This document shows positions 1 through 64,000 of a stretch of 64,000 bases of DNA, in pieces. The stretch covers positions 10,343 through 74,342 of the forward strand of contig CAZLJD010000041.1 in assembly GCA_964559865.1 (NCBI GenBank). Reading direction: 5' to 3'. The notes under the pieces are model-generated. The model worked only from the letters and a program-made list of their open reading frames with translations, was not told the DNA's origin and searched no databases. Source of the stretch: an uncultured Synergistota bacterium (GTDB lineage: Bacteria > Synergistota > JAGHAJ01). Positions within the stretch are counted from its first letter, which is position 1; every line of letters starts with the position of its first letter. A program made the position numbers and the translations under genes.

Positions 1-335
1 ATACGACTTTTAGAGAGCATGAACAGATCACTTTTATGAACCACATCAACAAAGTTACCGTCTTCGTCAATCACAGGGACGAAGGATACCTTTCCATCTC
101 GCAAGAGCATTTGCAAAAGTCTATCAAACTCATCAGAGCCAACATCAAGTATAACATTATCTATTTGCTCCCTGAGATGGCCATCGAGCTCTATCTTTTC
201 GCCAACAAACTTCACGATAGTATCTTTCGACAACAAACCCTTTATAAGTCCATCATCGCCCATAACTGGTATAACATTTGTGAAATACTTAAAGAAAAAA
301 CGCATTACCTCATTAATTGTCGCCCCCATACCCAT
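1..335 (-). CDS. CBS-domain protein; 5' end at 335, runs off the window start (partial)
   Basis: Manual reverse-complement translation gives MGMGATINEVMRFFFKYFTNVIPVMGDDGLIKGLLSKDTIVKFVGEKIELDG...VSFVPVIDEDGNFVDVVHKSDLF. Tandem CBS-like motifs. RBS AAAAGGTG is upstream. Not in the ORF track because it is truncated. Confidence 0.5.
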   Translation of the reverse strand, partial: MGMGATINEVMRFFFKYFTNVIPVMGDDGLIKGLLSKDTIVKFVGEKIELDGHLREQIDNVILDVGSDEFDRLLQMLLRDGKVSFVPVIDEDGNFVDVVHKSDLFMLSKSR

Positions 336-441
336 CACCTTTTGATATTATATCACAGTGGGAAACAAAGTTAAGAACGGGAAAGAGCCCAAATATGAGG
401 ATAGATAGGGGCACCACAATCTACTGGATGCCCCTAATGCT

Positions 442-855
442 TTACTGAGGTTTGTTTTTTTTCTTTTTCGAGATAACTTCTGCCATATATGTTCTATATA
501 CCTCTTTCTTTTGCTTCTCTTTCTCTATCTCCTCTTTCGCTTTTCCAATCTCCTTAACAACCTCATCTATGGACGCTTTCTCTATTGGGTGCTCCTCCTC
601 TTCCTGAAGGTCCTCTATACTCACATATTTCGTCTCTATTCTTCCCTCATCTATAAAGTCTAGTATATCTTCCTCATCAACACCGGTCTCTTCTGCAACT
701 TCTTTTATCCGTGCACGAGGATGGTCTCTAAGATAATTGTAAACTTTCAGAAAATCCCTTTCTAACTCTTCCTTGCACTCAGGACAGATTGGTTTCCCCC
801 CATAATAAACAAAGGGTCTACCACACCTTATACAATTCCTCAGTTCTCCCGCCAT
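442..855 (-). CDS. YvyF-like zinc-ribbon protein ('flagellar operon protein' family)
   Basis: N-terminal CIRCGRPF...CPEC zinc ribbon. Lies immediately downstream of comFC, as B. subtilis yvyF does. Confidence 0.5.
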   Translation of the reverse strand: MAGELRNCIRCGRPFVYYGGKPICPECKEELERDFLKVYNYLRDHPRARIKEVAEETGVDEEDILDFIDEGRIETKYVSIEDLQEEEEHPIEKASIDEVVKEIGKAKEEIEKEKQKKEVYRTYMAEVISKKKKNKPQ

Positions 856-869
856 ACCAGATTCACCTC

Positions 870-1439
870 CTATCTCGCAAGAACTATACCGCTTACCTCA
901 CCTACACCACTCGAACGCAACACACTCGCAGCCGCAGAGAGCGTGGCCCCTGTAGTAAGTATATCATCAACAAGTAGTACCTTACTTACTGATACACCAC
1001 GCTTCATCATAAAAGCTCCTTTTACATTCAACCATCTCTCATCCCTACTTAACCCAACCTGGTCTTTTATCCCTCTCCTCTTAGACAGTATGCAACTAAC
1101 AGACACATCTACAGCCTTCGCAAGTCCACGTGCTAGCACTTCGCTCTGGTTGTATCCTCTCAGTACTATCTTGGAAACCTCCATTGGTATAGGCACAAGT
1201 AGATCAAACCCCATCACAACTTCAGCGTATTCTTTTACCAGCATGTACAACAACACTCTTTTTGCTGACATATCCTGACGGAACTTGAAAGCCTGTATAA
1301 GCTGCTTCAACTTACCAGTATAGTTACCCAAAACCCAGACTTTCCTTAACCCCACAACATCCTCAATACTAAACGGCTTTACTATCTCTTTGTAGCAGTT
1401 GCTACACACAACACCTTCTTCTATCTGCCTGCCACACAC
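870..1439 (-). CDS. comFC: ComF family competence protein (phosphoribosyltransferase domain)
   Basis: N-terminal double CxxC, and a C-terminal PRTase motif VLLVDDILTTGATL. Confidence 0.8.
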   Translation of the reverse strand: MCGRQIEEGVVCSNCYKEIVKPFSIEDVVGLRKVWVLGNYTGKLKQLIQAFKFRQDMSAKRVLLYMLVKEYAEVVMGFDLLVPIPMEVSKIVLRGYNQSEVLARGLAKAVDVSVSCILSKRRGIKDQVGLSRDERWLNVKGAFMMKRGVSVSKVLLVDDILTTGATLSAAASVLRSSGVGEVSGIVLAR

Positions 1440-1476
1440 CAGACAAACAGACGGAAAAATTAGCTCCTTAAAACCA

Positions 1477-2676
1477 CTAAACAGATTCCGCAGCTTTCTT
1501 TAACTCCTCTGCCTTATCTGTCTTTTCCCACGGCAGTCCAAGTTCTACCCTTCCCATATGCCCATAAGCAGCAAGCTTCTTATATATAGGTCTACGCAGG
1601 TCAAGGTCTCTTATGATAGCCGCAGGCCTAAAGTCAAAAAACCTCCGAATCAAAGAAACTATTTTCTCATCAGGTATTACACCGGTACCAAAGGTGTCTA
1701 CTGCAATAGAAACTGGATGCGCCACTCCTATAGAATAAGCCACCTGGATAAGACACTTCTTAGCAAGACCTGCTGCAACAACATTCTTTGCTGCATACCT
1801 TGCCATGTACGCACCAGAGCGATCAACCTTTGTAGGATCCTTCCCAGAGAAGCAACCACCTCCATGGGGTACAACCCCACCATAGGTATCGACCATGATC
1901 TTTCTACCAGTGAGCCCCGTGTCAGCCATAGGACCACCTAGTACAAACCTACCAGTGGGGTTAACAAGGAATCTGGTATTAGAATCCATAAGGTCTTCTG
2001 GAACAACTGCATTTAGCACATACTCTCTTAAATCACCTTCTATCTGCTTAATCTCAACAGCGGGGTGATGTTGAGCAGAAATAATCACAGTATCTATCCT
2101 AACAGGATTCCCTTCTCCGTCATATTCTACCGTAACTTGTGTCTTTCCATCAGGTCTCAGGTACGGTAGTATCTTCTCTTTTCTGACATATGTCAACCTC
2201 TTTGCCAACTTATGAGCCATCATAATTGGCATAGGCATGAGCTCTTCCGTTTCAGTACAGGCATACCCTATCATTATACCCTGGTCACCTGCACCGATAG
2301 AATCTATCTCATCATCTGTAGCAGTTCCGAGGCGCATCTCAAGGGCTCTATTAACGCCCTGAGCTATGTCAGGAGACTGCTCATCAATTGCAGTAACCAC
2401 TGCACAAGTATCGCCATCAAACCCATACTTTGCTCTCGTATAACCTATTTCCTTAACTGTGTTTCTTACGACCTTCGGTATGTCCACATAACAGGAAGTA
2501 GATATTTCACCTGCAACAAACGCTATACCGGTAGTCACAATGGTTTCACATGCCACCCTCGCCAGTGGGTCCTTGGAGAGAATGGCATCAAGGATAGCAT
2601 CCGATATCTGATCCGCTACCTTATCTGGATGCCCCTCGGTAACAGACTCTGAGGTAAAAAGTATTCTTTCATCCAT
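1477..2676 (-). CDS. metK: S-adenosylmethionine synthetase
   Basis: [30 protein letters not shown] and [19 protein letters not shown] motifs; 399 aa. Confidence 0.97.
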
Positions 2677-2709
2677 ACAGACTCCTCCTTCACTTAAACT
2701 TCATGAAGT

Positions 2710-2738
2710 AGTATACCATTAACCCCCAAAATGTCAAG
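2710..2738 (-). promoter_or_regulatory. Sigma70-type promoter for metK (TTGACA, 17 nt, TATACT on the minus strand)
   Basis: Reverse complement reads cacTTGACAttttgggggttaatggTATACT. It is followed by AAGGAGG and the ATG. The leader is too short to hold an S-box. Confidence 0.55.
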
Positions 2739-2776
2739 TGTCGCCAAACCAAGCAACATCAACCACTCAACAGGCA

Positions 2777-2806
2777 TTGAACACAGCCACACCGTTATGG
2801 TAAAAT
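2777..2806 (+). promoter_or_regulatory. Promoter for the 2842 gene (TTGAAC, 18 nt, TGgTAAAAT)
   Basis: An extended -10 (TGgTAAAAT) at 2798-2806, about 35 nt before the GGAGGTG RBS. Confidence 0.45.
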
Positions 2807-2841
2807 CTATTCAAAACAAATCTTCACGGAGGTGAAACAAA

Positions 2842-3684
2842 ATGAAAAGGATAGTGGTATTAACCATCATTTTAAGCATGATTATTAGCGGAACAGCACT
2901 GGGAAAACAAATTCTACTCAGCACTATCAAACAAGAGATCCTCATCTCGAGAACGCTGCACACACCCATTCCCCCAATTAGTCCGAGGTATCCAAAGCTC
3001 ACAATGGAAACCGCTTACATGATTCAGAATTGGTTAATAGGAAAGTTATCAAAGCTAAGACATGCACACACGGTTGGCTTCAAAGTGGCATTTACCTCAC
3101 CCCCAAGTCAAAAAAAGTTTAAGACAAATGAACCTGCATATGGAATATTGCTAAACTACATGGAACTTCATAATAACGCTGTGATAGACCACAAAAAGAT
3201 ACTAAAACCGTTTGTAGAAGTAGAAGTTGGTTTCAGATTCGGCAAAAGCATAAGTAAATCAATAAAAAACACAAACGAACTTAAAAAATATGTGGATGCA
3301 GCATTTCCAGCCATAGAGATACCATCTATAAGATTCAGCACACTCAAAGGCATAACTGCCGCAGATGTAGTTGCTGACGATGTAGGAACAGCATACTTTA
3401 TAGTGGGAAAGATGGTAAAACCAAACCTCACTAATCTCAATCTAATAACATCCGTCCTCTATCACAATGGGAAAATCGTAAGAACAGGCAGAAGCAAAGC
3501 CGTCTTGGGTAGCCCATGGAAATCACTGCTTTGGCTCGTAAACAGTGTATTGAAGTCCGGCAGAAAGATAAAGAAAGGATATTTGGTTATAACAGGAACA
3601 ATGACCAAACTGTACCCACTAAAACCGGGTAAATACTTAGCAGTGCATGGGAGATTAGGTTACATAAGATTCACCGTGAAGTAG
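2842..3684 (+). CDS. Fumarylacetoacetate-hydrolase-fold hydratase (2-keto-4-pentenoate hydratase / MhpD-HpaH family) with an N-terminal signal-peptide-like extension
   Basis: Core motifs ETAYMIQNWLIGKL...GFKVAFTSP...EVEVGFRF...GTAYFIVG. Strong RBS GGAGGTGAaacaaaATG supports the upstream start. The N-terminus MKRIVVLTIILSMIISGTALG is hydrophobic. Confidence 0.6.
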   Translation: MKRIVVLTIILSMIISGTALGKQILLSTIKQEILISRTLHTPIPPISPRYPKLTMETAYMIQNWLIGKLSKLRHAHTVGFKVAFTSPPSQKKFKTNEPAYGILLNYMELHNNAVIDHKKILKPFVEVEVGFRFGKSISKSIKNTNELKKYVDAAFPAIEIPSIRFSTLKGITAADVVADDVGTAYFIVGKMVKPNLTNLNLITSVLYHNGKIVRTGRSKAVLGSPWKSLLWLVNSVLKSGRKIKKGYLVITGTMTKLYPLKPGKYLAVHGRLGYIRFTVK

Positions 3685-4944
3685 CTATCGTTCGCACCTG
3701 AATCTCCAAAACATACGAGACACAATAGAAAATACGCTCTCTCTATTCACTACAAAAACCAATATCGATGAGAGAAGTATACTCAAGACCACGCTCATAT
3801 ATATAATATCTTGCATTATGACAGCATGGGGAAAACCAGACTCGTACAGCAGGCTACCTGCAACTACAGCAGGTAGCCCCTTTGGTATCAGTACCGATAT
3901 AATGACAGCATCTCTTTTAATAATATGAGAGGATGCACCAAGTGCAATGAAGAAGAATCTCAAAACCACTATTACAGATACAACTATAAAAGATAAAAAT
4001 AATACCTCTCTGCTAACATAGTTAAAGGACACTCCCAGATAGAAGAAGAAAAATGCCTTTAGAAGAAAAATTATCTCTCCATAGAAGCTCTTTTCAACCT
4101 CCGAAGGGGAATCAAAACTAAAAACACCAGAAAATAGATGCTTGTATTCACGTGATATATCTTTAAAGTTAGCGAGCAGCACTCCAAACACAAACGCAGC
4201 AGCAGGACCACTACCGCCTAAGATCTCTGCAACAGAATACACAACAAACACAACCCCAAATGTAGTAAATATGGTATTGGGAAACTCTCTTATCTTTCTT
4301 AGAGCAGAAGACCAAACTGCAGCACCAATCACACCAATCAGAATAGAAATAAGAAACGACAGTAAAAGCTGAAATGCAATGGACGAAGGTAGAAGAGACA
4401 CCCCTGATTTATATGCCTCTACAATACCAGCAGATACCACAAGAGACAGGACATCTGCAACCGCAGATTCAATGAACATCAGCGTACGGCTACTCCCTCT
4501 CAGCTTCAGCATTCTGACCACCGGGATTACAACCGCAGGAGACATTCCCCCAAGGGCACTACCCACAATAATCCCTGTCACCCAATCAAAGCCACCATAC
4601 CAGTGGAGTATCAACATCACAGCAGCCACCGTAAGCAAAAACGTCCCAAACGTCATAAACATAGATATCCACAAAACTCTTCTAAGTTCCCCTATCTTCA
4701 GGTCTATACCACCCTCAAACAATATCAGTATAAGTGCAATCATCGTCAGAAATTTACCAGTGTAACCAAAAGATTCCTGAGACAACAGACCCAATATAGG
4801 GCCAAAAACAATGCCCATTAACATGAGAAACAGAACATCTGGAATCCTCGTTATCTCGAACACAACAGCAAAGAGATGGGCAACAAACACAGACATCCCT
4901 ACAAACAAAATTACTAAGATGGAAGAGTCATGCACACCCCACAA
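3685..4944 (-). CDS. Cation:proton antiporter (Na+/H+ exchanger family)
   Basis: Polytopic membrane protein of about 12 TM segments, with LILFEGGIDL and GMSPAVV motifs typical of CPA1 antiporters. Confidence 0.75.
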   Translation of the reverse strand: MWGVHDSSILVILFVGMSVFVAHLFAVVFEITRIPDVLFLMLMGIVFGPILGLLSQESFGYTGKFLTMIALILILFEGGIDLKIGELRRVLWISMFMTFGTFLLTVAAVMLILHWYGGFDWVTGIIVGSALGGMSPAVVIPVVRMLKLRGSSRTLMFIESAVADVLSLVVSAGIVEAYKSGVSLLPSSIAFQLLLSFLISILIGVIGAAVWSSALRKIREFPNTIFTTFGVVFVVYSVAEILGGSGPAAAFVFGVLLANFKDISREYKHLFSGVFSFDSPSEVEKSFYGEIIFLLKAFFFFYLGVSFNYVSREVLFLSFIVVSVIVVLRFFFIALGASSHIIKRDAVIISVLIPKGLPAVVAGSLLYESGFPHAVIMQDIIYMSVVLSILLSSILVFVVNRESVFSIVSRMFWRFRCER

Positions 4945-5055
4945 CCTCCTACACCAAAGTCGAAAACTACCTACCCAACTGACCTACACAAACCAACAAA
5001 GGTATCCAAATTAAGAAGGCAAAACATTACAAACACAAGAGGGTTAAAACAGGAC

Positions 5056-5415
5056 TTACTCCACTGATTCGACCATCTTCCTCGCTTCTTCAAGCTCCTC
5101 TCTCAACCTCTCAAACTCTTTGCTCTTTCTCTTTATAAACTCCTTAGTTATCCTGAGCTTTTCTCTCATTCCAGTAGGTGTAAGAATATACCTGTAAGAG
5201 AGCTTATTATCGCTCTTCCTGAACTTCTCCATCTTCACTATCCCCTTCTCCACTAATGCCCTAAAGATATAGTTTACCTTTCCCAGACTAAAATCTAAAC
5301 GCTCCGCTATGCCTCGTTGAGTTATGTGGGATTCGCCATCAAACTCCTTCAACACATAGTAGAAATCCTCTATTCTCTTTTCATCTACCATAATAACTCC
5401 CAACCCTTCATCCAC
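5056..5415 (-). CDS. MarR-type winged-helix transcriptional regulator
   Basis: HTH segment ITQRGIAERLDFSLGKVNYIFRALVEKGIV followed by a wing. Transcribed divergently from the V-ATPase operon. Confidence 0.6.
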   Translation of the reverse strand: MDEGLGVIMVDEKRIEDFYYVLKEFDGESHITQRGIAERLDFSLGKVNYIFRALVEKGIVKMEKFRKSDNKLSYRYILTPTGMREKLRITKEFIKRKSKEFERLREELEEARKMVESVE

Positions 5416-5527
5416 TACTCAAAATAATTATATCACAATATCCCCTTTCAAAAGAAGAGCAAACGGTCTTTACTGAAATGTTCGAAGTTACAAAATTAAC
5501 ACACTATAGCGAATTCATGCCCAAAAC

Positions 5528-5555
5528 TTGACAATAGCTTCGGCAGTGGTATAAT
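5528..5555 (+). promoter_or_regulatory. Strong sigma70 promoter for the V-ATPase operon (TTGACA, 16 nt, TGgTATAAT)
   Basis: cTTGACAatagcttcggcagTGgTATAATac lies 30 nt upstream of the GGGAG RBS and ATG 5586. Confidence 0.6.
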
Positions 5556-5585
5556 ACTTTAAGTCTTCATAAGGGAGATGGGGTT

Positions 5586-5909
5586 ATGTCAATAGAGGAA
5601 ACTCTTTCCGAAATCTTGAAGATAGAGAAAGAAGCAGCAAGCATAGTTGAGAATGCAAAAAAAGAGGTTGAAGAGGCGAGAAGATCGTTCGAGAAGGAGA
5701 AAGAGGAATATAGTGAAAAGGCAATCGTAGAAGCACACCTCAATGCCGAAAGGATCTTAGAAGAAGCAAGATCCCACGCCAAGAAAAAGGCAGAAGACAT
5801 AATAACCCACAGCAAGGAGAAGGTATCCAAACTCCAGGCATTCGTTGCACAGAAGGAGCAAGCAGTTATAAAAAAAGTTATAAATGTAATGTGGGGAAAC
5901 GGCCAATGA
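5586..5909 (+). CDS. atpG: A/V-type ATPase small stator subunit (G/H family, coiled coil)
   Basis: 107-aa charged coiled-coil protein at the head of the operon. Confidence 0.55.
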   Translation: MSIEETLSEILKIEKEAASIVENAKKEVEEARRSFEKEKEEYSEKAIVEAHLNAERILEEARSHAKKKAEDIITHSKEKVSKLQAFVAQKEQAVIKKVINVMWGNGQ

Positions 5910-6973
5910 TATCGGAGTACTCAGCTCTTCTGGCAAGAATGAAAGCTGTAAAAAGTGACCTCTTGAGCAGGGAAACTTTTCTAAAGCTCGTCGAAGTAAA
6001 AACAAACGATGAGGTAGCAAGAATACTTCTTACTACTGCATACGGACCGTATATCAAGAAGCACAGCAAGGGTGAGCACTACAGGAGGGAATATATAGAA
6101 AGAGCCCTACGAGATAGTTTCATGGATGTGTACTTCAAGGCACTTGTATTTCTGCCAAAAAGTGCAGCGAAGATAGTAAAGGAAGCATTAAGGAGATTCG
6201 AATTAGAAAACATAAAGCTTATACTGAGAAGCAGGGGCAAAGAAGACGAGTTTGGACTTGTAAAAGAAGACCTCATAGATTTGCACTCCTACTCCAAGAT
6301 ACCATTTGAAGAGTTACTAAATCTGAACACGATTGAAGAGGTAGCAGAGCACCTTAGAGACACCCCTTACGGAAACACTCTAAGAAGGATATCAGAATCC
6401 TACAAGGAAGAGGGACTGTTCGCAATAGAGATGGGCCTTGACTACGAGTTTTTCAGAAGGCTTATAAGTCTCACAAGAAGCCTCCCGTTTCCAGATCAAG
6501 ATATCATACACTTCTACCTTGGGTTAGAGTGCGACATGTTGAACCTTCTCTGGATACTCCGTGCAAAGCTCATCCACAAATTCAGTGATGAAGTTGTATT
6601 CACATATACACTACCTTTTGGACACTTCATAAGAGACGCAACTCTAAGAAGGATCGTTAAAATAAACAGTATATCAGAGATGAAATCTGCACTGGAAGGC
6701 AATCCATGGGAAACCGTATTTGAGGGTAGCGATCACTTCTCCATCTCAACAGAGGTTAAAATGAAGAGAAAGTTCTACAACACAGTTATAAACTCACAAC
6801 TACTTAAAGCAAATCCGTTCTCAATAGCACCATTCATAGAGACACTTACATTAAAGGAAGTCGAAGTAACAGACATAACGACCATTATCGAAAGTAAAAG
6901 ATACCAATTAACGCTGGAAGAAATGCAAAAATACCTCATAACTGAAATACCATTAGAGGTGAGTACCTCGTGA
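5891..6973 (+). CDS. atpC: A/V-type ATPase subunit C (V0 d / AC39 family)
   Basis: EYSALLARMKAVKSDLL...ARILLTTAYG matches the Thermus subunit C N-terminus. Confidence 0.8.
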   Translation: MGKRPMISEYSALLARMKAVKSDLLSRETFLKLVEVKTNDEVARILLTTAYGPYIKKHSKGEHYRREYIERALRDSFMDVYFKALVFLPKSAAKIVKEALRRFELENIKLILRSRGKEDEFGLVKEDLIDLHSYSKIPFEELLNLNTIEEVAEHLRDTPYGNTLRRISESYKEEGLFAIEMGLDYEFFRRLISLTRSLPFPDQDIIHFYLGLECDMLNLLWILRAKLIHKFSDEVVFTYTLPFGHFIRDATLRRIVKINSISEMKSALEGNPWETVFEGSDHFSISTEVKMKRKFYNTVINSQLLKANPFSIAPFIETLTLKEVEVTDITTIIESKRYQLTLEEMQKYLITEIPLEVSTS

Positions 6974-8883
6974 CGATAGCAAAGCTAAGTCTGCTGCAAT
7001 GCATAGTGCCGAAAAGATATGCAGCCCCAATAACGCAAATGATATCCATACTTGGGGTAACAGAAGCGCAAAGCATAAAAGAACTTCAACTACAGTCCAG
7101 AGGTGTAGAACCACTCGAAGACAAAGATAGATCCAACAGATGTAAGATCGCACTCTCAAAAACTATCAACCTGATGAACTACCTGGAACTAGCTCCAAGA
7201 AAACTATCCGAGAAAATAGATCCAGCAATAGTAAACCCTCTAAGTGATGAAGATTTCCAAAAGCTGTCTCTATTAGAACAGAGAGCAAAAGGGATCGTCG
7301 AAAGGATAAACATTCTCAAAAGGGAAAAAGAGCGGCTGGAAAACTACACCACAAAGATAAAGATGCTGCAAGGCATAAATGTAGAAATGGATGTACTGAA
7401 GTCTTTAAGGTTCTCCAAATACTTCTTCGGGAGATTGCCTACTGCCCACCTGCCAAGATTGCTAAGAGGGCTTGGAGAAGTAAAAGAAAGCATCTTAGAA
7501 ATACTGCAGAGAGGAAAGGAAGATACTTTCATATTCGTGATAACCAGCGCTAAAAGGGCAAAAAGGGTAGAAAGGATTCTAAAAGCCTCTTTCTGCGAAA
7601 TAATAGACATACCTCTCAAATTTACCGGTCACCCCGAAGATATGCTCAAGAACATAGAAATCGAGCAAGAACGTACAGACATAGCTATCAAAAACTTCAG
7701 GCTAAAACTACATAGGATAGGATTAGCCAATCACGAGTGGATATACGCCCTATGGAATAAACTGAAGTGGTCAGAATTCATATTAAGAACTAACACCATG
7801 TTCGGTAAAACAAGACACTTTTCTATCCTCTCTTTATGGGTCCCAGAGGAGCATAAAGAGAAGATAGAAAGAGAAATAGACAAGATAACACAGGGAAGAA
7901 ACATATGCGAGTGGGTAGATGCAAAGGAGGCACGAAAGAGATACAAAAAGCTTAGGATACCTACCCTACTCAAGAACCGAGGTATATTCAAGCCATTTGA
8001 ACTGCTCATCTCCGCATATGGCATACCAAGGTACACTGAAATAGACCCCACTCCTCTGGTGGCAATAACCTTCACATTCATGTTTGGTATGATGTTCGGG
8101 GATGTGGGTCATGGTGCTGCTCTCACACTACTTGGGTACATCTTGCAAAAGTCATTAAAGAAAAGAGCACACGGATTCCTCAAGTTGCTAATAATATGTG
8201 GCATAAGCTCAATACTATGGGGTGCTTTATACGGAAGCCTCTTTGGATATGAGGATGTGATCCCTGCCATATGGACAAGCCCCATGCACGATGTACTCAG
8301 ATTTCTCGGTATATCTATAGTATGGGGCATCATCATGTTGATAACTGGTTACACACTAAACATCGTAAACAAAGTAAAAGAAGAGAGAATAAAAGAGCTG
8401 TTCAAAGAAGAAAAGGGCGTCCCAGGAATAACATTTTATCTATCCATCATCTTAACAATGATATGCTGGGTAGAGAAGTGGAATTATTATATACCGATGG
8501 CTATAGCCTTAGGGATACTGGGCATAATGTTTTTACAGGAACTAAAAGAAGGAGGAGGCGTATTCGAAGTATTTATAAAGCTATTCTCGTTCGTGATAGA
8601 AAACATAAGCAATACTATATCCTTCATCCGTGTGGGAGCATTTGCCCTTAACCATGTAGCACTATCCATGGTAATATTCACACTCAGCAACATGATTACC
8701 CCTACATCTACAGGATTAGTAATAAGGATAATGATAATCATATTTGGTAACCTTCTCATCATCCTATTTGAAGGATTCATCGTAGGTATTCAGGTAACAA
8801 GGCTTGAATTCTATGAGTTTTTCAGCAAGTTCTACCAAGGAGATGGTAGAAGGTTTAAGCCACTATCTTATATAAAGGAGTGA
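6970..8883 (+). CDS. atpI: A/V-type ATPase subunit I (116-kDa a-subunit)
   Basis: Soluble N-terminal half and multi-TM C-terminal half; 637 aa. Confidence 0.9.
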   Translation: MTIAKLSLLQCIVPKRYAAPITQMISILGVTEAQSIKELQLQSRGVEPLEDKDRSNRCKIALSKTINLMNYLELAPRKLSEKIDPAIVNPLSDEDFQKLSLLEQRAKGIVERINILKREKERLENYTTKIKMLQGINVEMDVLKSLRFSKYFFGRLPTAHLPRLLRGLGEVKESILEILQRGKEDTFIFVITSAKRAKRVERILKASFCEIIDIPLKFTGHPEDMLKNIEIEQERTDIAIKNFRLKLHRIGLANHEWIYALWNKLKWSEFILRTNTMFGKTRHFSILSLWVPEEHKEKIEREIDKITQGRNICEWVDAKEARKRYKKLRIPTLLKNRGIFKPFELLISAYGIPRYTEIDPTPLVAITFTFMFGMMFGDVGHGAALTLLGYILQKSLKKRAHGFLKLLIICGISSILWGALYGSLFGYEDVIPAIWTSPMHDVLRFLGISIVWGIIMLITGYTLNIVNKVKEERIKELFKEEKGVPGITFYLSIILTMICWVEKWNYYIPMAIALGILGIMFLQELKEGGGVFEVFIKLFSFVIENISNTISFIRVGAFALNHVALSMVIFTLSNMITPTSTGLVIRIMIIIFGNLLIILFEGFIVGIQVTRLEFYEFFSKFYQGDGRRFKPLSYIKE

Positions 8884-8889
8884 TGGATC

Positions 8890-9321
8890 GTGAACACGCT
8901 TATAGCGGTAATGGGAGGTATAGTGGGTATTACAATTGGCTATGGTTTATACTTAATGAAAAGGAAAAAAGGAGTAACAAAGCTACCACTATCCTTGATA
9001 AGCGTAGGAACATTCATAGGAATATTTACCCTTATATCTTTAAACCTTGGTCATGAAGCCTTGGCGTCAGCGAGTACCAACACGGTATCTGCTCTTGCAT
9101 CTCAAGGAGAAAAAGGCCTCGGTTACATAGGTGCCGCGCTTGCAGTAGGTTTAAGTGCTTTAGGAGCGGGCATAGGTGTTGCCTCAACAGGTGCAGCAAC
9201 AATAGGTGCGATGTCCGAGAAGCCAGAGATGATGGGAAAGTCACTGGTATTCGTGGGACTTGCTGAAGGTATCGCAATATACGGTGTGGTAATAGCCATA
9301 ATGATCCTCAGCAAGATATAG
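8890..9321 (+). CDS. atpK: A/V-type ATPase proteolipid subunit K (c)
   Basis: GTG start. Gly/Ala-rich helices with the carboxylate in GLAEGIAIYG, plus an extra N-terminal helix. Confidence 0.8.
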   Translation: MNTLIAVMGGIVGITIGYGLYLMKRKKGVTKLPLSLISVGTFIGIFTLISLNLGHEALASASTNTVSALASQGEKGLGYIGAALAVGLSALGAGIGVASTGAATIGAMSEKPEMMGKSLVFVGLAEGIAIYGVVIAIMILSKI

Positions 9322-9323
9322 TC

Positions 9324-9638
9324 ATGGAAAAGAGAATATTTGTATTAGGCAGCAAGGATACGGTGGTAGGCTTTAGGCTTGTGGGTGTAGAAGGCTTTGT
9401 AGTAAGAAACGAAAAGGAGGCAGAAGACGCACTAAGAGCCCTTGTAGAAAGTGAAAATACAGGGCTCCTAATCATAGATAAATCTACAGCCAACATGGTC
9501 AGGGAATTGGTAAACAACATAAAGATAGCCTCCAAGCTACCCATAATTGTAGAAGTAGCAGATCCAAAAGAAGGCAGCAAAACGGAAAAAGACGCAATAA
9601 CAAAATTCATAAAAGAGGCCATCGGTATAAGTGTATAA
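9324..9638 (+). CDS. atpF: A/V-type ATPase subunit F
   Basis: KRIFVLGSKDTVVGFRLVGV motif; 104 aa. Confidence 0.8.
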   Translation: MEKRIFVLGSKDTVVGFRLVGVEGFVVRNEKEAEDALRALVESENTGLLIIDKSTANMVRELVNNIKIASKLPIIVEVADPKEGSKTEKDAITKFIKEAIGISV

Positions 9639-9650
9639 GAGGGGATAAAA

Positions 9651-10250
9651 ATGTCTGAAAGAGATGCTTTAGAAGCATTGAGAAACGACATTCTACAAGA
9701 GGCTGTTTTGCAGAAAGAAAGGATTATAGAAAAGTTCAATGAAGAAAAGGAAAGAGAATGGAAGGAATTCAAGCAAAAGGTAGATGCAAAGGTGAAATCT
9801 ATAGAGGAAGACGCAAGGAGAAAGGCATCTCAAATAGAAAAGAAGATCATATCTCTGGCAGAGCTGGAGGCAAACAAGCAACTATACACAGCAAAAGAGG
9901 AAATCATCAAACATATATTTCAAAAGGCAAAAGAAGAAATACTACAAATAAAGAGGAGAAAGAGCATCTATACCATAATACTCGAAAAACTCATATCAGA
10001 AGTAATAAGGACAATGGATACCCAAAAGATAAAGCTAAGGATTAATCCAGAGGATGTAGAGCTGGTAAAGGAAAAAGTGTTACCACTATTTAAGGGAAAG
10101 GATATAGAAATTGTAGAAGACGAGAACATATCCATAGGTGTTATAGGTGAATCTGAACATATGATATTCGATAATACTCTCGAAGGTGTATGGATGAGAA
10201 AGGAAGAAAGGCTTAGAACTGTCATAACAGAAGAACTTTTCGAGAAATAA
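9651..10250 (+). CDS. atpE: A/V-type ATPase subunit E (peripheral stalk)
   Basis: 199 aa, N-terminal coiled coil and C-terminal globular part, in the expected operon position. Confidence 0.75.
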   Translation: MSERDALEALRNDILQEAVLQKERIIEKFNEEKEREWKEFKQKVDAKVKSIEEDARRKASQIEKKIISLAELEANKQLYTAKEEIIKHIFQKAKEEILQIKRRKSIYTIILEKLISEVIRTMDTQKIKLRINPEDVELVKEKVLPLFKGKDIEIVEDENISIGVIGESEHMIFDNTLEGVWMRKEERLRTVITEELFEK

Positions 10251-10259
10251 CCCAAAGGA

Positions 10260-12071
10260 GTGCATGGGGACATGAGTGAGATCATAGGCAGTATAGGGAG
10301 GATAAATGGACCAGTTGTAAAAGCAAAGGATGTAAAAGAGGCAATGATGTCAGAAATGGTGGAAGTGGGGGAATCCAAACTCATAGGAGAAATAATCCGT
10401 TTAGAAGATGATATAGCTACCATACAGGTGTACGAAGAAACCGAAGGCTTGAAAGTTGGCGAACCCGTGTACGGAACAGGACAACTACTTTCTGTCGAGC
10501 TTGGTCCTGGTTTGTTAACAAACATATTTGATGGCATCCAACGACCACTAACAGCAATAAAGAGTGCAACTGGAGACTTTATAGGGAAAGGGGTATCCAT
10601 ACCACCCTTAGACAGAAAAAAGAGATGGCCAACAAAGATGTTAGCAAAAAAGGGTGATACAGTTTCGGAAGGAAACATCATTGCAACGATCAAAGAAACA
10701 GAGCTCATAGAACACCGCGTACTTGTACCTACAGGCATCAAAGGAGAAGTAATTTCTGCTGTGCCAGACGGAGACTACAATATAGAAACTACCATATTAA
10801 CGGTAAAAACAGAAGACAGAGGAGAAGTGGAACTTAAACTCTACCATAGATGGCCGGTCAGACACCCAAGGGCTTACAAAGAGAAATTACTACCTGATAC
10901 TCCCCTACTCACTGGCCAAAGAGTAATAGACACATTTTTCCCTATAGCCAAGGGAGGTACTGCCGCTATCCCTGGCGGATTCGGCACAGGTAAAACAGTT
11001 ACGCAGCACCAACTAGCAAAGTGGTCTGATGCACAAATCATAGTATACATAGGTTGCGGTGAACGGGGAAACGAAATGACAGAGGTCCTTGAAGAATTCC
11101 CCAAACTGATAGATCCCCACAGCAATAGACCCTTAATGGAGAGAACTATCCTGATAGCAAACACATCTAACATGCCAGTAGCAGCAAGAGAGGCATCGAT
11201 ATACACAGGTATAACCATAGCAGAATATTACCGTGATATGGGCTACGATGTTGCCATAATGGCAGATTCCACATCTCGATGGGCTGAGGCATTGAGGGAG
11301 ATTGCAGGAAGATTGGAAGAAATGCCAGCAGAAGAAGGTTTTCCTGCTTACCTCCCTACAAAGCTTGCAGAATTCTACGAAAGGGCTGGAAAGGTGTTAA
11401 CACTCAGCGGAAAGGTAGGTTCAATAACTATAATTGGTGCTGTATCGCCTCCTGGTGGTGATTTCTCAGAGCCAGTTACCCAGTATACAAAGAGATTCAC
11501 AAGATGTTTCTGGGGGTTAGACAAAAACCTTGCAAGTGCAAGGCACTTTCCTTCAATAAACTGGCTCGAAAGCTATAGTGAATACATAAACGACCTGCAA
11601 AAATGGTGGGAGGAAAATGTAGATAAATCCTATAGAGAAATAAGGAATGAGGCAATGGAGCTACTACAAGAAGAAAGCAAGCTTCAGAGGATAGTCCAGC
11701 TCATAGGGGCAGGTGTTCTACCAGACAGCCAAAAGCTTATACTTGAAGCTGCTAGAATGATAAAAGACCAGTTCCTTAGGCAAAACGCATTCAGCGAAAT
11801 AGACAGCTACTCTACCCCAGAAAAGCAAATACACATCCTAAAACTGATAATGGCATACTACCAGTGGGCAAGAAGACTGATAAACAAAAAAATACCAATA
11901 AGCAAAATAACCTCACTACCTGTTACCACAAAGATCATGCATGTAACTGCAGAGACCCCGAACGAGCAGATAAAAGAGAAATGCGAATCATTAATGAAGG
12001 AGCTTATTGAATCGTTCAAAGGGTTGGAATCGGAGTTTGAAAGGATCAGTAAAAAGCGCACCCAGGGGTGA
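10260..12071 (+). CDS. atpA: A/V-type ATPase catalytic subunit A
   Basis: P-loop GGFGTGKTV, a non-homologous insert region, 603 aa, no intein. Confidence 0.97.
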
Positions 12072-12077
12072 TAAAAA

Positions 12078-13484
12078 ATGCTTGAGTACAAAGGTATAAA
12101 AGAGATAAATGGCCCTCTCATAGTAATAGAAGGTATAAAAGATGTAGGATACGGTGAGATGGTAGATGTAATATCTCAAGATGGCAGACGTAGATCCGGC
12201 AAAGTAATAGACATAAGCGAAAAGTTAGCAGTGGTTCAGGTTTTTGAAGGCACAGATGGACTCATACCAAAAGATACCAAGGTGAGATTCAGAGGAAAGA
12301 CCTTAAGGATACCTGTATCCGAAGAGATGCGAGGGAGGATATTCAACGGCATAGGGGAACCCATAGACGGTGGACCTCCGGTTACACCAGAGGAATACTT
12401 AGACATCAATGGTCTTCCACTGAACCCTGTATCAAGAGCATACCCCAGAGACTACATCCAAACAGGAATATCCGCCATAGATGGCAACATGACTCTAATA
12501 AGGGGACAGAAACTACCAATATTTTCTGGAGACGGTTTGCCTCATAATGAAATAGCTGCACAGATTGCAAGACAGGCAAAGATAAGCGAAGAAGAGAATG
12601 CAGAATTTAGTATAGTATTTGCTGCAATGGGTATAAAGCACGATACCGCAACATTCTTTAAGCAGAGCTTCCAAGAAAGTGGTGCACTTAAGAATGTAAT
12701 TATGTTCCTAAACCTTGCGGATGACCCAGTAATAGAGAGAATCGTCACACCGAGATGTGCACTGACCGCAGCAGAGTATCTTGCATTCAAAAAGGACATG
12801 CACATACTCGTAATAATGATAGATATGACTAACTACTGTGAGGCATTAAGGGAAATGTCGAGCAGGAGGGGTGAAGTCCCAGCAAGAAAGGGCTACCCAG
12901 GATACATGTACTCAGACCTTGCAACAATATACGAAAGAGCAGGAAGAATCATAGGAAAGAGGGGCTCCATAACTCAGATACCCATATTAACGATGCCCAA
13001 TGATGATATAACGAATCCTGTGCCAGACCTAACAGGCTACATAACAGAAGGACAAATAGTTTTAAGCAGAGACCTGTACAATAAGGGCATATACCCTCCA
13101 ATAAACATACTCCCATCTCTATCAAGATTGATGAAGGACGGCATAGGAAAGGGCAGAACAAGAGAAGACCATCCAAATCTATCTGCACAGCTATATGCAG
13201 CTTACGCACACAGCCAAGAGGTGAGAAATCTTGCATCAGTGATTGGTGAAGAAGAATTAAACGAAACAGAAAGGCTATACCTAAAGTTTGGAGAAGAGTT
13301 TGAAAGAAAATTCATAAATCAAGGTATGAACGAAGAAAGGACCATGGAAGAAACATTAAATCTGGGGTGGGAAGTATTATCAATTCTCCCGAGATCCGAA
13401 CTTTACCGTTTAACAGAAGCAGAGCTCAACAAATACTACAAAAAGGAACTGGTGAAAGATGAACATATCTCCAACCAAGAGTAA
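12078..13484 (+). CDS. atpB: A/V-type ATPase subunit B
   Basis: Typical B-subunit motifs; 468 aa. Confidence 0.97.
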
Positions 13485-14085
13485 TCTCATAAAGACAAAA
13501 GATATATTAGAACTTGCAAAAATAGGCTATTCTCTGCTCGATCAAAAGCGAAGTGTTCTGATCTCAGAGATGGCTCAACTAATTGACAGAGCAAAAGAGA
13601 TACAAGGAGAAATTGATAAGAGGTTTAATAGAGCATACCAATGCCTCAAGGTAACGAACGTAACAATGGGTATAGACAATGTGGAAAGGATCGCCATAGG
13701 AACACCTCCAACAGCAACCGTAGAGATCATAGAGAAAAGTACTATGGGTGTCACTATTCCTATAATGTCTCTCAAGAAAGACGACGAAAAACAATCAAAG
13801 CTACCCAACTACAGCATCTATAGAACAACCCAAAGCTTGGACACAGCGATAAGAGAGCTGAAAAACATGCTTGAGTTTATCGTGGAGCTCGCAGAGGTAG
13901 AAACATCTGTGTACAGGCTGGCAAAGGAGATAAAATCTACCCAAAAGAGAGCAAATGCACTTGAGTACATACTCATACCTCGCTACGAAGCAACAAAAAA
14001 ATTCATAGAAGAAAGCCTCGAAGAAAAGAGCAGAGAAGAGTTCTTTAAACTCAAAGTCTTAAAGAAAAAGCACTCAAAGGTATGA
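13459..14085 (+). CDS. atpD: A/V-type ATPase subunit D (central stalk)
   Basis: 208 aa coiled coil; 26-nt overlap with atpB. Confidence 0.9.
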
Positions 14086-14117
14086 CAACACCCCCATAAA
14101 TATGCTATAATATTTGT

Positions 14118-15305
14118 ATGAAGCAACATATAAGAATACTCCACACTGCAGATTGGCATGTGGGACTTGAGTCTTGGAAGGCAGACATCCCAACTGACAG
14201 AACAGAAGAGATAAAAGACGCACTTCAATTCATGCTCCAGTACGCCCAAAACAATAATATTGACCTTATTATCATATCTGGAGACATCACGGAGCACAGA
14301 ACGTCACCAAGTGCAGTAGAACACCAAATAGTGCTACACTACCTGAACGAATTTTCAGCAGTAGCACCAGTAGTTGTCGTTACTGGCAACCACGATTGGG
14401 TAGGTCTGCCACAGTTAGATATATTTTCGAAGAAAACTAACATCCACCTCATAAATAGATTTTCAAATCCAAACGGTTCACCAGCATCAAGGACACTTCT
14501 CATAAAAGAGCAGAAAGTAAAGGTATTTGGCCTACCTTACTTCGATGTTCGGAATCTTATAAAAAAGTACATAGAAGAATTGTCCAACACAAGTATGGAC
14601 ATGCTAAAAATACACACATCCAAGATAGAGGAAGCATGCGAACCTGATGCGTGGAACATACTCTCTGCGCACATAGCAATAGAAGGTATAAAGTATAGAA
14701 ACTACATAGAAGATTCCTTAGAATTCAGCATAAACCCTAAACTGCTACCCACAGTAGATTACATTGCATTAGGGCACATACACTCCCAAATGCGTATATC
14801 GGAAGCACCAACCACAACATGGTTTTCTGGTGCCATAATTCAGAACGACTTTGGAGAAGAACAAAATCGTGTGGGATTCCTCATAGTAGACTTAGAAGAG
14901 GGGAAAAACCCACAGGTTCAACCAGTTGAAACACCCCACAAAAAGCTAAAAAGTATAAATGTTACATTAAACACAAACATGGAAAATTGCCTTAAAGAAA
15001 TAGAAGAAAAAGCCAACATACCCGAGGACTACCTGAGGATCACACTAAGGGTTAATCACATTCAAGATCTTCCGCCACTATGGATGTCAAGGATAAGGAA
15101 CATAAGCAACAAGATCGTAAAGGTAAATGTAGAAGTGGATAAAAAGGAAGATACCATAAACATATCCGGGATAAAAGAAAAGGCAAAGAACATAAAAGAG
15201 CTATTTGAGGAGTATATTGAAAAGACAGAAAATCTTACTGAGGAGGAGAAAGAAGCCATAATAAACTACTTCACTACCATATACGAAGAGGTAAAGGAGA
15301 CATGA
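14118..15305 (+). CDS. sbcD: Exonuclease SbcD (Mre11-type calcineurin-like phosphoesterase)
   Basis: IRILHTADWHVG, IISGDITEH and VTGNHDW motifs. Confidence 0.9.
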   Translation: MKQHIRILHTADWHVGLESWKADIPTDRTEEIKDALQFMLQYAQNNNIDLIIISGDITEHRTSPSAVEHQIVLHYLNEFSAVAPVVVVTGNHDWVGLPQLDIFSKKTNIHLINRFSNPNGSPASRTLLIKEQKVKVFGLPYFDVRNLIKKYIEELSNTSMDMLKIHTSKIEEACEPDAWNILSAHIAIEGIKYRNYIEDSLEFSINPKLLPTVDYIALGHIHSQMRISEAPTTTWFSGAIIQNDFGEEQNRVGFLIVDLEEGKNPQVQPVETPHKKLKSINVTLNTNMENCLKEIEEKANIPEDYLRITLRVNHIQDLPPLWMSRIRNISNKIVKVNVEVDKKEDTINISGIKEKAKNIKELFEEYIEKTENLTEEEKEAIINYFTTIYEEVKET

Positions 15306-17767
15306 GGCCTGAGAGGTTAAAAATAAGAAACTTTCTCGGTATAGTAGAAGCAGACATAAAATTCACAGATAGGAACGTATTTGCCATATTAGGAGATAAC
15401 GGTGCTGGTAAGTCCAGCATATTGGAAGCAATGTACTTTGCACTATTTGGAGAGACACTCCGATTCGGAGGAAAGGAAAAGAGATCTGCCATAAATAGAC
15501 ACTCTACTGAGGAAAAGCCAAAAGCAATCGTAGAGTTTACATTTTCGAACGCAAGTAGCAAATACAGGATAAAGAGGGTGATCTACGCAAGCAAACAATC
15601 AACCACCTCGATACTCGAGAAACTGTCTCCTATGAATACAACTTTTACAAGAGATATAGACAAAGAGATAAGGAAACTCATACAGGTAGACAAAGAGATA
15701 TTCAAAAAAACCATCCTTCTACCGCAAGGAGAGATGACGGGGTTTATATCGAGCAGAAAGGCAGAAACCGTGAAGAACATACTAACAGGCATATTCGGTA
15801 TAAGCACATTATCAGAGATCAAGAAGATTGTTTCACAAAAGCACAGTGAAGTAAAAGGCAAATATGAAGAAAAACAATCAAGAGTAGAAGCACTAAGCAC
15901 AATAGGAGGAAGGATACTCGAAGACGCATTAAACGAAAGCAAATCTCGTATAAAAGAGGCAGAGAGAGAGGCAAAAAGGTTAAAAGAAGCAATAAACAAA
16001 TTAAACCAAGAAATACAAACCACCATTAACCTTCTTGCTACTCGAAAGAGGATCCAAGAAAAAGAAGCAAAAATAAGACAAAAAGAGGCAGAAATCAAAG
16101 AGCTCTCAGAAAGGGTGAAGGAAGACGAACTAATCGAGAAAATACGAACTATAAAGCCATACTACGAAATACTTGAAGAAAAGGGGAAAAGGATAAATGA
16201 TGTTAGAAAAGCAATAAAGGAAACAACAGAAAAAATAGAAGAACTGGAGAGAAACAAATCAGAAATCGAAAAAAGACTCCAAAAAATCAAAGAAAGGCTG
16301 AACACATACGAATTGTGCAGACCTTTACATAAACAGTTCACAGAACTTCTACAAGCTATCAAGACAAACAAGACAAACAAAGGAAAGATAGAACATTCGC
16401 TCTGGAAGGAACAAAAAGAAGCCGAAAGCCTCAAATTAGAGTTAACAAGGCTGATTGAAAAGAAAAAAGATCTGCCATATTCCGAAAGAGAGCTACTTAT
16501 TATGAAACTAAAAAAGGATCTACAAGTGGGGGATAAATGTCCCATTTGCGGAAACACCATAGAAAACCTCGAAGCACACAGAAACCATATAGATACAGAG
16601 ACGCTAAAGACCGCCATGGAATTAGAAACAAACATAGAGAAGCTCAAACAAGAAATACAATCCTATAAAAAAGTTATTCTATCCTTAGAGGAGCAAGCAA
16701 ACAATCTATCATTAGAGATAACAAGACAGGAAGAAGAACTAAAAGGGTTGCAAGACGAAATAGAAAAAAAGACCGGGATCCTGGCAAAGCAATTTCAAGA
16801 AAACTTAGAGAAACTAACCAAGCAGAAAAACGCATATGAAAATGCTTACATCAGGGCAGAAACTACATTGGAAAACCTGAAAAAAACAGCAGAGGAATAC
16901 CAAAAAGCACTCCAAACATTCATCAATGAGCACGAGAAAGAGAAATTGAGATTCGACAGTAAATTCAAGCAAGCAGGCATTGACCAAGATACATTTCTAA
17001 AATACAAGGATAGGGAACCAACAGATGCAAAAAAGAGGGTTCAACAACTACAAACAGAAATCCAGCAATTAAAAACAGACATAGCATCAGAAAAAAGTTT
17101 AGTTGACACAGAAACTCCTATCTCTGAGGTAGAAAGGTTGCTCAAACAAAGAGAAGATGAAAAAAGCGAAAAGGAAACAAAGTTAGAAGAGGTAGCAAAA
17201 CTTCAAGGCAGTCTAAGAAAAGAGATCGAAAATATTCAAAACAGAATAGAAGAACTTGAAGAGCTAAAAGAACAGGTAAAAAAGGTGGAAAGAGAGTACA
17301 TCACAACAAGAAAGTTAAACTACTATCTTGAGAGCAATAGATTCCCTGCATATGTATCAGACTACTACCTCAACGCCATAGTGGAGAGGGCGAACCACAT
17401 ACTTTTCAGGTTTTTTAGCGGCAAATACACACTAAGTACCCAGAACAGTGAACTAAGAATAATAGACAAAAACCTGCCTGATAATGATGTCTCCATAGAC
17501 AGCCTTTCGGGGGGAGAAAAAGTACTCGTATCAATGGCTATTGCGATGGCCATAACTGAGCTTACAACAAATCACATAGACATGTTATTTATAGACGAGG
17601 GTTTTTCTCCCTTAGACAATAACAACATTCAAGAAGTCGCAAAAGAGATACAGTTACTCGAAAGCACAAACAAGGTCATAGGTATAGTTACACATAATCA
17701 GGACTTCGCCGAGCAGTTCAACCACATACTAAAAGTGGAAAATGGGAGGGTAGAATGGCTAAGATAG
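15302..17767 (+). CDS. sbcC: Exonuclease SbcC (Rad50-type SMC ATPase with CxxC zinc hook)
   Basis: N-terminal Walker A GDNGAGKSS. Long coiled coil with a central hook DKCPICGN. C-terminal signature LSGGEK and Walker B LFIDEGF. Confidence 0.9.
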   Translation: MRPERLKIRNFLGIVEADIKFTDRNVFAILGDNGAGKSSILEAMYFALFGETLRFGGKEKRSAINRHSTEEKPKAIVEFTFSNASSKYRIKRVIYASKQSTTSILEKLSPMNTTFTRDIDKEIRKLIQVDKEIFKKTILLPQGEMTGFISSRKAETVKNILTGIFGISTLSEIKKIVSQKHSEVKGKYEEKQSRVEALSTIGGRILEDALNESKSRIKEAEREAKRLKEAINKLNQEIQTTINLLATRKRIQEKEAKIRQKEAEIKELSERVKEDELIEKIRTIKPYYEILEEKGKRINDVRKAIKETTEKIEELERNKSEIEKRLQKIKERLNTYELCRPLHKQFTELLQAIKTNKTNKGKIEHSLWKEQKEAESLKLELTRLIEKKKDLPYSERELLIMKLKKDLQVGDKCPICGNTIENLEAHRNHIDTETLKTAMELETNIEKLKQEIQSYKKVILSLEEQANNLSLEITRQEEELKGLQDEIEKKTGILAKQFQENLEKLTKQKNAYENAYIRAETTLENLKKTAEEYQKALQTFINEHEKEKLRFDSKFKQAGIDQDTFLKYKDREPTDAKKRVQQLQTEIQQLKTDIASEKSLVDTETPISEVERLLKQREDEKSEKETKLEEVAKLQGSLRKEIENIQNRIEELEELKEQVKKVEREYITTRKLNYYLESNRFPAYVSDYYLNAIVERANHILFRFFSGKYTLSTQNSELRIIDKNLPDNDVSIDSLSGGEKVLVSMAIAMAITELTTNHIDMLFIDEGFSPLDNNNIQEVAKEIQLLESTNKVIGIVTHNQDFAEQFNHILKVENGRVEWLR

Positions 17768-18849
17768 ACCCACGTGAATTTATAAAAGAGCTAAAGCCAC
17801 ACGCAGATTGGGGCATAGAACACATACAATCGGTAGAGGAATTGGAAAGACAAGAAGAGGAAAAGATACATCCAAAAGTTATAACAGACAAAGACATCAA
17901 TGAAACGGAGATCTCATTAGATTCATGGAATAAATGGAAAGAGTCATACAAACCCCGTACCTTGTTCAAACCAGAGTCAGTAGTGTTTATAGACGGAAGG
18001 ATGCGTGTACACAGTAGGTTTATCCTGCATGACAGAAACCCTGCTATCATAGGAGAAACTATAGCTGGTGGTATCATCCTAAAAGGAGGAAAACTCTTTC
18101 TTGACTTCTCAAGCAACAAGCCACCAAAGATAATGAGGGTGCTCACTCTACCAGTGCAAGAAAGAGAAAGAGCAAAATCCATGGGCCTCAATGAACCCAT
18201 TCAAATACCCATCATATCCACCAACAGGTCCATAGAGCTTCACATAGTCTCATCAGATACAAAGGCATCAGAATCAGAAAGGGCATACTCCGCCCTGTTA
18301 GAAACAATGAGACTACTCGAAAGAGAGGTAGTAAACCACTACTTCTCAGAATCCAATCACTTTATAATCAAAGACGGCACACTGAGGCCGCCAGACAGAG
18401 AATTTATAAAAGGTAGGGGCCCTATCGGGCTAATAAAACGGATACACCAAGAAGAGATACCACCTGACTTCTTTGAAAGATTTATATACATGCTGGAAAG
18501 AGGTGAAAGAACCCCTTTCTTCTGCTACCGTATCTCGGAAAAACACACAACGATAAGAGTCATATCTTACATGAGGATAGCAGAAAAATTCCCAAGTGAA
18601 CACCCCATAAGGGGAATAGTAAAAGTAGAGTTATTGTCAGATGAAAATAGTATAGATAATAGGGAAAAAGAGGAAATAGCAGAAGCACTCGACTTTGTCA
18701 GCAGCTTGCTGCCAAAACTCACAAAGATACTGCCCATCCCACGATCTCCAGAAAATATATTTCCCATAATGTCGCTGGAAGATGCGCTTAGTAATTTCTT
18801 TCTTTCGTCTGATGTCGTAAAAACATCTTTTGAGAGGTGGTTAGCATAA
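17755..18849 (+). CDS. nurA: NurA-family 5'-3' nuclease (RNase-H-like fold)
   Basis: DG motifs VVFIDGRMRV and FIIKDGTL, 364 aa. Sits between sbcC and herA with 13-nt overlaps on both sides. Confidence 0.6.
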   Translation: MAKIDPREFIKELKPHADWGIEHIQSVEELERQEEEKIHPKVITDKDINETEISLDSWNKWKESYKPRTLFKPESVVFIDGRMRVHSRFILHDRNPAIIGETIAGGIILKGGKLFLDFSSNKPPKIMRVLTLPVQERERAKSMGLNEPIQIPIISTNRSIELHIVSSDTKASESERAYSALLETMRLLEREVVNHYFSESNHFIIKDGTLRPPDREFIKGRGPIGLIKRIHQEEIPPDFFERFIYMLERGERTPFFCYRISEKHTTIRVISYMRIAEKFPSEHPIRGIVKVELLSDENSIDNREKEEIAEALDFVSSLLPKLTKILPIPRSPENIFPIMSLEDALSNFFLSSDVVKTSFERWLA

Positions 18850-20774
18850 TGAAACCCATAGGAACCGTTACGGGTATAAACCCGATAACGCCATATGAAT
18901 TCTATGTAAGGCTAAAAGTAGAGAACGGAAAACCCATCTACATGTTGCAGATGGACGAGATAGTCAAAGCCGAGTATGAATATAAAAGGTTTGGTAAACT
19001 CAGGATATACGGGGTAGTAGTAGAAAACACTTGCAGGTGGGACCAAAATGACATTACAGGATACAAGGAAGATATCATAGCCTCTGGTGGCATGATAGGA
19101 ATACCAATATACTTAGCAAAAGTAGCAACCACGAGAATAATGAAATACATTAATGGAAGATGGATCGAAGATGAAATCTCGGTACCACCTCCCGCTGGAA
19201 CAGAGGTAGAACCAGTGGAAGAAGACGAAACAGACATCTCTCTTGCATTTGACAATCTGAAAGAAAAAGGTAGAGCCCTTCCTATAGGAGTCCTAACAAA
19301 TGGAAGCGTTGCATACCTCGACACAGATTACATACTTGGCAACAACGGAGCACACATAAATGTATCAGGCCTATCCGGTGTAGCAGCAAAAACATCTTAC
19401 ACAACATTCCTCATCTACAGCATGTTAAACAGCACCTCCGTAACGAAGGAACTGGCATCCTCGAGATTCATCATTTTCAACGTAAAGGGAGAAGGACTAC
19501 TCTTTCTGGACAGATGGAACAAGGAGTGGAAAGAAAAAGAAAGGACAGAAGACGAAGACTTCAAGAAATGGTGCGAAATGTTCAACAGGATGGGAATCAG
19601 ACCTAGCGTTTTTAAGAATGTGGAGTTTTACTCACCAAGGGGAAAGCTAAAGAAACCAGATGTGAATTACAGAGTAGACGGCAAAGTGAAAATATTTGGA
19701 TGGGATGCACTGGATGTTGTTACACTGGGACTCATCGAGTTCTTGTTTGACCCTTCTGAGCTTTCTGAAAATGTGAACATACAGCTTACCGTATCCGCAC
19801 TCTCAGAAATATTAGAAAGAAATTACTCCACACTCAAAAACGAGGTATTAAGAAAACTGAGAAAGTCTTCCAAAGATGAACCCAATGAAGGTGACAGCAG
19901 GGATAAACCCTTCCCATTTATAGATGAGATCGGATACGATCTCGACGGCCTCACAGAAGACCAGAAAGTAAGAGCATACTTGCAGGCATGCAGAACAGAA
20001 CCTAAAAAGATCTTAGAAGCTTATGGAATTCCTCCAACTATAAATGCCCTTGCAAACCTTCTAAAAGAAGAGAAAATAAAAGACGAGTTAAGCGAAGAAA
20101 TGATACAAGACAAGACAATAGGAGCAGTCTACAGGAGAATAAAAGCAGCACAAAAGCTTGATATATGGAAAGTATGGGTAGACATGAGCACAGAATCCAT
20201 GTTCTTCACACCATCAAAATATGAGGAACCCTCTTATCACATAAACTGGGATAGAAAAGGAGGAATAACGGTAATAGACATCTCCAAGCTGCGACACAGA
20301 GCGCAGATATTCGTTGTAGGCTCCATACTGAAACAGGTACTGCAAAAGAAAGAAGCGGGGTTGATAAAGGAACCCGTGTTTATATACCTCGATGAATTGA
20401 ATAAGTATGCTCCTCGCAGTGGAGGTGGACCCCTGGGAAGCATATTCAGAGACATTGCAGAAAGGGGAAGATCTTTTAAGATCATACTCATTGGAGCAGA
20501 GCAAACAGCATCTGAAGTAGACTACAGGGTGATAACACAGGCATCTACCACGGTAGTAGGCAGGCAAAAATTGGCAGAGCTGAAAAAAGACGAATATGCG
20601 CATCTGGTTGGCGCTCAAAAGGAGAAAGCAGCACATCTCGTACAAGGAGAAGTAATCATAGACCAACCATTTCTAAGAGTACCACTGCTGGTAAAATTCC
20701 CTCTAACACCGTGGTCAACGAGAGAGGACTCAGAGGTACCAGAGAGACAGGAGAATTTCGATGACTTCTTGTGA
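18837..20774 (+). CDS. herA: HerA-family hexameric DNA translocase/helicase (HAS-barrel + RecA-like ATPase)
   Basis: N-terminal barrel, LPIGVL...SVAYLDTDYILGNNGAHINVSGLSGVAAKTS, Walker B VFIYLDELNKYAP, and a long helical insertion. Confidence 0.7.
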   Translation: MVSIMKPIGTVTGINPITPYEFYVRLKVENGKPIYMLQMDEIVKAEYEYKRFGKLRIYGVVVENTCRWDQNDITGYKEDIIASGGMIGIPIYLAKVATTRIMKYINGRWIEDEISVPPPAGTEVEPVEEDETDISLAFDNLKEKGRALPIGVLTNGSVAYLDTDYILGNNGAHINVSGLSGVAAKTSYTTFLIYSMLNSTSVTKELASSRFIIFNVKGEGLLFLDRWNKEWKEKERTEDEDFKKWCEMFNRMGIRPSVFKNVEFYSPRGKLKKPDVNYRVDGKVKIFGWDALDVVTLGLIEFLFDPSELSENVNIQLTVSALSEILERNYSTLKNEVLRKLRKSSKDEPNEGDSRDKPFPFIDEIGYDLDGLTEDQKVRAYLQACRTEPKKILEAYGIPPTINALANLLKEEKIKDELSEEMIQDKTIGAVYRRIKAAQKLDIWKVWVDMSTESMFFTPSKYEEPSYHINWDRKGGITVIDISKLRHRAQIFVVGSILKQVLQKKEAGLIKEPVFIYLDELNKYAPRSGGGPLGSIFRDIAERGRSFKIILIGAEQTASEVDYRVITQASTTVVGRQKLAELKKDEYAHLVGAQKEKAAHLVQGEVIIDQPFLRVPLLVKFPLTPWSTREDSEVPERQENFDDFL

Positions 20775-21522
20775 TCTAACCATAGATGTAAGTCTCTTGC
20801 CCAACAGAATATCAAATTCAGACATAGCTATAGGAGTAGATGTGCTTAGAGCAAGTTCGAGCATAGTAACTGCATTGGCTAACGGTGCGGAATGTGTAAT
20901 AATCACTTCATCTGTAAAGAAGGCAAAAAAACTCAAAAAAAGCATACCAAATTCCATACTCGCAGGCGAAAGAAACACAGTAAAGATAAAAGGATTCGAT
21001 GTAGGAAACTCACCATCAGAGATGTCTAAATGCAACTTAAGAGACAAAACTGTAATACTCACAACTACTAATGGAACAAAACTTCTAAAAAAGTTAAAAG
21101 AGCACTCAAAAGTAGTCCTCACAGCATCTGTGTTAAATCTATCCTCCATAGCAAATACAATAAGAGAAGCGCATCACTCAAAGGGGATAAAAAGCGTACT
21201 TATCGCCTGTGCTGGTGTAAAGGGAAACACATCCATAGATGACATAGCTATAGCAGGTTTACTAATAAAGGAAATAACCAAACTTACAAAAGCAAAGCTA
21301 ACAGACTCAGCAGAAATCTCAGTAAGGCTCTTCAACTCTTATAGGTCCATAAAGGAGATCTTTCTAAACTCTGAAAGTGGTAGGAGGGTCATCGCTGCAG
21401 GGTACAGCGATGACATAGACTTCTGTGCACAGATGAATCTCTATCCCCTATCACCATTACTCTTTGAAGACACATACCTGTATCTCAAAACCTTCAAGGG
21501 GTTAAGCGCTCTGCCCTTATAG
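20761..21522 (+). CDS. 2-phosphosulfolactate phosphatase (ComB) family protein
   Basis: IGVDVLRASSSIVTALANGAECVI motif. 14-nt overlap with the end of herA. Confidence 0.6.
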   Translation: MTSCDLTIDVSLLPNRISNSDIAIGVDVLRASSSIVTALANGAECVIITSSVKKAKKLKKSIPNSILAGERNTVKIKGFDVGNSPSEMSKCNLRDKTVILTTTNGTKLLKKLKEHSKVVLTASVLNLSSIANTIREAHHSKGIKSVLIACAGVKGNTSIDDIAIAGLLIKEITKLTKAKLTDSAEISVRLFNSYRSIKEIFLNSESGRRVIAAGYSDDIDFCAQMNLYPLSPLLFEDTYLYLKTFKGLSALPL

Positions 21523-22787
21523 TAAACCTCAAAGAAGAGGTGTGGTCCAGTAGACCTACCAGTACTCCCTACGCTACCTATCTTCTGCCCCCTGTAAACC
21601 CACTGCCCCTTTCTAACATATATCCTATGCAAGTGCCCATAAGTGGTTATCCACCCACCACCATGGTCTATGATGACAACTCTTCCATAACCACCCATCC
21701 AACCACTATAAACCACTTTTCCCCTATCTGCTGCAACAACAGGTCTTCCGCGATAAGTAGCAATGTCTATACCCGGATGGAACTCCCACCTATACCTCCT
21801 GAAAGGGTTTCTCCTCCATCCAAAGCCAGACGTTATCTTACCACTAGTCGGCCATATAAACTTTCCCACACCAACATGCCTTGAAAGTACAGACACCTTC
21901 TTTAAAAAACCACTCATCTTCGTCCTATAGCCCTTGCTGTGTATCCTGCTAATTATAACACCGTTAGAAAACCTCAAGCCCGGACTCACCGGTATAAGAA
22001 CAAGCTGTCCTATCTGCATGGTCCTCGGAGACTTTATGTGATTCAGAGCAAGCAGTTTGGAAAAGCTTACATGAAACCTCCTTGCTATAATCCAGGGATT
22101 ATCCCCGGGTCTAAGTCTGTAGCGAATGTACTGTACCTTCTTGGGGGTATAACCCTTGGAGGTTATCCTTATCCTCATACCGGGCCTCAAACGGTTTGGA
22201 TTAACTATATTATTCACAACCATCAGCTGTCTGACACTTACGTGGTAACGCATCGCCACATCCCAAAGCGTATCCCCCTTCTTGAGTATATACACTACAG
22301 CCTTTTGCTTAGCTATAGGCTTTTTCGTAACTCTTCCAGCCTTAGGTACATGACGAGCATTTTTCGCCCGAACATGCAAAGGTAGAACTATCACCTTTCC
22401 CGGCTTCAGACACCTGGAGTTACTCACATGGTTTACCTTTAAGAGCTGTCTTAGTGATACACCATACTTACGGGCAATATCCCATAAGGTATCACCCGGT
22501 TTCATGGTATAAGTCTTTACGCCCTTTACATTGCTCACCTTTGCTGCTTTCCTTTCCACTTTGACCTCAGTTCCCGGTATCTTTATCCTACGGCCTGGCC
22601 TAAGTATGGTAGAGCTACTTAAGCCATTTACTTTCATCAATTTCCGCAGATTGACATTAAACTTATGCGCAATCTCCCAGAGCGTATCCCCCTTTTTTAC
22701 AACATATACCCTATAACCTGCAGCAAACCCCACCCCTATTCCTGCAAGAAGCAGAAACACCACAAATACAAGCAAATACCTCCTCAA
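21441..22787 (-). CDS. Peptidoglycan hydrolase: four LysM repeats plus a C-terminal M23 metallopeptidase domain
   Basis: Repeated KKGDTLWEIA/DIA...VS...L...N LysM units, and HPGIDIA...GHLH M23 motifs. Confidence 0.9.
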   Translation of the reverse strand: MRRYLLVFVVFLLLAGIGVGFAAGYRVYVVKKGDTLWEIAHKFNVNLRKLMKVNGLSSSTILRPGRRIKIPGTEVKVERKAAKVSNVKGVKTYTMKPGDTLWDIARKYGVSLRQLLKVNHVSNSRCLKPGKVIVLPLHVRAKNARHVPKAGRVTKKPIAKQKAVVYILKKGDTLWDVAMRYHVSVRQLMVVNNIVNPNRLRPGMRIRITSKGYTPKKVQYIRYRLRPGDNPWIIARRFHVSFSKLLALNHIKSPRTMQIGQLVLIPVSPGLRFSNGVIISRIHSKGYRTKMSGFLKKVSVLSRHVGVGKFIWPTSGKITSGFGWRRNPFRRYRWEFHPGIDIATYRGRPVVAADRGKVVYSGWMGGYGRVVIIDHGGGWITTYGHLHRIYVRKGQWVYRGQKIGSVGSTGRSTGPHLFFEVYYKGRALNPLKVLRYRYVSSKSNGDRG

Positions 22788-22803
22788 ACCTCACACCTCC
22801 GGC

Positions 22804-24006
22804 TCAAGAAAGATAGTCCACAGCGAAGGCAACGAACAGAGCAGAACCCATATACAGAACATCCTCATCCACATCAAACTTAGGGTTGTGATGTGGATAA
22901 ACTATGCCCTTTTCCGGGTTTCCTATACCAAGCAGGAAAAACAGCCCCGGAACCTTCTTAAGATAGAATGAAAAGTCCTCTCCTCCCATAGAAGGTTCAG
23001 GTTCCACAACTTTATCTTTGCCGAAAAGTTCTTCTGCAACCCTACGAAACCTCTTGGCAATCTCCAGATCATTTATCGTAGGAGACAAAAATGGACTATA
23101 CTTGTATTCACACTTACCCCCCAATGCCTTAGCAGTGTTCTCGAGCACCTCACCAAGTCTCTTAGAAACGAGAGTCCTTACCTCCTCGTTAAATGTTCTT
23201 ATCGTCCCTATTACCTTTGCTTTCTCCGGTATGGCATTGAATACAGTTCCACCAGAGATAGCACCAAAGGTAACAACTGCACTCTCCAGAGGATTGACAT
23301 TACGGCTTACTATGGTCTGTGCATTTAAAACAGCAGAAGAAGCCATAACAATTGGGTCTACACACAGATGAGGATAAGCACCATGACCTGCCTTCCCAAT
23401 GAAGTCCGCTTCAAACTCATCACCTGAGGCCAATATTGGACCAGACTTAACACCTATAGTTCCAGAAGGCAACCCCATCCACACATGTATCCCCACAATG
23501 GCATCTACTGTTGGATTCTCAAGTACTCCATCCTTTATCATTGCTGCTGCCCCACTTCTATCCTCGTTCCGCTCACTTTCCCACCCAGACCCCTCTTCAC
23601 ACGGCTGAAACACAAATTTAACCGTGCCTTTTATTTTATTCTTCATACCAGAAAGTAACTTCGCAGCACCTAATAACATCGCAGTGTGCGCATCGTGACC
23701 ACATGCATGCATTACGCCATCATTAACAGACTTATAAGGGACATCATTTTCTTCCTGAATGCCAAGCGCATCCATATCAGCTCTCATTGCAAGCACCCTT
23801 CCAGGATCAGTACCTCTCAGTATGCCCACAACACCCGTTCTTCCAACCTTTTCTATGACCTCTATACCCATCTTCCTAAGCTCTTCTGCAACTATACTGG
23901 AAGTCCTCTCTTCTTTAAATCCACGTTCCGGATGCTTGTGAAAGTCTCTACGCCACTCAATTATCTGCGAAGATATAGCTTTTGCCTCTTCCACGATACT
24001 GTGCAT
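22804..24006 (-). CDS. M20D-family amidohydrolase (N-acyl-amino acid amidohydrolase / hippurate hydrolase type)
   Basis: GVMHACGHDAHTAMLLG and the overall M20 architecture. Confidence 0.85.
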   Translation of the reverse strand: MHSIVEEAKAISSQIIEWRRDFHKHPERGFKEERTSSIVAEELRKMGIEVIEKVGRTGVVGILRGTDPGRVLAMRADMDALGIQEENDVPYKSVNDGVMHACGHDAHTAMLLGAAKLLSGMKNKIKGTVKFVFQPCEEGSGWESERNEDRSGAAAMIKDGVLENPTVDAIVGIHVWMGLPSGTIGVKSGPILASGDEFEADFIGKAGHGAYPHLCVDPIVMASSAVLNAQTIVSRNVNPLESAVVTFGAISGGTVFNAIPEKAKVIGTIRTFNEEVRTLVSKRLGEVLENTAKALGGKCEYKYSPFLSPTINDLEIAKRFRRVAEELFGKDKVVEPEPSMGGEDFSFYLKKVPGLFFLLGIGNPEKGIVYPHHNPKFDVDEDVLYMGSALFVAFAVDYLS

Positions 24007-24041
24007 AATAGACCATCTCCTCTCCTTATTTAATATCCGTA

Positions 24042-24070
24042 TTGACTTATAGGCAATTTAGTGATTTAAT
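24042..24070 (+). promoter_or_regulatory. Candidate tRNA promoter (TTGACT, 17 nt, TTTAAT)
   Basis: Located 10 nt upstream of the tRNA 5' end. Confidence 0.4.
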
Positions 24071-24080
24071 ATTTACCAGT

Positions 24081-24158
24081 CGGGGCGTAGCGCAGTCTGG
24101 TTAGCGCGCCTGCTTCGGGAGCAGGAGGTCGGAGGTTCAAGTCCTCTCGCCCCGACCA
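24081..24158 (+). tRNA. tRNA-Pro (anticodon CGG), CCA encoded
   Basis: 7-bp acceptor stem CGGGGCG/CGCCCCG, anticodon loop TTCGGGA, T-arm GGTTCAAGTCC, 3' ACCA. Confidence 0.9.
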
Positions 24159-24164
24159 TTATAT

Positions 24165-24962
24165 TTACTCCAACCTTAGGTAAACCGTCCTACCCCGATA
24201 CCTCAGACTATCAATATTGTTGAAGTTGTACCGCAAATCATTTACGAAAGAAGATATATATCCCCTATAGCTAACATAAATCTTGGCATTACCAGAGCTG
24301 TAGTCTGCCACAACTACTTTCCTCACAGAGGGTATGTGTTGCAGTCTGTCTACTATCTCATTCACCTGACTAAAACTCTCTATCCCGGATACTCTCAATA
24401 TGTACTTGTGCAATCTCCTGCTAGAGCCACCTGCAGGCACAAGTCCCACAAGATATTTGCCAAGCATCGTAGCCGCTTTGAGAAGAGCCTTACTCCTTGC
24501 CTCACCTCTGGTATATCCTATAGCTTTTGACACAAAAGACTTTGCAAAGATAAAACGACCATCTTTAGTTCTGTAAGCCTTTGCAGATATGGAAGCTGTG
24601 CCTGTATACAAACCAAACTCATTTTGTCTTGCCCTGTGCATAACAGCTCTGCCCTTTAAAAAAACATCTATCCTGTAAAGACTACCCAGCTTCATTATGC
24701 CGTCTACATCGCCCTTTAGCGCAAGAATAGCAGCCTTGCTCCTGCGTATACGATTTATCTGATTTTTGTCAACCACCTTGAAACCGGCATTCATCAGTAT
24801 CTCTATAATCCTTGCTTCAGCTGAACCAATCGTGCTATTGTACCCAAAACTGTAACCCTGATATATAATCACAGCTATCCGCTGGTTTCTGGTTATGGCA
24901 AAAGCAATAGAAGAAGAAACCAGCACAAAGAGCAGACAAAACAGCAGCACCCTTCTCATCAC
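24165..24962 (-). CDS. Exported protein with a CsgG-N/TolB-N-like alpha/beta domain (uncharacterized)
   Basis: Signal peptide MMRRVLLFCLLFVLVSSSIAFA. Carries the pattern RIAVII...SAEARIIEILMNAGFKVVDKNQI...GRA, also present in the neighbouring CsgG-like and FlgT-like genes. Confidence 0.45.
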   Translation of the reverse strand: MMRRVLLFCLLFVLVSSSIAFAITRNQRIAVIIYQGYSFGYNSTIGSAEARIIEILMNAGFKVVDKNQINRIRRSKAAILALKGDVDGIMKLGSLYRIDVFLKGRAVMHRARQNEFGLYTGTASISAKAYRTKDGRFIFAKSFVSKAIGYTRGEARSKALLKAATMLGKYLVGLVPAGGSSRRLHKYILRVSGIESFSQVNEIVDRLQHIPSVRKVVVADYSSGNAKIYVSYRGYISSFVNDLRYNFNNIDSLRYRGRTVYLRLE

Positions 24963-26332
24963 AAAGCACCTACCTTCTTTAGCTTTCTATTTATGGGGAC
25001 ATAATTCGGATTTATTTCATGGCCAATCTTCCAGTACTTAATAGCACTCTTCTTGTTTCCTATTTCGTAGTAAACCTCCCCTATCCAGTAGTAAGCAAGA
25101 TAGTCGCCCTTGTACAGCTTTATTGCCTCTTTGAGTATTTTTATAGAGCGCGCATACCTCCTGTGAGAATAGTTCCACCACCACTGTTTATGTATCCTTT
25201 TGAGGTTCTCCTTTAATTCGAAAGACACAGGGAAATAATCTATCACCTTTATAGAGTCAGAAGTGTTAGCAATATCGCTCTTGGGCAAAACCTTAGGAGT
25301 AGCAGTCGAAGGAGGAGAGCTCTCACTTGGAGCAGATGGAGAAGGTTTGTTTTCCGTTCTCTTACTTTTATTAAAGAGTTTGGATATGTCACGTGCAGAC
25401 CTTGGGCTTATAGTTATCTTTTCCACATCCTTTGCAGATATTGGCACAACTTTGTCCCCTCTCTTCAATGGGCCACCCTTTATAACTTTACCAATAGAAT
25501 AGCGGGCATGCGTTTCAACGATTTTTATTACACCAAGGTAAAGCTTTTCAACTCCCAAGATCTCTCCGTTAACACCCTTTATAGGTGCCCCCTCCACATA
25601 AGCAGCAAAGTAATCACCCTTTTCAACCTCTCCCGTAGCAGAACCTACATCTATGTAAACGGTATTCATTCCTCCTCTTACAACATGGATACCCCCTGTA
25701 GCCTCCGCATTTTCCATGTAGAACTTTCTTACTATCTTCTTTATGCACTTGTACGTTGCTGCAGCAAGTATTCCCTGCACTTGACCTTGTGCATAAACAG
25801 CTCCCCTAAAGGCCACTCCACCTATAGTATGCGACGCTTCGCCAGTCTCCCTTGCCACCAGCATAATTTCACCCGTCTCTACATTTATCATTCTCACATC
25901 GAGGGTAACATACGCCTTCTTTTCTCCTATCGCTATACCACCTATACCCGGTATAGGCAACACCCCTCCGCTCTGCTTGAATGTAAACTGCGTTATACTA
26001 CCTGTGATAATCGCCTGAACACCAAGGAGCTTACCCAAGCGAACAGCAGTAGCACTATCCACTAGGCCAGAAGCTGCAAGACGATGTTCTCTTGCTATAG
26101 CTTGGATCCTCGATCTCTCGACTATAGAGTACATGTGTGTTTTGTAAAGCTCAGTAGTAAACATGTCTGTTATTGCTCTCCTCACAGCATCCGTTACAGG
26201 TGTAGGACCAGAGGCGTTGTTCTGAAAATCAACTATAGCAACACGCATCTTGGAAGAGGCAACAGCGGGAGCAATCGCAACAAACAGAAGCACAGACACT
26301 ATCATACTTACAGACATCACCTTTTTAAACAT
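24959..26332 (-). CDS. CsgG-family (curli-type secretion pore) protein with Pro/Ser linker and C-terminal TPR
   Basis: Signal peptide. KMRVAIVDFQN...IVERSRIQAI...VTLDVRMINVETGEIMLVARETGEA aligns with E. coli CsgG (VNLRVVNVSTGEIL). C-terminal YYWIGEVYYEIGNKKSAIKYW is TPR-like. Confidence 0.8.
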   Translation of the reverse strand: MFKKVMSVSMIVSVLLFVAIAPAVASSKMRVAIVDFQNNASGPTPVTDAVRRAITDMFTTELYKTHMYSIVERSRIQAIAREHRLAASGLVDSATAVRLGKLLGVQAIITGSITQFTFKQSGGVLPIPGIGGIAIGEKKAYVTLDVRMINVETGEIMLVARETGEASHTIGGVAFRGAVYAQGQVQGILAAATYKCIKKIVRKFYMENAEATGGIHVVRGGMNTVYIDVGSATGEVEKGDYFAAYVEGAPIKGVNGEILGVEKLYLGVIKIVETHARYSIGKVIKGGPLKRGDKVVPISAKDVEKITISPRSARDISKLFNKSKRTENKPSPSAPSESSPPSTATPKVLPKSDIANTSDSIKVIDYFPVSFELKENLKRIHKQWWWNYSHRRYARSIKILKEAIKLYKGDYLAYYWIGEVYYEIGNKKSAIKYWKIGHEINPNYVPINRKLKKVGAL

Positions 26333-26348
26333 GTAAACTTGCCTCCCT

Positions 26349-26792
26349 TCACTTTATCTTCACACAATACAGTATTATCTTCTTGAGCGGTATAGCAACC
26401 CTCACATAGTAATAGTCATCCTGTATCCACCCTTTTAGCAGGTGTTCCCTCACTATCTTTCCAGAAACAGTTATTGATACAGCATTAGAAGGTACTCCAT
26501 ACTTCAAATTATATAAGACAAGCAGTGCGTTCCTCCTTGCATCTACAATTGCTGCCCTTCTCGCCAAAAGCTTAGACTGACCAGACGATGATCCCCCATA
26601 CTGCGAAAGAGGTGCCCTACCAAGAACATAAAGCAACTTACTATCCCAGTCCACCTTACCCCACGAAAACTTTTGCAGAAAATCATTATCCCAGTTTAAC
26701 TGTTGGAGTTCATCAACTGTAAGGGCATATGCAACACAATTCATCCCTATCAAAACAATAGCAAATACACTTACCCAAGAAACCATCTTCAT
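26349..26792 (-). CDS. LPP20-family (FlgP-like) exported protein
   Basis: Signal peptide plus the LPP20 motif SKLLARRAAIVDARRNALLVLYN. Confidence 0.65.
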   Translation of the reverse strand: MKMVSWVSVFAIVLIGMNCVAYALTVDELQQLNWDNDFLQKFSWGKVDWDSKLLYVLGRAPLSQYGGSSSGQSKLLARRAAIVDARRNALLVLYNLKYGVPSNAVSITVSGKIVREHLLKGWIQDDYYYVRVAIPLKKIILYCVKIK

Positions 26793-26804
26793 AACTTCCT
26801 CACC

Positions 26805-27968
26805 TCATTTTCCCTTAGGCTTACACACCACCTTGCCTGCGGAAAAGCCTGTAACTTCATAACCAAGTTTTTCCAGTTTTATTGCGAGGAATTCCGCACT
26901 ACCTTTTATATTTACATCAAACTCTGCATTCCCCCCTACAAAGCTCCTCTGATAAACCGCAACCACATTCTCTATGCGAGAGACTGCATCCTTAAAACTC
27001 ATCGCCTCAGAAAATGTTACACCCTCAACCCTAACCCTTATAGTTCTACCCGGTATAGCAGAAGGACCTCCACCAGCAAGGGCATAAGCCACCTTATACA
27101 TCATGGATCTCCCTGCCTTATACCCCAACCACTTAAACACCTTCACAGCTCCATCTTCCAAGCTCATACCTCTCTGCCTCCCAGACACCGACAGACTATC
27201 AACTATCTGCGCCGTCTGAGAAACAACAGCTCTCACCTGCAACTGCCCTTTTACTCCATATACTACCTGCCCATACAACTTCTGCTTGGTATATGCAAAA
27301 GCCATTGCCCTCCCATATACCACAATATCTGCATTGTGCTTTACAGCCAACTCTTTAGCAAGTGAAAGGTCACCAGACATTGCCTTTAAAGCTGCTAATC
27401 TCTTCTCGTTTTTAGATATCTGCTCAGGGTCTACCAACTGATAACCTGCCTTCTGGAAAACTGCAAGCATGGCAGATTCAACCGTAGAGACAAACGGTTT
27501 CTCCTTTCCTATCCTCTCATCTACAAGCAGCATAACAACAGGATTCCCCAACGCGTCTATAACAACAGGGCCAAGTACATCGTTCAGCCTCTTCATGGAG
27601 ACCGTAGCCTTTACTTTCAAGTGAAGTATCCCATCAGGTGTTTTCCATTTTCTCAACACTCTGTAGCCAGTAACAAGTCCCTTGCTTTTTGCAAACACCT
27701 TGTCTCTAACAACCTCAAAGTTCTTCATCTCGGTAACACTATGTATTAAGACACCCATGCCTTTCTCTATAGCATTCCTAAAGGCATCCAGCTTCGCTTC
27801 GTCAAATGCTCTAGACACATTACCATCTACTATAGCTGCAGCTCCCTCTACGATAACAGTAACAGGAGAAGGGTTTTTGGCAAACCCTACTCCCGGTGTA
27901 CTGACCAAAAGAAAAAACACGGCAAGGAAAACAAACAGTCTACTTCTCGCTTTCATTCCCGATCTCAC
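26805..27968 (-). CDS. Three-domain exported protein: LPP20-like N-domain plus CsgG-N/TolB-N-like middle domain (FlgT-like architecture)
   Basis: Signal peptide. N-domain VIVEGAAAIVDGNVSRAFDEAKLDAFRNAIEKG. Middle domain VMLLVDERIG...AGYQLVDPEQI...ADIVVYGRA. 387 aa, similar in size to Vibrio FlgT. Confidence 0.5.
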   Translation of the reverse strand: MRSGMKARSRLFVFLAVFFLLVSTPGVGFAKNPSPVTVIVEGAAAIVDGNVSRAFDEAKLDAFRNAIEKGMGVLIHSVTEMKNFEVVRDKVFAKSKGLVTGYRVLRKWKTPDGILHLKVKATVSMKRLNDVLGPVVIDALGNPVVMLLVDERIGKEKPFVSTVESAMLAVFQKAGYQLVDPEQISKNEKRLAALKAMSGDLSLAKELAVKHNADIVVYGRAMAFAYTKQKLYGQVVYGVKGQLQVRAVVSQTAQIVDSLSVSGRQRGMSLEDGAVKVFKWLGYKAGRSMMYKVAYALAGGGPSAIPGRTIRVRVEGVTFSEAMSFKDAVSRIENVVAVYQRSFVGGNAEFDVNIKGSAEFLAIKLEKLGYEVTGFSAGKVVCKPKGK

Positions 27969-28891
27969 CTCTTCACTACTATAACCCTACATCTGCTTCT
28001 GAAATCAAACCTGTTGTGTCTTATTATCTGTGCATACTTCATTGGTATCACCATGTCGACATTGTTCGGGGATACAGTCCTTATCACTTTAACAACAAGT
28101 GGACGAGTCGCAACACGTGGGTCTCCCTTCGCATAGTTTATATTGGTCTGATAAGCCACCAATCCGCTTGCCATGAACCTTTCCCTATCAACAAAGTTAA
28201 TGGAATATACCTCTTTACCCTTCGGATCAAGCACTCTACAAAGTGTAGCAGGTATCAACGGTACACTTCTTGCATCCAATACCAATCCAGAGTAATTATA
28301 TTTTGCCTTAGGCATCTCATGAGGGCGACGAGAAGGTATTTTCTTTATCTTAGCAACCACATCCCTAATGCCTTTCAAGTATATTCTCCCTGTAACAGTG
28401 TAAATCCCTTCATTTGGATCCCACTCACTCTTCACTATTCTTACACCCTTTATCCATCCATGAACTTCACTCTTAACCCAATCTTGAGCCATAAAATTAT
28501 TCATAACCGTCCTACTGTCAATCCTTACACCCTTTATTGCTTCAAGTAGATTCCTCTGCAGATCCAATATAGCACCTCTTTTGGCAAGCAATACCCCTTG
28601 GGCTTTATTCTTTACATTGCTCGGAGGAACTGCAGAACCGGTAGCTTCTATGTAGTCCTTCGTCCAGTTTATCACCGCATTTGGACCCTTTTCTATAACA
28701 GGAGGTGCTTCCTTTGGAGGAGGTGAAGCCTCTGAAACCTGATTTGGAGGTGGCACCTGACTATTAGAATTTATCATACCCCCTCCTGTACCTCCAATCA
28801 TACCCGAGGAGCTGCCCGATGCCGCTAAACCAATAGGCAGCAAGGTAAACAAAAGCAGCCCTACCATAAGTCCTACTATTATCCTTCTCAT
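27965..28891 (-). CDS. Exported LPP20-domain protein with a Gly/Ser/Pro-rich N-terminal linker
   Basis: Signal peptide, low-complexity SGSSSGMIGGTGGGM...PPPKEAPP, then the LPP20 motif KAQGVLLAKRGAILDLQRNLLEAIKG. RBS AAAGGAGGGG. Confidence 0.55.
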   Translation of the reverse strand: MRRIIVGLMVGLLLFTLLPIGLAASGSSSGMIGGTGGGMINSNSQVPPPNQVSEASPPPKEAPPVIEKGPNAVINWTKDYIEATGSAVPPSNVKNKAQGVLLAKRGAILDLQRNLLEAIKGVRIDSRTVMNNFMAQDWVKSEVHGWIKGVRIVKSEWDPNEGIYTVTGRIYLKGIRDVVAKIKKIPSRRPHEMPKAKYNYSGLVLDARSVPLIPATLCRVLDPKGKEVYSINFVDRERFMASGLVAYQTNINYAKGDPRVATRPLVVKVIRTVSPNNVDMVIPMKYAQIIRHNRFDFRSRCRVIVVKR

Positions 28892-29107
28892 AACGACCCC
28901 TCCTTTAATTCTAAACTAAATTAAATATCTGTGTTTAATAATACCATAAACATTCAAAAACATAAAGGGGATATACACGGCCGGTAGTGGAGCAGAAGCG
29001 GAGGAGAAGTGGAAAAAGCAAAGTATGACAACTACTCACACCCACACATCAATTTCAGGAGTTGCACAATGTGTTAAAATACTTCTTGTGAAAGGAGGAG
29101 ATAATAG

Positions 29108-30058
29108 ATGACTATAATCATAATCCTGAAAGCGCTGGCAGAAGTGATAACTATTGCACTTATAGGTATTGTAGCCTTTCATCTCAAGATACTACCAGAG
29201 GAAAGCACCATGTATTTGAGTAAGCTTACCATAAATATCACATATCCTCTTTTGATATTCAGCAGTGTTATCAAAAAGTTCCCTACAGTAATGCACACTC
29301 CCTATTGGTGGTTGCTGCCAATTGTAAACTTTGCACTACTTGGTACAGGAAGCCTGATAGCTATAATCTATCTTCGCATGCATAAGAAAACACCGTTCAA
29401 AAGGGAATTCGTTATGCTTGCAGGATTTCACAACGGCGCATACTTACCACTGGTTCTCGTCGCTGCACTCTTCCCACAAGGCATGGCATCTGAGTATTTC
29501 GTTTACATATTCCTGTTCACCATGCTTTACGGACCATCCATGATAAGCATCTCAAAATATCTTTTCTCTGGTGAAACAGAGTTTAAACTGAAATACTTAA
29601 TAAGTACACCATTAATAGCACTAATAACATCTATCTTATTGGTGTTGCTACATGTCGACAACTATGTACCACTTATCCTTCTGCAGGCATTCGAAAAAGT
29701 GGGAAGCATGACAATACAACTTATACTTTTTACCCTCGGAGGTATTCTATACTTTTCACTAAAGAGAGAACGCTCCTTTCAGCTTCGATATGCTTTGCCT
29801 GCCAGTATAATAAAACTAATCTTGGTTCCCCTAATCTTCATACTAATAGTCTACTTAATACCCATGCCCCGATACATGCAGTTCCTCCTTATATTAGAAG
29901 CTGCTCAACCATCTGCCTTAAACATTACACTTCTAACACGCCTGTTTGGTGGGAACTACAACATATCGAGCCAATCTACACTAACTATCTATACCTTGAG
30001 CCTTGCCACATTGCCCATATTTACTGCTATCGCAGTAAAGCTAAGCGGTATTCAGTAA
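29108..30058 (+). CDS. AEC-family (auxin efflux carrier / malate permease-like) transporter
   Basis: About 10-TM protein with N-terminal LKALAEVITIALIGI typical of PF03547. Confidence 0.75.
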   Translation: MTIIIILKALAEVITIALIGIVAFHLKILPEESTMYLSKLTINITYPLLIFSSVIKKFPTVMHTPYWWLLPIVNFALLGTGSLIAIIYLRMHKKTPFKREFVMLAGFHNGAYLPLVLVAALFPQGMASEYFVYIFLFTMLYGPSMISISKYLFSGETEFKLKYLISTPLIALITSILLVLLHVDNYVPLILLQAFEKVGSMTIQLILFTLGGILYFSLKRERSFQLRYALPASIIKLILVPLIFILIVYLIPMPRYMQFLLILEAAQPSALNITLLTRLFGGNYNISSQSTLTIYTLSLATLPIFTAIAVKLSGIQ

Positions 30059-30060
30059 AA

Positions 30061-31032
30061 CTACCTATCGTACAGGTGACACGCTACGAAGTGCCCATCT
30101 TCCACCTCTAACATTTTGGGTTCCTGCAACTTACATATATCCATTGCCTTTGGGCACCTAGGGTGGAACCTACATCCCTGTGGGGGGTTGGCAGGACTCG
30201 GGACATCTCCTTGAAGTATTACCCTCCGCTTCCTGAAATCCGGATTAGGCACAGGCACTGCAGAGATTAGCGCCTCTGTGTATGGATGCAACGGATTGTC
30301 AAAAAGCTGCCTCTTACGGGCAATTTCTACTATCTTTCCCAAATACATCACTATTATTCTATCACTTATGTGCTTTATCACACTCAAATCATGCGCAATG
30401 AATATATATGTCAGGCCAAACTCCTTCTGCAAATCCTCAAGAAGGTTTATGACCTGAGACCTTATGGAGACATCAAGAGCAGAGACTGCTTCATCACAGA
30501 CTATGAGCTTTGGATTAAGTGCGAGTGCCCGTGCTATACCTATTCTCTGTCTCTGTCCACCACTAAACTCGTGTGGAAACCTGTTCATATAATCTGGTGA
30601 CAAACCAACTTTCTGGAGTAAATCACCAACTATCTTGATCCTCTGAGCTCTATCATACAAATTATGGCTCAACAAACCCTCAGCTATTATATCCTTAACC
30701 CTCATTCTCGGGTCAAGAGAACTATATGGGTCCTGAAAGATAATCTGCAAGTTTCTACGTTCTTTCCTCATCTCCTCTGGAGGTAACTCAGCCAGATTTT
30801 TGCCCTGAAACACTACCTCACCAGAGGTAGGCTCTTCCAATCTGAGGATAGTAAGTCCCGTAGTAGTCTTACCACAACCAGATTCTCCAACCAGACCAAG
30901 CGTTTCACCCTCATACACATCAAAAGATACATCATCTACTGCCTTTATCCATCCCACAACTCTCCTAAATACTCCCTTCTTTATAGGGAAATACTTTACA
31001 AGATGCTTTACTTCTAACAACGGTTTCTCCAT
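30061..31032 (-). CDS. oppF: Oligopeptide/dipeptide ABC transporter ATP-binding protein (OppF/DppF type)
   Basis: Walker [10 protein letters not shown], signature LSGGQRQR, Walker [13 protein letters not shown]-terminal CRFHPRCP. Confidence 0.9.
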
Positions 31033-31035
31033 ACT

Positions 31036-32046
31036 CTACACCCCTACCAGCAAACCCTTTTGGACTTCTCTTCTTATTGCATCCATATTCCAACACCTAA
31101 CCCAGTGTCCCTCTTCTACCTCAATAAGAGGCGGATCTTCCTCTCTACACCTATCAATAGCATAGTGACACCTCGTATTAAAGCCGCAACCATTAGGAAA
31201 GTGCAGTGGATCAGGCACAACACCCGGTATCGCATTCAATCTATCTACTTCAACATCTAATCTTGGTATAGAGGTTAAAAGTCCAAATGTATAAGGATGC
31301 AACGGCCTGTGGAATATAGTTTTAACATCTGCATACTCCACCACCTTACCTGCATACATGACAACCACTCTATCAGCTATCTCCGCTATCACTCCAAGAT
31401 CATGCGTTATCATTATCAAAGAGGCCCCATATTCTTTCTGTAAGGATTTCATCAAATCCAATATCTGTGCCTGAATCGTAACATCAAGAGCAGTAGTAGG
31501 TTCATCTGCTATAATAAGAGAGGGATTACACGAAAGTGCCATAGCTATCATAGCCCTCTGTCTCATACCACCACTCAACTGGTGTGGGTACTCATGTACC
31601 CTCTGCTCAGGTATGGGGATACCAACTTTCCTAAGGAGCTCAATGGAGTGTTTCATCGCCTCCTTTTCACTCATCTTCAAATGTATCATGAGTGCTTCCG
31701 AGATCTGATATCCCACCGTAAATACTGGATTTAAAGCAGTCATGGGTTCCTGAAATATCATTGCAATTTCTTTCCCACGAATCTGCCTCATCTCCTCATA
31801 ACTCTTCTTAGTGAGATCCTCCCCCTTAAAGATAATTTCACCAGCAACTATCTTACCAGGATAATCCACAAGCCCCATTATAGAAAGTGCAGTCACACTC
31901 TTCCCACAACCAGATTCTCCCACTATTCCCAGCGTTTCTCCTTCATATACCTCAAAATCAACCCCCCTAACTGCTTTCACCACACCGTCTTCCGTAAAAA
32001 AGTGCGTTTGCAGTCCTCTAAGTTTTAACAGAGGTTCTCTCATCAC
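31036..32046 (-). CDS. oppD: Oligopeptide/dipeptide ABC transporter ATP-binding protein (OppD/DppD type)
   Basis: [17 protein letters not shown] and [11 protein letters not shown] motifs. Confidence 0.9.
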
Positions 32047-32978
32047 AGTTCTCCCCTCAATCTGGGATCAAGTATATCCCTTAGAGTGTCTCCTATAAGG
32101 TTCCACGCAAGGACAAATAGAGCTATAAATAAAGCCGGAAAGAAAACGGTATACCAATACTGAAAGGCGTGTCCAGGAGAACCAACAATCCAATTCCTTG
32201 CAAAACTTGCCATCTGTCCCCAGTCAGCATAACCTTCAGGTGCACCCACTCCAAGGAAGCTTAAAGCAGACGCTGTAACCACCATGGAGCCCGTATCCAT
32301 AGAAGCCTGCACTAATACAGGGAATATGGTATTGGGTAACAGATGCCTCAGTATTATTCTACCATCCTTTACGCCAAGTGCCTTCGCTGCCATTACATAA
32401 ACATCCTCCCTAACTGCAAGAATACTACCCCTTATAACCCTTGCATACCCCATCCACCCAAAGACGATAAGCGCTATTATGACCTTATCCAACCCTTTGC
32501 CAAGAATAGTAGTAAGCACCATTGCAGCAACGAGGAAAGGAAAAGAGAGGAATACATCCGTAAATCTCATCAACACTTCGTCCAGCCACCCACCAAAGTA
32601 AGCAGCAACAGAACCCACAAATATCCCTATTATCATAGCGACCCCTACCGTAATTATCCCTACTTTAAATGCTGTCCTCGTACCCCACACAAGCCCGTAA
32701 AATATATCGTATCCACCCTGCTCCGTGCCGAGCAGAGCTTTAGTGAGCTTCACCTTCTTACCCATCTGTTCATATATCTCTCTTATATTATCTGACATAG
32801 GCGTACCAGGTGGTTGGGGATTAACATTCCAAGACATTCTCGGAACCTGATATGGGTCGTCAGAGAGAGGTGGAGCAATAATCGGAGCAAGTAAGGCTAT
32901 CACAATAAAAAAAATGAGTAAAACTATACCTACTAAAGAGGCTGTATTACTCAAAAGCTTCTTTATAACTCTCTTCAT
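32043..32978 (-). CDS. oppC: ABC transporter permease (OppC/DppC type)
   Basis: Polytopic membrane protein with the EAA-like motif. Confidence 0.9.
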   Translation of the reverse strand: MKRVIKKLLSNTASLVGIVLLIFFIVIALLAPIIAPPLSDDPYQVPRMSWNVNPQPPGTPMSDNIREIYEQMGKKVKLTKALLGTEQGGYDIFYGLVWGTRTAFKVGIITVGVAMIIGIFVGSVAAYFGGWLDEVLMRFTDVFLSFPFLVAAMVLTTILGKGLDKVIIALIVFGWMGYARVIRGSILAVREDVYVMAAKALGVKDGRIILRHLLPNTIFPVLVQASMDTGSMVVTASALSFLGVGAPEGYADWGQMASFARNWIVGSPGHAFQYWYTVFFPALFIALFVLAWNLIGDTLRDILDPRLRGEL

Positions 32979-32985
32979 GGCAGGT

Positions 32986-34023
32986 TCACTCCAATCTAAC
33001 CCGGGGATCTATAAGCGCATAAGACACATCAACTACAAGGTTACCTATTACCATAATAAACGCAAACAAAAGAGAGAAACCGAGAATCGAGGCATAGTCT
33101 AACTGCTGAGCAGCAGTTGCTGCCCACTGTCCCAATCCAGGAAAGTTAAATATCGTTTCCGTAATTACTACACCTCCAAGCATCTGAACTATCATCATAC
33201 CAGCTACAGTAACAACAGGTATTAGAGCATTTCTCTCAGCATGTTTGTATATAACAGTCTTTTCATCTACACCTTTTGCTCTCGCCGTCCTTATATAATC
33301 CTTCCTTAATGTTTCTAACATACTGGAACGTGCTATCCTTAATAGGTATGCCCAAGAAACATAAGAAAGTGTGATTATTGGAGCCACCAAATGGCGTAAA
33401 GCATCTAAAAACACATATCCATAGCCGTTTAACAAAGCATCTACCGTTATAAGCCCAGTATAACGGTGAAAAGATGGATTTGTATAAACTATATTTTGTG
33501 CCCACACGCTAAGTCTTCCCGGGGGTAACCATCCTAAGACGCCGTAGAAGAAAAACAAAACGAGCAAACCAAATATAAAAGTTGGTAGAGACCATCCTAT
33601 GACAGCAACAATTCGCAAGCTCTGGTCTATCGGGTCATTGTGATGAACAGCTGATACCACTCCCAACCATATACCAATAAGCACCACTGGAATAATAGAA
33701 TACAACACCAACTCCAGCGTTGCCGGAAACTTCTCCGCTATAGCAGTCGCAACCGGTTCATTTGCAACCTTAGACCACCCAAGGTTGAACTTCAACAACT
33801 TTCCAACCCATCTAAAGTAGCCCACGGGATACGGATCATCAAGGTGATACTTTTTTATTAGCCTCTCCGAAGCAGCAGCACTCTTAAGTGCGTTTGGATT
33901 GTTTACATAAGTAGCAAGCCTCTCAAGTGGAGATAAAAGAGAATACACGGAGAAGATGAGAAATGTAACACCAAAGAGTATCAACGGCAAAAGCAACAAC
34001 CTTCGCAAAATGTAGGAAAGCAT
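32986..34023 (-). CDS. oppB: ABC transporter permease (OppB/DppB type)
   Basis: MLSYILRRLLLLPLILFGVTFLIF N-terminus and permease architecture. Confidence 0.9.
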   Translation of the reverse strand: MLSYILRRLLLLPLILFGVTFLIFSVYSLLSPLERLATYVNNPNALKSAAASERLIKKYHLDDPYPVGYFRWVGKLLKFNLGWSKVANEPVATAIAEKFPATLELVLYSIIPVVLIGIWLGVVSAVHHNDPIDQSLRIVAVIGWSLPTFIFGLLVLFFFYGVLGWLPPGRLSVWAQNIVYTNPSFHRYTGLITVDALLNGYGYVFLDALRHLVAPIITLSYVSWAYLLRIARSSMLETLRKDYIRTARAKGVDEKTVIYKHAERNALIPVVTVAGMMIVQMLGGVVITETIFNFPGLGQWAATAAQQLDYASILGFSLLFAFIMVIGNLVVDVSYALIDPRVRLE

Positions 34024-34086
34024 GCTTCACCTCCTCTTTTTACTGAAAAGGGGAGACAGCTATGTGTCTCCCCCTACCAAGCGCAA

Positions 34087-35934
34087 CTACTTGCTCAGTG
34101 TGTAGAAATCCTGCCCAGGTCTTATAGCATTATAGTACCAACCTTTTACCCATGTTCTTTCAACATGGAAAACTATATTCTGATACAGGTAGAGCGAAAT
34201 GGCATAGTCGTGTGCAATCTTCACAAGTTTCTTATACAGAGCTGCCCTCTTCTTAGGGTCGGTCTCCCTAATAGCCTTCTTTATAAGAGGATCCACATTC
34301 TTCTTGGCAAACTCTATGTATGCCTTTCCAAAGTTTGAGCTGTACGCTCCAGTGCTACCCATATATGTAGGTATAAAGTTATGTGGGTCAGGATAATCTG
34401 CAAGCCAACCTATAGTAAATATCGGCATCTTTTCTGTCCTGTAGAGTTCAAGATAAGCAGACCACTGAACTCCTACAGGTTCAATTTTGAACTTTGGATT
34501 TATCATCTTTGCGTAAGTTGCTATCATGTCACACGCCATCTTACGAGTGTCATTTCCAGAGTTGTAGAATATCTTAAACTTAAACCCTTTCTCCCATACC
34601 TTACCTCCCCAGGCCTTCTTAAACTCTTCCCTTGCCTTCTTAATACTAAAGTGGTAGAAAAGGGAAGGATCATCAGAGTACCCCAGCAACCCCTTGACAA
34701 GAGGCCCTGGATTTCTTATAGCTAACCCATTTAACGCCTTCTTTATAAAGAGCTCATACGGGAACAGGTAAGAAAATGCCTTTCTCACATGCACATCAGA
34801 GAAGAAGTTCGGAGGGATACCGTTACCATCAAGTTTACCACTACCTATGTAAGGATTGCCCTTTGCGTTGATCGTCCATGGCCACATACTAACAACATTC
34901 ATTAGGCCCGGCAATCCCTTTATAACTCTGACCCCTTTCATATGCTCTACCTCTTTAAGGTTTGCAGGTGGAACATACACTATATCTGCATCGCCTTTTT
35001 GCAACATAAGCTTCCTTGTGGTCCACTCATCCACATACTTGATAACAACTTCTTTTATCTTTGCAGGGCCACGCCAGTAGTCGTCAAATCTCTCAAGGAT
35101 AACTGCCTGGCTCTTTATCCACTTCTTGAGGATAAATGGGCCAGAACCATTCTCCTTAGCATACAGAGGATCTTTGGCTCTATCCGGATCGTGATACTTC
35201 CACCATGTATCGGCCCTACCATCCCATGCTCCCTGAGCAATAGCCCACTTTTTGTCTATAATAGAACCCCAACTGCCACTGTGCGCCAGTATAGAAAGGA
35301 ATGGTGCATAAGGCTGTGCAAGGTGGAATACCACATTGTTACCCTTAACCTCTACTGCCTTGTTCACATAGTCAGTAACAACTTTTATCATTGCCTTTTT
35401 ATACTGTGGCTTGAGCACCTTTTTGCCATTCTTGTCTGTTGTAAACATATCAGAGTACTTCTTTACACCTGCAACTTTTACTGCAAGCTCTTCAATGCTG
35501 TCTACACCCAAAAGCGGTTCACAAAGCATCCACACAGGGCCACCAGACCTGTCAAAAATCAAAGCCCTTCTGAAGCTGTAAGCTACATCTTCAGGAGTAA
35601 GAATATCACCGTTATGGAACTTAACGCCTTTCCTTATAGGAAAGATATAAGTAAGCCCCCCATCCTTAATGAGCCCATTCTCCTTTGATGGCACCTTCGT
35701 TGCAATCATAGGCTCAAATTCTTTTAGGCTTGAACCTTTGTAGTTTATAAGGTTATCGTAAAGATTGTAGATTACCTCGCCGCTTGCAGTATCGTAGCTC
35801 CAATGAGGATCCATAGTTGCGGGACCACCAATGGTAACCTCAATGATAGTGTTGGGATTCTTCACTGCTGCAAATGCTACTGAAGAAACCATCAACACCG
35901 CAACCAACACAATACCCAACCATTTTCCCTTCAA
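34087..35934 (-). CDS. oppA: ABC transporter substrate-binding protein, family 5 (peptide/oligosaccharide-binding)
   Basis: Signal peptide, 615 aa, SBP_bac_5 architecture. Confidence 0.9.
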   Translation of the reverse strand: MKGKWLGIVLVAVLMVSSVAFAAVKNPNTIIEVTIGGPATMDPHWSYDTASGEVIYNLYDNLINYKGSSLKEFEPMIATKVPSKENGLIKDGGLTYIFPIRKGVKFHNGDILTPEDVAYSFRRALIFDRSGGPVWMLCEPLLGVDSIEELAVKVAGVKKYSDMFTTDKNGKKVLKPQYKKAMIKVVTDYVNKAVEVKGNNVVFHLAQPYAPFLSILAHSGSWGSIIDKKWAIAQGAWDGRADTWWKYHDPDRAKDPLYAKENGSGPFILKKWIKSQAVILERFDDYWRGPAKIKEVVIKYVDEWTTRKLMLQKGDADIVYVPPANLKEVEHMKGVRVIKGLPGLMNVVSMWPWTINAKGNPYIGSGKLDGNGIPPNFFSDVHVRKAFSYLFPYELFIKKALNGLAIRNPGPLVKGLLGYSDDPSLFYHFSIKKAREEFKKAWGGKVWEKGFKFKIFYNSGNDTRKMACDMIATYAKMINPKFKIEPVGVQWSAYLELYRTEKMPIFTIGWLADYPDPHNFIPTYMGSTGAYSSNFGKAYIEFAKKNVDPLIKKAIRETDPKKRAALYKKLVKIAHDYAISLYLYQNIVFHVERTWVKGWYYNAIRPGQDFYTLSK

Positions 35935-36108
35935 AACTATCCCTCCTTTTACACATTTTTAATAATTATACCACCCCAAAAGGGCTTGTAAAAGTACAAA
36001 ACATACTAAAAGGTCCAAAACCGCAATAATGTCCTACCTTCTAACCCAAAGAAATTACCTTATACAGTAGGGTAGCCTCTCTCAGTCTTCTAAAACTCCC
36101 ATTTAAAC

Positions 36109-36116
36109 TGTATAAT
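36109..36116 (+). promoter_or_regulatory. Extended -10 (TGTATAAT) 10 nt upstream of the tmcAL start
   Basis: ctgTATAATacattaagtATG gives a very short leader. Confidence 0.35.
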
Positions 36117-36125
36117 ACATTAAGT

Positions 36126-37331
36126 ATGAAAGTCATGGGTATAGTAGTGGAATACAACCCATTTCATTTTGGCCATCAATACCATATAGAAGAAGGGAAA
36201 AGGGTTACAGGCGCAGAGGCAGTAGTCGCTGTAATGAGTGGGAACTTTTTGCAAAGAGGAGAGCCAGCTATAGCCGACAAATGGGCACGCACGGAAATAG
36301 CGCTCTCGCAAGGTATAGATCTTTTAATAGAGTTACCCACCGTCTTTTCCTGCCACAACGCAGGTGTATTTGCAAAAGGAGCTATCTCAATATTAAACTC
36401 AACAGGAGTTGTAAACTATCTTGTATTTGGCAGTGAAGAAGGAAAAATAGAAAGCTTACTTAAAGCAGCCAAAGTACTTGCCAACGAAAGTCCAGAGTTC
36501 AAAAGGAACCTTCACAGCTTCTTAAAAGAAGGCCTATCTTACCCCGACGCACAGAGCAGAGCCCTATCACAACTAACTGACTTATCTGCAAACGAACTTG
36601 GCAAACCAAACAACATACTCGGCATAGAGTACCTGAAACAGCTACTACTTCTGAAGAGTCCAATACATCCTATAACCATAAAAAGGTTACACTCAAACTA
36701 CCACGATACCGAGGTGAAGGGGAAAATATCCAGTGCAACTGCCATAAGGGAGCTAATAACAAGAAAAGGCATAGAATCAGCAAGAAGCTACCTACCTACT
36801 AACTCATACGAAATACTCAAGAGAGAGGCAGAAAACGGCAGAGCCCCCATAACACTGCACGACTTTTCCAACCTTATACTATACCAGATAAGGAAGGGTG
36901 TAGAGATACCAGAAGCCAGAGAAGGCATAGAAAATAGAATAAGAAGGGCTGCTTTTATCTCCACAAACATAAAAGAGCTAATAGGGAGTATAAAAACCAA
37001 GAGGTATACAAAGACAAAGATACAGAGAATGCTCATCCACGCATTGCTGGAACTCACCGAGCACGACAACAAAACCTTTCAAAGATCAGGACCACAATAC
37101 ATAAGGGTACTGGGTTTTACAGAAAAGGGCAGAAACATCTTAAAACAAATGAAACAAACAGCATCTCTTCCCGTCATTCTGAAACCGCATTTGCAGAATG
37201 AAAAACACCCAGCTACTTCAATGCTCAAATACGACATCAGGGCTACATGGATATACGCACTCGCATTCAGGGAGAGTTCTCTAAGAAGGGGAGATACTGA
37301 GTTCAAAAGACATCCTATCTATCTTTGCTAA
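36126..37331 (+). CDS. tmcAL: tRNA(Met) cytidine acetate ligase (YlbM/TmcAL nucleotidyltransferase family)
   Basis: GIVVEYNPFHFGHQYHIEEGKRVTGAEAVVAVMSGNFLQRGEPAIADKWARTEIAL matches the B. subtilis YlbM N-terminus. Confidence 0.8.
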   Translation: MKVMGIVVEYNPFHFGHQYHIEEGKRVTGAEAVVAVMSGNFLQRGEPAIADKWARTEIALSQGIDLLIELPTVFSCHNAGVFAKGAISILNSTGVVNYLVFGSEEGKIESLLKAAKVLANESPEFKRNLHSFLKEGLSYPDAQSRALSQLTDLSANELGKPNNILGIEYLKQLLLLKSPIHPITIKRLHSNYHDTEVKGKISSATAIRELITRKGIESARSYLPTNSYEILKREAENGRAPITLHDFSNLILYQIRKGVEIPEAREGIENRIRRAAFISTNIKELIGSIKTKRYTKTKIQRMLIHALLELTEHDNKTFQRSGPQYIRVLGFTEKGRNILKQMKQTASLPVILKPHLQNEKHPATSMLKYDIRATWIYALAFRESSLRRGDTEFKRHPIYLC

Positions 37332-37797
37332 AATGTTCTTTCATGTATCGCACCACAACATCAGGCACAAGGTCACTCACGGATCCCCCGTAACTGAAAA
37401 TCTCCTTCACTATCTTTGAGCTCACAAATGACCTATCTGCCCTGGTAACCAAGAATATAGTTTCGACCTCGGGGTCTAACTTCTTGTTCATCAAAGCAAG
37501 CTGAAACTCATATTCAAAGTCGCTGAGAGCCCTCAGTCCCCTTATAACAACCTTTATACTTTTTTTTCTAAGATACTCCACCAGTAGGCCCGAAAATCCT
37601 TCAACCTCTACATTCGGAATGTGCTTTGTAGCTTCTTGGACCATCTCTATTCTCTTTCCGAGAGGAAATGTTGGATACTTATTTCTACTTTCAGAGACCG
37701 CAACCACAAGCCTATCGCATATCTTTGCACCTCTCTCTATCACATCGAGATGACCGTAAGTAAGGGGATCAAATGTACCAGCGTAAACAGCATCCAC
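37315..37797 (-). CDS. coaD: Phosphopantetheine adenylyltransferase
   Basis: AVYAGTFDPLTYGHLDVI motif. Start placed at GTG 37797, 9 nt after AGGAGG, rather than 37806. Confidence 0.9.
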   Translation of the reverse strand: MDAVYAGTFDPLTYGHLDVIERGAKICDRLVVAVSESRNKYPTFPLGKRIEMVQEATKHIPNVEVEGFSGLLVEYLRKKSIKVVIRGLRALSDFEYEFQLALMNKKLDPEVETIFLVTRADRSFVSSKIVKEIFSYGGSVSDLVPDVVVRYMKEHFSKDR

Positions 37798-37802
37798 AAA
37801 AA

Positions 37803-38303
37803 TCACTCCTCCTTTGGAATATTATCTATCTTCAGGATACCCAAAGCCGTATCCCCGTAAATATACTCCTTTTCAACTATCTCCTTGTCCACATCACCTT
37901 TTCTGTACTCTGCAATCAACCAACCACCTTCACCAACAACACTAAACCTCCTTATCAGTCTTACAACTCTTTCCACATATCCCTTACCGTAAGGAGGATC
38001 CATAAAAACAATATCAAATTTAAGACCTTTATCGTAAAGATATCTCAAGGCTCTAAGGACATCCATACCAACAACAAACCCACTATTTATTCCCATCCCC
38101 TTTAGTCTCTCTCTTATTGCACTGGCAAGTAGCTTGTCCTTTTCAACCCAAACAACCATATCCGCACCCTTTTCCAAAACCTTAAAGCCCACATTACCTG
38201 TACCAGCAAAAAGATCGAGAAATCTCACTCCATAAACATCTCCCACTATATTAAGCAAAGCCCCCAATACAAGAGAAGTAGTAGGCCTCAGGCTCCTGCC
38301 CAA
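37803..38303 (-). CDS. rsmD: 16S rRNA (guanine966-N2)-methyltransferase
   Basis: LDLFAGTGNVG and FMDPPY motifs. Confidence 0.85.
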   Translation of the reverse strand: MGRSLRPTTSLVLGALLNIVGDVYGVRFLDLFAGTGNVGFKVLEKGADMVVWVEKDKLLASAIRERLKGMGINSGFVVGMDVLRALRYLYDKGLKFDIVFMDPPYGKGYVERVVRLIRRFSVVGEGGWLIAEYRKGDVDKEIVEKEYIYGDTALGILKIDNIPKEE

Positions 38304-40354
38304 AGGTCAAACCTACCCTTCCACCTATTTTTAATCTCCGAAAGCATTGAGGGATAGTCGAAGAGTTTATCCCCATAGTTTACGAGTGCTGCTGCTTCCT
38401 CCCTTGCAATTTTCAGTATATCTATATCTCTAAGAACATCTGCTATTCTCAAATCCGGCATCCCGTGTTGTTTCAAACCGTATACCTCACCCGGTCCTCT
38501 TATCTTAAGGTCTATCTCAGAGAGCTTAAATCCATTGCTAATCTCCACGAGTGCCCTTAACCGTTTTTTTGCCTCTTCGGTTTTCGGATCAGATATCAAG
38601 ACACAATAAGATTCATGTTTACCTCTGCCTACCCTTCCTCTGAGCTGGTGTAGTTGAGAGATACCAAACCTCTCAGCATTTTCTACAACCATTACAGTCG
38701 CATTAGGAACATCTACACCAACCTCTATAACCTGTGTAGCAACTAAAATGTCTATCTTACCATCTCTAAAACTTCTCATCACAAGCTCTTTATCCCTGCT
38801 CTTCATATCTCCGTGAAGCAGTCCAACACGCAGCTCAGGGAACACATCTTCTTTCAAATATTCATACATGGACACCGCTGGCTGCACATCAAGAACTTCG
38901 GACTCCTCTATAATAGGACAAACAACGTAGATCTGGTGTCCCAGATCCACTTCTTTCCTGATAAACTCGTAAAGCCTATCTCTACTCGACTCACTTATCC
39001 AGTATGTCTTAACAGGCTTTCTTCCAGGAGGCATCTGGTCAATTATAGAGACATCAAGGTCACCATAAAGGGTGAGCGTCAATGTTCTCGGTATAGGGGT
39101 AGCCGTCATAACTAAAAGATGAGGTGCCCTGCCCTTGCTCACAAGTTTAACCCTCTGAGCTACCCCAAATCTGTGTTGTTCGTCTATAACCACCAGTCCC
39201 AAGTTCTTAAACTCTACTCTATCCTGTATAAGGCTGTGAGTACCTATGACAAGGTCTATATCCCCATCGCGCAAACCCCTGCAGACATCTTCTTGTTCCC
39301 CTTTGGAAAGCTTGCTACCCAGAAATGCCACCCTCATCCCTACATGAGAAAACATATCCTTCACGGAGAGGTAGTGCTGTTCTGCCAATATCTCTGTGGG
39401 AGCCATCATCGCACCTTGATAACCGTTATGCCACGCAACAATTAAGGCAAGCACTGCCACCACTGTCTTACCGGAACCAACATCACCCTGCAACAATCTA
39501 TACATAGGAAAACCAGAGGAAAGGTCCTTGAAAATCTCGTTCAACACCCTCCTCTGTGCAGAAGTCAGTTCAAACGGTAGCAGGCCCAACAATCTTTTTA
39601 TCTCACTTTCATCTATCAAAAACCTGTAACCCTTGTGCTTATCTCTATAGTTCTTTCTTCTGATGCTAAGCGCTACCTGTAGCAAAAACAGTTCTTCAAA
39701 TATCAACCTTTTCCTTGCCCTCTGGAGCTCATCGAAGCTGCTGGGGAAGTGCATGCTCCTAACAGCCTTCCCCCTACCCATAAGGTTATACTTACTTAAA
39801 AGATAATCAGGTAGAACCTCTGGAAGTTGGTCTATACACTCTTCAATAACAGTCCACAGAAACTTTCTCATCTGTTTCTGTCTGAGCTTACCGGCTAACG
39901 GGTAAACAGGGACTATCCTGCCCATGTTAATATCCAGAAGTTCGCTTGCACCCAGAACTTCAAACTCTGGAGATACCATATTCAACTCTCCAAACTTATA
40001 CTCTACCTTGCCATAGAAGACTCCCTTTACTCCCCGTCTGAGTACATCTTTTATGTACCTTTGATTAAACCACACGGCTACAAAGAAATTACCATTTTCA
40101 TCCCTCAGGCGAGCCTTTATAACATTCATGTTTCTCCTAACCTCTGTGCTTTCCACTGCCATAACTTCCGCTATAACTGAACCCTTTTCACCTATCTTTA
40201 CTGCAGTAACCGGAGTTATACTCCTCCTATCCTCATACCTATTAGGAAACAGGAATAGCAGGTCCTCCACAGTATAAACAGAGAGTTTCGAGAAGTCTTT
40301 GGCCCTTTTTGGACCAACTCCCTTGATGTATTGAATAGAGGTGCTAAGCTCCAA
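38288..40354 (-). CDS. recG: ATP-dependent DNA helicase RecG
   Basis: Wedge domain, Walker A GDVGSGKT, DEQHRFG, 688 aa. Confidence 0.95.
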   Translation of the reverse strand: MELSTSIQYIKGVGPKRAKDFSKLSVYTVEDLLFLFPNRYEDRRSITPVTAVKIGEKGSVIAEVMAVESTEVRRNMNVIKARLRDENGNFFVAVWFNQRYIKDVLRRGVKGVFYGKVEYKFGELNMVSPEFEVLGASELLDINMGRIVPVYPLAGKLRQKQMRKFLWTVIEECIDQLPEVLPDYLLSKYNLMGRGKAVRSMHFPSSFDELQRARKRLIFEELFLLQVALSIRRKNYRDKHKGYRFLIDESEIKRLLGLLPFELTSAQRRVLNEIFKDLSSGFPMYRLLQGDVGSGKTVVAVLALIVAWHNGYQGAMMAPTEILAEQHYLSVKDMFSHVGMRVAFLGSKLSKGEQEDVCRGLRDGDIDLVIGTHSLIQDRVEFKNLGLVVIDEQHRFGVAQRVKLVSKGRAPHLLVMTATPIPRTLTLTLYGDLDVSIIDQMPPGRKPVKTYWISESSRDRLYEFIRKEVDLGHQIYVVCPIIEESEVLDVQPAVSMYEYLKEDVFPELRVGLLHGDMKSRDKELVMRSFRDGKIDILVATQVIEVGVDVPNATVMVVENAERFGISQLHQLRGRVGRGKHESYCVLISDPKTEEAKKRLRALVEISNGFKLSEIDLKIRGPGEVYGLKQHGMPDLRIADVLRDIDILKIAREEAAALVNYGDKLFDYPSMLSEIKNRWKGRFDLWAGA

Positions 40355-40682
40355 CTATATCATCTACTCCTTTTCTCTTCAATGACTCCTTTACCTCTTC
40401 TATCTTTTTCCCCCATACAAGAACAGTCTTGTCCTTGGATCTTTCTCCCTGAATAATCATAACCCTGTCCGAGGGTACATCCAACATCCTTCCAAGGAAG
40501 GAGACTATCGCCTCATTTGCCTTGCCTCTTATAGGAGGAGCTGCAACTTTCAGCTTTAGCGCATCTCCATATACACCAACTATCTCGTCCTTATTTGCCT
40601 TTGGAACTACCCTTACCTTGAATATGACACCTCGCTGATCACTTCTCAGTAGAACCGACATCCAATACCCCCTTATTATCAT
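40344..40682 (-). CDS. DUF167 (YggU) family protein
   Basis: LKVAAPPIRGKANEAIVSFLGRMLDVP motif; adjacent to a yggT homologue. Confidence 0.7.
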   Translation of the reverse strand: MIIRGYWMSVLLRSDQRGVIFKVRVVPKANKDEIVGVYGDALKLKVAAPPIRGKANEAIVSFLGRMLDVPSDRVMIIQGERSKDKTVLVWGKKIEEVKESLKRKGVDDIVGA

Positions 40683-41103
40683 CTTCTATCAGCCTCAAAT
40701 AGCTTTCAAGCAATGTCTTGAATTCAAGGAAAAAACGCATCCTTGCACGCTTGATACCCTCGAGGTCCTCTTTAAGCCTCTGAGCCTCCTTGTAAGCCTC
40801 TTCTATCAGCTTATCCGCTTTGAGCTTTGCTTCCTTAATTATAAGATCTGCCTCTCTCTGCGCCACCTTTATCTTCTCTTCAGCACTACTCCGTGCCATC
40901 TCTAACTCCTTTTTCGCATCTTCCTCTTTCTTTTTATACTCCGCAAGCTCCACCTTCAACCTCTCGTTCTCCTTGGAAAGCTCTTCAATTTCATTTGCCA
41001 CCATCTCCAAGAATTCATCTACTTCATCTACATCATAACCTCTGAACGAACGGCTAAATTCTTGATTATGAATATCAAGTGGGGTTATTCCCACAACCAA
41101 CAC
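40639..41103 (-). CDS. divIVA: DivIVA-domain cell-division protein
   Basis: N-terminal ITPLDIHNQEFSRSFRGYDVDEVDEFL followed by a coiled coil. Confidence 0.85.
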   Translation of the reverse strand: MLVVGITPLDIHNQEFSRSFRGYDVDEVDEFLEMVANEIEELSKENERLKVELAEYKKKEEDAKKELEMARSSAEEKIKVAQREADLIIKEAKLKADKLIEEAYKEAQRLKEDLEGIKRARMRFFLEFKTLLESYLRLIEDDNKGVLDVGSTEK

Positions 41104-41106
41104 CCC

Positions 41107-41385
41107 CTAAAACAACAATGTGCGAAAGATACTGTCCACCAAATAAGAGATCAACCAAAGCACAATCAACGCTATGAGAGGAGCAAGGTCTATCCCAAAA
41201 TTACCAATAGGGATAACCAACCTCACCCTCCTAAAAAACGGCTCAGTAACCCTATAAATCCATGCAGAGAAGGGGTTAGAAAAAGGTGGTATCCTCAATA
41301 AATCCAAGATAACCCTTATTATGATTATCCACTCATAAATCATAATAAGTAAAGTTATTACCCTATAAATAGTATACAACAGCAA
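41107..41385 (-). CDS. YggT-family membrane protein
   Basis: 92 aa, two TM helices, typical YggT motifs. Confidence 0.8.
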   Translation of the reverse strand: MLLYTIYRVITLLIMIYEWIIIIRVILDLLRIPPFSNPFSAWIYRVTEPFFRRVRLVIPIGNFGIDLAPLIALIVLWLISYLVDSIFRTLLF

Positions 41386-41805
41386 TCACTCCTTCTTTTC
41401 CGCATCTCTTCTGACATCCCTTACAAGTATTCCCCGAGGCGAAAACATATAAACACGCCTATCTATCTTTGTGATACTACCACCCAAACCGTATGTAACA
41501 CCACTAATAAAATCCAGCACCTCTTTGGCCTTGGAGTCAGGTAGCATGCGAAAATCCACAATAACGGCATTACCACCTTTCAGTAAGTCAGCCATCTCCT
41601 TTGCCGGCTCAGGAGAAACAGGCCTAAATATGTGTACAGAAAAGGCATATCCCATTGCCGAACCATCTTCATCCACCTCTCCAAGGAGCCTTGCCCTCCT
41701 ATCTGCAGAAGAAGGAGAAGGATTCCTCCTCCACCTTCTATCCTCTACAAAGTCTGTCCATCCTATTGTGGATAGGAACTTCCTCCACACGTTATCAGTA
41801 GCCAA
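41386..41805 (-). CDS. sepF: Cell division protein SepF
   Basis: VIVDFRMLPDSKAKEVLDFISGVTYGLGGSITKI motif. Confidence 0.85.
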   Translation of the reverse strand: MATDNVWRKFLSTIGWTDFVEDRRWRRNPSPSSADRRARLLGEVDEDGSAMGYAFSVHIFRPVSPEPAKEMADLLKGGNAVIVDFRMLPDSKAKEVLDFISGVTYGLGGSITKIDRRVYMFSPRGILVRDVRRDAEKKE

Positions 41806-42736
41806 TCCACATACCCTCTCTCACCGAAGTAGGGTTTGAAACTATTAGTAGCTTCTCTTTTACATTCGTTGCAAGAAACTTCTTGGTGTTTATCCATTCC
41901 CCTTCAACAGGGTAAAACTGTGCTATTCCTTTGTTAGCTATCATAATACCCCTTATACCCTTTTTTATTATAACAGCAGAGGCAGGCAACACAACACCCT
42001 TTTTTCTCTTTACAACTACATCCACATGTGTCCAATGCCTCTTAAAGTTCCTCTTCTCATCAAATATAAAAAACCACAGCAACATAGATACCCTGTCCTG
42101 ATGGAGAGAAAGGTAATCTATAAACCCCCTATTACTGTATCCACCAAAATCCAAGAAATCCACACGAACATACCGACTGCCCCTCCACCTGGGATTAAAA
42201 AAACACTTCGGAAGTGAAAAGTACAGGTAAAAACCATAACCATACACCAGCATACCTATAGTTCCACCTTTCTTTACCCACATTCCCTCCTTTATATGTA
42301 CAATCCCTTCTTTTATTCTGTTATCCCAAATCTTTTGCAGACTAACGGCTATCTCAGAAACACGAGCAGAAGGGTTAACCCACCTGTTCCACCTATCGTA
42401 GAAAGGCAAAAAAAGCCCAGCATAAGTAGCTCTTACATAGACACGCTTACCCAACGGTGTACTTATGACACCAACTTTCTCCCCCTTTCTCACTCTGTCG
42501 TATTTTCTCAGATAAAAGACCTTACCAGATACGGGTGAAAACAGTTCTTTATACCTCCAGTATATTATTGCATCACTTCTAACCTTTATGCTAACATTCT
42601 CCTTTTTAGCAACAATGAGGGAAGGCATGGCACCGTAATACCTTCCCTCTACATACACAGAAACCAACCAACTAAGGGCTATAGAGATACACACAGAAAA
42701 AAGCAATATAACCCAATTTCTTACACTCAGTCGCAT
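41795..42736 (-). CDS. Hypothetical N-terminally membrane-anchored protein with a lipoyl/barrel-sandwich-like segment
   Basis: One TM helix then SGKVFYLRKYDRVRKGEKVGVI (hybrid-motif-like). No confident family assignment. Confidence 0.4.
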   Translation of the reverse strand: MRLSVRNWVILLFSVCISIALSWLVSVYVEGRYYGAMPSLIVAKKENVSIKVRSDAIIYWRYKELFSPVSGKVFYLRKYDRVRKGEKVGVISTPLGKRVYVRATYAGLFLPFYDRWNRWVNPSARVSEIAVSLQKIWDNRIKEGIVHIKEGMWVKKGGTIGMLVYGYGFYLYFSLPKCFFNPRWRGSRYVRVDFLDFGGYSNRGFIDYLSLHQDRVSMLLWFFIFDEKRNFKRHWTHVDVVVKRKKGVVLPASAVIIKKGIRGIMIANKGIAQFYPVEGEWINTKKFLATNVKEKLLIVSNPTSVREGMWIGY

Positions 42737-44931
42737 TTAGAATAGCCACAAACGGGGCAGGTCACACACCCTTCCATATGTTGCAATACAGCACCACACT
42801 TTGGACACAACTCCACTTCTACCTGTTCTACCTTTGCTTTGAGCAGTCTTTCCAATCCTTTAGCAATGGCGTCCGGTATAGAAAGCACTATTTCGCCATG
42901 ACTGTACGTAGGCTGACTCCCTCCTATCCCCTTCAACTGGTTTATAACCTCCTCCATCGGTATCCCACTACGTAATGCAAGCGATATGAGACGACCTATT
43001 GCCTCAGTATCAGCCATTGTGTCTTTGCCAGACTTACCAAGCGTTGCAAACACCTCAAAGGGTTTGCCATCAAGCTCATTTAGTGTAAGATACAGATTCC
43101 CAAACGCCGTCTTCAACTTCTGCGTCCTTCCGCTAAGTATAAACGGCCTTCTTTTAGGTCTGGGTAAACCATTGGTATGTTTCTCCTCCTCACCACCTTT
43201 TACACCCACATAAAGAACCTGCTCCTGCTTGCTCCTATCCCTGTAAATTGTTATACCCTTACATCCCAACTTCCAAGCAAGTATGTAAGCATCTGCTACA
43301 TCCGAAACACTGGCAGTATGGGGCATGTTTATCGTTTTGGATACTGCATTTTCCACATACTTCTGAAATGCCGCCTGCATCTTAACATGCCACTCAGGTG
43401 CAATATCGTGAGAGACAACAAACACCCTCTTGACATCTTCCGGAACCCCATTTATCTCCTGGATAGAACCACGCTCAAGCACAGCACTCTTAAAATCCTC
43501 ACTCCAAAAACCACTCTCCTTGGCTATCCTTTCCAGCTGCTTATTAAAGTCCACAAGCGTTATCTCATTTTTTTCTCCTTTTAGTGCCTTTCTTCTATAC
43601 GCGAGCGCAAACACAGGCTCTATGCCACTGGAGGTACCTGCTATAAGGCTTATGGTACCAGTTGGAGCTATCGTTGTAACACCTGCATTCCTCATCGTTG
43701 TACCTTTCCATATACTCCTATCTATATAAGGAAAAGCACCCCTCTGCTCACCAAGTTCTCTCGAAGCCTCACGTGCTGTATCATTGATAAACTTCATAAC
43801 TTTTTCAGCAAGCTCCAAAGCTTCGCTTGAATCATAAGGTACACCAAGTTCATACAGCATCTCGGCCCATCCCATAACCCCCAACCCCACATTTCTGGTA
43901 CCCTTCGTCATCTCCTCTATCTGCTTCAAAGGAAACTTATTCACATCTATCACATTGTCCAAAAACCTTATAGAGAGTGTAACCGTCCCAGCCAGCTTAT
44001 CCCAATCTACCTTCCCATTTGCTACCATATGCAGTAAATTTATGCTACCAAGATTGCAAGAACCAAATGGGTGAAGTACCTGTTCTCCGCACGGGTTTGT
44101 ACTCTCTATTGGGCCAAGTCCTGGAAGGGTATTTGCTCTATTTATAGTATCTAAAAACACCATCCCAGGATCACCTGTCTTCCACGCTTGATTAACTATT
44201 TTGTCGAACAGTTCCTTCGCCTTGCACTTCCTAACCACTTCCCCAGTACGAGGATTGAGGATTTCATATTCCCCGTCGTCTAAAACCTTCTGCATGAAAT
44301 CGTCAAACGCACCAACAGAGATATTAAAATTCTTAAGCCTCTTATTCTCCTCTGACTTTGCCATAATAAACTCCTCTATATCAGGGTGGTTTACATTCAA
44401 GATGCCCATATTTGCACCCCTTCTCATGCCACCCTGCTGAACCACCTCTGTAGTAATATCAAACACTTCCATAAATGATACCGGCCCAGAGGCAACCCCA
44501 TTAGTGGAGGACACAACATCCCCTTTGGGTCTCAAACGAGAGAAGTTAAAACCTGTTCCTCCACCACTCTTGTGCACCATAGCTGTCCACTTCACAGCAT
44601 CAAATATCTCCTCCATGCTATCACCTACGGGCAAAACAAAACATGCAGCCAGTTGTCCAAGTTTCCTCTTTGCATTCATCAATGTGGGACTATTGGGAAG
44701 AAAATCCAAAGATGCCATAAGATTGTAAAATCTTAGCTCCCACTCACTTACCTCTCTATCAGATGCACCATAAAGTTTTTCAGCACTTGCAACAAGTTCA
44801 GAGACCCTCCTTAGCATATCCTCAGGTGTCTCTATAACATTTCCATCTTCATCTCTCTTTAAGTATCTCCTCTCCAGTATTGCAAGTGCATTCTCCGTAA
44901 ACTCTGGTTTTATTCTCTCCATAACCTTCAT
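42727..44931 (-). CDS. nrdJ: Class II (adenosylcobalamin-dependent) ribonucleoside-diphosphate reductase
   Basis: SGGGTGFNFSRLRP, CGEQ and NLGSINL motifs, plus a C-terminal CxxC...CxxC tail. Confidence 0.9.
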   Translation of the reverse strand: MKVMERIKPEFTENALAILERRYLKRDEDGNVIETPEDMLRRVSELVASAEKLYGASDREVSEWELRFYNLMASLDFLPNSPTLMNAKRKLGQLAACFVLPVGDSMEEIFDAVKWTAMVHKSGGGTGFNFSRLRPKGDVVSSTNGVASGPVSFMEVFDITTEVVQQGGMRRGANMGILNVNHPDIEEFIMAKSEENKRLKNFNISVGAFDDFMQKVLDDGEYEILNPRTGEVVRKCKAKELFDKIVNQAWKTGDPGMVFLDTINRANTLPGLGPIESTNPCGEQVLHPFGSCNLGSINLLHMVANGKVDWDKLAGTVTLSIRFLDNVIDVNKFPLKQIEEMTKGTRNVGLGVMGWAEMLYELGVPYDSSEALELAEKVMKFINDTAREASRELGEQRGAFPYIDRSIWKGTTMRNAGVTTIAPTGTISLIAGTSSGIEPVFALAYRRKALKGEKNEITLVDFNKQLERIAKESGFWSEDFKSAVLERGSIQEINGVPEDVKRVFVVSHDIAPEWHVKMQAAFQKYVENAVSKTINMPHTASVSDVADAYILAWKLGCKGITIYRDRSKQEQVLYVGVKGGEEEKHTNGLPRPKRRPFILSGRTQKLKTAFGNLYLTLNELDGKPFEVFATLGKSGKDTMADTEAIGRLISLALRSGIPMEEVINQLKGIGGSQPTYSHGEIVLSIPDAIAKGLERLLKAKVEQVEVELCPKCGAVLQHMEGCVTCPVCGYSKCD

Positions 44932-46143
44932 TCACCCCCTAAGCTCCCCAACAGAAAGACCTATCCTCTTTATACCCTCTACTATATCACTTTCCTCAGG
45001 AAATGAAAAGCACAACCTCATTGAGTCGTGTCCTCCGTAATATGGGTAAAATCCATCACCCGGCGTAAATGCCACTTTATTCCTAATAGAAACATCGAAC
45101 AGCTCTCTTACCTCTATGTCAGGGATCGTCAACCAGAAAAACATGCCACCCTCAGGTTCGACATACTCCACACCAGAGATATACTCATCAATAGCCTCTT
45201 TCATAACAGACATCTTCCTCTTATACCTAATAGTTATCTTCTCTATATGCTCAGAAATAGAAACTTTCTTCAGATATGTGTGGAGTACAGCCTGAACCAG
45301 CGCAGATGTAGAGAGATCCATACCCTGCTTAAAGGCAATGATTTTCTCTACAACATCTCTTGGTACAACAATCCATCCTATCCTGATACCCGGTGCAAAT
45401 ATTTTTGAAAAGCTACCCAGCCTTATGATGTGTCCACTCTCAGAGTCCATAGAAAATAAAGAACGTACTCTCTTGCCACGGAATCTTAACTCTCCGTAAG
45501 GATCATCTTCTATGATAGAGAACCCATATTTGTGTGAAAGTTCCACAAGCCTGCTACGCTTCTCAGCAGACATTGTGATACCAGATGGATTCTGAAAATT
45601 CGGGATAGTATATACGAACTTTGGCTTTCTACCTCTAAGAAGCAATTTTTCAAGATAATCCACATCAATGCCATCCTTTTCCATAGGAACAGTAAGAAAG
45701 ACCGGCCTATAGGGTCTGAAAGAGGATATGGCACCTGAGTATGTCGGAGCCTCAACCACTATTTCATCTCCAGCATCTATTAGCAACCTACCAACGATAT
45801 CCATGCCCTGTTGGGCCCCTGCAGTTACAATAATCTGTTCATGAGATATGTCTAAACCCTCTCTATCCTTGTAGAACTGCACTATAAAATCTATCAAAAG
45901 ATTTAATCCTTCGGTAGCACCATACTGGAAATACTTCCACGCATCTATTGAAGAAAAAATCTCCTCCATAGATTCTTTAACCTCTTTAACGGGAAACAAA
46001 GAAGGGTCGGGCATGCCAGCAGCAAACGAAATGATATCCGGATCATCTATCACTTTAAAAAGTCTCCCTATTTCAAGCTCCTTTACAACCTTAGACGACA
46101 GAGAATACAATCTATCCCACTTTATCAAGACAATCCCTCCCAC
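44932..46143 (-). CDS. PLP-dependent aminotransferase (class I/II, LysN/2-aminoadipate-type)
   Basis: IISFAAGMPDPSLFP...SFSKIFAPGIRIGW. The true start may be the TTG at 46128, which follows a GGGAGGG RBS. Confidence 0.8.
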   Translation of the reverse strand: MGGIVLIKWDRLYSLSSKVVKELEIGRLFKVIDDPDIISFAAGMPDPSLFPVKEVKESMEEIFSSIDAWKYFQYGATEGLNLLIDFIVQFYKDREGLDISHEQIIVTAGAQQGMDIVGRLLIDAGDEIVVEAPTYSGAISSFRPYRPVFLTVPMEKDGIDVDYLEKLLLRGRKPKFVYTIPNFQNPSGITMSAEKRSRLVELSHKYGFSIIEDDPYGELRFRGKRVRSLFSMDSESGHIIRLGSFSKIFAPGIRIGWIVVPRDVVEKIIAFKQGMDLSTSALVQAVLHTYLKKVSISEHIEKITIRYKRKMSVMKEAIDEYISGVEYVEPEGGMFFWLTIPDIEVRELFDVSIRNKVAFTPGDGFYPYYGGHDSMRLCFSFPEESDIVEGIKRIGLSVGELRG

Positions 46144-46144
46144 A

Positions 46145-46178
46145 ATAATACAAATACCCCTCCCATTATCAGGAGGGG
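46145..46178 (-). terminator. Rho-independent terminator after frr
   Basis: Hairpin CCCCTCC-n8-GGAGGGG followed by a T-rich run on the minus strand. Confidence 0.55.
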
Positions 46179-46205
46179 TTTCGAAGGTTTTCTCACTCCT
46201 TGGAT

Positions 46206-46763
46206 TTAATCTTCTTCTATCTCTTTTTCTTTCTCTTCCAGTATCTCGTCCACTTTCCCTACATACTTATCGGTGAGCTCTTGAACCTTCTTAAGGTACT
46301 TGTAGTAGTCATCTTCCGATATATCCCCATTTTCCTTCATCTCTTTGAGCTTTTCGTTGGCCTCTCTCCTTATATTCCTAACATGCACCTTTCCATCTTC
46401 TGCTTTCTTCTTAACAAGCTTCACCAGTTCTTGTCTTCTTTCCTCTGTCAAAGGAGGTAGAGTTATCCTCAAAACCTTGCCATCATTCATCGGCATCAGC
46501 TTTAAGGGCGAAAGCAGTATAGCCTTCTCTATAGCCTTCAAGGAAGCCCTATCCCACGGTTGAATGAGTATGGTACTCGCATCAGGTACTGAAATAGACG
46601 CAAGTTGCTTCAACAGAGTAGGTGCCCCATAGTAATCCACTTTCAAATCTTCCACCAAGGAGGCAGATGCCCTCCCCGTTCTAATACTATCCATCTCTTT
46701 TTTCACAGACTTTATAGCCGATTCCATCTCTTTCTCAATCTCTTTAAACAGTCCCTCAAGCAT
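46206..46763 (-). CDS. frr: Ribosome recycling factor
   Basis: 185 aa, typical RRF sequence. Confidence 0.95.
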   Translation of the reverse strand: MLEGLFKEIEKEMESAIKSVKKEMDSIRTGRASASLVEDLKVDYYGAPTLLKQLASISVPDASTILIQPWDRASLKAIEKAILLSPLKLMPMNDGKVLRITLPPLTEERRQELVKLVKKKAEDGKVHVRNIRREANEKLKEMKENGDISEDDYYKYLKKVQELTDKYVGKVDEILEEKEKEIEED

Positions 46764-46786
46764 TAGGCGTCCCCTCCCCGCATGGA

Positions 46787-47500
46787 TTATTTAACACAGG
46801 TGCCAACCTTTTCTCCTCTAACTATCCTGAGTAAAGCAGTATCATCATTTATGTTAAACACTATTATGGGTATCTTGTTATCCATACACAGCGATATAGC
46901 AGCAGAGTCCATCACTTTGAGTCCCATGTTAAGGACATCAAGGTATGTTATTGTATCAAATTTAACCGCATTTGCATCTACCATAGGGTCAGCACTATAC
47001 ACACCATCCACCTTAGTGGCCTTAAGCACAGCTTCAGCACCTATTTCAGCAGCTCTCAGTGCGGCAGTGGTATCGGTAGAGAAAAAGGGATTTCCAGTTC
47101 CTGCAGCGAATATTACAACTCTCCCCTTTTCTAAATGTCGCAGAGCCTTCCTCCTAATGAAAGGCTCTGCGACGGCTCTCATTTCTATAGCCGTTTGCAC
47201 TCTCGTAACTACTCCCATCTTTTCAAGGAAATCTTGTAGTGCAAGTGCGTTTATGACCGTCGCTAACATGCCCATATAGTCAGCCGTTGCTCTATCCATT
47301 CCTCTCGCACTTCCAGACACACCTCTAAAGATATTTCCTCCGCCCACTACCACTGCAACATCTATACTTTCTTCCCGAAGCATTCTTATCTGATGGGATA
47401 TCCTCCTCATCTCATCTGGATCTATTCCAAACCTCTGTTTACCTGCAAGGACCTCTCCACTCAGCTTTAGAAGTATTCTACGAAACCTCAAATCTGACAC
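46787..47500 (-). CDS. pyrH: UMP kinase
   Basis: RILLKLSGE...VVVGGGN motifs. Confidence 0.95.
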
Positions 47501-47502
47501 CT

Positions 47503-48102
47503 CTAATCACTCTCTCCGAGTTTAAACCTACTAAACCTCCTAACTACTATGTTCTCACCAAGCTTAGCAATAGCTTCATCTATCAACTCATGCACCTTTT
47601 TGTCGGGGTCCCTTATATAAGGTTGATCAAGAAGACAAAATTCCTCAAAAAACTTCTCCAACTTGCCTTCCACTATTTTATCTATAACTTTCTCTGGTTT
47701 GCCACTCGCTCTTGCCTCCTCTGCATATATCTCCTTTTCCTTTGCAAGCACATCCTCAGGGACATCCTCTCTGGAAACATAAAGAGGGGCACTCGCTGCT
47801 ATCTGCATAGCTATCTCCTTTGCAAGTGCTTGGAATTCGTCCGTTCTCGCCACAAAGTCAGTTTCACAGTTTAGTTCAAGCATAGCACCCAATTTCCCAC
47901 CAGCATGAATATAAGAGTACACTATACCTTCATTTGCAGTCCTCCCCTTTTTCTTGCTCGCTTTTGCAAGCCCTCGTTTCCTCAACAACTCTATAGCTTT
48001 TTCCTTATCTCCATCAGCGTCCTGCAACGCCTTTTTGCACTCCATAATACCTGCACCAGTAAGCTCCCTAAGTTCCTTAACCTGTGCTGCTGTTATCTGC
48101 AT
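47503..48102 (-). CDS. tsf: Elongation factor Ts (short form)
   Basis: [24 protein letters not shown] motif; 199 aa. Confidence 0.95.
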
Positions 48103-48105
48103 CTA

Positions 48106-48969
48106 CTAATTACCCTCCTCTTTTTCATTTTCTGTATCATCACCTTCAGAAGTATCACCCGCTTCTTCTCTCGCTGCTACTTCCTCTAACTCTTCACTGG
48201 CAGTAACCTCTCCGGTTTCTACCTCAACCTCTCCCCCTTCTACCGCTGCAGCCTCTTCTTTTGCCTCTTCTGCCTCCCTAGCCTGCATACCTTCTCTGCC
48301 CTCCAGAACAGCACTCGCTATGACAGAGGTTATGAGTTTTATAGCCCTTATTGCATCATCATTGCCCGGTATAGGGTAATCCACAACATCCGGATCACAG
48401 TTCGTGTCAAGTATCGCTATTACGGGAATGCCCAACTTCCTTGCCTCTGCAATAGCGATTTTCTCCTTCCTTGTATCTACAACATATATCATGTCCGGGA
48501 TATCCTCCATGTCCTTCACGCCACCCAGATACTTGCGAAGTTTATCCAATTCTCTTCTGAGTTTACTAACTTCCTTTTTAGGAAGGACATCAAATGTCCC
48601 GTTGTTCTCCATCTCCTCTAACTCTTTTAACCTCTCAACTCTCTTCCTGATCGTAGAGAAGTTAGTCAACATACCACCAAGCCACCTTTGATTCACATAA
48701 AACGCACCACACCTATCTGCCTCTTCTTTGATCACTGCCTGTGCCTGCTTTTTGGTACCAACAAATATTATGGTCTTACCCTCCATCACCGAATCTCTGA
48801 CAAAGTCATAAGCACTCTTCAGAGATTTAAGTGTCTTCTGAAGGTCAATGATGTAGATACCATTTCTGTTGGTATAAATATAGGGCTTCATCTTTGGGTT
48901 CCACCTCCTTGTTTGGTGCCCAAAGTGAACCCCCGCCTCTAAAAGCTGCTTCATTGACACTATACCCAA
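48106..48969 (-). CDS. rpsB: 30S ribosomal protein S2 with long acidic C-terminal tail
   Basis: [23 protein letters not shown] motif. Start placed at TTG 48969, 6 nt after AAGGGGGAG; the ORF track extends to 49038. Confidence 0.9.
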
Positions 48970-49142
48970 TAAAATCTCCCCCTTTGATTGGTTTTCCGCC
49001 TCCATCCACCTCATCTGTGGTAAAAACCCACCGGGCAACCTTTACCACATCAGCAGATGTGCGTATTCTTAAAATGCATCTTTAAGTATAACATATATAC
49101 ACACCAACTTCAAGACAACGCAACTATCAGTTCAAAGGAGAC

Positions 49143-50543
49143 TCATTGCTTTAAACTTCCCTTCACGAATTCGACCTTAAGTATCTTCTTGGTCTCCTTG
49201 GTTACCTTACAAGCTTCAGATACTCTCATCCCAACAACCCACACCACATCATCACCGCTAACCAAAAGAGGCACATCGTCTCTGTGAATAAACGGTACCT
49301 TCTCATTTATAAAGAACTTCTTAAGCCTCACTTCATAAGGCATACCATAAGGCCTGAACCTATCACCTTCCCTCCTGTTCCTTATAAGCAACGGCATACG
49401 AAGTCTCTCTGCATCAAGGTATGCAACAGAAGGCTCCCTTAAGACTCTCCCGTCAATAGGTGGGGTAATCAGCACTGCCTTAAAAAGCCCCCAACGAGTC
49501 CTTAACTCAAATGGAGGACAGAACTTATACTCGGTAGGATTAATAACTGTTTTTACCCTTTCGGATATATAAACTCTATCCTGTACCTTCTGAAGCACAA
49601 TACTCCCCGGAAGTTTTACCTCCTTATACCCAGCACTGCTAAGCACACGCAACATACTATCAAGATGCTTCCTGGATAGACCTTTCAAGTCCTTAGATAA
49701 CCTGCTAATAGCCATCAAAAACAACCTGTATTGCACTGAAACATGCTGCTGCAAGATAGCATTAACATCGGCAACCAACATGCCTTCTCTAAATTCAAAC
49801 AAATCTTCAAACACATTCTGCGTATACTCACGGATAAAGTCGTCTTCAACAGAAGCGTTCCGAGAAAGACTCAATAACGCCCCAGTTATATTGGGGTTAT
49901 ACCTTTCCCTTAGCAGTGGCAGTAGTTCCAGTCTTATTCTATTTCTCAAGTAAGAGGTATCTGCATTCGTTTCATCTATTCTATAAGATAAGTTATAACG
50001 TTCGCAAAATTGCAGGATCTCTGCTTTGGTCATACACAGCAGAGGTCTTATAATCCTTCCAGAAACAGGGTTCATACCCCTAAGGCCACTTACACTGCAA
50101 CCTCTTATAAACTTTAAGATAATGGTCTCAGCGTGGTCATCCAAGTTGTGAGCAACTGCAATCTTATCCGCACCTACTCTCTTCCTCACATCCTCAAGAA
50201 ACCTGTACCGCCCCATCCTCGCTGCGTCTTCAACAGACATCCTCTCATGAGCAGAAAGCCAGTTCACAGGATACCTGCCACAGGTAAAATCAACCGAAAG
50301 ACTCAAGGCTACATCTTGAGCCCACAAAGTTTCATCCTCAGCCATCTTCCTCAACATATGATTAAGATAAGCAATGTGAATGTAAAAGGATAGCTCTCTG
50401 GATAGAGCAGACAGTATATAGAGCATTGCAGTAGAATCAGGCCCTCCCGAAAAGGCAACAACAATTTTATCTCCTTCTCTTATCATCCTATTCGAAAGTA
50501 TGAACTCTCTTACATGTTTTGGTATTTCAATCTTAATAGCCAA
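49143..50543 (-). CDS. tilS: tRNA(Ile)-lysidine synthetase
   Basis: PP-loop VAFSGGPDS; 466 aa. Confidence 0.9.
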   Translation of the reverse strand: MAIKIEIPKHVREFILSNRMIREGDKIVVAFSGGPDSTAMLYILSALSRELSFYIHIAYLNHMLRKMAEDETLWAQDVALSLSVDFTCGRYPVNWLSAHERMSVEDAARMGRYRFLEDVRKRVGADKIAVAHNLDDHAETIILKFIRGCSVSGLRGMNPVSGRIIRPLLCMTKAEILQFCERYNLSYRIDETNADTSYLRNRIRLELLPLLRERYNPNITGALLSLSRNASVEDDFIREYTQNVFEDLFEFREGMLVADVNAILQQHVSVQYRLFLMAISRLSKDLKGLSRKHLDSMLRVLSSAGYKEVKLPGSIVLQKVQDRVYISERVKTVINPTEYKFCPPFELRTRWGLFKAVLITPPIDGRVLREPSVAYLDAERLRMPLLIRNRREGDRFRPYGMPYEVRLKKFFINEKVPFIHRDDVPLLVSGDDVVWVVGMRVSEACKVTKETKKILKVEFVKGSLKQ

Positions 50544-50553
50544 GATTCACACC

Positions 50554-51315
50554 TCACACTACTACTACATCAAGATCATTAGGGACAATGATCTCCCCTT
50601 CAAACTCCTCTCCAGCCTCCCGAATCAGATCCTCTACCTTATCCGTCAAAGCTGGTCCAATATGGACTAGAAACAACTTCTTAGCACCGCTCCAGTGCGC
50701 CACTCTGCCTGCATCCTTTGCCGTTGAATGTCCTCTTTGACCACCTGTAAGATAAAGGCTTTCATTACTTTCATGTATCAAAATATCAGCGTTCCTTGCA
50801 TTCTCAACGACACTCTCACACAGCTCAGTATCACTCGTGTAAACCACCTTCTTGTCATCCCAAACAACCTTCACACCCACATTTGGAATAGAATGTCTAA
50901 CTGGAAATGTATTCACTTCGAAATTCTCGCCCTTTATCACAGTAGAACCAGCCAGCGAAACGGGAGAGAACTTCAACGAAAAGTCCCTTAAACTATGTAA
51001 CCCATAGGCATCAATTACACTCTGCATTTTAACAAGAAAAGACTCAGGCAAGAATAAATCCAAACCACCTTTTTTGCCCATCATCCACAATACGTGTATC
51101 AACGAAGGTAAACCGTACGCGTGGTCTGGATGTATATGAGTGATAATTACATACCTAATATCTACAGGATTCCAACCAACTTTCATCATCTTTTGAACAA
51201 TACAACCAGGCGTATCTATTAACAGGATAACTCCCTCTATGCGGACCGCTAAAGCGGTATTATCTCGCAGTACCGTTGGCATTGCACCCGCAGTTCCAAG
51301 AAACAATATCTCCAT
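50554..51315 (-). CDS. MBL-fold metallo-hydrolase
   Basis: HIHPDH motif in a beta-lactamase fold. Confidence 0.8.
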   Translation of the reverse strand: MEILFLGTAGAMPTVLRDNTALAVRIEGVILLIDTPGCIVQKMMKVGWNPVDIRYVIITHIHPDHAYGLPSLIHVLWMMGKKGGLDLFLPESFLVKMQSVIDAYGLHSLRDFSLKFSPVSLAGSTVIKGENFEVNTFPVRHSIPNVGVKVVWDDKKVVYTSDTELCESVVENARNADILIHESNESLYLTGGQRGHSTAKDAGRVAHWSGAKKLFLVHIGPALTDKVEDLIREAGEEFEGEIIVPNDLDVVVV

Positions 51316-51476
51316 CTTCTCTCCTCACCCCCAACAAGCTGAAAATCAGCTAAACATCTTATTTATTGAAATAACAGTGAGATTTAAAAAATAACAGCCA
51401 ATTTTTCAAATAAAAGGATTTTGTCTCTCTGAAGCTAATTATACTATATGAAACAAAAGCAAAGGAGGTTGGTATA

Positions 51477-53048
51477 ATGAGAAGAGGTATTAGTATCTTA
51501 ATCCTGGGACTACTCGTCGTATTTATGGCTTCATTTCCCGCTATGGCGTTAGACCGTTCAAAAGTGGTAATTGTTGCAACGCCAGAAGACCCAACCACAT
51601 TAGACCCAGGAGTTGCGTGGGATCCAAAGAGTGCACTAGTAATAAGAAATTGCTACAACACCTTGGTAGTGCTCGACGGTCCAAGCGCAACAAAGGTAAA
51701 GGGGGAGTTAGCTGAAAGGTGGACTGTAGGGGACAACGGTAAAAGTTACACTTTCTATTTAAGAAAAGGAGTCAAGTTCCAAGATGGAACAGAACTAACT
51801 GCAAAAGACGTGAAGTACTCAATTGAAAGGACAATAAAAATAGGAAAAGGACCTGGCAGCCAGCTTAAAACAGTAATAAGCAATATAGAGGTGCTGGGCA
51901 AATACAAGATCAAGTTTACATTAAAGCATCCCGTTCCCTGGTTCCTAACGCTGATAGCCCAAACCGGATCTTCTGTTCTCAACAGTAAACTTGTTAAGGC
52001 ACACAGTACTACAAAAGACCCATGGGCACAAAACTGGCTACACGACAAAGTTGCAGGTTCAGGACCATACACATTAGAAAGTTGGAGACACGAGCAACAG
52101 GTGGTACTAAAGAGGAATCCAAATTACTTTATGGGTTGGAAAAAACCCTACTTTGAGAAGGTAATAATAAGGACAATCAAGGAACCGTCCGAAAGAAGGC
52201 TTCTGTTAGAAAAAGGAGATGTGGACATCGCTTACAGGATATCCGAGGATGATATCCTAAAGGTCAAAAAGGAAAAAGGGATAAAGGTTTTAACACAACC
52301 ATCACTGACCATATTCTATATTGGGCTTAACACCACGAAAGGACCATTAAAAGATGTCAAGGTAAGACAGGCACTTGCATACGCATTCGACTACAACGCA
52401 TTTATAAAGTATGCAATGAAAGGACTGGTAAAGAGGTTAAAGGGGCCTGAACCCAGCGCAATATGGAAGTACGACTCTTCGTACCCCGTATATTACAGAG
52501 ACCTAAAGAAGGCAAAGAAGTTACTCGCAGAGGCAGGCTATCCAAACGGTGGTTTCACTCTCAACTTCGTGGTTGAAACAGGCGGCTATATCCATAAGCA
52601 GGCTGCCCTCGTCCTCCAGCAGAGTGTGAAGAAACTGGGCATAAAGATCAAAATTCAGTTCCTCTCCTGGACAACCATCTGGGCAAAGATGGGTAACAAA
52701 AAGGAAGCACCACAGATATTTGATACTCACTGGTATGCAGATTATGCAGATCCAGAAGACTTTGTGCAGTACGAATACCACTCGTCCATGTTTGGAAATA
52801 AGGGCTTCAATGAATCTTACTATAAGAATCCCACCGTCGATAAACTATTAGACGAAGCAAGATACATGACAGACAAGAAAAAGAGAAAAGAACTATACGA
52901 AAAGGCAATAAAGATCATAATGAGAGACTGCCCTGCCATCTGGGTTGCAGAAAGGCTCCAGATAGTGGCAACAAGAGATTGGATAAAGGGATACACGCTA
53001 AATCCGATATACTACGAAACACCTTGTTTCTACGGCATACACAAATAA
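51477..53048 (+). CDS. ABC transporter substrate-binding protein, family 5
   Basis: Signal peptide, 523 aa, SBP_bac_5 architecture. Confidence 0.9.
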   Translation: MRRGISILILGLLVVFMASFPAMALDRSKVVIVATPEDPTTLDPGVAWDPKSALVIRNCYNTLVVLDGPSATKVKGELAERWTVGDNGKSYTFYLRKGVKFQDGTELTAKDVKYSIERTIKIGKGPGSQLKTVISNIEVLGKYKIKFTLKHPVPWFLTLIAQTGSSVLNSKLVKAHSTTKDPWAQNWLHDKVAGSGPYTLESWRHEQQVVLKRNPNYFMGWKKPYFEKVIIRTIKEPSERRLLLEKGDVDIAYRISEDDILKVKKEKGIKVLTQPSLTIFYIGLNTTKGPLKDVKVRQALAYAFDYNAFIKYAMKGLVKRLKGPEPSAIWKYDSSYPVYYRDLKKAKKLLAEAGYPNGGFTLNFVVETGGYIHKQAALVLQQSVKKLGIKIKIQFLSWTTIWAKMGNKKEAPQIFDTHWYADYADPEDFVQYEYHSSMFGNKGFNESYYKNPTVDKLLDEARYMTDKKKRKELYEKAIKIIMRDCPAIWVAERLQIVATRDWIKGYTLNPIYYETPCFYGIHK

Positions 53049-53051
53049 GCT

Positions 53052-53088
53052 TTTTAGGGGTGGGGCTTTCCCCCGCTCCCTAAAATAA
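53052..53088 (+). promoter_or_regulatory. Intercistronic GC-rich stem-loop between the SBP and permease genes
   Basis: TTTAGGGGTGGGGctttCCCCCGCTCCCTAAA is an imperfect inverted repeat. Confidence 0.4.
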
Positions 53089-53104
53089 CAACAGGGAGCA
53101 AAAA

Positions 53105-54121
53105 ATGAAGCTATATCAATACATTTTGCGGAGACTTTTGTTTCTCATACCGGTACTTCTTGGCACAGTGACCATCACATTTTTTCTGATGTATGCAGTT
53201 CCAAGTAATCCTGCACGGATGATAGCAGGGCCACATGCTACCGGAGACCAACTAAAACATATAACAAAAGAACTTGGCTTAGATCAACCTTTATACATAC
53301 AGTACTTTAGATACATAGGAAGGTTACTAAAAGGGGACTTTGGGCGTTCAATATTGACAAGGAGACCCGTGCTCCAAGAACTCAAGACATATTTCCCCGC
53401 TACATTCGAATTAACTCTTGTGAGTATGCTTATAATGGTACCTTTAGGCATACTGTTCGGAGTGATCTCCGCAGTCAAGAGGAACTCAATAGCAGACCAC
53501 TCCATAAGGATATTTGCCTTAAGCGGCGTATCAATGCCTATATACTGGCTGGGACTTATACTTTTACTGGTATTTTACTTTAAACTCGGCATACTCCCTG
53601 GACCAGGCAGAATAGATCCATACATTACCCCACCTAAAGACATAACCGGATTATATCTTCTCGACAGCCTCATAACGGGAAACTGGGAGGCATTCACAAA
53701 TTCCTTAAAACACATAATACTACCAGCTATAACACTTGCATACGCCACAACAGGTATGACAGCAAGAATTACAAGATCATCAATGTTAGAAGTCATACAA
53801 GCAGAGTACATCAAAACTGCAAAAGCAAAGGGCTTAAGCCCACGAGCTATCATCGTAAGGCATGCACTAAGAAATGCGCTCATAGCCCCAATAACACTAA
53901 TAGGCTATGAATTTGGCTACCTACTGGCAGGAGCAGTCCTCACGGAAACAATATTTGGATGGCCCGGACTTGGTAGGTACGCCGTGGAATCCATGACAAA
54001 TGTGGATTTTCCAGCGGTGTTAGGGGTGGTAATACTTATGACATTCATCTATGTGATCATGAACCTACTGGTGGATATAGCGTACGTAATCATAGATCCT
54101 CGGATAAGGTTGGGAAAGTGA
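53105..54121 (+). CDS. ABC transporter permease (DppB type)
   Basis: Permease motifs; 338 aa. Confidence 0.9.
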   Translation: MKLYQYILRRLLFLIPVLLGTVTITFFLMYAVPSNPARMIAGPHATGDQLKHITKELGLDQPLYIQYFRYIGRLLKGDFGRSILTRRPVLQELKTYFPATFELTLVSMLIMVPLGILFGVISAVKRNSIADHSIRIFALSGVSMPIYWLGLILLLVFYFKLGILPGPGRIDPYITPPKDITGLYLLDSLITGNWEAFTNSLKHIILPAITLAYATTGMTARITRSSMLEVIQAEYIKTAKAKGLSPRAIIVRHALRNALIAPITLIGYEFGYLLAGAVLTETIFGWPGLGRYAVESMTNVDFPAVLGVVILMTFIYVIMNLLVDIAYVIIDPRIRLGK

Positions 54122-54122
54122 A

Positions 54123-55013
54123 ATGAAGGGATTAAAAGGCTGGGTAAGGAGACACGAGTCACAGATAAAGGAGCTGAAGTACACAGGCTTTCTAATAAGG
54201 AGAAATACTCTCATAATAACAGGTTTTGTAATTGTCGGCGTAATGGTAGCTCTCGGCATACTTGCACCCTTCATAGCCCCATATGACCCAACCGATATGC
54301 AGTTTTCACAGAGGTTGCTTCCTCCATCTGCAAAACACCTACTTGGAACGGACAGTGACGGTATGGACATATTCAGCAGGATAGTGTACGGCATACGGTT
54401 AGACCTGCTTATAGCCATCACAGTGATACTGATGGTAGGTGTATTTGGCACTGTGCTTGGTGTATTCTCAGGATACTATGGAGGCAGATTAGACGAAGTA
54501 ACTATGCGAATAGCAGACATATTTCTATCATTTCCGTACCTCTTACTCGCAATGGCGATAGCAGCTGTACTTGGGCCAAGCATCTTTCACTCTATTATAG
54601 CTATTTCCGTAACATGGTGGCCTATATATGCAAGATTGGCAAGGGGTGCAACCCTATCCGTAAAGGAAAGAGAGTTTGTAGAAGCATCAAGAGCCTTAGG
54701 AGAGAGTAACCTTTACATAATATTCAGACACATATTACCAAATGTTATAGCACCTCTATTAGTTCAGGCAACTCTGGACATGGGCAATGTGATATTAGAG
54801 GCTGCAGCCCTCAGCTTTATCGGGTTAGGCGCTCAACCACCACAACCAGAGCTCGGACTCATGATAAGCGTGGGAAGAAACTTCATGAGAGACTATTGGT
54901 GGGTAGCAACATTCCCGGGTATAACCATACTTATAATAGTCTTGGGATTCAATCTGATGGGCGATGGATTAAGAGATCTATTAGATCCAAAAGTAAGAAG
55001 GAGCTTACTATGA
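54123..55013 (+). CDS. ABC transporter permease (DppC type)
   Basis: Permease motifs; 296 aa. Confidence 0.9.
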   Translation: MKGLKGWVRRHESQIKELKYTGFLIRRNTLIITGFVIVGVMVALGILAPFIAPYDPTDMQFSQRLLPPSAKHLLGTDSDGMDIFSRIVYGIRLDLLIAITVILMVGVFGTVLGVFSGYYGGRLDEVTMRIADIFLSFPYLLLAMAIAAVLGPSIFHSIIAISVTWWPIYARLARGATLSVKEREFVEASRALGESNLYIIFRHILPNVIAPLLVQATLDMGNVILEAAALSFIGLGAQPPQPELGLMISVGRNFMRDYWWVATFPGITILIIVLGFNLMGDGLRDLLDPKVRRSLL

Positions 55014-55987
55014 AAAAAAAGCCATTACTGGAGATAAAAGGGCTAAAAACATACTTTTATACATACGAGGGCACGGTAAAAGCATTACATAACGTCAACA
55101 TCACGATAAACGAGGGTGAGATATTCGGTCTCGTGGGAGAAACAGGCTGTGGCAAAAGCGTGACAGCACTCTCTACAATGAGGCTCATAGAGTCGCCCGG
55201 CAAGATTGTTGGAGGAGAGATACTCTTCCAAGGCAAAGATTTGACGAAACTTTCCGAAGAAGAGATGCAAGAAATAAGAGGCAACAGTATTTCAATGATA
55301 TTCCAAGACCCAATGGCATCACTTAACCCTCTAATGAAAATAGGGAAGCAAATCGCAGAGGTGTTAGAGGTACATCAAAAACACTACAACAAAGCAGAAT
55401 TGAGACAAAAGATATTAGAGGTCTTACGTATGGTAAGACTTCCCTCGCCTGAACGGATAGTGGAAAGCTATCCGTTTGAACTTTCTGGTGGAATGAGGCA
55501 GAGGGTAATGATCGCAATGATGCTATCAACAAACCCTAAGTTGCTCATAGCAGATGAACCCACAACTGCTTTGGATGTAACCATACAGGCACAGATACTA
55601 CGCATACTAAAAGAAATGAAAGAAAAACTCAACGTATCTATATGGCTCATTACGCATGACCTCGGCGTAGTGGCAGAGACGTGCGATAGGGTATGCGTAA
55701 TGTACGCAGGAAATGTTGTAGAGTGTGCAGATGTTATAGAGATATTTAAGAACCCCCTCCATCCTTACACAAAAGGACTTTTAAAAGCAATACCAAGCGC
55801 AAATAGAAGGGTTGAAGAACTTAATACTATCCCAGGCTCTGTTCCAAACCTGATAAATCCACCATCAGGCTGTAGGTTCCACCCACGATGCCCAAACAGA
55901 ATGGATATATGTGACAAGATAGAACCTAAAAGTACACGAGTAAGCGAAAATCACACCGTATCTTGCCATATATACAGCGGAGGATAA
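55010..55987 (+). CDS. ABC transporter ATP-binding protein (DppD type)
   Basis: [17 protein letters not shown] and CRFHPRCP motifs. Start is the ATG at 55010 (ATGA overlap, AGGAG RBS), not 54896. Confidence 0.9.
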   Translation: MKKKPLLEIKGLKTYFYTYEGTVKALHNVNITINEGEIFGLVGETGCGKSVTALSTMRLIESPGKIVGGEILFQGKDLTKLSEEEMQEIRGNSISMIFQDPMASLNPLMKIGKQIAEVLEVHQKHYNKAELRQKILEVLRMVRLPSPERIVESYPFELSGGMRQRVMIAMMLSTNPKLLIADEPTTALDVTIQAQILRILKEMKEKLNVSIWLITHDLGVVAETCDRVCVMYAGNVVECADVIEIFKNPLHPYTKGLLKAIPSANRRVEELNTIPGSVPNLINPPSGCRFHPRCPNRMDICDKIEPKSTRVSENHTVSCHIYSGG

Positions 55988-55992
55988 AATAG

Positions 55993-57069
55993 ATGTTAGA
56001 GATAAGAGAACTTAAAAAATACTTTCCCATAAAGGGTGGTATATTTCAAAGAAAGGCCATAAACTTCGTAAAGGCCGTGGACAACGTTAGCTTTAGTGTA
56101 AAGAAGGGAGAAACGCTGGCGTTAGTGGGAGAAAGTGGCTGCGGGAAAACCACACTTGGAAGAACCATACTGAGATTAATAGAGCCCACTTCTGGAAGTA
56201 TATTCTTCAACACCCCACCAGAGATATTGAAAGAGATCGACCTACTAAAAGAAAAAATCCAAGAAAAATCGGCAACAAGAGAGGAAATAGAAAGGTTCAA
56301 CGAGCTAAACAAGAATTACAACATTGCTCTGAAAGACGAAAAAGAACTCAAAAAGCTCAGAAAGGAGATGCAAATTGTATTCCAAGACCCACTGTCATCA
56401 CTTGATCCAAGAATGACAATAAGGGAAACACTAAGTGAACCCTTAAGGATACACGAACGCTTAAAAAAAGAGGAAATAGAGAGAAGGGTATTAGAGCTGC
56501 TGCAAAGTGCAGGGCTAAAGGAAGAACACATGTACCGCTATCCGCATGAGTTCTCTGGCGGACAGAGACAAAGAATATGCATACTCCGTGCAATATCCCT
56601 CAAACCCAAATTTTTGGTTCTGGACGAACCTACATCTGCGTTAGATGTTTCCGTACAAGCACAGATACTAAACCTGCTAAAGAGGCTACAAAAGGAGTTT
56701 GATTTGACATACCTATTCATAACTCACGATCTCAGCGTAGTGAGATTCATGAGCACAAGGGTAGCTGTAATGTATTTAGGCAAAATAGTAGAAATGGCTC
56801 CAACAGAGGAACTCTTCAATCACCCACTTCACCCATGTACACAATCTCTGTTAGAAGCAGTCCCTATACCAGAACCACTCGCAAAGAGAGAAAAACATAT
56901 CATCGAAGGAGATGTCCCCTCTCCCGTGAATCCACCAAGCGGATGCAGATTTCACACAAGGTGTCCTTACGCTACGGAAGCATGCTCTAAGGAAGAGCCT
57001 CCTCTCATGGAAGTATCTCCAGAACATCTGGTAGCATGCCCATTCATAGACAAAATCAAGAAGAGCTAA
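55993..57069 (+). CDS. ABC transporter ATP-binding protein (DppF type) with a roughly 50-aa charged insertion
   Basis: [17 protein letters not shown] and CRFHTRCP motifs, with an insertion between the P-loop and Q-loop. Confidence 0.9.
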   Translation: MLEIRELKKYFPIKGGIFQRKAINFVKAVDNVSFSVKKGETLALVGESGCGKTTLGRTILRLIEPTSGSIFFNTPPEILKEIDLLKEKIQEKSATREEIERFNELNKNYNIALKDEKELKKLRKEMQIVFQDPLSSLDPRMTIRETLSEPLRIHERLKKEEIERRVLELLQSAGLKEEHMYRYPHEFSGGQRQRICILRAISLKPKFLVLDEPTSALDVSVQAQILNLLKRLQKEFDLTYLFITHDLSVVRFMSTRVAVMYLGKIVEMAPTEELFNHPLHPCTQSLLEAVPIPEPLAKREKHIIEGDVPSPVNPPSGCRFHTRCPYATEACSKEEPPLMEVSPEHLVACPFIDKIKKS

Positions 57070-58600
57070 AAACTACCTCTCCATCAACCATAGTGAGAAC
57101 AACACGAAGCTTATCAAGGTTATTCTCTTCAAGCCTACCAGAGAGAACTACCATATCTGCCTTCTTTCCTACTTCCAAGCTACCTATATCAGAATCTTCA
57201 AAGACAGAGTAAGCAGCGTCTATAGTGAACATCTTAACTGCTTCAAGGAGTGACAAGCGTTCTTGTGGTATAAATACCTTTCCATCTCTATCCACCCTTG
57301 TAATTGCACTCTGTATCCCTTTGAGTGGGTCGTGCAAGCAAACTGGAGCATCAGAACCACCACTAACCACCACACCAGCATCTTTCAGCTTTTTCCATGC
57401 ATAAGCATAATCCAATCTACTGCTACCAATTCTATCAACCACCCATGGAGCGTCATAAAACACAAATACTGGTTGGACAGAAGCTATAACATCAAACTGT
57501 GCCATCTTCTCAACTATCTCTTTGCTCAACACCTGACAGTGCTCCAACCTTGGCCTTAGATATTGTATTCCCTCAACCATTCCAAATACCGAAACAGCCT
57601 CAAGGGCTGCACCATCTCCTATCACATGCACTGCAACCTGAAGGCCGCTTCTGGTAGCCTTCTCAACCATTCTCAAGAGTTCTTCCCTCGAATAGTTTAG
57701 GATACCTACATTATCCTCATCATCTGCATAAGGCTCTATAAGATAAGCTGTATGCGCACCAAGGCTACCGTCCATAAGCACCTTCAAACCCATTATCTTG
57801 ACTTCGCTACTCCCAAACCGGTGTTCTACCCCTAAACTCACCATAGCATCAAGGTATTCCGGCATCATATAAAGCCTCACCTTAAAAGGAAAGTGCTTTC
57901 TCATAGCAAGCTTCTGGTACACTCTAAGATTAGCCTCCTTGCCCCCCATGTCAACAACCGTAGTAAGCCCCAACTTAAACATATCTCTAAAGACATGCTC
58001 AGCAGCATCTACAAGCCTACTATATGGTGGTAAAGGAACAGCGTCCATCACCTTCTCTAACAGATTCTCCTTAAGTAGCCCCTTCTGAAACTCCAGATTG
58101 CTATCGTCTTTATCAAGCATATTTGACAAGAGTCGTAAAGCCTCAGTATTCGCAATCCCTACATGCCCACACGTCCTTACAAGGATAACAGGGTTATTCG
58201 GCGCTACTTTATCTATTTCTATCCTATCAGGGAACCTCTTCTCATCTATAAATAGGGTGTCATCCCACCCTCTTCCTATCAGCCATTCACCAGGCTCAAG
58301 CTTATTTACTCTGTCTCCGACAACTTCAATAAGTTCAGAGATAGATCTAACCTCCGTCAAGTCGAGGTTTAGGGTCTGCATAATCAATCCAAATGGATGA
58401 ATATGTGAGTCTATCAAACCTGGCAGAAGTGTCTTACCCTCCAAATCCAACACATCATCGTCTTCAGAAAGCATATTTCTCACGCTTTCATCACTTCCCA
58501 TATAGAGAATCCTACCATTCTCAACTACAACTCCACCTCTATAACGTTCTCCCACCACGGGGAAAACATCAGCATTTACGAACGCCATCTTTTTCATCAA
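57056..58600 (-). CDS. Amidohydrolase-3 family metal-dependent hydrolase (D-aminoacylase / formamide-deformylase-like)
   Basis: TLLPGLIDSHIHPFG N-terminal metal site; 514 aa. Confidence 0.75.
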   Translation of the reverse strand: MMKKMAFVNADVFPVVGERYRGGVVVENGRILYMGSDESVRNMLSEDDDVLDLEGKTLLPGLIDSHIHPFGLIMQTLNLDLTEVRSISELIEVVGDRVNKLEPGEWLIGRGWDDTLFIDEKRFPDRIEIDKVAPNNPVILVRTCGHVGIANTEALRLLSNMLDKDDSNLEFQKGLLKENLLEKVMDAVPLPPYSRLVDAAEHVFRDMFKLGLTTVVDMGGKEANLRVYQKLAMRKHFPFKVRLYMMPEYLDAMVSLGVEHRFGSSEVKIMGLKVLMDGSLGAHTAYLIEPYADDEDNVGILNYSREELLRMVEKATRSGLQVAVHVIGDGAALEAVSVFGMVEGIQYLRPRLEHCQVLSKEIVEKMAQFDVIASVQPVFVFYDAPWVVDRIGSSRLDYAYAWKKLKDAGVVVSGGSDAPVCLHDPLKGIQSAITRVDRDGKVFIPQERLSLLEAVKMFTIDAAYSVFEDSDIGSLEVGKKADMVVLSGRLEENNLDKLRVVLTMVDGEVVFSSS

Positions 58601-59353
58601 CTACACCCCCCATCCAAAACCCCTGACTATCTCTATACCCTTTTTAAAAACTCCTCCCGTCTCAAGTATATAGTCTATGAACTTCTCTAACATAGATATC
58701 CGTGAAGCCCTCCCTATGCACGCAGGATGAACCAACAAGGGGAAGTAAGGTACTTCCAACTCGCGCAGGGAATCATATTCACTCTTCCACATATCAAAAA
58801 CATATGAGGGAGTCATACGTTCCACTTCAAACAAAATCCAATCATCGAGATAATCAGCTACAGGGAGCTCAAAGATTGCCCTATCCCCAAAACTGAATTC
58901 GTGGGGTAGATCGCTATCCATGAGACTGCTATCATAAACAATGCCAATCCGCTGAAGGATAGAAAACGTATTTTCGGTAATCTCCCAATACGGCTTCCTA
59001 AAGCCATAGACGTCAGCAAATGATGAGAGTATATCATAACCAGTTTTAAGCACATCTACTTCATCCTCGTAATTCAGCTCTTCTAGCTTCTCATGTCTAT
59101 AACCGTGAAGCGCTACTTCATGTCCATCTTGCACTATCTCGGAAACCCTATCAGGGTACCGCTCTGCAACCCATCCAGGGATAAAGAATGTCAACCTGAG
59201 TTCATACTTTCTAAAAAGGTTCAGAATCCTCGTCAGTCCAACATTAAGACTAAACTGCGCCTTTGATATCTTAACCAAACTATGAGGATAGTAATACCTT
59301 TCTGCACTGTCTGCATCAAAATCTACTGACAAAAATACCTGAATGTTATTCAT
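58601..59353 (-). CDS. Polysaccharide deacetylase (NodB-homology) family protein
   Basis: FFIPGWVAERYPDRVSEIVQDGHEVALHGYRHE motif. Confidence 0.8.
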   Translation of the reverse strand: MNNIQVFLSVDFDADSAERYYYPHSLVKISKAQFSLNVGLTRILNLFRKYELRLTFFIPGWVAERYPDRVSEIVQDGHEVALHGYRHEKLEELNYEDEVDVLKTGYDILSSFADVYGFRKPYWEITENTFSILQRIGIVYDSSLMDSDLPHEFSFGDRAIFELPVADYLDDWILFEVERMTPSYVFDMWKSEYDSLRELEVPYFPLLVHPACIGRASRISMLEKFIDYILETGGVFKKGIEIVRGFGWGV

Positions 59354-60602
59354 TAACCCACTCCGTCAAGTAGGAGCTTTTTGCAATCACTCTACCGCTC
59401 CTTATGACATACAACACAGGAGGTCTCAAGCGAAACGCCTCAGAAATCGTATAAGCCTGGATAATATTTAGATCTGCTTTAGCACCCTTTCTCAGTCCGT
59501 AATCCTTAAGTCCGAGTATCCTGGCAGAATTGTGAGTAATCATATCGAAAACAATCTCTATGGTATTACTACTGTTATACTGTGCACCATAAGCCAGCAA
59601 CAAACCGTAGTCGAGAGGGTTCCCTGTCCCGTAAAGATGAAAACCATCACATATAGTATCCTGGGCTGTTGCCACATTTATTCCCATTTCAACGAGTTCT
59701 CGTACCCTTGTCAAACCACGCGTCCGTGGTTCTTCGTCTACCCCCATTATAGCCAAAACACCCGGATTAACACAAACATTAAAGTCAACAAGCTTCAGCA
59801 GTTCCATTACTTTCTCCGCATAGTGCTTATCCTGATAGGCCAGAGATGTACAATGCCCGCCAGTTACCCGACCTTCGTACCCATATTCCATAGATTTAAG
59901 AGCTGTATACTCCAAAGACCTTGCAGAAGGGTCTTTTGTCTGATCCATATGCATATCAATGTCTGCATCATACTTCCTAGCAATCTCAAATACCAAATCT
60001 ACATGCTTCTTCGACAGTTCACTACTCCACTCTGCAGCAGGCATACCACCAACAACATCCGCCCCCATGTCCATCGCTTCCCACAGCAGCCTCTCCGTTC
60101 CGGGGTCTTTAAATATGCCCTCCTGAGGGAAGGCTACTATCTGAATATCAGCTATCTCCTTTGTAGCTTCCTTCGCCTTTAAAACCCCTTGTAAGGGGGT
60201 CAAACCTCCAATTGTATCAACATCAACATTGGCCCTGATCTTCGTGCAACCGAACCTCACAGATTCCTTTATCGCCTTTATAGCTCTCTGTTTGACATCC
60301 TCAACCGTATAGTTCCTTTTAATATCATGCATAATCTTTATGGATTCCTCGAGGGTCTCAGACTCACTAAATCTACCATCGCAGGCAGTAAACACCTTAT
60401 CAAGGTGTAGATGAGGGTCAACAAAGGTAGGGGTAATTAGATAGCCATTGGCATCTATAACTTCAGAATCATCATCTACCTCCACGTGCTCCTCACCTAT
60501 ATACTCTATCACCCCATCTTCAATCACAATATCTACCAAATTCCCAAACCCCTTAGCTCTCCCACCCCTAATAATGAGCCTCATCTTCATCCCCCTTCGC
60601 AC
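59346..60602 (-). CDS. Cytosine-deaminase-like amidohydrolase
   Basis: TPTFVDPHLHLDK metal-binding motif; 418 aa. Confidence 0.75.
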   Translation of the reverse strand: MRRGMKMRLIIRGGRAKGFGNLVDIVIEDGVIEYIGEEHVEVDDDSEVIDANGYLITPTFVDPHLHLDKVFTACDGRFSESETLEESIKIMHDIKRNYTVEDVKQRAIKAIKESVRFGCTKIRANVDVDTIGGLTPLQGVLKAKEATKEIADIQIVAFPQEGIFKDPGTERLLWEAMDMGADVVGGMPAAEWSSELSKKHVDLVFEIARKYDADIDMHMDQTKDPSARSLEYTALKSMEYGYEGRVTGGHCTSLAYQDKHYAEKVMELLKLVDFNVCVNPGVLAIMGVDEEPRTRGLTRVRELVEMGINVATAQDTICDGFHLYGTGNPLDYGLLLAYGAQYNSSNTIEIVFDMITHNSARILGLKDYGLRKGAKADLNIIQAYTISEAFRLRPPVLYVIRSGRVIAKSSYLTEWVNE

Positions 60603-61348
60603 TCATTCATCTTATCTCTTATCAGTTTTTCCACATAGTTTAAATGCTCCCTCATAGCATGCATAGCCCCATCGGGGTCATGCTCTTTTATAGCCTGAAG
60701 TATTCTCTTGTGCTGAACATTAAACTTCCTCATCGTACCCACATCCGAAACCAAAGCTGTCCGCGTATTCTTTATGTGGAAATCCATTGCCTCAGATATA
60801 GCCATCATAACATCATAAAGCACCCTATTACCACTTGCCCTGGCAATGGCATAGTGAAAGTTTCTATCCGCTTTTATGCAGGAATCATCATATCCCGCCC
60901 TTTCATCCATAACTCTCACATACTCTTCAAGGAGCTTTATATCCTCTGCAGTTGCCCGCTCCGACGCAAGCCTCGCACAGTCTACCTCTAAAACCCGCCT
61001 TAGCTCCACTAACTCTTCCACGATATTATCCTCCAGCATAAGTATCAAAGAAAGTGGGTGCAACAAGTTGTTCCCATCTGCCTGTTTTATAAATGTACCT
61101 TCTCCGGGTCTGCTTTCGATGATACCCACCATCTCGAGGGCACTAAACGCTTCCCTTATAGAGGCCCGACTGACATTCAGCTTTTGTTTTAACTCTCTTT
61201 CAGAAGGTAGCTTATCGCCCCTTTTAAGCTCACCTCGGTATATCATTTCTTCTATCTGCTTAACTATACGCATGTACAGCCGGCGCTCTTCTATAGGTTG
61301 AAAATCTGCCATTACTCTATCCTCCACAACTTCCCAAGATATCCACAA
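60587..61348 (-). CDS. GntR-family transcriptional regulator (FadR/FCD subfamily)
   Basis: N-terminal HTH KLPSERELKQKLNVSRASIREAFSALE and a C-terminal FCD domain. The true start is probably the M of MADFQ. Confidence 0.85.
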   Translation of the reverse strand: MWISWEVVEDRVMADFQPIEERRLYMRIVKQIEEMIYRGELKRGDKLPSERELKQKLNVSRASIREAFSALEMVGIIESRPGEGTFIKQADGNNLLHPLSLILMLEDNIVEELVELRRVLEVDCARLASERATAEDIKLLEEYVRVMDERAGYDDSCIKADRNFHYAIARASGNRVLYDVMMAISEAMDFHIKNTRTALVSDVGTMRKFNVQHKRILQAIKEHDPDGAMHAMREHLNYVEKLIRDKMNECEGG

Positions 61349-61476
61349 AACATTCTACCATCACAGAAATGAAAGCTCAATACTCAATAAGACAGAAATT
61401 CACCTTCTAAACCCTCTCCGCTCCCACTCCACTCAGGACTGTAATCCATTCAATCCAACATAGAGAACCACACGCA

Positions 61477-62181
61477 TTATAGGAGTATCCCTATCCTCCT
61501 TATCTTGGGAAGCTCAGGCTGAACCTTGGAATAAAAGACTGCACAAGTCGCAGGGCCCGCACTCTTACCAAGCCAGTGCTCCACCCTATCCGGTACAAAC
61601 CTCAGACCACTATTCTCAGCTAATAGCTCAGCCTCCCGTAGCACACCCTTCGATCCCACAGGAATAACCTCACCAACATCACTGAGCTTCAAAAGATTTA
61701 CCAAGTCATCAAATTCCATAGCCTCATGGAGCCTCTGCAGATACTCCACCCCAACAAGGGGCGTACCAAGAAGATAAACCCCATAACCGGGTGCAGCACC
61801 ACCTACTCTTAAACTTCTTGCAAACCCTACGACACTCACGCCCATTCCAGTCTGCACAGTAGGAAAGTTCTTTTCCGTCGATACTACAATATCTACATCG
61901 GTAAATTTCTCTCCCAAAAACTTTTTAACCAAATCAATAGCAGAAGCTACATATCCCGAAGAGTTACAAAATGAAAGTCCCACACTTAACGGCCTTGCTC
62001 CTAAAGAGAGGTTTTCTACAAGCGCCACCTTCAAAGTAACGAGAGCAACAAAATTCATCTCTACCTTCAAGTTATCATATTCAAGGCTACCCACCCCACC
62101 AACAGAATCACATGTGTGAACGATATAGCCATCACCAAATCTGACGATAGCAGCATCTCTATGCATGCTTACCATCCCCAA
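61477..62181 (-). CDS. Uncharacterized protein in the cobinamide-salvage operon (possible CbiZ-like adenosylcobinamide amidohydrolase)
   Basis: 234 aa, translationally coupled to cobD and cbiB. Family assignment is tentative. Confidence 0.35.
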   Translation of the reverse strand: MGMVSMHRDAAIVRFGDGYIVHTCDSVGGVGSLEYDNLKVEMNFVALVTLKVALVENLSLGARPLSVGLSFCNSSGYVASAIDLVKKFLGEKFTDVDIVVSTEKNFPTVQTGMGVSVVGFARSLRVGGAAPGYGVYLLGTPLVGVEYLQRLHEAMEFDDLVNLLKLSDVGEVIPVGSKGVLREAELLAENSGLRFVPDRVEHWLGKSAGPATCAVFYSKVQPELPKIRRIGILL

Positions 62182-63148
62182 AATCCAATATACCCAACTC
62201 CCTTAGAGCAGAGAAAAGCCTATCATTTTCCTCCTTCTTCCTCACCGAAACCCTTATCATGTTCGGCAGTCCAAAAGAGCTACAATCTCTCACATGCACA
62301 CCAAGACTGTCAAGCTTCTTTTGAATTTTAGTAGCATTTTCAACTCGGATAACACCAAAGTTTGCATCTGTCTTCATACCAAGGTCAACAAATCTCTTTC
62401 TCTCTTTCCACACCAACGGTAAGCTCCTTTTAAGAAAAGTACCGTCATCTCTTAAAAGGTATCTTAAGAACAAAAAGCCACATGCTCCTATCCCCCAGGG
62501 TGCCCTATACCTTTTAAAAAGCTCATACTTCTCAGTCTTTACGTATCCTACCCTTATGCCAGGTATCCCATAGGACTTGGTAAAACTCCTCACTTTTATG
62601 GTTCTCGGAGTACCTATATCCTTATAACCCCTAACAAAATCCCTAAATGCCTCATCGACTATAACAGTGACTCCCATACTTTCAAGCTTCCTGATCCATT
62701 CTCCAGACTCCTCAGGAACAACCCTACCAGTCGGATTGTTTGGATTGGAGAAGATAATAACCACCCTCTTTCTCAACTTAGCAAGCCTTTCTGCCACCCA
62801 AAATGCGTCCTCAAAAGACGCAAGTGTCCACACCCTATGCACATTAGCAGAGCAAAACGATGCTACTCTTTCAAACTCCCCGTAAGAGGGTAGCGGTATC
62901 ACAACATCTGCATCCTTCATAATGGTAAAACCTATTATTTGAAATGCCTCTGTTGCACCAGCTACTATAGCCACATCTTCACCAAAGCGCAATCTAAACT
63001 CATCCTCTACCCACTTTACATGGTTGTACTTCACCGCCCTCCTTCTACACTCATCAAATAGATTATCCTTCCAGTCAGGCGTATAGGGATTAACAGATAT
63101 GGAAAAATCTATAAGCCAATCTGCATCTATCCCACCGTGAAACTCCAC
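62159..63148 (-). CDS. cobD: L-threonine-O-3-phosphate decarboxylase (CobD; PLP aminotransferase fold)
   Basis: SNPNNPTG and SFTKSYGIPGIRVGY motifs. Confidence 0.8.
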   Translation of the reverse strand: MEFHGGIDADWLIDFSISVNPYTPDWKDNLFDECRRRAVKYNHVKWVEDEFRLRFGEDVAIVAGATEAFQIIGFTIMKDADVVIPLPSYGEFERVASFCSANVHRVWTLASFEDAFWVAERLAKLRKRVVIIFSNPNNPTGRVVPEESGEWIRKLESMGVTVIVDEAFRDFVRGYKDIGTPRTIKVRSFTKSYGIPGIRVGYVKTEKYELFKRYRAPWGIGACGFLFLRYLLRDDGTFLKRSLPLVWKERKRFVDLGMKTDANFGVIRVENATKIQKKLDSLGVHVRDCSSFGLPNMIRVSVRKKEENDRLFSALRELGILDFGDGKHA

Positions 63149-63993
63149 TGCATCACCCCCACAATCAAACAGAAGAACCCAACTATTATAATTACCGAAA
63201 AGACATACAGCTTAAGCCCCCTCTCTATGTCAGCGACCGTTGGTTCTCTTCCATCAAACCTGTACGCTCCCTCTTTTTCAAACCACACCCCCAACACCCC
63301 GCTAAATGCACTCATCGGATAGGCTGCATTAACCTTCACACGGGCATATCTTTTCATGGAAGAAAACGCCTTTGAAGGTGAAAAGAGGGAAAACACAACA
63401 GCTGTTAACCTCGATGGTACGAAGTTCAGAAAGTCGTCAAACCTCGCAGAAGGTTTACCAAACCACTCATACCTCTCATTTCTGTAGCCAATCATTGCAT
63501 CGAGAGTATTAACTACCCTGTACACAACTGCCCCCGGTAATCCAAAAAGCATGTAGAAAAAAAGCGGAGCTGTTATTGAATCAGATACATTCTCAGACAA
63601 ACTCTCAATAGCAGCAGATACAAGGTGGGGGATATCCAACCTTGAGACATCTCTACTAACAATGCAGGAAACAGCGCCTCGAAGTACTTCTATATCATCA
63701 GTGGCGCAGTTAGAGACATGAACATAAAGAGACCTTATAGAAAAAGTGGACTTTAACATGTACACTTGCAACATAAAACCCCAGATGCCATCTAACTTGG
63801 ACAAAACTATAGCCAAATACCCCCACAGAATTACATCAACCCCAAGAAGGAAAACGCCGAGAGAAAACCTAACCATTCGGCTATCAGAACCCATATCGAA
63901 GAGTTTAGAAATCCTCCCCATCCACACAACGGGGTGAAAAAGCTCCGGCCATTCACCAAAAACGAGATCTATCCCTACTGCAGTAAGCAACAC
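63127..63993 (-). CDS. cbiB: Adenosylcobinamide-phosphate synthase (CbiB/CobD membrane protein)
   Basis: N-terminus MLLTAVGIDLVFGEWPELFHPVVWMG, polytopic. Confidence 0.85.
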   Translation of the reverse strand: MLLTAVGIDLVFGEWPELFHPVVWMGRISKLFDMGSDSRMVRFSLGVFLLGVDVILWGYLAIVLSKLDGIWGFMLQVYMLKSTFSIRSLYVHVSNCATDDIEVLRGAVSCIVSRDVSRLDIPHLVSAAIESLSENVSDSITAPLFFYMLFGLPGAVVYRVVNTLDAMIGYRNERYEWFGKPSARFDDFLNFVPSRLTAVVFSLFSPSKAFSSMKRYARVKVNAAYPMSAFSGVLGVWFEKEGAYRFDGREPTVADIERGLKLYVFSVIIIVGFFCLIVGVMQWSFTVG

Positions 63994-64000
63994 AAAAAGG

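Follow-up and report, generated by a model that had tools for sequence, protein, structure and literature searches.

One of the questions raised by this locus is whether four genes for the processing of DNA ends, found in a bacterial genome directly behind a V/A-type ATPase operon, represent an archaeal module acquired by lateral transfer or a repair system of bacterial descent. In the original prediction, made on the window (the whole stretch of 64,000 nucleotides from an uncultured Synergistota bacterium), sbcD, sbcC, nurA and herA were regarded as an archaeal-style island, or as a case of co-regulation with energy conservation from one promoter upstream of the ATPase genes. The analysis presented here points instead to a four-gene operon that is quite probably a bacterial-type SbcDC-NurA-HerA DNA-end repair cassette, with its own promoter and with incidental ATPase and comB neighbors (Table 1).

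Table 1. Features of the sbcD-sbcC-nurA-herA locus, in window positions
Feature	Position	Strand	Description
V/A-type ATPase operon	5528..14085	+	promoter 5528-5555, genes from 5586 to the end of atpD at 14085
extended -10 element TGCTATAAT	14103..14111	+	from the promoter scan; heads the sbcD cassette
sbcD/mre11	14118..15305	+	395 aa, nuclease subunit
sbcC/rad50	15302..17767	+	821 aa, SMC-like ATPase, coiled coil and zinc hook
nurA	17755..18849	+	364 aa, predicted bacterial-clade RNase H-like 5'-3' nuclease
herA	18849..20774	+	641 aa from ATG 18849; bacterial clade, HAS-barrel and FtsK/HerA-type ATPase
comB-family 2-phosphosulfolactate phosphatase	20761..21522	+	253 aa, PF04029 E 2e-65

The ORF coordinates first proposed are correct, and the identification of the four genes as SbcD/Mre11, SbcC/Rad50, NurA and HerA in a coupled operon is supported. 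As had been described, sbcD and sbcC share an ATGA overlap (15302-15305), which is preceded by a GGAG Shine-Dalgarno (SD) sequence, and sbcC and nurA share a 13-nt overlap (17755-17767) with GGGAGGG as the SD. The further 13-nt overlap reported at 18837-18849 is an artifact of choosing the longest ORF. GTG 18837 falls within the SD AGGTGG of herA, the gene caller picks ATG 18849, and the alignment with Deinococcus HerA begins at residue 4 of the HerA form that starts at this ATG; therefore, a start at GTG 18837 is unlikely and the true nurA/herA overlap is most likely 1 nt (TAATG). With an SD at each of the ATGA, 13-nt and TAATG junctions, the four genes are translationally coupled, although this is not remarkable by itself because start/stop overlaps are frequent all over the compact window. 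The range originally given, 14118-21522, does contain the four repair genes, but it also holds a fifth coupled gene that had gone unmentioned, comB, which overlaps herA by 14 nt.

The two subunits of the SbcCD complex find their best solved-structure matches in Mre11-Rad50 of T. maritima (3QG5, 3QF7, 3THO). SbcD contains a Metallophos domain (E 9e-15), passes the TIGR00619 sbcd model (92.3 bits vs. a cutoff of 77.65), carries the motifs DWH, GNHD and GHIH at positions 12, 90 and 219, and is closest in the PDB to T. maritima Mre11 over its full length (3QG5_C, E 4e-48). SbcC, for which T. maritima Rad50 is the closest PDB entry (3QF7, E 2e-43), displays a Walker A motif (GDNGAGKS, position 31), a signature motif (LSGGE, 736) and a Walker B motif (MLFIDE, 761). 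Its middle region consists of 56% E/K/L/R/Q, with a CPIC hook at residues 413-416; like T. maritima Rad50, the protein is short and its CxxC hook is central.

Neither the Pfam NurA model, which matches 15 of 36 NurA family members, nor Pfam DUF87 matches the respective protein of the window. Such a result was originally thought to speak against both identities, yet it is misleading, as comparison with PDB sequences and folds places the two proteins unambiguously in the bacterial NurA and HerA clades. By sequence and predicted structure, ORF3 can be firmly assigned as a NurA resembling T. maritima TM1739 and Deinococcus NurA. The best solved match is TM1739 (1ZUP; phmmer E 5e-20), followed by D. 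radiodurans NurA (7F6D_H, E 9e-8), and a NurA family profile reaches both (3.5e-69 for 1ZUP, 3e-61 for D. radiodurans NurA of 7F6D) but not archaeal NurA at E<=1. The AF2 model of the protein (pLDDT 90) is related by Foldseek to 1ZUP (E 1.5e-20), 7F6D_G (1.5e-15) and Sulfolobus NurA (1e-5), and residues D80, E189 and D207 are invariant. Equally firmly, ORF4 is predicted to be a HerA of the Deinococcus kind (7F6D_B, phmmer E 5e-63). The HerA family profile finds Deinococcus HerA at 9e-153 over the full length vs. 2e-4 for Sulfolobus HerA (4D2I), and the archaeal HerA NCBIfam model gives the window's HerA 15.6 bits vs. a cutoff of 970. By Foldseek, the AF2 model (pLDDT 86) matches 7WRW (E 9e-48, TM 0.83). 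In addition, the window and D. radiodurans proteins have in common an unusual P-loop, SGxSGVAxKTS; the Walker B motif reads FIYLDE, and a HAS-barrel is detected in 8 of 28 HerA family members. The likeness to the D. radiodurans NurA-HerA system (7F6D, 7WRW/7WRX; PMC9960219) extends to the adjacency of nurA and herA, although HerA identity is only ~28% and residues ~300-468, a helical insert, are unaligned to Deinococcus HerA in pairwise phmmer. A further difference is that the window's pair sits behind sbcDC in one operon, while in D. radiodurans the connection between SbcCD and HerA-NurA was left open (PMC4663267).

The sbcD-sbcC-nurA-herA order is also found in Coprothermobacter platensis (L007), in Atribacterota (L009) and in other Synergistota with differing flanks, so that it is kept in at least three phyla and four different flanking contexts; the middle genes of these cassettes are NurA by the A1 HMM (E 1.7e-31 to 1.6e-97). 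In the Synergistota MAG loci L003, L004, L011, L012 and L016 the cassette lies downstream of RNase G. The V-ATPase, represented in the window by V_ATPase_I, ATP-synt_C, F, E, A, B, D and AC39 domains, is upstream only in close relatives (~80% HerA identity; three assemblies) and not in these five loci or in L007, the L009 contig beginning just upstream of sbcC with its upstream neighbor outside the contig. Similarly, comB is the gene after herA only in L013-L015, all close relatives; in other cassettes this place is taken by an MBL-fold gene, YjbQ or a 156-aa ORF. The V/A-type ATPase operon is an upstream neighbor and comB a passenger, both outside the conserved repair cassette; their adjacency and coupling are probably a lineage-specific outcome of tight genome packing and not a functional or evolutionary unit. 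The placement behind the V-type ATPase looks incidental and does not look like a mark of archaeal import. In Thermus, nurA-hepA is likewise wedged in among metabolic genes unrelated to it, at distances of 4 bp and 13 bp (PMC5448004). At the Thermotogota loci examined, herA is isolated and no nurA lies within 8-10 kb, whereas in the window the four genes form one unit.

Regarding transcription, two elements of the original prediction hold: the 32-nt atpD-sbcD gap (14086-14117) has no terminator-like hairpin (RNA fold z = -1.2), and the promoter at 5528..5555 matches the consensus at 12/12 positions. Because no terminator follows atpD, the cassette probably receives some read-through from the atp promoter. 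The assumption that sbcD has no separate promoter fails, however, as the gap holds an 11/12 match, ATGACA-18-TGCTATAAT at 14082-14111, which ranks second among the promoter-like sites of the 18 kb scanned and whose -35-like ATGACA (14082-14087) overlaps the atpD stop codon. Between TGCTATAAT and the sbcD ATG there are 6 nt and no SD; since the -10 thus abuts the start codon, the sbcD transcript is probably leaderless in this lineage, judging solely from promoter geometry and the missing SD. A 15-nt stretch, TATGCTATAATATTT, is kept in L013 while the remaining spacer has diverged, and all seven Synergistota-type loci (window, L013, L003, L004, L011, L012, L016) have an exact TGnTATAAT upstream of sbcD, again within diverged intergenic sequence. 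The position of this element depends on the context: behind the V-ATPase it begins at -15 and is followed by an ATG start without an SD; downstream of RNase G it begins at -29 to -33, and the leader contains an SD. The motif is enriched in the window (10 observed vs. 3.66 expected), 7 of the 10 copies lying upstream of ORF starts. The cassette is therefore predicted to carry its own conserved extended -10 promoter. These comparisons do not support joint control of the cassette and the ATPase by one promoter at 5528, given that every Synergistota-type locus examined has its own conserved -10 and that V-ATPase adjacency is confined to close relatives.

An archaeal-type Mre11-Rad50-NurA-HerA module, laterally acquired as one island with or beside the A/V ATPase and co-transcribed from the 5528-5555 promoter, would be consistent with the terminator-free gap, with the adjacency kept in three close-relative assemblies, with the ancient archaeal origin proposed for bacterial nurA-herA (PMC5448004) and with the clustering of the same four functions in thermophilic archaea (PMC2288612). 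Indeed, in Sulfolobus and Pyrococcus these functions are co-transcribed (PMC2288612, PMC3326311), presumably with the same division of labor, i.e., end recognition by Mre11-Rad50 and resection by HerA-NurA. Nevertheless, archaeal and bacterial NurA-HerA share <20% identity, and a pin motif and an additional insertion are present in bacterial but absent from archaeal NurA (PMC9960219). All four proteins of the window have bacterial nearest homologs (T. maritima Mre11, Rad50 and TM1739; D. radiodurans HerA and NurA) and appear to belong to bacterial clades, the archaeal NurA and HerA being merely remote relatives in the profile searches described above. Moreover, GC3 and codon usage of the cassette are inside the window's range, no integrase, transposase or other mobile-element gene occurs among the annotated neighbors, which are housekeeping genes, and the cassette resides in housekeeping contexts in three bacterial phyla, in Coprothermobacter and the more distant Synergistota without the V-ATPase. 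The Sulfolobus order, herA-mre11-rad50-nurA, in which herA and nurA flank mre11-rad50, also differs from that of the window. Here nurA directly precedes herA and is coupled to it, an arrangement shared with Thermus (PMC5448004). Profile scores, composition and the conserved promoter largely refute an archaeal island, which we regard as highly improbable.

The function of the cassette could also be mainly anti-phage or anti-plasmid, with HerA plus a nuclease as effector and an SMC-like sensor (cf. Sir2-HerA, DUF4297-HerA, TdpAB, Lamassu) that would destroy linear DNA of foreign origin instead of mending the chromosome. A protective role of HerA-NurA against extrachromosomal DNA was put forward as speculation by Blackwood et al. 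(PMC3326311), knocking out nurA/herA affects repair only weakly in Deinococcus and Thermus (PMC9960219), the NurA model is similar to chain G of TdpAB (E 1.2e-5), and PADLOC returns weak matches (HerA models E 5e-6, mad8 2e-8, LmuB 2e-27 to the SbcC head). However, chromosomal Deinococcus HerA far outscores the antiphage HerAs (1e-5 to 1e-6), the NCBIfam HerA_antiphage model gives 21 bits vs. a cutoff of 800, and SbcC, which has SbcD as its partner, is a Rad50 of full length with a zinc hook. Neither Sir2 nor DUF4297 nor any other known defense effector is present, and the stable housekeeping location with conserved synteny (RNase G...prfB or atp...comB) is unlike a variable defense island, which makes a primary role in defense improbable. 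It is likewise rather unlikely that the four genes are merely adjacent through genome compactness, with SbcCD and NurA-HerA in separate pathways (e.g., HerA with RecJ as in Deinococcus). Such uncoupling would fit the lone herA of Thermotogota, without nearby nurA or sbcCD, the equally tight coupling of passengers such as comB, and the literature, in which Thermus nurA-hepA has a context foreign to DNA metabolism and the Deinococcus sbcCD/HerA-NurA link is described as unresolved (PMC5448004, PMC4663267). On the other hand, the order is constant across phyla and contexts while the passengers (comB, MBL, YjbQ) vary, Oceanithermus has both pairs in the opposite order (PMC5448004), and archaeal Mre11 physically binds HerA (PMC2288612).

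By homology with characterized systems, the SbcDC-NurA-HerA repair cassette would act in successive steps. The SbcCD complex, which is of the T. maritima Mre11-Rad50 type and has a zinc-hook coiled coil, would recognize and tether DNA ends and clip those that are blocked or form hairpins. Next, HerA, as a hexamer whose HAS-barrel docks on a NurA dimer, would translocate along the duplex in an ATP-driven manner and feed it to NurA, whose D-E-D active site would degrade the 5' strand to leave a 3' tail for RecA. Deinococcus NurA-HerA does perform translocation-dependent 5'-strand resection (PMC9960219), although the physiological role of bacterial NurA-HerA is disputed because deleting nurA/herA changes the damage resistance of D. 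radiodurans and T. thermophilus modestly or even in the opposite direction (PMC9960219, PMC4663267). The linkage of sbcCD to nurA-herA in bacteria was already known from Oceanithermus profundus, of the phylum Deinococcota, whose nurA-hepA-sbcD-sbcC cluster unites the same four functions and was read as an archaeal-like double-strand-break repair architecture (PMC5448004). According to this published description, nurA-herA there precede sbcDC, the reverse of the window, which suggests that the two pairs have been joined more than once.

The four DNA-end-processing genes lie where the original prediction had placed them, the ORF map returning the same reading frames for sbcD, sbcC, a 364-aa ORF (ORF3) and a 645-aa ORF (ORF4), and their identification as SbcD, SbcC, NurA and HerA, as well as their translational coupling, has been borne out directly. 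The ATGA overlap of sbcD and sbcC is seen in the junction sequence with GGAG ahead of it, and the 13-nt overlap of sbcC and nurA is seen with GGGAGGG ahead. The overlap of nurA and herA, also put at 13 nt, is probably 1 nt (TAATG, with the ATG at 18849 on the nurA TAA), since the public gene call starts herA at this ATG and the alignment with Deinococcus HerA begins at residue 4 of the protein read from it; the GTG at 18837 falls within the Shine-Dalgarno (SD) sequence AGGTGG of this junction. A fifth ORF within the same range, comB, had gone unmentioned; it overlaps herA by 14 nt and has an AGGAG SD. A search for a terminator after comB found none. The gene converges with a LysM/M23 peptidase gene in an 82-nt overlap that leaves no space for terminators between the two transcription units, and the same overlap is present in a close relative (L013).

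Features of the window and of related loci (L numbers denote loci of relatives)
Feature	Strand	Coordinates	Remark
sbcD	+	14118-15305	
sbcC	+	15302-17767	821 aa
nurA	+	17755-18849	ORF3, 364 aa
herA	+	18849-20774	ORF4, 641 aa from ATG; 18837-20774 as the 645-aa ORF
comB	+	20761-21522	
comB/peptidase gene overlap	+/-	21441-21522; L013 12572-12653	82 nt
Promoter of the V/A-type ATPase operon		5528-5555	
-35-like ATGACA before sbcD		14082-14087	
TGnTATAAT sites (examples of 10)		347-355, 5427-5435, 5547-5555, 14103-14111, 35965-35973, 51470-51478	
Winged-helix gene with Na+/H+ exchanger gene beside it	-	3685-5415	winged-helix gene of 119 aa, HTH_24/DnaD_N-like
Gene run around a CsgG-like lipoprotein gene	-	24165-28891	
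recG and ribonucleotide reductase gene	-	38288-40354 and 42727-44931	reductase with TSCPD domain
metK, V-ATPase context	-	1477-2676	
metK, RNase G context	+	L011 16273-17469	
Lone herA orthologues		L005 10001-11869, L017 8001-9809, L018 3873-5675	

SbcD is predicted to have the calcineurin-like phosphoesterase fold of its family: it matches PF00149 (Metallophos) at E 9e-15, passes the curated cutoff of TIGR00619 (92.3 bits versus 77.65), carries the metal-binding motifs DxH, GNH[D/E] and GHxH at residues 12, 90 and 219, and has T. maritima Mre11 as its best solved relative (E 4e-48, full length). SbcC would likewise combine a split ABC-type head, a long coiled coil and a central CxxC hook, with the domains AAA_23, SMC_N and SbcC_Walker_B, the motifs GDNGAGKS, LSGGE and MLFIDE at residues 31, 736 and 761, and a zinc hook, CPIC, at residues 413-416 in the exact middle of the protein. 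Its best solved relative is T. maritima Rad50 (E 2e-43), and its TIGR00618 score of 188 bits lies under the equivalog-style cutoff of 478. On both proteins the bacterial sbcd and sbcc models outscore the archaeal Mre11 and Rad50 models.

ORF3 has no match in Pfam, NCBIfam or PADLOC, the Pfam NurA model PF09376 giving none even at E<=1, and ORF4 has only faint C-terminal HerA matches in these collections, with Pfam DUF87 at E 0.087. Both proteins thus fail the profiles that had been proposed as the check on their identity, and the failure is misleading; the conclusion that they are not NurA and HerA was dropped, comparisons with PDB sequences and folds being decisive. By phmmer, ORF3 is related to T. 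maritima TM1739 (1ZUP, E 5e-20) and D. radiodurans NurA (7F6D_H, E 9e-8), which a NurA family profile of 36 sequences finds at 3.5e-69 and 3e-61. The underlying alignment was built from an exhaustive HMMER search with 118 representatives, a word-indexed search having given 3 proteins only; D80, E189 and D207 are invariant in it, and PF09376 matches 15 of its 36 members (best E 3.7e-12). The miss of the window protein is a failure of model sensitivity and not counter-evidence to homology. The AlphaFold model of ORF3 (pLDDT 90) retrieves in Foldseek, in this order, 1ZUP, D. radiodurans NurA (7F6D_G), the Sulfolobus and Pyrococcus NurA proteins (2YGK, 3TAZ) and then Argonaute PIWI domains. Sequence and model together identify ORF3 as a NurA of the bacterial clade, with an RNase H-like (PIWI-like) fold and conserved acidic residues.

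For ORF4, phmmer finds D. radiodurans HerA at E 5e-63, and the HerA family profile aligns with it end to end at 9e-153. The predicted structure (pLDDT 86) superposes on 7WRW with a TM-score of 0.83 (Foldseek E 9e-48). Both the P-loop (SGLSGVAAKTS, residues ~174-183) and the Walker B motif (FIYLDE) are invariant in an alignment of 28 homologues, in 8 of which a HAS-barrel is detected. The unusual P-loop form SGxSGVAxKTS is common to the window protein and Deinococcus HerA; in the window protein it is without the canonical GK dipeptide of GxxxxGK[ST]. ORF4 is accordingly a HerA of the bacterial clade, with a HAS-barrel and an FtsK/HerA-type RecA-like ATPase domain.

The surroundings of the cassette were compared in relatives, the distant loci being located via contigs that encode distant HerA homologues.

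Gene order around herA in the window and in related loci
Loci	Source	Gene order
Window and L013-L015	three assemblies, ~80% HerA identity	V-ATPase ... atpD - sbcD - sbcC - nurA - herA - comB
L003, L004, L011, L012, L016	Synergistota, 52-58% HerA identity	RNase G - sbcD - sbcC - nurA - herA - MBL-fold gene - peptide chain release factor gene
L007	Coprothermobacter platensis	DUF2148 gene - sbcD - sbcC - nurA - herA
L009	Atribacterota MAGs	(contig start) sbcC - nurA - herA - YjbQ
L005, L017, L018	Thermotogota and one other lineage	herA by itself, with nurA absent from the surrounding 8-10 kb

Pfam leaves the genes in the middle of these cassettes unannotated; the NurA HMM finds every one of them (E 1.7e-31 to 1.6e-97). 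Given this and the shared gene order, the conserved unit is the four-gene cassette, and its neighbours, the ATPase upstream and comB downstream, are specific to the lineage. The lone herA orthologues (those of Pseudothermotoga, Thermotoga and a further lineage) have ribF, an ABC transporter gene or a flagellin gene before them; HerA may act there without an adjacent NurA, or may pair with a distant TM1739-type gene. A search of the literature on the cassette in Synergistota, Atribacterota and Coprothermobacter found nothing specific. It has been reported that in Oceanithermus profundus sbcD-sbcC lies directly downstream of nurA-hepA, and that in Thermus a malic-enzyme gene precedes nurA-hepA by 4 bp and gcvT follows it after 13 bp (PMC5448004). 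Oceanithermus has the same two gene pairs in an order opposite to that of the Synergistota-type cassette, and the Thermus pair is packed with unrelated genes just as the window cassette is. Farther downstream, the run around the CsgG-like, TPR-containing lipoprotein gene includes several genes without a Pfam domain (264, 147, 383 and 308 aa); this run is kept in L013 and replaced in L014.

The 32-nt gap between atpD and sbcD does lack a terminator, with no terminator-like hairpin and an RNA fold z of -1.2, so transcriptional read-through from atp into the cassette is possible. The promoter proposed for the ATPase operon is also real as a pattern match (12/12 consensus). The gap itself holds ATGACA-18-TGCTATAAT, which ranks second among the promoter-like sites of the 18 kb scanned; its -10 element stops 6 nt short of the sbcD ATG, and an SD is absent. 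In L013, an ~80%-identity relative, the 15 nt TATGCTATAATATTT beside the ATG are identical, and the remaining spacer has diverged. The -35-like ATGACA is not conserved there, and the claim is therefore limited to the extended -10. A palindrome around the -10, AAATAT-N6-ATATTT, is a doubtful operator candidate, A/T-rich and imperfect in L013. In the relatives with RNase G upstream, an exact TGnTATAAT starts 29-33 nt before sbcD, ahead of a short leader that contains a strong SD. An extended -10 is thus observed directly at the head of the cassette in 7/7 Synergistota-type loci, regardless of the upstream gene.

TGnTATAAT occurs 10 times in the window (3.66 expected; 0/100 shuffles reach 10), and seven of the copies lie 6-46 nt upstream of ORF starts. 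Reliance on extended -10 promoters seems to be a trait of the organism, and leaderless spacing is seen at the sbcD site only. Leaderless translation requires AUG, which fits the ATG start of sbcD at both loci with leaderless geometry; the leadered loci start with TTG, GTG or ATG. From these patterns we infer expression of the cassette from a promoter of its own, and sbcD mRNA is probably leaderless in the window lineage. The idea that the atp and sbc genes are co-regulated from one promoter keeps the missing terminator in its favour; the conserved extended -10 before sbcD and the restriction of the V-ATPase adjacency to relatives with ~80% HerA identity speak against it, and on balance such co-regulation is doubtful. 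No biological significance is evident in the adjacency itself. Divergent from the V-ATPase operon, with its own TGATATAAT, stands a winged-helix gene that may regulate the ATPase; a Na+/H+ exchanger gene adjoins it and hints at a link to ion specificity.

It had been postulated that the genes form an archaeal-like, laterally acquired island tied to the ATPase. The archaeal folds are indeed similar, yet distant (2YGK, E 1e-5 for NurA; 4D2I, E 5e-23 for HerA), and this reading is at odds with protein affinities, composition, synteny and the internal promoter. With the NurA family profile no archaeal NurA is found at E<=1; with the HerA profile, Sulfolobus HerA (4D2I) reaches E 2e-4, far from the value for Deinococcus HerA, and the archaeal HerA model NF040819 gives the window protein 15.6 bits (cutoff 970). 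The window proteins are of the bacterial and not of the archaeal type, in agreement with published work that puts the identity between bacterial and archaeal NurA-HerA at <20% and describes structural differences (PMC9960219). Recent transfer was rejected on composition, GC3 being 0.36-0.42 in the cassette versus 0.418 +/- 0.035 in the window and the codon-usage distance within about 2 sd. No integrase, transposase or mobility gene is found among the annotated neighbours, the cassette is found in every relative examined, and the nearest named relatives of the window, a metagenomic contig, are Synergistota MAGs; its neighbours are bacterial (LysM/M23 peptidase, metK, recG and RNase-type genes). 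The cassette does not have the character of a laterally acquired island. metK lies ~5-12 kb from it in both the V-ATPase and the RNase G contexts, which suggests that local rearrangement, not transfer, moved the cassette. recG and the ribonucleotide reductase gene, ~18-24 kb downstream, also serve DNA metabolism and are unlinked to it.

HerA is also known from anti-phage systems (Sir2-HerA/Nezha, DUF4297-HerA, TdpAB), and the cassette might be read as a dedicated defence system. This is unlikely: the PADLOC HerA matches are partial and at E 5e-6 or weaker, with HerA_antiphage the score is 21 bits (cutoff 800), the partner of HerA is NurA and no defence effector (Sir2, DUF4297 etc.) accompanies it, and the genomic contexts are stable, conserved and of a housekeeping kind. 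The cassette falls outside those systems, and a side role in degrading foreign DNA is possible. Mere juxtaposition without functional coupling is disfavoured because the gene order is kept across phyla while the flanking passengers change.

By homology, SbcCD of the conserved bacterial cassette would serve the recognition, tethering and trimming of DNA ends, and a HerA hexamer docked on a NurA dimer would translocate on duplex DNA and drive degradation of the 5' strand, leaving a 3' tail. Work on D. radiodurans NurA-HerA has demonstrated such translocation-driven degradation (PMC9960219); archaeal HerA-NurA acts together with Mre11-Rad50 (PMC3326311, PMC2288612). A bolder reading, put forward only tentatively and rather doubtful, is that SbcCD and NurA-HerA of Synergistota, Atribacterota and Coprothermobacterota work as one resection machine of four components with a dedicated promoter (leaderless in the window lineage), acting as the main end-processing pathway for double-strand breaks and possibly replacing RecBCD, AddAB or AdnAB.

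For bacterial NurA-HerA a structure has been solved and a resection mechanism proposed; what it does physiologically is disputed, and the literature expressly leaves open how it relates to SbcCD in Deinococcus (PMC4663267, PMC9960219). The cassette adds wider phyletic reach to the already known bacterial linkage of NurA-HerA and SbcCD. Since the Pfam NurA and DUF87 models miss this clade, automated annotation leaves its genes as 'hypothetical' or 'ATP-binding protein'. The interest is modest, consisting of this gap in Pfam and of comparative support for a functional connection of SbcCD and NurA-HerA in bacteria: a coupled operon in several deep-branching anaerobic and thermophilic phyla is comparative-genomic evidence for joint action, as in archaea, and culturable organisms, among them Coprothermobacter platensis, carry the cassette. 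If the four-component machine were real, the opposite order of the pairs in Oceanithermus would imply repeated, independent selection for co-expression, and the cassette would be an equivalent, in genetically tractable bacteria, of the Mre11-Rad50-HerA-NurA system of archaea, bearing on the question, left open for Deinococcus, of whether SbcCD and HerA-NurA cooperate in bacteria.

Follow-up and report, generated by a model that had tools for sequence, protein, structure and literature searches.

This locus raises the question of what a compact set of five genes for exported proteins, whose composition echoes FlgO/FlgP/FlgT, could build where no flagellar structural genes accompany it. The operon probably encodes an uncharacterised outer-membrane ring complex, and our preferred reading, held with a probability of roughly 0.4, is that of a ring scaffold or pore, related to FlgO/P/T, that associates with the outer membrane independently of flagella and whose function we infer. 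A first-pass annotation of the window (the whole 64,000-nt stretch of DNA analysed here) had seen in the block a unit of a CsgG-family pore and three LPP20 (FlgP/FlgT-like) proteins, one of them with the layout of FlgT, and no flagellar structural gene in the window. The unit, its FlgT-like member and the lack of flagellar linkage are upheld below, whereas the description as an orphan is not, and the LPP20 assignment has no backing from the Pfam model.

Five tightly packed genes for exported proteins

27965-28891, minus strand: g5, ORF of 308 aa
26805-27968, minus strand: g4, ORF of 387 aa (383 aa from the ATG at 27956)
26349-26792, minus strand: g3, ORF of 147 aa
24959-26332, minus strand: g2, ORF of 457 aa
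24165-24962, minus strand: g1, ORF of 265 aa (264 aa from the ATG at 24959)
28892..28937, minus strand: putative operon leader with a candidate sigma-70-like -35/-10 site (TAAACA-18-TAGAAT) and a Shine-Dalgarno sequence

All five minus-strand ORFs reported earlier are present. The translational coupling claimed for them holds as far as tight packing goes, with gaps of 12 nt between g4 and g3 and 16 nt between g3 and g2, but both 4-nt overlaps (g5/g4 and g2/g1) require GTG starts; with the ATG starts of g4 and g1, which have the better position relative to Shine-Dalgarno-like sequences and were the gene caller's choice, they give way to a gap of 8 nt and an overlap of 1 nt, respectively. Packing is tight under both start sets, and no minus-strand terminator-like site lies within the five-gene block. 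A strong Shine-Dalgarno sequence, AAAGGAGGGG, is located 6 nt ahead of the g5 ATG. Promoter-like matches upstream of g5 do not rise above shuffle expectation, so that the sigma-70-like site can only be called a candidate, and g5 is not preceded by a sigma-28-type TAAA-N15-CCGATA site.

In agreement with the signal peptides annotated earlier, every N-terminus, as read from the translations, shows Sec-type features, i.e., a basic n-region, a hydrophobic core and a small-x-small site (predicted cleavage sites of the five proteins: GLA/A, GFA/K, AYA/L, AVA/S and AFA/I). None of g1-g5 has a lipobox or is a lipoprotein, in contrast to CsgG, Lpp20, FlgP and FlgO. Likewise as annotated, flagellar structural genes are absent from the window, none being present among its approximately 45 ORFs with Pfam assignments. 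The window does contain a yvyF-like gene.

Domains, folds and paralogy

About residues 21-60 of g5, minus strand: Gly/Ser/Pro-rich tether after the signal peptide
28337-28696, minus strand: g5 SHS2/FlgP-like domain, residues 66-185 (profile A2, Foldseek)
Residues 122-150 of g5, minus strand: FlgP-type hairpin insert inside the SHS2 domain
27968-28294, minus strand: g5 Tp0624-D2-like domain, residues 200-308 (Foldseek)
27600-27863, minus strand: g4 N domain, SHS2, residues 36-123
27072-27539, minus strand: g4 M domain, TolB-N/CsgG/PelC fold, residues 144-299
26817-27047, minus strand: g4 C domain, ferredoxin-like, residues 308-384
26376-26675, minus strand: g3 SHS2 domain, residues 40-139, paralogue of the g5 N-domain
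25730-26263, minus strand: g2 CsgG-family domain, residues 24-201 (Pfam CsgG, E 4.1e-31)
25913-25969, minus strand: g2 hairpin insertion 1, residues 122-140 (alignment)
25772-25831, minus strand: g2 hairpin insertion 2, residues 168-187 (alignment)
25433-25687, minus strand: g2 FlgT_C-like beta domain, residues 216-300 (alignment)
24998-25168, minus strand: g2 TPR, residues 389-445 (Pfam, alignment A4)
About residues 21-175 of g1, minus strand: TolB-N/CsgG-fold domain (paralogy to g4 M)
About residues 185-259 of g1, minus strand: ferredoxin-like domain (paralogy to g4 C)

The CsgG core claimed for g2 is borne out by Pfam, where CsgG scores above the gathering threshold and is accompanied by LpoB and TPR matches, and the strand quoted in support of it aligns with E. 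coli 'IAVNLRVVNVSTGEIL'. The g2 profile matches E. coli CsgG at 8.7e-8, and both CsgG-type hairpin insertions are kept, the first transmembrane hairpin (TM1) at near-equal length and the second about 6-8 residues shorter than that of E. coli CsgG in our own comparison. When g2 is aligned by hhalign with a hairpin-less FlgO/FlgT_C-like relative (prob 99.4, E 5.7e-21), gaps fall exactly at both hairpins, which are conserved and Gly/hydrophobic across 58 orthologues. In other respects g2 departs from CsgG: it is not a lipoprotein, it scores 22 against a cutoff of 505 with the NCBIfam CsgG equivalog, its region matching the constriction loop is much shorter (in our own alignment to the E. coli sequence) and shorter still in other g2 orthologues (alignment A4), no csgA/B/E/F accompanies it, and it adds an FlgT_C-like domain, a Pro/Ser linker, a conserved 'ANTSxSxxVIDYxP' motif (alignment A4) and TPRs. 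Likeness to PelC, LpoB, LptE and TraT is at the fold level only, and the locus lacks Pel, Lpt and PBP partners.

The three LPP20 motifs quoted for g3, g4 and g5 correspond to the SHS2 helix and align to the same helix in solved FlgP, but the Pfam LPP20 model (PF02169) matches none of the three SHS2 proteins of the window, even at E<=1; the SHS2 (LPP20/FlgP/FlgT_N-fold) assignment holds at the profile and fold level only. For the g5 N-domain, profile A2 matches C. jejuni FlgP (9hmf_C) at E 9e-22 with the hairpin spanned gap-free, other FlgP proteins at about 1e-6 and Tp0624 at 2e-4. The AF2 model of g5 (pLDDT 78.7, below 50 in the hairpin insert) matches Tp0624 (5jir) over 253 columns (Foldseek E 2.8e-12, TMq 0.61) and FlgP at E 2.4e-4, and HP1454, Tip-alpha and Lpp20 are weak fold matches. 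Similar to g5 (hhalign prob 98.6, E 1e-15), the fast-evolving g3 matches C. jejuni FlgP (profile A3, E 1.4e-4), with a 9-residue gap at its shortened hairpin insert, the element on which FlgP ring formation depends (PMC12222027). Further paralogy within the block connects the g4 N domain to g5 (blastp/hhalign comparisons).

Several SHS2 paralogues also occur together in Campylobacter FlgP/FlgQ; however, g5 differs from C. jejuni FlgP in lacking a lipid anchor and carrying a second domain (D2), and the C. jejuni basal disk has PflA/PflB-type partners and a flagellar context that the block does not share. The tandem in g5 repeats D1-D2 of Treponema pallidum Tp0624 (5JIR) but without the OmpA-like D3 to which Tp0624 fuses it. 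The 5JIR authors found D1-D2 only ever paired, with D3-less forms in approximately 50 proteins from varied bacteria, and a role in peptidoglycan and envelope stabilisation has been proposed for Tp0624. The H. pylori lpp20 operon (HP1454, HP1456/Lpp20 and HP1457) likewise joins several SHS2/LPP20-fold envelope proteins, but these and Leptospira LipL46 are lipoproteins without a described CsgG-fold partner, and similarity to them is far below family cutoffs.

Vibrio FlgT is the top solved structural match of g4 (Foldseek E 2e-11), whose profile also matches solved FlgP (E 1.5e-6) and whose N+M region weakly matches LipL46 (E 1.9e-10, 40 bits against a family cutoff of 400). The three-domain FlgT layout proposed for g4 stands for the N and M domains, which share the FlgT boundaries (24-109 and 121-287 in FlgT; 36-123 and 144-299 in g4) within a protein of FlgT length, but not for the C domain (292-377 in FlgT; 308-384 in g4), which is ferredoxin-like and not an FlgT_C barrel; the FlgT_C-like domain is located in g2. 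The Pfam FlgT_M, FlgT_C and FlgO models match none of g4, g2 and g1. Judging from profile comparison, g1, the fifth exported protein, is not unrelated to the others: it is paralogous to the M+C domains of g4 (residues 138-379; hhalign prob 99.6, E 6.6e-25) and makes the third TolB-N/CsgG-fold protein of the block (against the g2 CsgG domain, prob 85, E 6e-6), with no PDB or Pfam match of its own.

Conservation and neighbourhood

Contrary to its description as an orphan, the gene set is phylum-wide in Synergistota, and pairing of g4-like with CsgG-like genes extends to other phyla: of four non-Synergistota loci examined, three have a g4-like gene less than 5 kb from a gene resembling CsgG or FlgO. 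Whether gene order is conserved in relatives had been posed earlier as a question, and the set indeed recurs in 53 distinct lineages, in three layouts. g4 follows g5 in 35 of 38 lineages and g3 follows g4 in 30 of 35, the g5-g4-g3 order being kept in every case in which these genes were detected; g1 is found in 20 of 21 and g2 likewise in 20 of 21, and the five families stand together on one strand in 20/21 lineages with enough sequence. Every named one of the 112 g5 homologues is from Synergistota, g3 has 2 homologues by word-based search, and the g4 family comprises 12,436 clusters, some fused to caspase-like domains. These data establish the block as a genuine conserved unit of a CsgG-family protein and three SHS2 proteins. 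That five unrelated exported proteins are adjacent by accident is highly improbable: four of the five lack a direct Pfam match, as such a grouping would allow, but the spacing is tight and provided with Shine-Dalgarno sequences, the proteins are mutually paralogous, and the conservation data contradict it.

A different proposal is that g2 forms a CsgG-type outer-membrane channel (type VIII-like; cf. curli CsgG and HfaB) for a surface protein or polymer encoded elsewhere, with the other four proteins acting as periplasmic gating, adaptor or cage parts. We consider this unlikely, although g2 passes the Pfam CsgG threshold with both hairpins kept, and transport might perhaps account better than anchoring for the retention of an outer-membrane barrel. 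TPR modules are a typical feature of exopolysaccharide exporters on their periplasmic side, and among the fold relatives is the PelC ring. Some loci also lend it support: a 1179-aa FG-GAP/Ig-repeat protein between the CsgG-like and g5/g4-like genes in a Latescibacterota locus (L093), a sixth exported repeat protein (f3) after g1 in 17 loci, and a glycosyltransferase gene near the cluster in two (L005 and L009). However, no CsgA/B/E/F-like gene was found, no conserved candidate substrate is present in the window or across loci, and the shortened constriction-loop equivalent also argues against a channel. Moreover, the common layout B has hairpin-less CsgG-fold proteins only, and at L094 the g4-like protein is partnered by an FlgO-like, hairpin-free protein; the many such clusters weaken a pore-centred reading.

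It is distinctly unlikely that the genes encode FlgO/FlgP/FlgT analogues that form the counterpart of the H-ring or basal disk in the lateral flagella of motile Synergistota and are left as relics in non-motile lineages. The FlgT match of g4 and the FlgP matches of the g5, g3 and g4 profiles favor such a role, and Campylobacter flgP/flgQ are likewise not known to be linked to other flagellar genes. The diderm firmicute Acetonema longum also has a known FlgP homologue, which served as a query (PMC5758724). In addition, a chemoreceptor gene adjoins the cluster of a close relative (L008) and, given this gene and the yvyF-like gene of the window, the source organism may well be flagellated. However, flanks differ between lineages, none of the 12 Pfam-annotated loci has a flagellar Pfam family within 7-10 kb of the cluster, and neither flgM nor flgK follows yvyF beyond the window edge. 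Pfam FlgT_M and FlgT_C miss g4, whose family is far larger than a motor accessory would suggest. Aminobacteriaceae and a MAG labelled Pyramidobacter also have the cluster, whereas motility in Synergistota is patchy and the Aminobacterium colombiense genome lacks flagellar genes (PMC3035294); this occurrence, together with the missing sigma-28-like promoter, counts for flagellum-independence.

A proposed outer-membrane ring scaffold

The block uses two folds, the SHS2 fold (FlgP, Lpp20, FlgT_N), found in g5, g3 and the g4 N domain, and the TolB-N/CsgG/PelC/FlgO/FlgT_M fold, found in g2, g1 and the g4 M domain; in other systems, both are known to assemble into large rings at the periplasmic surface of the outer membrane. 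FlgT forms a 26-mer, and FlgP and FlgO form 58-mers anchored by lipidation, according to published work. The Vibrio H-ring genes (flgOPT) offer a like gene set, combining SHS2 (FlgP, FlgT_N) with a TolB-N-like fold (FlgT_M, FlgO), but the Synergistota block lacks both flagellar linkage and the lipoboxes of Vibrio FlgO and FlgP, its TolB-N-fold partner g2 bears CsgG-type hairpins and TPRs, and g5 has an additional Tp0624-D2-like domain. As the first-pass annotation had maintained, the unit appears undescribed, no paper in the literature searched naming CsgG together with LPP20 or FlgT.

For the ring scaffold that we prefer, we infer oligomerisation, membrane insertion and interaction of the five proteins. 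g2 could form a CsgG-like oligomer that inserts its two Gly/hydrophobic hairpins into the outer membrane, where they would take over from the lipid anchors of FlgO, FlgP, FlgH and CsgG in fixing the complex to the membrane and would possibly form a channel as well. Beneath g2, the FlgT-like g4 and its truncated paralogue g1 would form a periplasmic ring, and so would the FlgP-like g5 and g3, while the Pro-rich linker and TPRs of g2 and the flexible N-terminal tether of g5 may extend to the peptidoglycan or the inner-membrane side. It counts against a scaffold role that the case for it draws in part on absences, those of a cargo gene and of a lipobox; the Tp0624 D1-D2-OmpA-like fusion and a TPR+SLH gene inserted between the g5-like and g4-like genes of locus L010 point to peptidoglycan links among relatives and are counted in its favor. 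Such an assembly would serve to scaffold or stabilise the outer membrane and would be a relative of the Vibrio H-ring and the Campylobacter basal disk that stands on its own.

Gene content and genomic setting of the operon

The operon comprises five minus-strand genes, named g5 to g1 in transcription order, and is bounded downstream by a tRNA gene:

27965-28891, minus strand, g5, ORF of 308 aa
26805-27968, minus strand, g4, ORF of 387 aa
26349-26792, minus strand, g3, ORF of 147 aa
24959-26332, minus strand, g2, ORF of 457 aa
24165-24962, minus strand, g1, ORF of 265 aa
24081-24158, plus strand, tRNA-Pro (anticodon CGG), the sole RNA gene of the window by ARAGORN and Rfam

Two of the junctions are spacers of 12 and 16 nt and the other two are overlaps if GTG starts are used. 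The two 4-nt overlaps reported in the first-pass annotation hold only with these starts, whereas the ATG starts at 27956 (g4) and 24959 (g1), which were chosen by the gene caller and are better placed behind Shine-Dalgarno-like sequences, replace them with a gap of 8 nt and an overlap of 1 nt. Ahead of g5 there is a sigma-70-like -10/-35 pair as well as a strong Shine-Dalgarno sequence, a motif search found no sigma-28 promoter there, and the terminator scan found no minus-strand terminator-like site inside the g5-g1 block, the matches of the promoter and terminator scans being not above chance. The tRNA-Pro(CGG) gene is convergent and lies 6 nt past the g1 stop. The N-termini of all five products show a basic n-region, a hydrophobic core and a small-x-small cleavage motif, and none of the five carries a lipobox cysteine on N-terminal reading; the signal peptide of g2 ends in AVA/SS, with no cysteine. 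Just 7 of 66 orthologues have a lipobox-like motif, and mostly within the hydrophobic core.

The window contig is metagenomic, and the closest match of g2 among genomes is in a Synergistetes MAG (85% identity). The remainder of the window encodes a V-type ATPase, SbcCD, Opp transporters and housekeeping functions, and the Pfam assignments of its ORFs include no flagellar family, in agreement with the initial observation that flagellar structural genes are missing. The same observation had singled out a gene pair as a relic of a flagellar region (yvyF-comFC):

442-855, minus strand, zinc-ribbon protein of 137 aa (CxxC...CPxC), the downstream gene of the pair
870-1439, minus strand, ComFC-like phosphoribosyltransferase

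This interpretation was discarded, since past the window edge (locus L012) the genes after yvyF encode a CBS/HTH_8 regulator and metabolic functions rather than flgM, flgN or flgK. The flanks of the operon vary between lineages, and a functional tie to the adjacent LysM/M23 peptidase, M20 peptidase or Opp transporter was likewise rejected because these flanks are not conserved elsewhere. Flagellar Pfam families were also absent within 7-10 kb in the 12 related loci annotated with Pfam, and the operon is likely flagellum-independent.

Two further features of the window were recorded. The plus-strand segment at 14118-20774 encodes an SbcD-like protein (Metallophos) and an SbcC-like protein (821 aa, SMC_N/AAA_23), after which come two genes (364 and 645 aa) that overlap each other and for which Pfam records no family; the segment is possibly a DNA-repair or defence module not yet characterised. 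Where genes lie mainly on the minus strand, GC skew is about -0.2 to -0.37, whereas in the plus-strand blocks (6-20 kb and 52-56 kb) it is close to zero or above. AT skew reaches +0.43 in the plus-strand block, and both patterns are consistent with purine-rich coding strands.

Fold assignment of the five products

The original assignment of g2 to the CsgG family was confirmed by a direct Pfam scan (PF03783, 108.4 bits against a gathering cutoff of 20.8, E 4.1e-31, residues 24-201), and the same family is matched by all 8 aligned g2 orthologues. Additional Pfam matches of g2 are to LpoB, weaker than that to CsgG, and to C-terminal TPRs. In the profile alignment, the first transmembrane hairpin of E. 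coli CsgG aligns to g2 at near-equal length, the second is by our own comparison ~6-8 residues shorter in g2, and both, rich in glycine and hydrophobic residues, are kept in 58 orthologues. A relative from another phylum (locus L094) aligns to g2 with a probability of 99.4 (hhalign) and lacks exactly the segments corresponding to g2 residues 119-140 and 166-192, i.e., the CsgG hairpins. This relative matches Pfam FlgO (31 bits, cutoff 22.6) and FlgT_C, the latter region aligning to g2 residues 216-300; neither g2 nor g1 matched FlgO (PF17680) at E<=1. As judged from these alignments, g2 has both CsgG-type hairpin insertions, with putative insertion into the membrane. In one relative with 50% identity (locus L008, 9586-11018), the g2 gene is called as pieces of 65 and 404 aa, which could be due to a frameshift, a pseudogene or an assembly error.

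The constriction loop of E. coli CsgG is marked by Tyr51, Asn55 and Phe56. The HMM alignment of g2 to this protein begins just past the loop, which by our own comparison appears to be ~7 residues shorter in g2; in the alignment of g2 orthologues, the other members are shorter still in this region. Curli CsgG is a lipoprotein, whereas g2 has no lipobox and stays far below the NCBIfam curli CsgG equivalog PRK15184 (22.3 bits, cutoff 505), and no csgA, csgB, csgE or csgF partner family was found among the Pfam assignments of the window ORFs. A curli or holdfast system was rejected, as CsgA/B/E/F-like or HfaA/D-like partners are lacking, and so was a Tol-Pal or LpoB-type function, as the TolB-N/LpoB similarity is at the level of fold only and the partners are absent.

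The proposal that g4 is FlgT-like was upheld by profile and structure comparison and by its three domains, but not by direct Pfam scanning or by the fold of its C-domain. g4 has no Pfam match at E<=1; among its 33 homologues, however, FlgT_N is matched by 25 (best E 1.2e-9), and FlgT_M and FlgT_C by none. Searched against PDB sequences, the g4 profile matches solved FlgP (E 1.5e-6, residues 27-120) and does not retrieve FlgT. When the AlphaFold model (pLDDT 81.4) was compared with the whole PDB using Foldseek, the top two matches were Vibrio FlgT (E 2e-11 and 2e-10). The domains of the model (36-123, 144-299 and 308-384) have boundaries very close to those published for FlgT (24-109, 121-287 and 292-377), so that a three-domain N-M-C fold similar to solved FlgT is present in g4, with a ferredoxin-like C-domain unlike FlgT_C. 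g1 is a paralogue of the M and C domains of g4 (hhalign probability 99.6, E 6.6e-25) and is related more weakly to the CsgG domain of g2; its profile found nothing meaningful among PDB sequences.

An LPP20 motif had been read in three of the genes (g3, g4 and g5). Direct scans with Pfam and NCBIfam do not support it, as none of the three matches LPP20 (PF02169) at E<=1 and only 3 of 43 g5 homologues do, but similarity to FlgP is evident in profiles and structures. The g5 profile (112 homologues) aligns with C. jejuni FlgP (E 9e-22) without gaps across the beta-hairpin insert, a segment tied to ring formation (Drobnic et al., PMC12222027). The AF2 monomer of g5 has an overall pLDDT of 78.7, but below 50 at this insert, and matches FlgP in Foldseek (E 2.4e-4). 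A stronger structural match is to Tp0624 (5jir_A; E 2.8e-12, TMq 0.61, 253 columns), spanning both N-terminal domains in the same order and accompanied by a profile match over residues 94-278 (E 2.2e-4); the OmpA-like D3 of Tp0624 is absent from g5. According to the authors of that structure, the D1-D2 unit always occurs paired, and its function is unknown. g3 evolves fast, and a word-based search retrieved only 2 proteins, so its orthologues were taken from related loci. It is homologous to the N-domain of g5 (hhalign probability 98.6, E 1e-15) and its profile matches C. jejuni FlgP (E 1.4e-4) with ~9 residues of the hairpin missing, while g4 carries a helix-containing insert at the hairpin position. 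FlgP and Lpp20 are outer membrane lipoproteins, whereas g3, g4 and g5 have no lipobox cysteine at their predicted cleavage sites, where it is also rare in orthologues.

Conservation within and beyond Synergistota

Ten Synergistota loci obtained via homologues and 80 loci from a metagenome scan seeded with the g5 alignment were searched with the five family profiles, yielding 53 distinct g5 lineages. g4 directly follows g5 in 35 of 38 lineages, g3 comes next in 30 of 35, and g1 and g2 are each found on the same strand in 20 of the 21 lineages with at least 5 kb downstream. The gene set occurs in three layouts, among which the window order g5-g4-g3-g2-g1 is the minority. Layout C has a short g1 and two CsgG genes, and in layout B the TolB-N/CsgG-fold proteins of the cluster are all hairpin-less, with TPRs. 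A sixth conserved gene (f3), missing from the window, follows g1 in 17 loci (e.g., L005 14034-14741 and L024 11170-11889). Its product is exported, measures 235-250 aa and contains the motif 'xxYDxxxxxW' five or six times, an arrangement that may be beta-propeller-like. Pfam gave no match for f3, for two other conserved neighbour families (f4 and f8) or for upstream proteins of 553 and 462 aa. Named carriers are Synergistota, Synergistaceae, Aminobacteriaceae and a Pyramidobacter MAG; motility is patchy in Synergistota, and the genome of Aminobacterium colombiense has no flagellar genes (PMC3035294).

Lineage-specific elaborations were also seen (L005 16126-18099, L009 14148-16124, L032 6456-8726, L096 4458-6989). 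Some lineages have a second CsgG paralogue of ~657 aa with two linker-plus-TPR units, and some g5 orthologues reach 540-843 aa, the extra length being low-complexity or coiled-coil sequence (PF12072/PF27881, Sel1) that separates the signal peptide from the FlgP-like domain.

The g4 family is large: its profile, run against 1.84 billion representatives, returned 12,436 clusters, 1,179 of them at E<=1e-30, and the best 150 matches are mostly near-full-length. Members are present in Latescibacterota, and Proteobacterial members (P0277, P0364, P0367 and P0369; 649-668 aa, named 'caspase family protein' at NCBI) carry a near-full-length g4-like region (profile positions 10-365) at their N-terminus, in some cases fused to caspase-like domains. 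Of the 4 loci examined outside Synergistota, 3 have a CsgG- or FlgO-like gene no more than 5 kb from the g4-like gene, often with an LPP20-like, TPR or FecR gene nearby.

Outside Synergistota, a FecR-domain gene follows the g4-like gene in L093 (2942-11951) and L095 (4320-9678), and in L093, from Latescibacterota, a CHASE2-guanylate cyclase gene comes next and a gene for a 1179-aa FG-GAP/Ig-repeat protein lies between the CsgG-like and LPP20-like genes. In L094 (8001-10415 and flanks), the g4-like and FlgO/FlgT_C-like genes sit within an apparent aryl-polyene-type lipid cluster (ApeP-like, ApeI-like, LolA, ketoacyl synthases and an acyltransferase).

Taxonomic spread and family size bear on whether the operon serves as an accessory to a flagellum in the window organism. 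A chemoreceptor gene adjoins the cluster in one relative, and FlgP homologues occur in diderm Firmicutes (PMC5758724), but this spread, the large family, the genomic context and the lack of a sigma-28-like promoter make such a role improbable.

A putative ring assembly at the outer membrane

The nearest known systems, FlgO/P/T, CsgG, FlgP/FlgQ, Tp0624 and the H. pylori lpp20 operon, are the closest comparisons and all share their folds with the operon; as a member of these families, however, the operon lacks lipidation, Pfam FlgT_M, FlgT_C, FlgO and LPP20 matches, curli partners and flagellar linkage. Vibrio FlgT is associated with the flagellar motor (LP ring, MotX/Y), whereas flagellar Pfam families are absent from the window and from the 12 related loci annotated with Pfam. 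The literature retrieved makes no mention of CsgG together with LPP20 or FlgT, and the names seen for the operon proteins in databases were only 'hypothetical protein' or 'FlgT N-terminal domain-containing protein'. The operon joins known ring-forming modules in a conserved combination that has, to our knowledge, not been described, and its proposed function is putative.

Three of its modules have the SHS2 fold of FlgP, Lpp20 and FlgT_N (g5, g4 and g3) and three the TolB-N/CsgG fold (g2, g4 and g1), and all three FlgT domain types occur, divided between g4 and g2. CsgG assembles as a nonamer. PelC is a 12-mer and TraT a 10-mer (PDB entry titles), and published oligomers are a 26-mer for FlgT and 58-mers for FlgP and FlgO. 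Since large rings at the inner face of the outer membrane are built from both folds, the operon is read as an outer membrane-associated ring assembly, the whole mechanism of which we infer. g2 would form a CsgG-like oligomer with its hairpins entering the outer membrane, g4 with g1 would form a periplasmic ring under it, as would g5 with g3, and g2, via its Pro-rich linker and TPRs, and g5, via its flexible tether, could reach inward. The flagellar H-ring is attached to the membrane through lipidated FlgH, FlgP and FlgO; as no product of the operon is lipidated, the g2 barrel may be the anchor instead. The OmpA-like domain of Tp0624 and locus L010, in which a TPR+SLH gene separates the g5-like gene from the g4-like one, suggest that the assembly is connected to the cell wall and has a structural role.

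The main alternative is that the operon serves secretion, which is suggested by the retained barrel of g2, its TPRs and the giant repeat protein of the Latescibacterota locus. Cargo is not conserved, however, the constriction-loop region appears shortened and the CsgG-fold proteins of some clusters are hairpin-less, and we consider secretion rather unlikely. A more far-reaching and tentative reading, to which we assign a probability of about 0.3, is that of a free-standing, flagellum-independent outer membrane ring machine, related to the FlgO/FlgP/FlgT H-ring and to the FlgP basal disk as their non-flagellar sister or as the form ancestral to them. It would use the CsgG-type barrel of g2 in place of lipid anchors, with concentric FlgT- and FlgP-like rings beneath, and would be universal in Synergistota, many other phyla having a reduced pair of FlgT-like and CsgG/FlgO-like proteins.

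The outer membrane disks and rings of FlgP, FlgO and FlgT in high-torque flagellar motors are textbook examples of evolutionary add-ons. The operon is a concrete candidate for their source module, with the same folds, FlgT as the closest solved structure of g4, a CsgG-type barrel and no flagellar genes nearby. If so, flagellar periplasmic disks would have been recruited from a widespread, so far unstudied envelope module. Since the more than 12,000 clusters of the g4 family bear, as far as seen, source names that are hypothetical or a bare domain or family label, any functional assignment would propagate widely. In Synergistota and other diderm phyla that have received little study, the outer envelope is poorly understood, and the operon adds a new conserved component to it.

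Follow-up and report, generated by a model that had tools for sequence, protein, structure and literature searches.

How was a set of exported proteins that lie side by side in an uncultured Synergistota bacterium put together, and what might they do in the cell? The window, i.e. the whole stretch of 64,000 nucleotides analysed here, contains a minus-strand operon at 24165-28891. According to the ORF coordinates it consists of five genes (P5-P4-P3-P2-P1) with intergenic gaps or overlaps of at most 16 nt. An earlier note, made from the sequence alone, described two periplasmic modules that are reused in these proteins. The reading frames of P1 and P4 and the sequence strings that it quoted are found as given, on the minus strand, but the region that it delimited, 24165-27968, covers P1-P4 and leaves P5 (27965-28891) outside.

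The N-termini of the translations show Sec-type signal peptides in all five products, and none of these N-termini in the window contains a lipoprotein signal or lipobox. Among orthologues with the commonest architecture of each family a lipobox-like motif occurs in at most 3 of 50, and in the short forms in 2/14 to 2/18. The genes and their domains are listed in Table 1.

Table 1. Genes and domains of the operon, with positions in the window.
Feature	Position	Strand	Residues	Description or basis
P5	27965-28891	-	308 aa	first operon gene; signal peptide, low-complexity Gly/Pro linker, SHS2, Tp0624-D2-like domain
P5 SHS2 module	28349-28681	-	71-181	HHalign to P3, P4-N; domain HMM 7e-50
P5 C-terminal domain	27968-28303	-	197-308	like D2 of Tp0624
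P4	26805-27968	-	387 aa	FlgT-like; three domains N, M, C'
P4 N-domain	27597-27863	-	36-124	SHS2 / FlgT_N / FlgP-like
P4 M-domain	27075-27548	-	141-298	TolB-N/CsgG-type; HHalign to P1, fold matches
P4 C'-domain	26814-27056	-	305-385	common to P1 by HHalign
P3	26349-26792	-	147 aa	signal peptide, one minimal SHS2 module
P3 SHS2 module	26352-26675	-	40-147	HHalign
P2 (CsgG-like)	24959-26332	-	457 aa	signal peptide, CsgG-type domain, beta domain, Pro/Ser-rich linker, TPR region
P2 CsgG-type alpha/beta domain	25721-26251	-	28-204	Pfam CsgG
P2 FlgT_C/TsaP-type beta domain	25424-25702	-	211-303	FlgT_C, TsaP matches
P2 TPR region	24986-25258	-	about 359-449	Pfam TPR_2 1.8e-6
P1	24165-24962	-	265 aa	signal peptide, alpha/beta module, C' module
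P1 alpha/beta module	24444-24890	-	25-173	HHalign to P4-M
P1 C' module	24174-24413	-	184-263	HHalign to P4-C

Modules shared between the proteins

To compare the modules we used HHalign on alignments of orthologs, with 20 column-shuffled controls for each pair. The alpha/beta module that the earlier note had placed in P1, P2 and the middle domain of P4 (P4-M) is borne out. P1 matches P4-M with a probability of 99.0% (E 6e-18, 147 columns), and the longer segments, residues 23-262 of P1 and 140-382 of P4, reach 99.5% (E 2.8e-23). P1 and P2 are linked at 67.7% (E 4.9e-5, 82 columns), with a score of 35 where the highest control reaches 21. The direct match of P2 to P4-M is weak when taken alone (3.8%, E 0.011; score 21.8, highest control 16.9); a kinship of these two is nevertheless supported, transitively through P1 and by predicted fold. 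The motif A(D/K)IV.YGRA, proposed as common to the module, is found literally in P4, while P1 has RIDVFLKGRA and P2 VQAIITGSI at this place.

The assignment of this module to the TolB-N/CsgG/LpoB fold type is supported. In Foldseek the AF2 model of P4 (pLDDT 82.5) matches, besides FlgT, the structures of CsgG, PelC, GNA1162, HpaA, CT253, TolB and LptE; the likeness to TolB and CsgG suspected earlier is also seen in the predicted structure. A deposited homologue of P4, P0001, is 100% identical, has a length of 383 aa and starts 4 codons later. In the P1 family, weak Pfam CsgG matches occur in 7/26 members.

The second module is supported as being of the FlgP/LPP20/FlgT-N SHS2 type. P3 matches the N-terminal module of P5 (P5-N) at 99.1% (E 5e-19), the N-domain of P4 (P4-N) matches P5-N at 98.3% (E 2.4e-14), and P4-N matches P3 at 67.8% (E 4.9e-5). 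The family profiles of P4 and P3 both match FlgP chains: P4 matches 9hmf_C (1.5e-6) and 8z5n_2 (6e-4), and P3 matches 9hmf_C of C. jejuni (E 5.6e-6). Pfam FlgT_N is found in 16/22 members of the P4 family (best E 2.7e-8), while the Pfam LPP20 model is reached neither by the proteins of the window nor by any of the 28 P3 family members. As claimed, an LPP20-type module is present in three proteins; these are not three others, since besides P3 and P5 it is P4 that has the module, in its N-domain, and P4 thus carries both.

Further, there is a third common module, which the earlier note had missed in counting two. The C-terminal domains of P1 and P4 match at 97.7% (E 1.5e-12), which makes P1 equal to P4 minus its N-domain in architecture. 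In the AF2 model of P4 the elements of this C' domain are predicted to follow the order strand-helix-strand-strand-helix-strand-strand. Pfam FlgT_C has no match in the P4 family, and by sequence C' is not FlgT_C-like. The C-terminal domain of P5 has no significant HHalign match among the other domains of the cluster and is unique within the operon. The operon contains at least six domain types, of which three are common to more than one protein.

Could the shared motif skeleton be a chance likeness between amphipathic strand-helix patterns in domains of separate ancestry? Single-sequence Pfam and NCBIfam searches give nothing significant for P1, P3 and P5, and the low probability of the P2/P4-M comparison fits such a reading. 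However, six within-module pairs have E-values from 5e-19 to 4.9e-5, all seven comparisons including P2/P4-M score above all 20 shuffled controls, and in HHalign every cross-module pair of the operon is at background. The fold matches of the P4 and P5 models agree independently. We regard chance as almost negligible. It is refuted for 5 of the 6 within-class pairs; P2/P4-M alone depends on transitivity and fold.

The CsgG-like protein

P2 matches Pfam CsgG at 4.1e-31 (108 bits, cut-off 20.8) and Pfam LpoB at 6.3e-7 (29.8 bits, cut-off 22.3). Both models match all 21 family members, and FlgT_M matches 9/21. The LpoB match overlaps the CsgG match and hence reflects the common fold. When analysed alone, the beta domain is matched by FlgT_C in 10/21 members (best 3.8e-4) and by TsaP (3jc8) at 5.4e-4.

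The family profile of P2 matches CsgG chains at 9e-7, aligned to CsgG residues 53-177. This match takes in a Gly-rich segment with a length similar to that of the segment forming the first TM hairpin of CsgG, at its presumed boundaries. Variant-B orthologues of the CsgG-like protein lack this Gly-rich segment aligned to the TM1 hairpin, and a pore is therefore not a universal feature.

Resemblance to known systems

The five proteins are mixes of a small set of domains that flagellar collar rings and the curli channel use as well. The closest match of P4 is Vibrio FlgT (PDB 3W1E, 8Z5N), which has 377 aa compared with 387 and shares the order of an SHS2 N-domain followed by a TolB-N-like M-domain. 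Like P4, FlgT is Sec-exported and unlipidated. In Foldseek it ranks first, aligned over about 385 columns (8z5n_0 E 1.4e-10, 3w1e E 1.1e-9), although low TM-scores (0.29-0.31) indicate that the domain arrangement differs. FlgT-C is a beta-roll (bioRxiv 10.1101/2020.05.29.123786), in contrast to the mixed strand/helix C' of P4; here the FlgT_C-like domain is in P2 and not in P4, and neither MotX/MotY nor flagellar neighbours are found beside P4.

The FlgP/LPP20 family (Campylobacter basal disk, Vibrio H-ring, H. pylori Lpp20) shares its SHS2 core with P3, P4-N and P5-N, but here the lipobox is absent and P5 has a second domain joined to the module. P5-N, according to its alignment, and P4-N both retain the FlgP-type insertion, which lies between helix and second strand; it is mostly missing in P3, where the module is shorter than P5-N by 8 residues. 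Drobnic et al. report that the insertion correlates with ring formation (PMC12222027).

To the group of CsgG and LpoB/PelC/GNA1162/TolB-N folds, P2 is linked through Pfam, P4-M through structures and P1 through P4 and P2. P2 differs from this group by its added FlgT_C-like and TPR domains, and P1-P5 differ from it in not being lipoproteins. There are no curli genes near the operon. The model of P5 (pLDDT 77.7, C-domain above 90) matches Treponema pallidum Tp0624 (PDB 5JIR; E 8.8e-11 over 262 columns) and C. jejuni FlgP (9hmf_A, E 9e-5). P5 aligns with the D1-D2 tandem of Tp0624 at 17-18% identity and is without the OmpA-like D3 domain; D2 has been described as having a fold not characterised before (PMC5104382). 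In TsaP, the ring protein associated with the type IV pilus secretin, FlgT_C-like domains match the beta domain of P2; its LysM domain is absent from P2, and no pilus or secretin genes are nearby.

Conservation and origin

The gene order P5-P4-P3-(P2)-P1 is kept across about 70 Synergistota metagenome loci. A three-gene core of P5, P4 and the CsgG-like P2 is also found outside the phylum, in L082 (a Bacillota MAG), L083, L084 and L006. An exhaustive search for relatives of P4 gave 12,639 cluster representatives at a threshold of E<=1e-3; at E<=1e-30 there were 1,213. Between lineages, the C-domain of P1 and the beta domain of the CsgG-like protein are each present or absent, the C-domain of P4 is sometimes duplicated, and the SHS2 module stands alone or ends proteins of 550 aa.

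These gains, losses and duplications support the duplication and domain shuffling of the earlier picture, which otherwise needs revision. The architectures of the multi-domain proteins P4, P5 and P2 are old and were not invented locally: P4 resembles FlgT N+M, P5 resembles Tp0624 D1-D2, and the CsgG plus FlgT_C pairing of P2 also occurs in a Bacillota MAG. Truncated duplicates specific to the lineage seem to be limited to P3 and P1. We infer, by ranking similarities and from the gene content, that both are Synergistota additions, P3 as a copy of a P5-type SHS2 module and P1 as a copy of P4 without the N-domain.

Possible roles of the operon

Given the resemblance to FlgT and FlgP, the operon might be the Synergistota equivalent of the H-ring or basal disk, i.e. 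FlgT, FlgP and an FlgO-like part, whose rings would surround the LP-ring of the motor as a collar. Vibrio FlgT is the best structural match of P4, FlgT_N is frequent in its family, and the SHS2 modules match FlgP chains from Campylobacter and Vibrio motors. In one Synergistota locus (L079) P4 and P3 lie 2.6 kb from flagellin and Maf-type genes. Lateral flagella move some Synergistota, and no flagellar genes are reported in the genome paper of Aminobacterium colombiense (PMC3035294). However, tblastn places flagellin beside the genes in only 1 of about 85 loci and finds none in the window, and flagellar Pfam families are found in 0/10 other labelled neighbourhoods, L079 being the sole exception. 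The system is also carried by a Pyramidobacter MAG, and this genus is described as non-motile. Further, P1-P5 are unlipidated, unlike FlgP and FlgO, the C-domain of P4 is not FlgT_C-like, and the P4 family profile gives no sequence match to Vibrio FlgT at E<=10. A flagellar role is in our view improbable.

An outer-membrane secretion channel of CsgG type, for an amyloid, adhesin or polysaccharide, with the other four proteins as periplasmic accessories like CsgE/CsgF, or PelC for PelB, is unlikely, though slightly less so. It would agree with the strong CsgG match throughout the P2 family, with the hairpin-like segment in the profile alignment, and with the likeness of P4-M to PelC and LptE, two proteins that plug or supply barrels of the outer membrane. 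Against it, P2 has no lipobox, whereas CsgG is characteristically lipidated, the hairpin-like segment is deleted in variant-B orthologues, and neither CsgA/B/E/F-like nor other candidate substrate genes are conserved beside the operon. At the presumed site of the CsgG constriction loop P2 is about 8 residues shorter in our alignment, a weak indication. About as improbable as the flagellar role is a peptidoglycan-associated tether or regulator (cf. LpoB, Tp0624, TsaP) that positions or links wall and outer membrane and is not a discrete ring machine. Here the LpoB matches of P2 fit, as do the TsaP match of its beta domain, TsaP being a LysM protein that ties the secretin to the wall, and the match of P5 to Tp0624 D1-D2, in Treponema fused to an OmpA-like wall-binding domain (PMC5104382). 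A gene for a TPR+SLH protein stands between the P5-like and P4-like genes of the distant locus L006, and 1.4 kb downstream of the operon a LysM-M23 peptidase is encoded on the same strand. However, this neighbour is not conserved at related loci, P1-P5 contain no recognisable LysM, OmpA, SLH or SPOR domain, and the LpoB match reflects the fold shared with CsgG.

We consider it moderately likely that the five proteins, with P3 and P1 as Synergistota additions, co-assemble in the outer periplasm as a hetero-oligomeric ring or scaffold. The basis for this is operon structure and analogy: FlgT, FlgP, CsgG, PelC and TsaP, the solved relatives of four domains, form rings by the outer membrane. For the same reason the multi-ring assembly of stacked paralogues suggested before is a reasonable analogy. 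FlgT forms a 26-mer and FlgP/FlgO a 58-mer (bioRxiv 10.64898/2025.12.02.691832; PMC13626733), FlgP forms concentric rings (PMC12222027), and TsaP surrounds PilQ (bioRxiv 10.1101/2020.05.29.123786).

It should be noted that CsgG, FlgP, FlgO, Lpp20, LpoB and PelC reach the outer membrane by a lipid anchor while P1-P5 are unlipidated, so that an association of P1-P5 with this membrane is only putative.

In the proposed ring or scaffold, an oligomer of the CsgG-like P2 would be the centre, and the TPR region, or the TPR+SLH protein of the distant relative, may be the docking or cell-wall-facing part. The assembly would act in the cell envelope, most likely independently of the flagellum. The operon probably encodes an uncharacterised envelope ring or scaffold complex that is periplasmic and non-flagellar.

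The operon and its exported products

The five genes of the operon, listed below with other features of the window, are separated by at most 16 nt or overlap by 4 nt. They are bounded 5' by a divergent transporter gene and 3' by a gap of 159 nt followed by an M20 peptidase gene. The products, P1 to P5, are numbered opposite to transcription, P5 coming from the first gene. P5 belongs to the same operon unit as P1 to P4, to which the earlier note had limited the cluster. A scan of the operon for promoters and terminators did no better than on shuffled sequence. In the sources, the names seen for these proteins are limited to 'hypothetical protein' and, once, a FlgT-N-domain label; otherwise the five are unannotated.

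Genes of the operon and other features of the window
Feature	Position	Strand	Length
P5	27965-28891	minus	308 aa
P4	26805-27968	minus	387 aa
P3	26349-26792	minus	147 aa
P2	24959-26332	minus	457 aa
P1	24165-24962	minus	265 aa
LysM/M23 peptidase protein	21441-22787	minus	448 aa
Two overlapping ORFs	17755-20774	plus	364 aa, 645 aa
SbcC/SMC-like ATPase	15302-17767		821 aa

As read from the translations, every one of the five N-termini has a basic and then hydrophobic leader that ends at a site of Ala-x-Ala type. A lipobox Cys is missing from all five; the leader of P2 ends in APAVASSK, without Cys. Hardly any orthologue in any of the families has a lipobox-like motif: 0/36 long-form and 2/18 short-form CsgG-like proteins, 2/46 for P3, 3/50 for P5 and 2/59 for P4.

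Other features of the window can be mentioned here. The LysM/M23 peptidase protein, which has four LysM repeats, is encoded 3' of the operon past the M20 peptidase; its gene is not a conserved neighbour among related loci. The two overlapping ORFs have no Pfam match at 1e-5 and lie directly 3' of the SbcC/SMC-like gene; the longer product has a Walker-B-like stretch, IYLDELNKY. Together with the SbcC/SMC-like gene the pair may form an uncharacterised DNA-repair or defence module. The GC skew (1-64000) is strongly negative over minus-strand genes and becomes positive in the block of plus-strand genes (about 6-20 kb), i.e. it tracks the coding strand, and the coding strands are purine-rich.

Three modules are reused within the operon

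Orthologues of all five proteins, taken from 71 loci in metagenomes and from a number of long contigs, were aligned, and HHalign was run for each domain on these alignments, with 20 column-shuffled controls per pair. Already by BLAST, similarities are found between P1 45-234 and P4 160-356 (E 3e-12), P1 5-155 and P2 10-166 (6e-6), P4 58-135 and P5 107-182 (4e-6), and P3 47-124 and P5 74-148 (1e-3). The profile comparisons are listed below. P4 consists of an N-domain (SHS2 module, of FlgP/LPP20/FlgT-N type), an M-domain (alpha/beta module, of TolB-N/CsgG type) and a C-terminal domain, C', that is common to P1; P5-N is the SHS2 part of P5.

HHalign comparisons within modules
Module	Pair	HHalign	E	Further
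alpha/beta	P1, P4-M	99.0%	6e-18	147 columns
alpha/beta	P1, P2	67.7%	4.9e-5	score 35, control maximum 21
alpha/beta	P2, P4-M	3.8%	0.011	score 21.8, control maximum 16.9
SHS2	P3, P5-N	99.1%	5e-19	
SHS2	P4-N, P5-N	98.3%	2.4e-14	
SHS2	P4-N, P3	67.8%	4.9e-5	
C'	P1-C, P4-C	97.7%	1.5e-12	

All cross-module pairs are at background, and as the within-module scores exceed the controls, the reuse is real and beyond chance. The sharing of modules that the earlier note had read from the sequence is therefore borne out by controlled profile comparison. Both of its modules do recur, but there are three shared modules, C' of P1 and P4 having been overlooked. The LPP20 module, placed in three other proteins, indeed has three carriers (P3, P5 and P4), of which P4 bears the alpha/beta module as well. 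The homology behind the proposed alpha/beta motif skeleton holds, although the final part of the motif is literal in P4 only.

Structural relatives of P4, P3 and P5

As a single sequence P4 has a partial match to NCBIfam LipL46 (1.9e-10), while Pfam and NCBIfam scans of P1, P3 and P5 as single sequences give nothing. A PDB search with the P1-family profile yields no meaningful sequence relative.

The AF2 model of P4 (pLDDT 82.5) has an N-domain at 36-123 (strand, helix, helix, strand, strand) followed by a linker helix, an alpha/beta M-domain at 144-298 and a C-domain at 308-384 (strand-helix-strand-strand-helix-strand-strand). Searched against the PDB with Foldseek, its top matches are Vibrio FlgT (8z5n_0, E 1.4e-10; 3w1e, E 1.1e-9) over about 385 columns, with a TM of only 0.29-0.31. 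For the M-domain these are followed by HpaA, GNA1162, PelC, CsgG, CT253, TolB and LptE, in agreement with the TolB-N/CsgG-type fold that had been guessed for it. The SHS2 assignment of P4-N is backed by the fold of the model and by HHalign. In addition, the P4-family profile matches, in this domain, chains of FlgP in the motors of Campylobacter and Vibrio (9hmf chain C, 1.5e-6), and Pfam FlgT_N (PF16548) matches 16 of 22 family members (best E 2.7e-8; none at E<=0.1 for P4 of the window itself). Pfam FlgT_M and FlgT_C have zero matches in the P4 family. The full-length Foldseek alignment would make the C-domain a FlgT-C domain; we rejected this assignment, with which both predicted secondary structure and Pfam disagree.

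The P3-family profile also matches C. jejuni FlgP (9hmf chain C, 5.6e-6). Between the SHS2 helix and the strand that follows it, P4-N and P5-N retain an insertion, and P3 is shorter there by 8-9 residues; in the FlgP family this insertion correlates with ring formation (Drobnic et al., PMC12222027). Pfam LPP20 (PF02169) is unmatched at E<=1 by P3, P4 and P5 of the window; it matches 0/28 members of the P3 family and 2/31 of the P5 family (best 0.0021). P3, P4 and P5 resemble FlgP and LPP20 in SHS2 fold and FlgP profile similarity, but the outer-membrane lipoprotein feature is absent.

For P5 the model (pLDDT 77.7 overall, above 90 in the C-domain) is closest to Treponema pallidum Tp0624 (5jir_A, E 8.8e-11, TMq 0.49), next to C. 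jejuni FlgP (9hmf chain A, E 9e-5, TMt 0.67) and then to HP1454, Tip-alpha and Lpp20. As the match to Tp0624 extends over 262 columns, P5 is a Tp0624-like D1-D2 tandem. D2 was a previously uncharacterised fold according to the authors of that structure, and is attached to an OmpA-like domain in Treponema (PMC5104382).

The CsgG-like protein P2

P2 is the only protein of the operon that is recognisable as a single sequence. It matches Pfam CsgG (PF03783) with 108.4 bits (cut-off 20.8, E 4.1e-31), as do 21/21 orthologues, and also LpoB (6.3e-7) and a C-terminal TPR. Its middle domain (211-303) is matched by Pfam FlgT_C in 10/21 orthologues (best 3.8e-4) and resembles TsaP of the type IV pilus machine (5.4e-4); FlgT_M matches 9/21 family members. 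A profile of the alpha/beta plus middle domains finds CsgG (9e-7) and, colinear at a sub-threshold E of 0.095, FlgT residues 167-335.

FlgT-C is a beta-roll (bioRxiv 10.1101/2020.05.29.123786), and given these matches the FlgT-C-type domain of the operon is in P2, not in P4. The three domain types of FlgT are spread over two proteins, N and M in P4 and M and C in P2, which makes the combinatorial reuse stronger than the earlier note proposed. Its interpretation, duplication and shuffling of modules, is in this way partly supported and extended.

Conservation and variants

Loci across Synergistota share the gene order P5-P4-P3-(P2)-P1. A Synergistetes MAG with 90% identity is the closest relative, and the sole near-identical MAG locus from a single-sequence contig search with P4; in a Pyramidobacter MAG the system is arranged as two divergent operons. 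To count architectures, every ORF in the loci was scanned with the domain HMMs. P1 occurs with C' (n=25) or without it (n=14), and CsgG-like proteins have a beta domain and long tail (n=23), the beta domain only (n=13) or alpha/beta only (n=17). Two C' domains are found in P4 homologues of three loci (L059:2459-3973, L061:1153-2616, L065:139-1557; protein P0026). SHS2 modules are also solitary (n=5) or stand at the end of proteins of about 300-550 aa (n=5), and P5 has long N-terminal extensions in eight cases. Many P5 homologues are 420-540 aa long (P0057, P0067, P0076; L039:5197-6825), the extension matching the coiled-coil-type families PF12072 and PF27881.

In two loci a 553-aa protein ending in a P5-type SHS2 module (E ~1e-35) is encoded divergently just 5' of the operon (L002:5274-6935, L009:4265-5929, minus strand), and L002 has a second CsgG+beta-domain+TPR protein, 657 aa, at a distance of about 2.1 kb past the operon. 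Further paralogues are thus present in some lineages. In one Synergistota genome (L079:366-10237) P4-like and P3-like genes occur alone, with no P5, P2 or P1 nearby. Genes for a 775-aa flagellin and a Maf/MptE-like flagellin-modification protein are 2.6 kb away from this pair, the sole case seen of flagellar genes as neighbours.

A word-indexed search with P4 gave 33 matches, suggesting a small Synergistota family. For the P4 family alone, an exhaustive profile search gave 12,639 cluster representatives (50% identity) at E<=1e-3; of these, 5,869 reach E<=1e-10 and 1,213 reach E<=1e-30. Full-length matches below 1e-61 number more than 150, and one of these clusters takes its name from Bacillota MAGs. 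The Bacillota MAG locus of this cluster (L082, 63% GC) has genes for only a P5-like, a P4-like and a CsgG+FlgT_C protein, each with a signal peptide, and the same P5-like/P4-like/CsgG-like trio is found in L083, L084 and L006 (GC 38-65%). From these loci we infer a three-gene core, to which P3 and P1 would have been added in Synergistota. Similarity ranking and gene content point to this addition: P3 comes closest to P5-N, and P1 is P4 minus its N-domain.

In L082 a DUF4384+PEGA protein is encoded about 1.7 kb 3' of the core (10093-10917), with an IMP dehydrogenase gene between; PEGA is a domain typically found in proteins of the surface or associated with the S-layer. In the distant relative L006 (65% GC) a 381-aa protein with TPR and SLH (cell-wall polymer binding) domains lies between the P5-like and P4-like genes (6859-8004), which hints at wall anchoring in that lineage.

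A proposed assembly and its alternatives

The operon encodes five exported, non-lipidated proteins built from shared domains, whose solved domain relatives form rings in the periplasm near the outer membrane. By analogy with these, P1 to P5 would probably co-assemble into a ring or scaffold surrounding a CsgG-like oligomer, with the TPR region of P2 as the putative docking part. The H-ring combines 26 FlgT with 58 FlgP and FlgO (bioRxiv 10.64898/2025.12.02.691832; PMC13626733). FlgT and FlgP, relatives of P4 and of the SHS2 modules, are flagellar proteins, which makes a flagellar motor collar the obvious rival. We regard such a collar as improbable here: flagellin is detected by tblastn in 1 of about 85 loci (L079) and not in the window, flagellar Pfam families are absent from ten labelled neighbourhoods, and the large ORFs of the window are housekeeping genes (V-ATPase, RecG, ribonucleotide reductase, TilS, Opp transporter). 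Further, the system is present in the MAG of Pyramidobacter, a genus that we take to be non-motile. Motility is patchy in Synergistota, and the genome paper of Aminobacterium colombiense reports zero flagellar genes (PMC3035294).

Two other alternatives overlap with the ring or scaffold. A CsgG-type secretion channel, with the other proteins as accessories, is unlikely. In P2 a Gly-rich segment falls, in the alignment to CsgG, on the part around the first transmembrane hairpin; in variant-B CsgG-like orthologues this segment is deleted and the beta domain is replaced by TPR-like sequence. CsgG has a lipobox Cys while P2 has none, and curli Pfam families (csgA/B/E/F) are absent from the operon and the labelled neighbourhoods. 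To a wall-directed tether like LpoB, Tp0624 or TsaP, all of which have similarities among P2 and P5, we also give a low probability; Tp0624 carries a C-terminal OmpA-like domain, whereas P5 has none and ends past its D2-like domain at residue 308.

Significance of the gene set

The domains are of known kinds, and no paper on this gene set was found in our literature search; the set is conserved, widespread, apparently non-flagellar and undescribed in the literature searched. Domain types of FlgT, FlgP, CsgG and TsaP, familiar from the accessory rings of flagella and pili and from the curli channel, here co-occur in a conserved gene set without flagellar linkage. A wider reading, possible but doubtful, is that the trio is an undescribed non-flagellar envelope machine, widespread in double-membraned non-Proteobacteria (Synergistota, possibly double-membraned Bacillota MAGs, and others). 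Its rings, periplasmic and non-lipidated, would lie below the outer membrane, and it would be a source pool of ring-forming domains for the H-ring, the basal disk (FlgT, FlgP) and pilus TsaP.

If the ring or scaffold follows the analogy, it would be a novel structure of the envelope in little-studied lineages with two membranes and a concrete entry point into the origin of flagellar accessory rings. The operon itself is a clean natural case of family diversification through gain, loss and duplication of domains within one operon.
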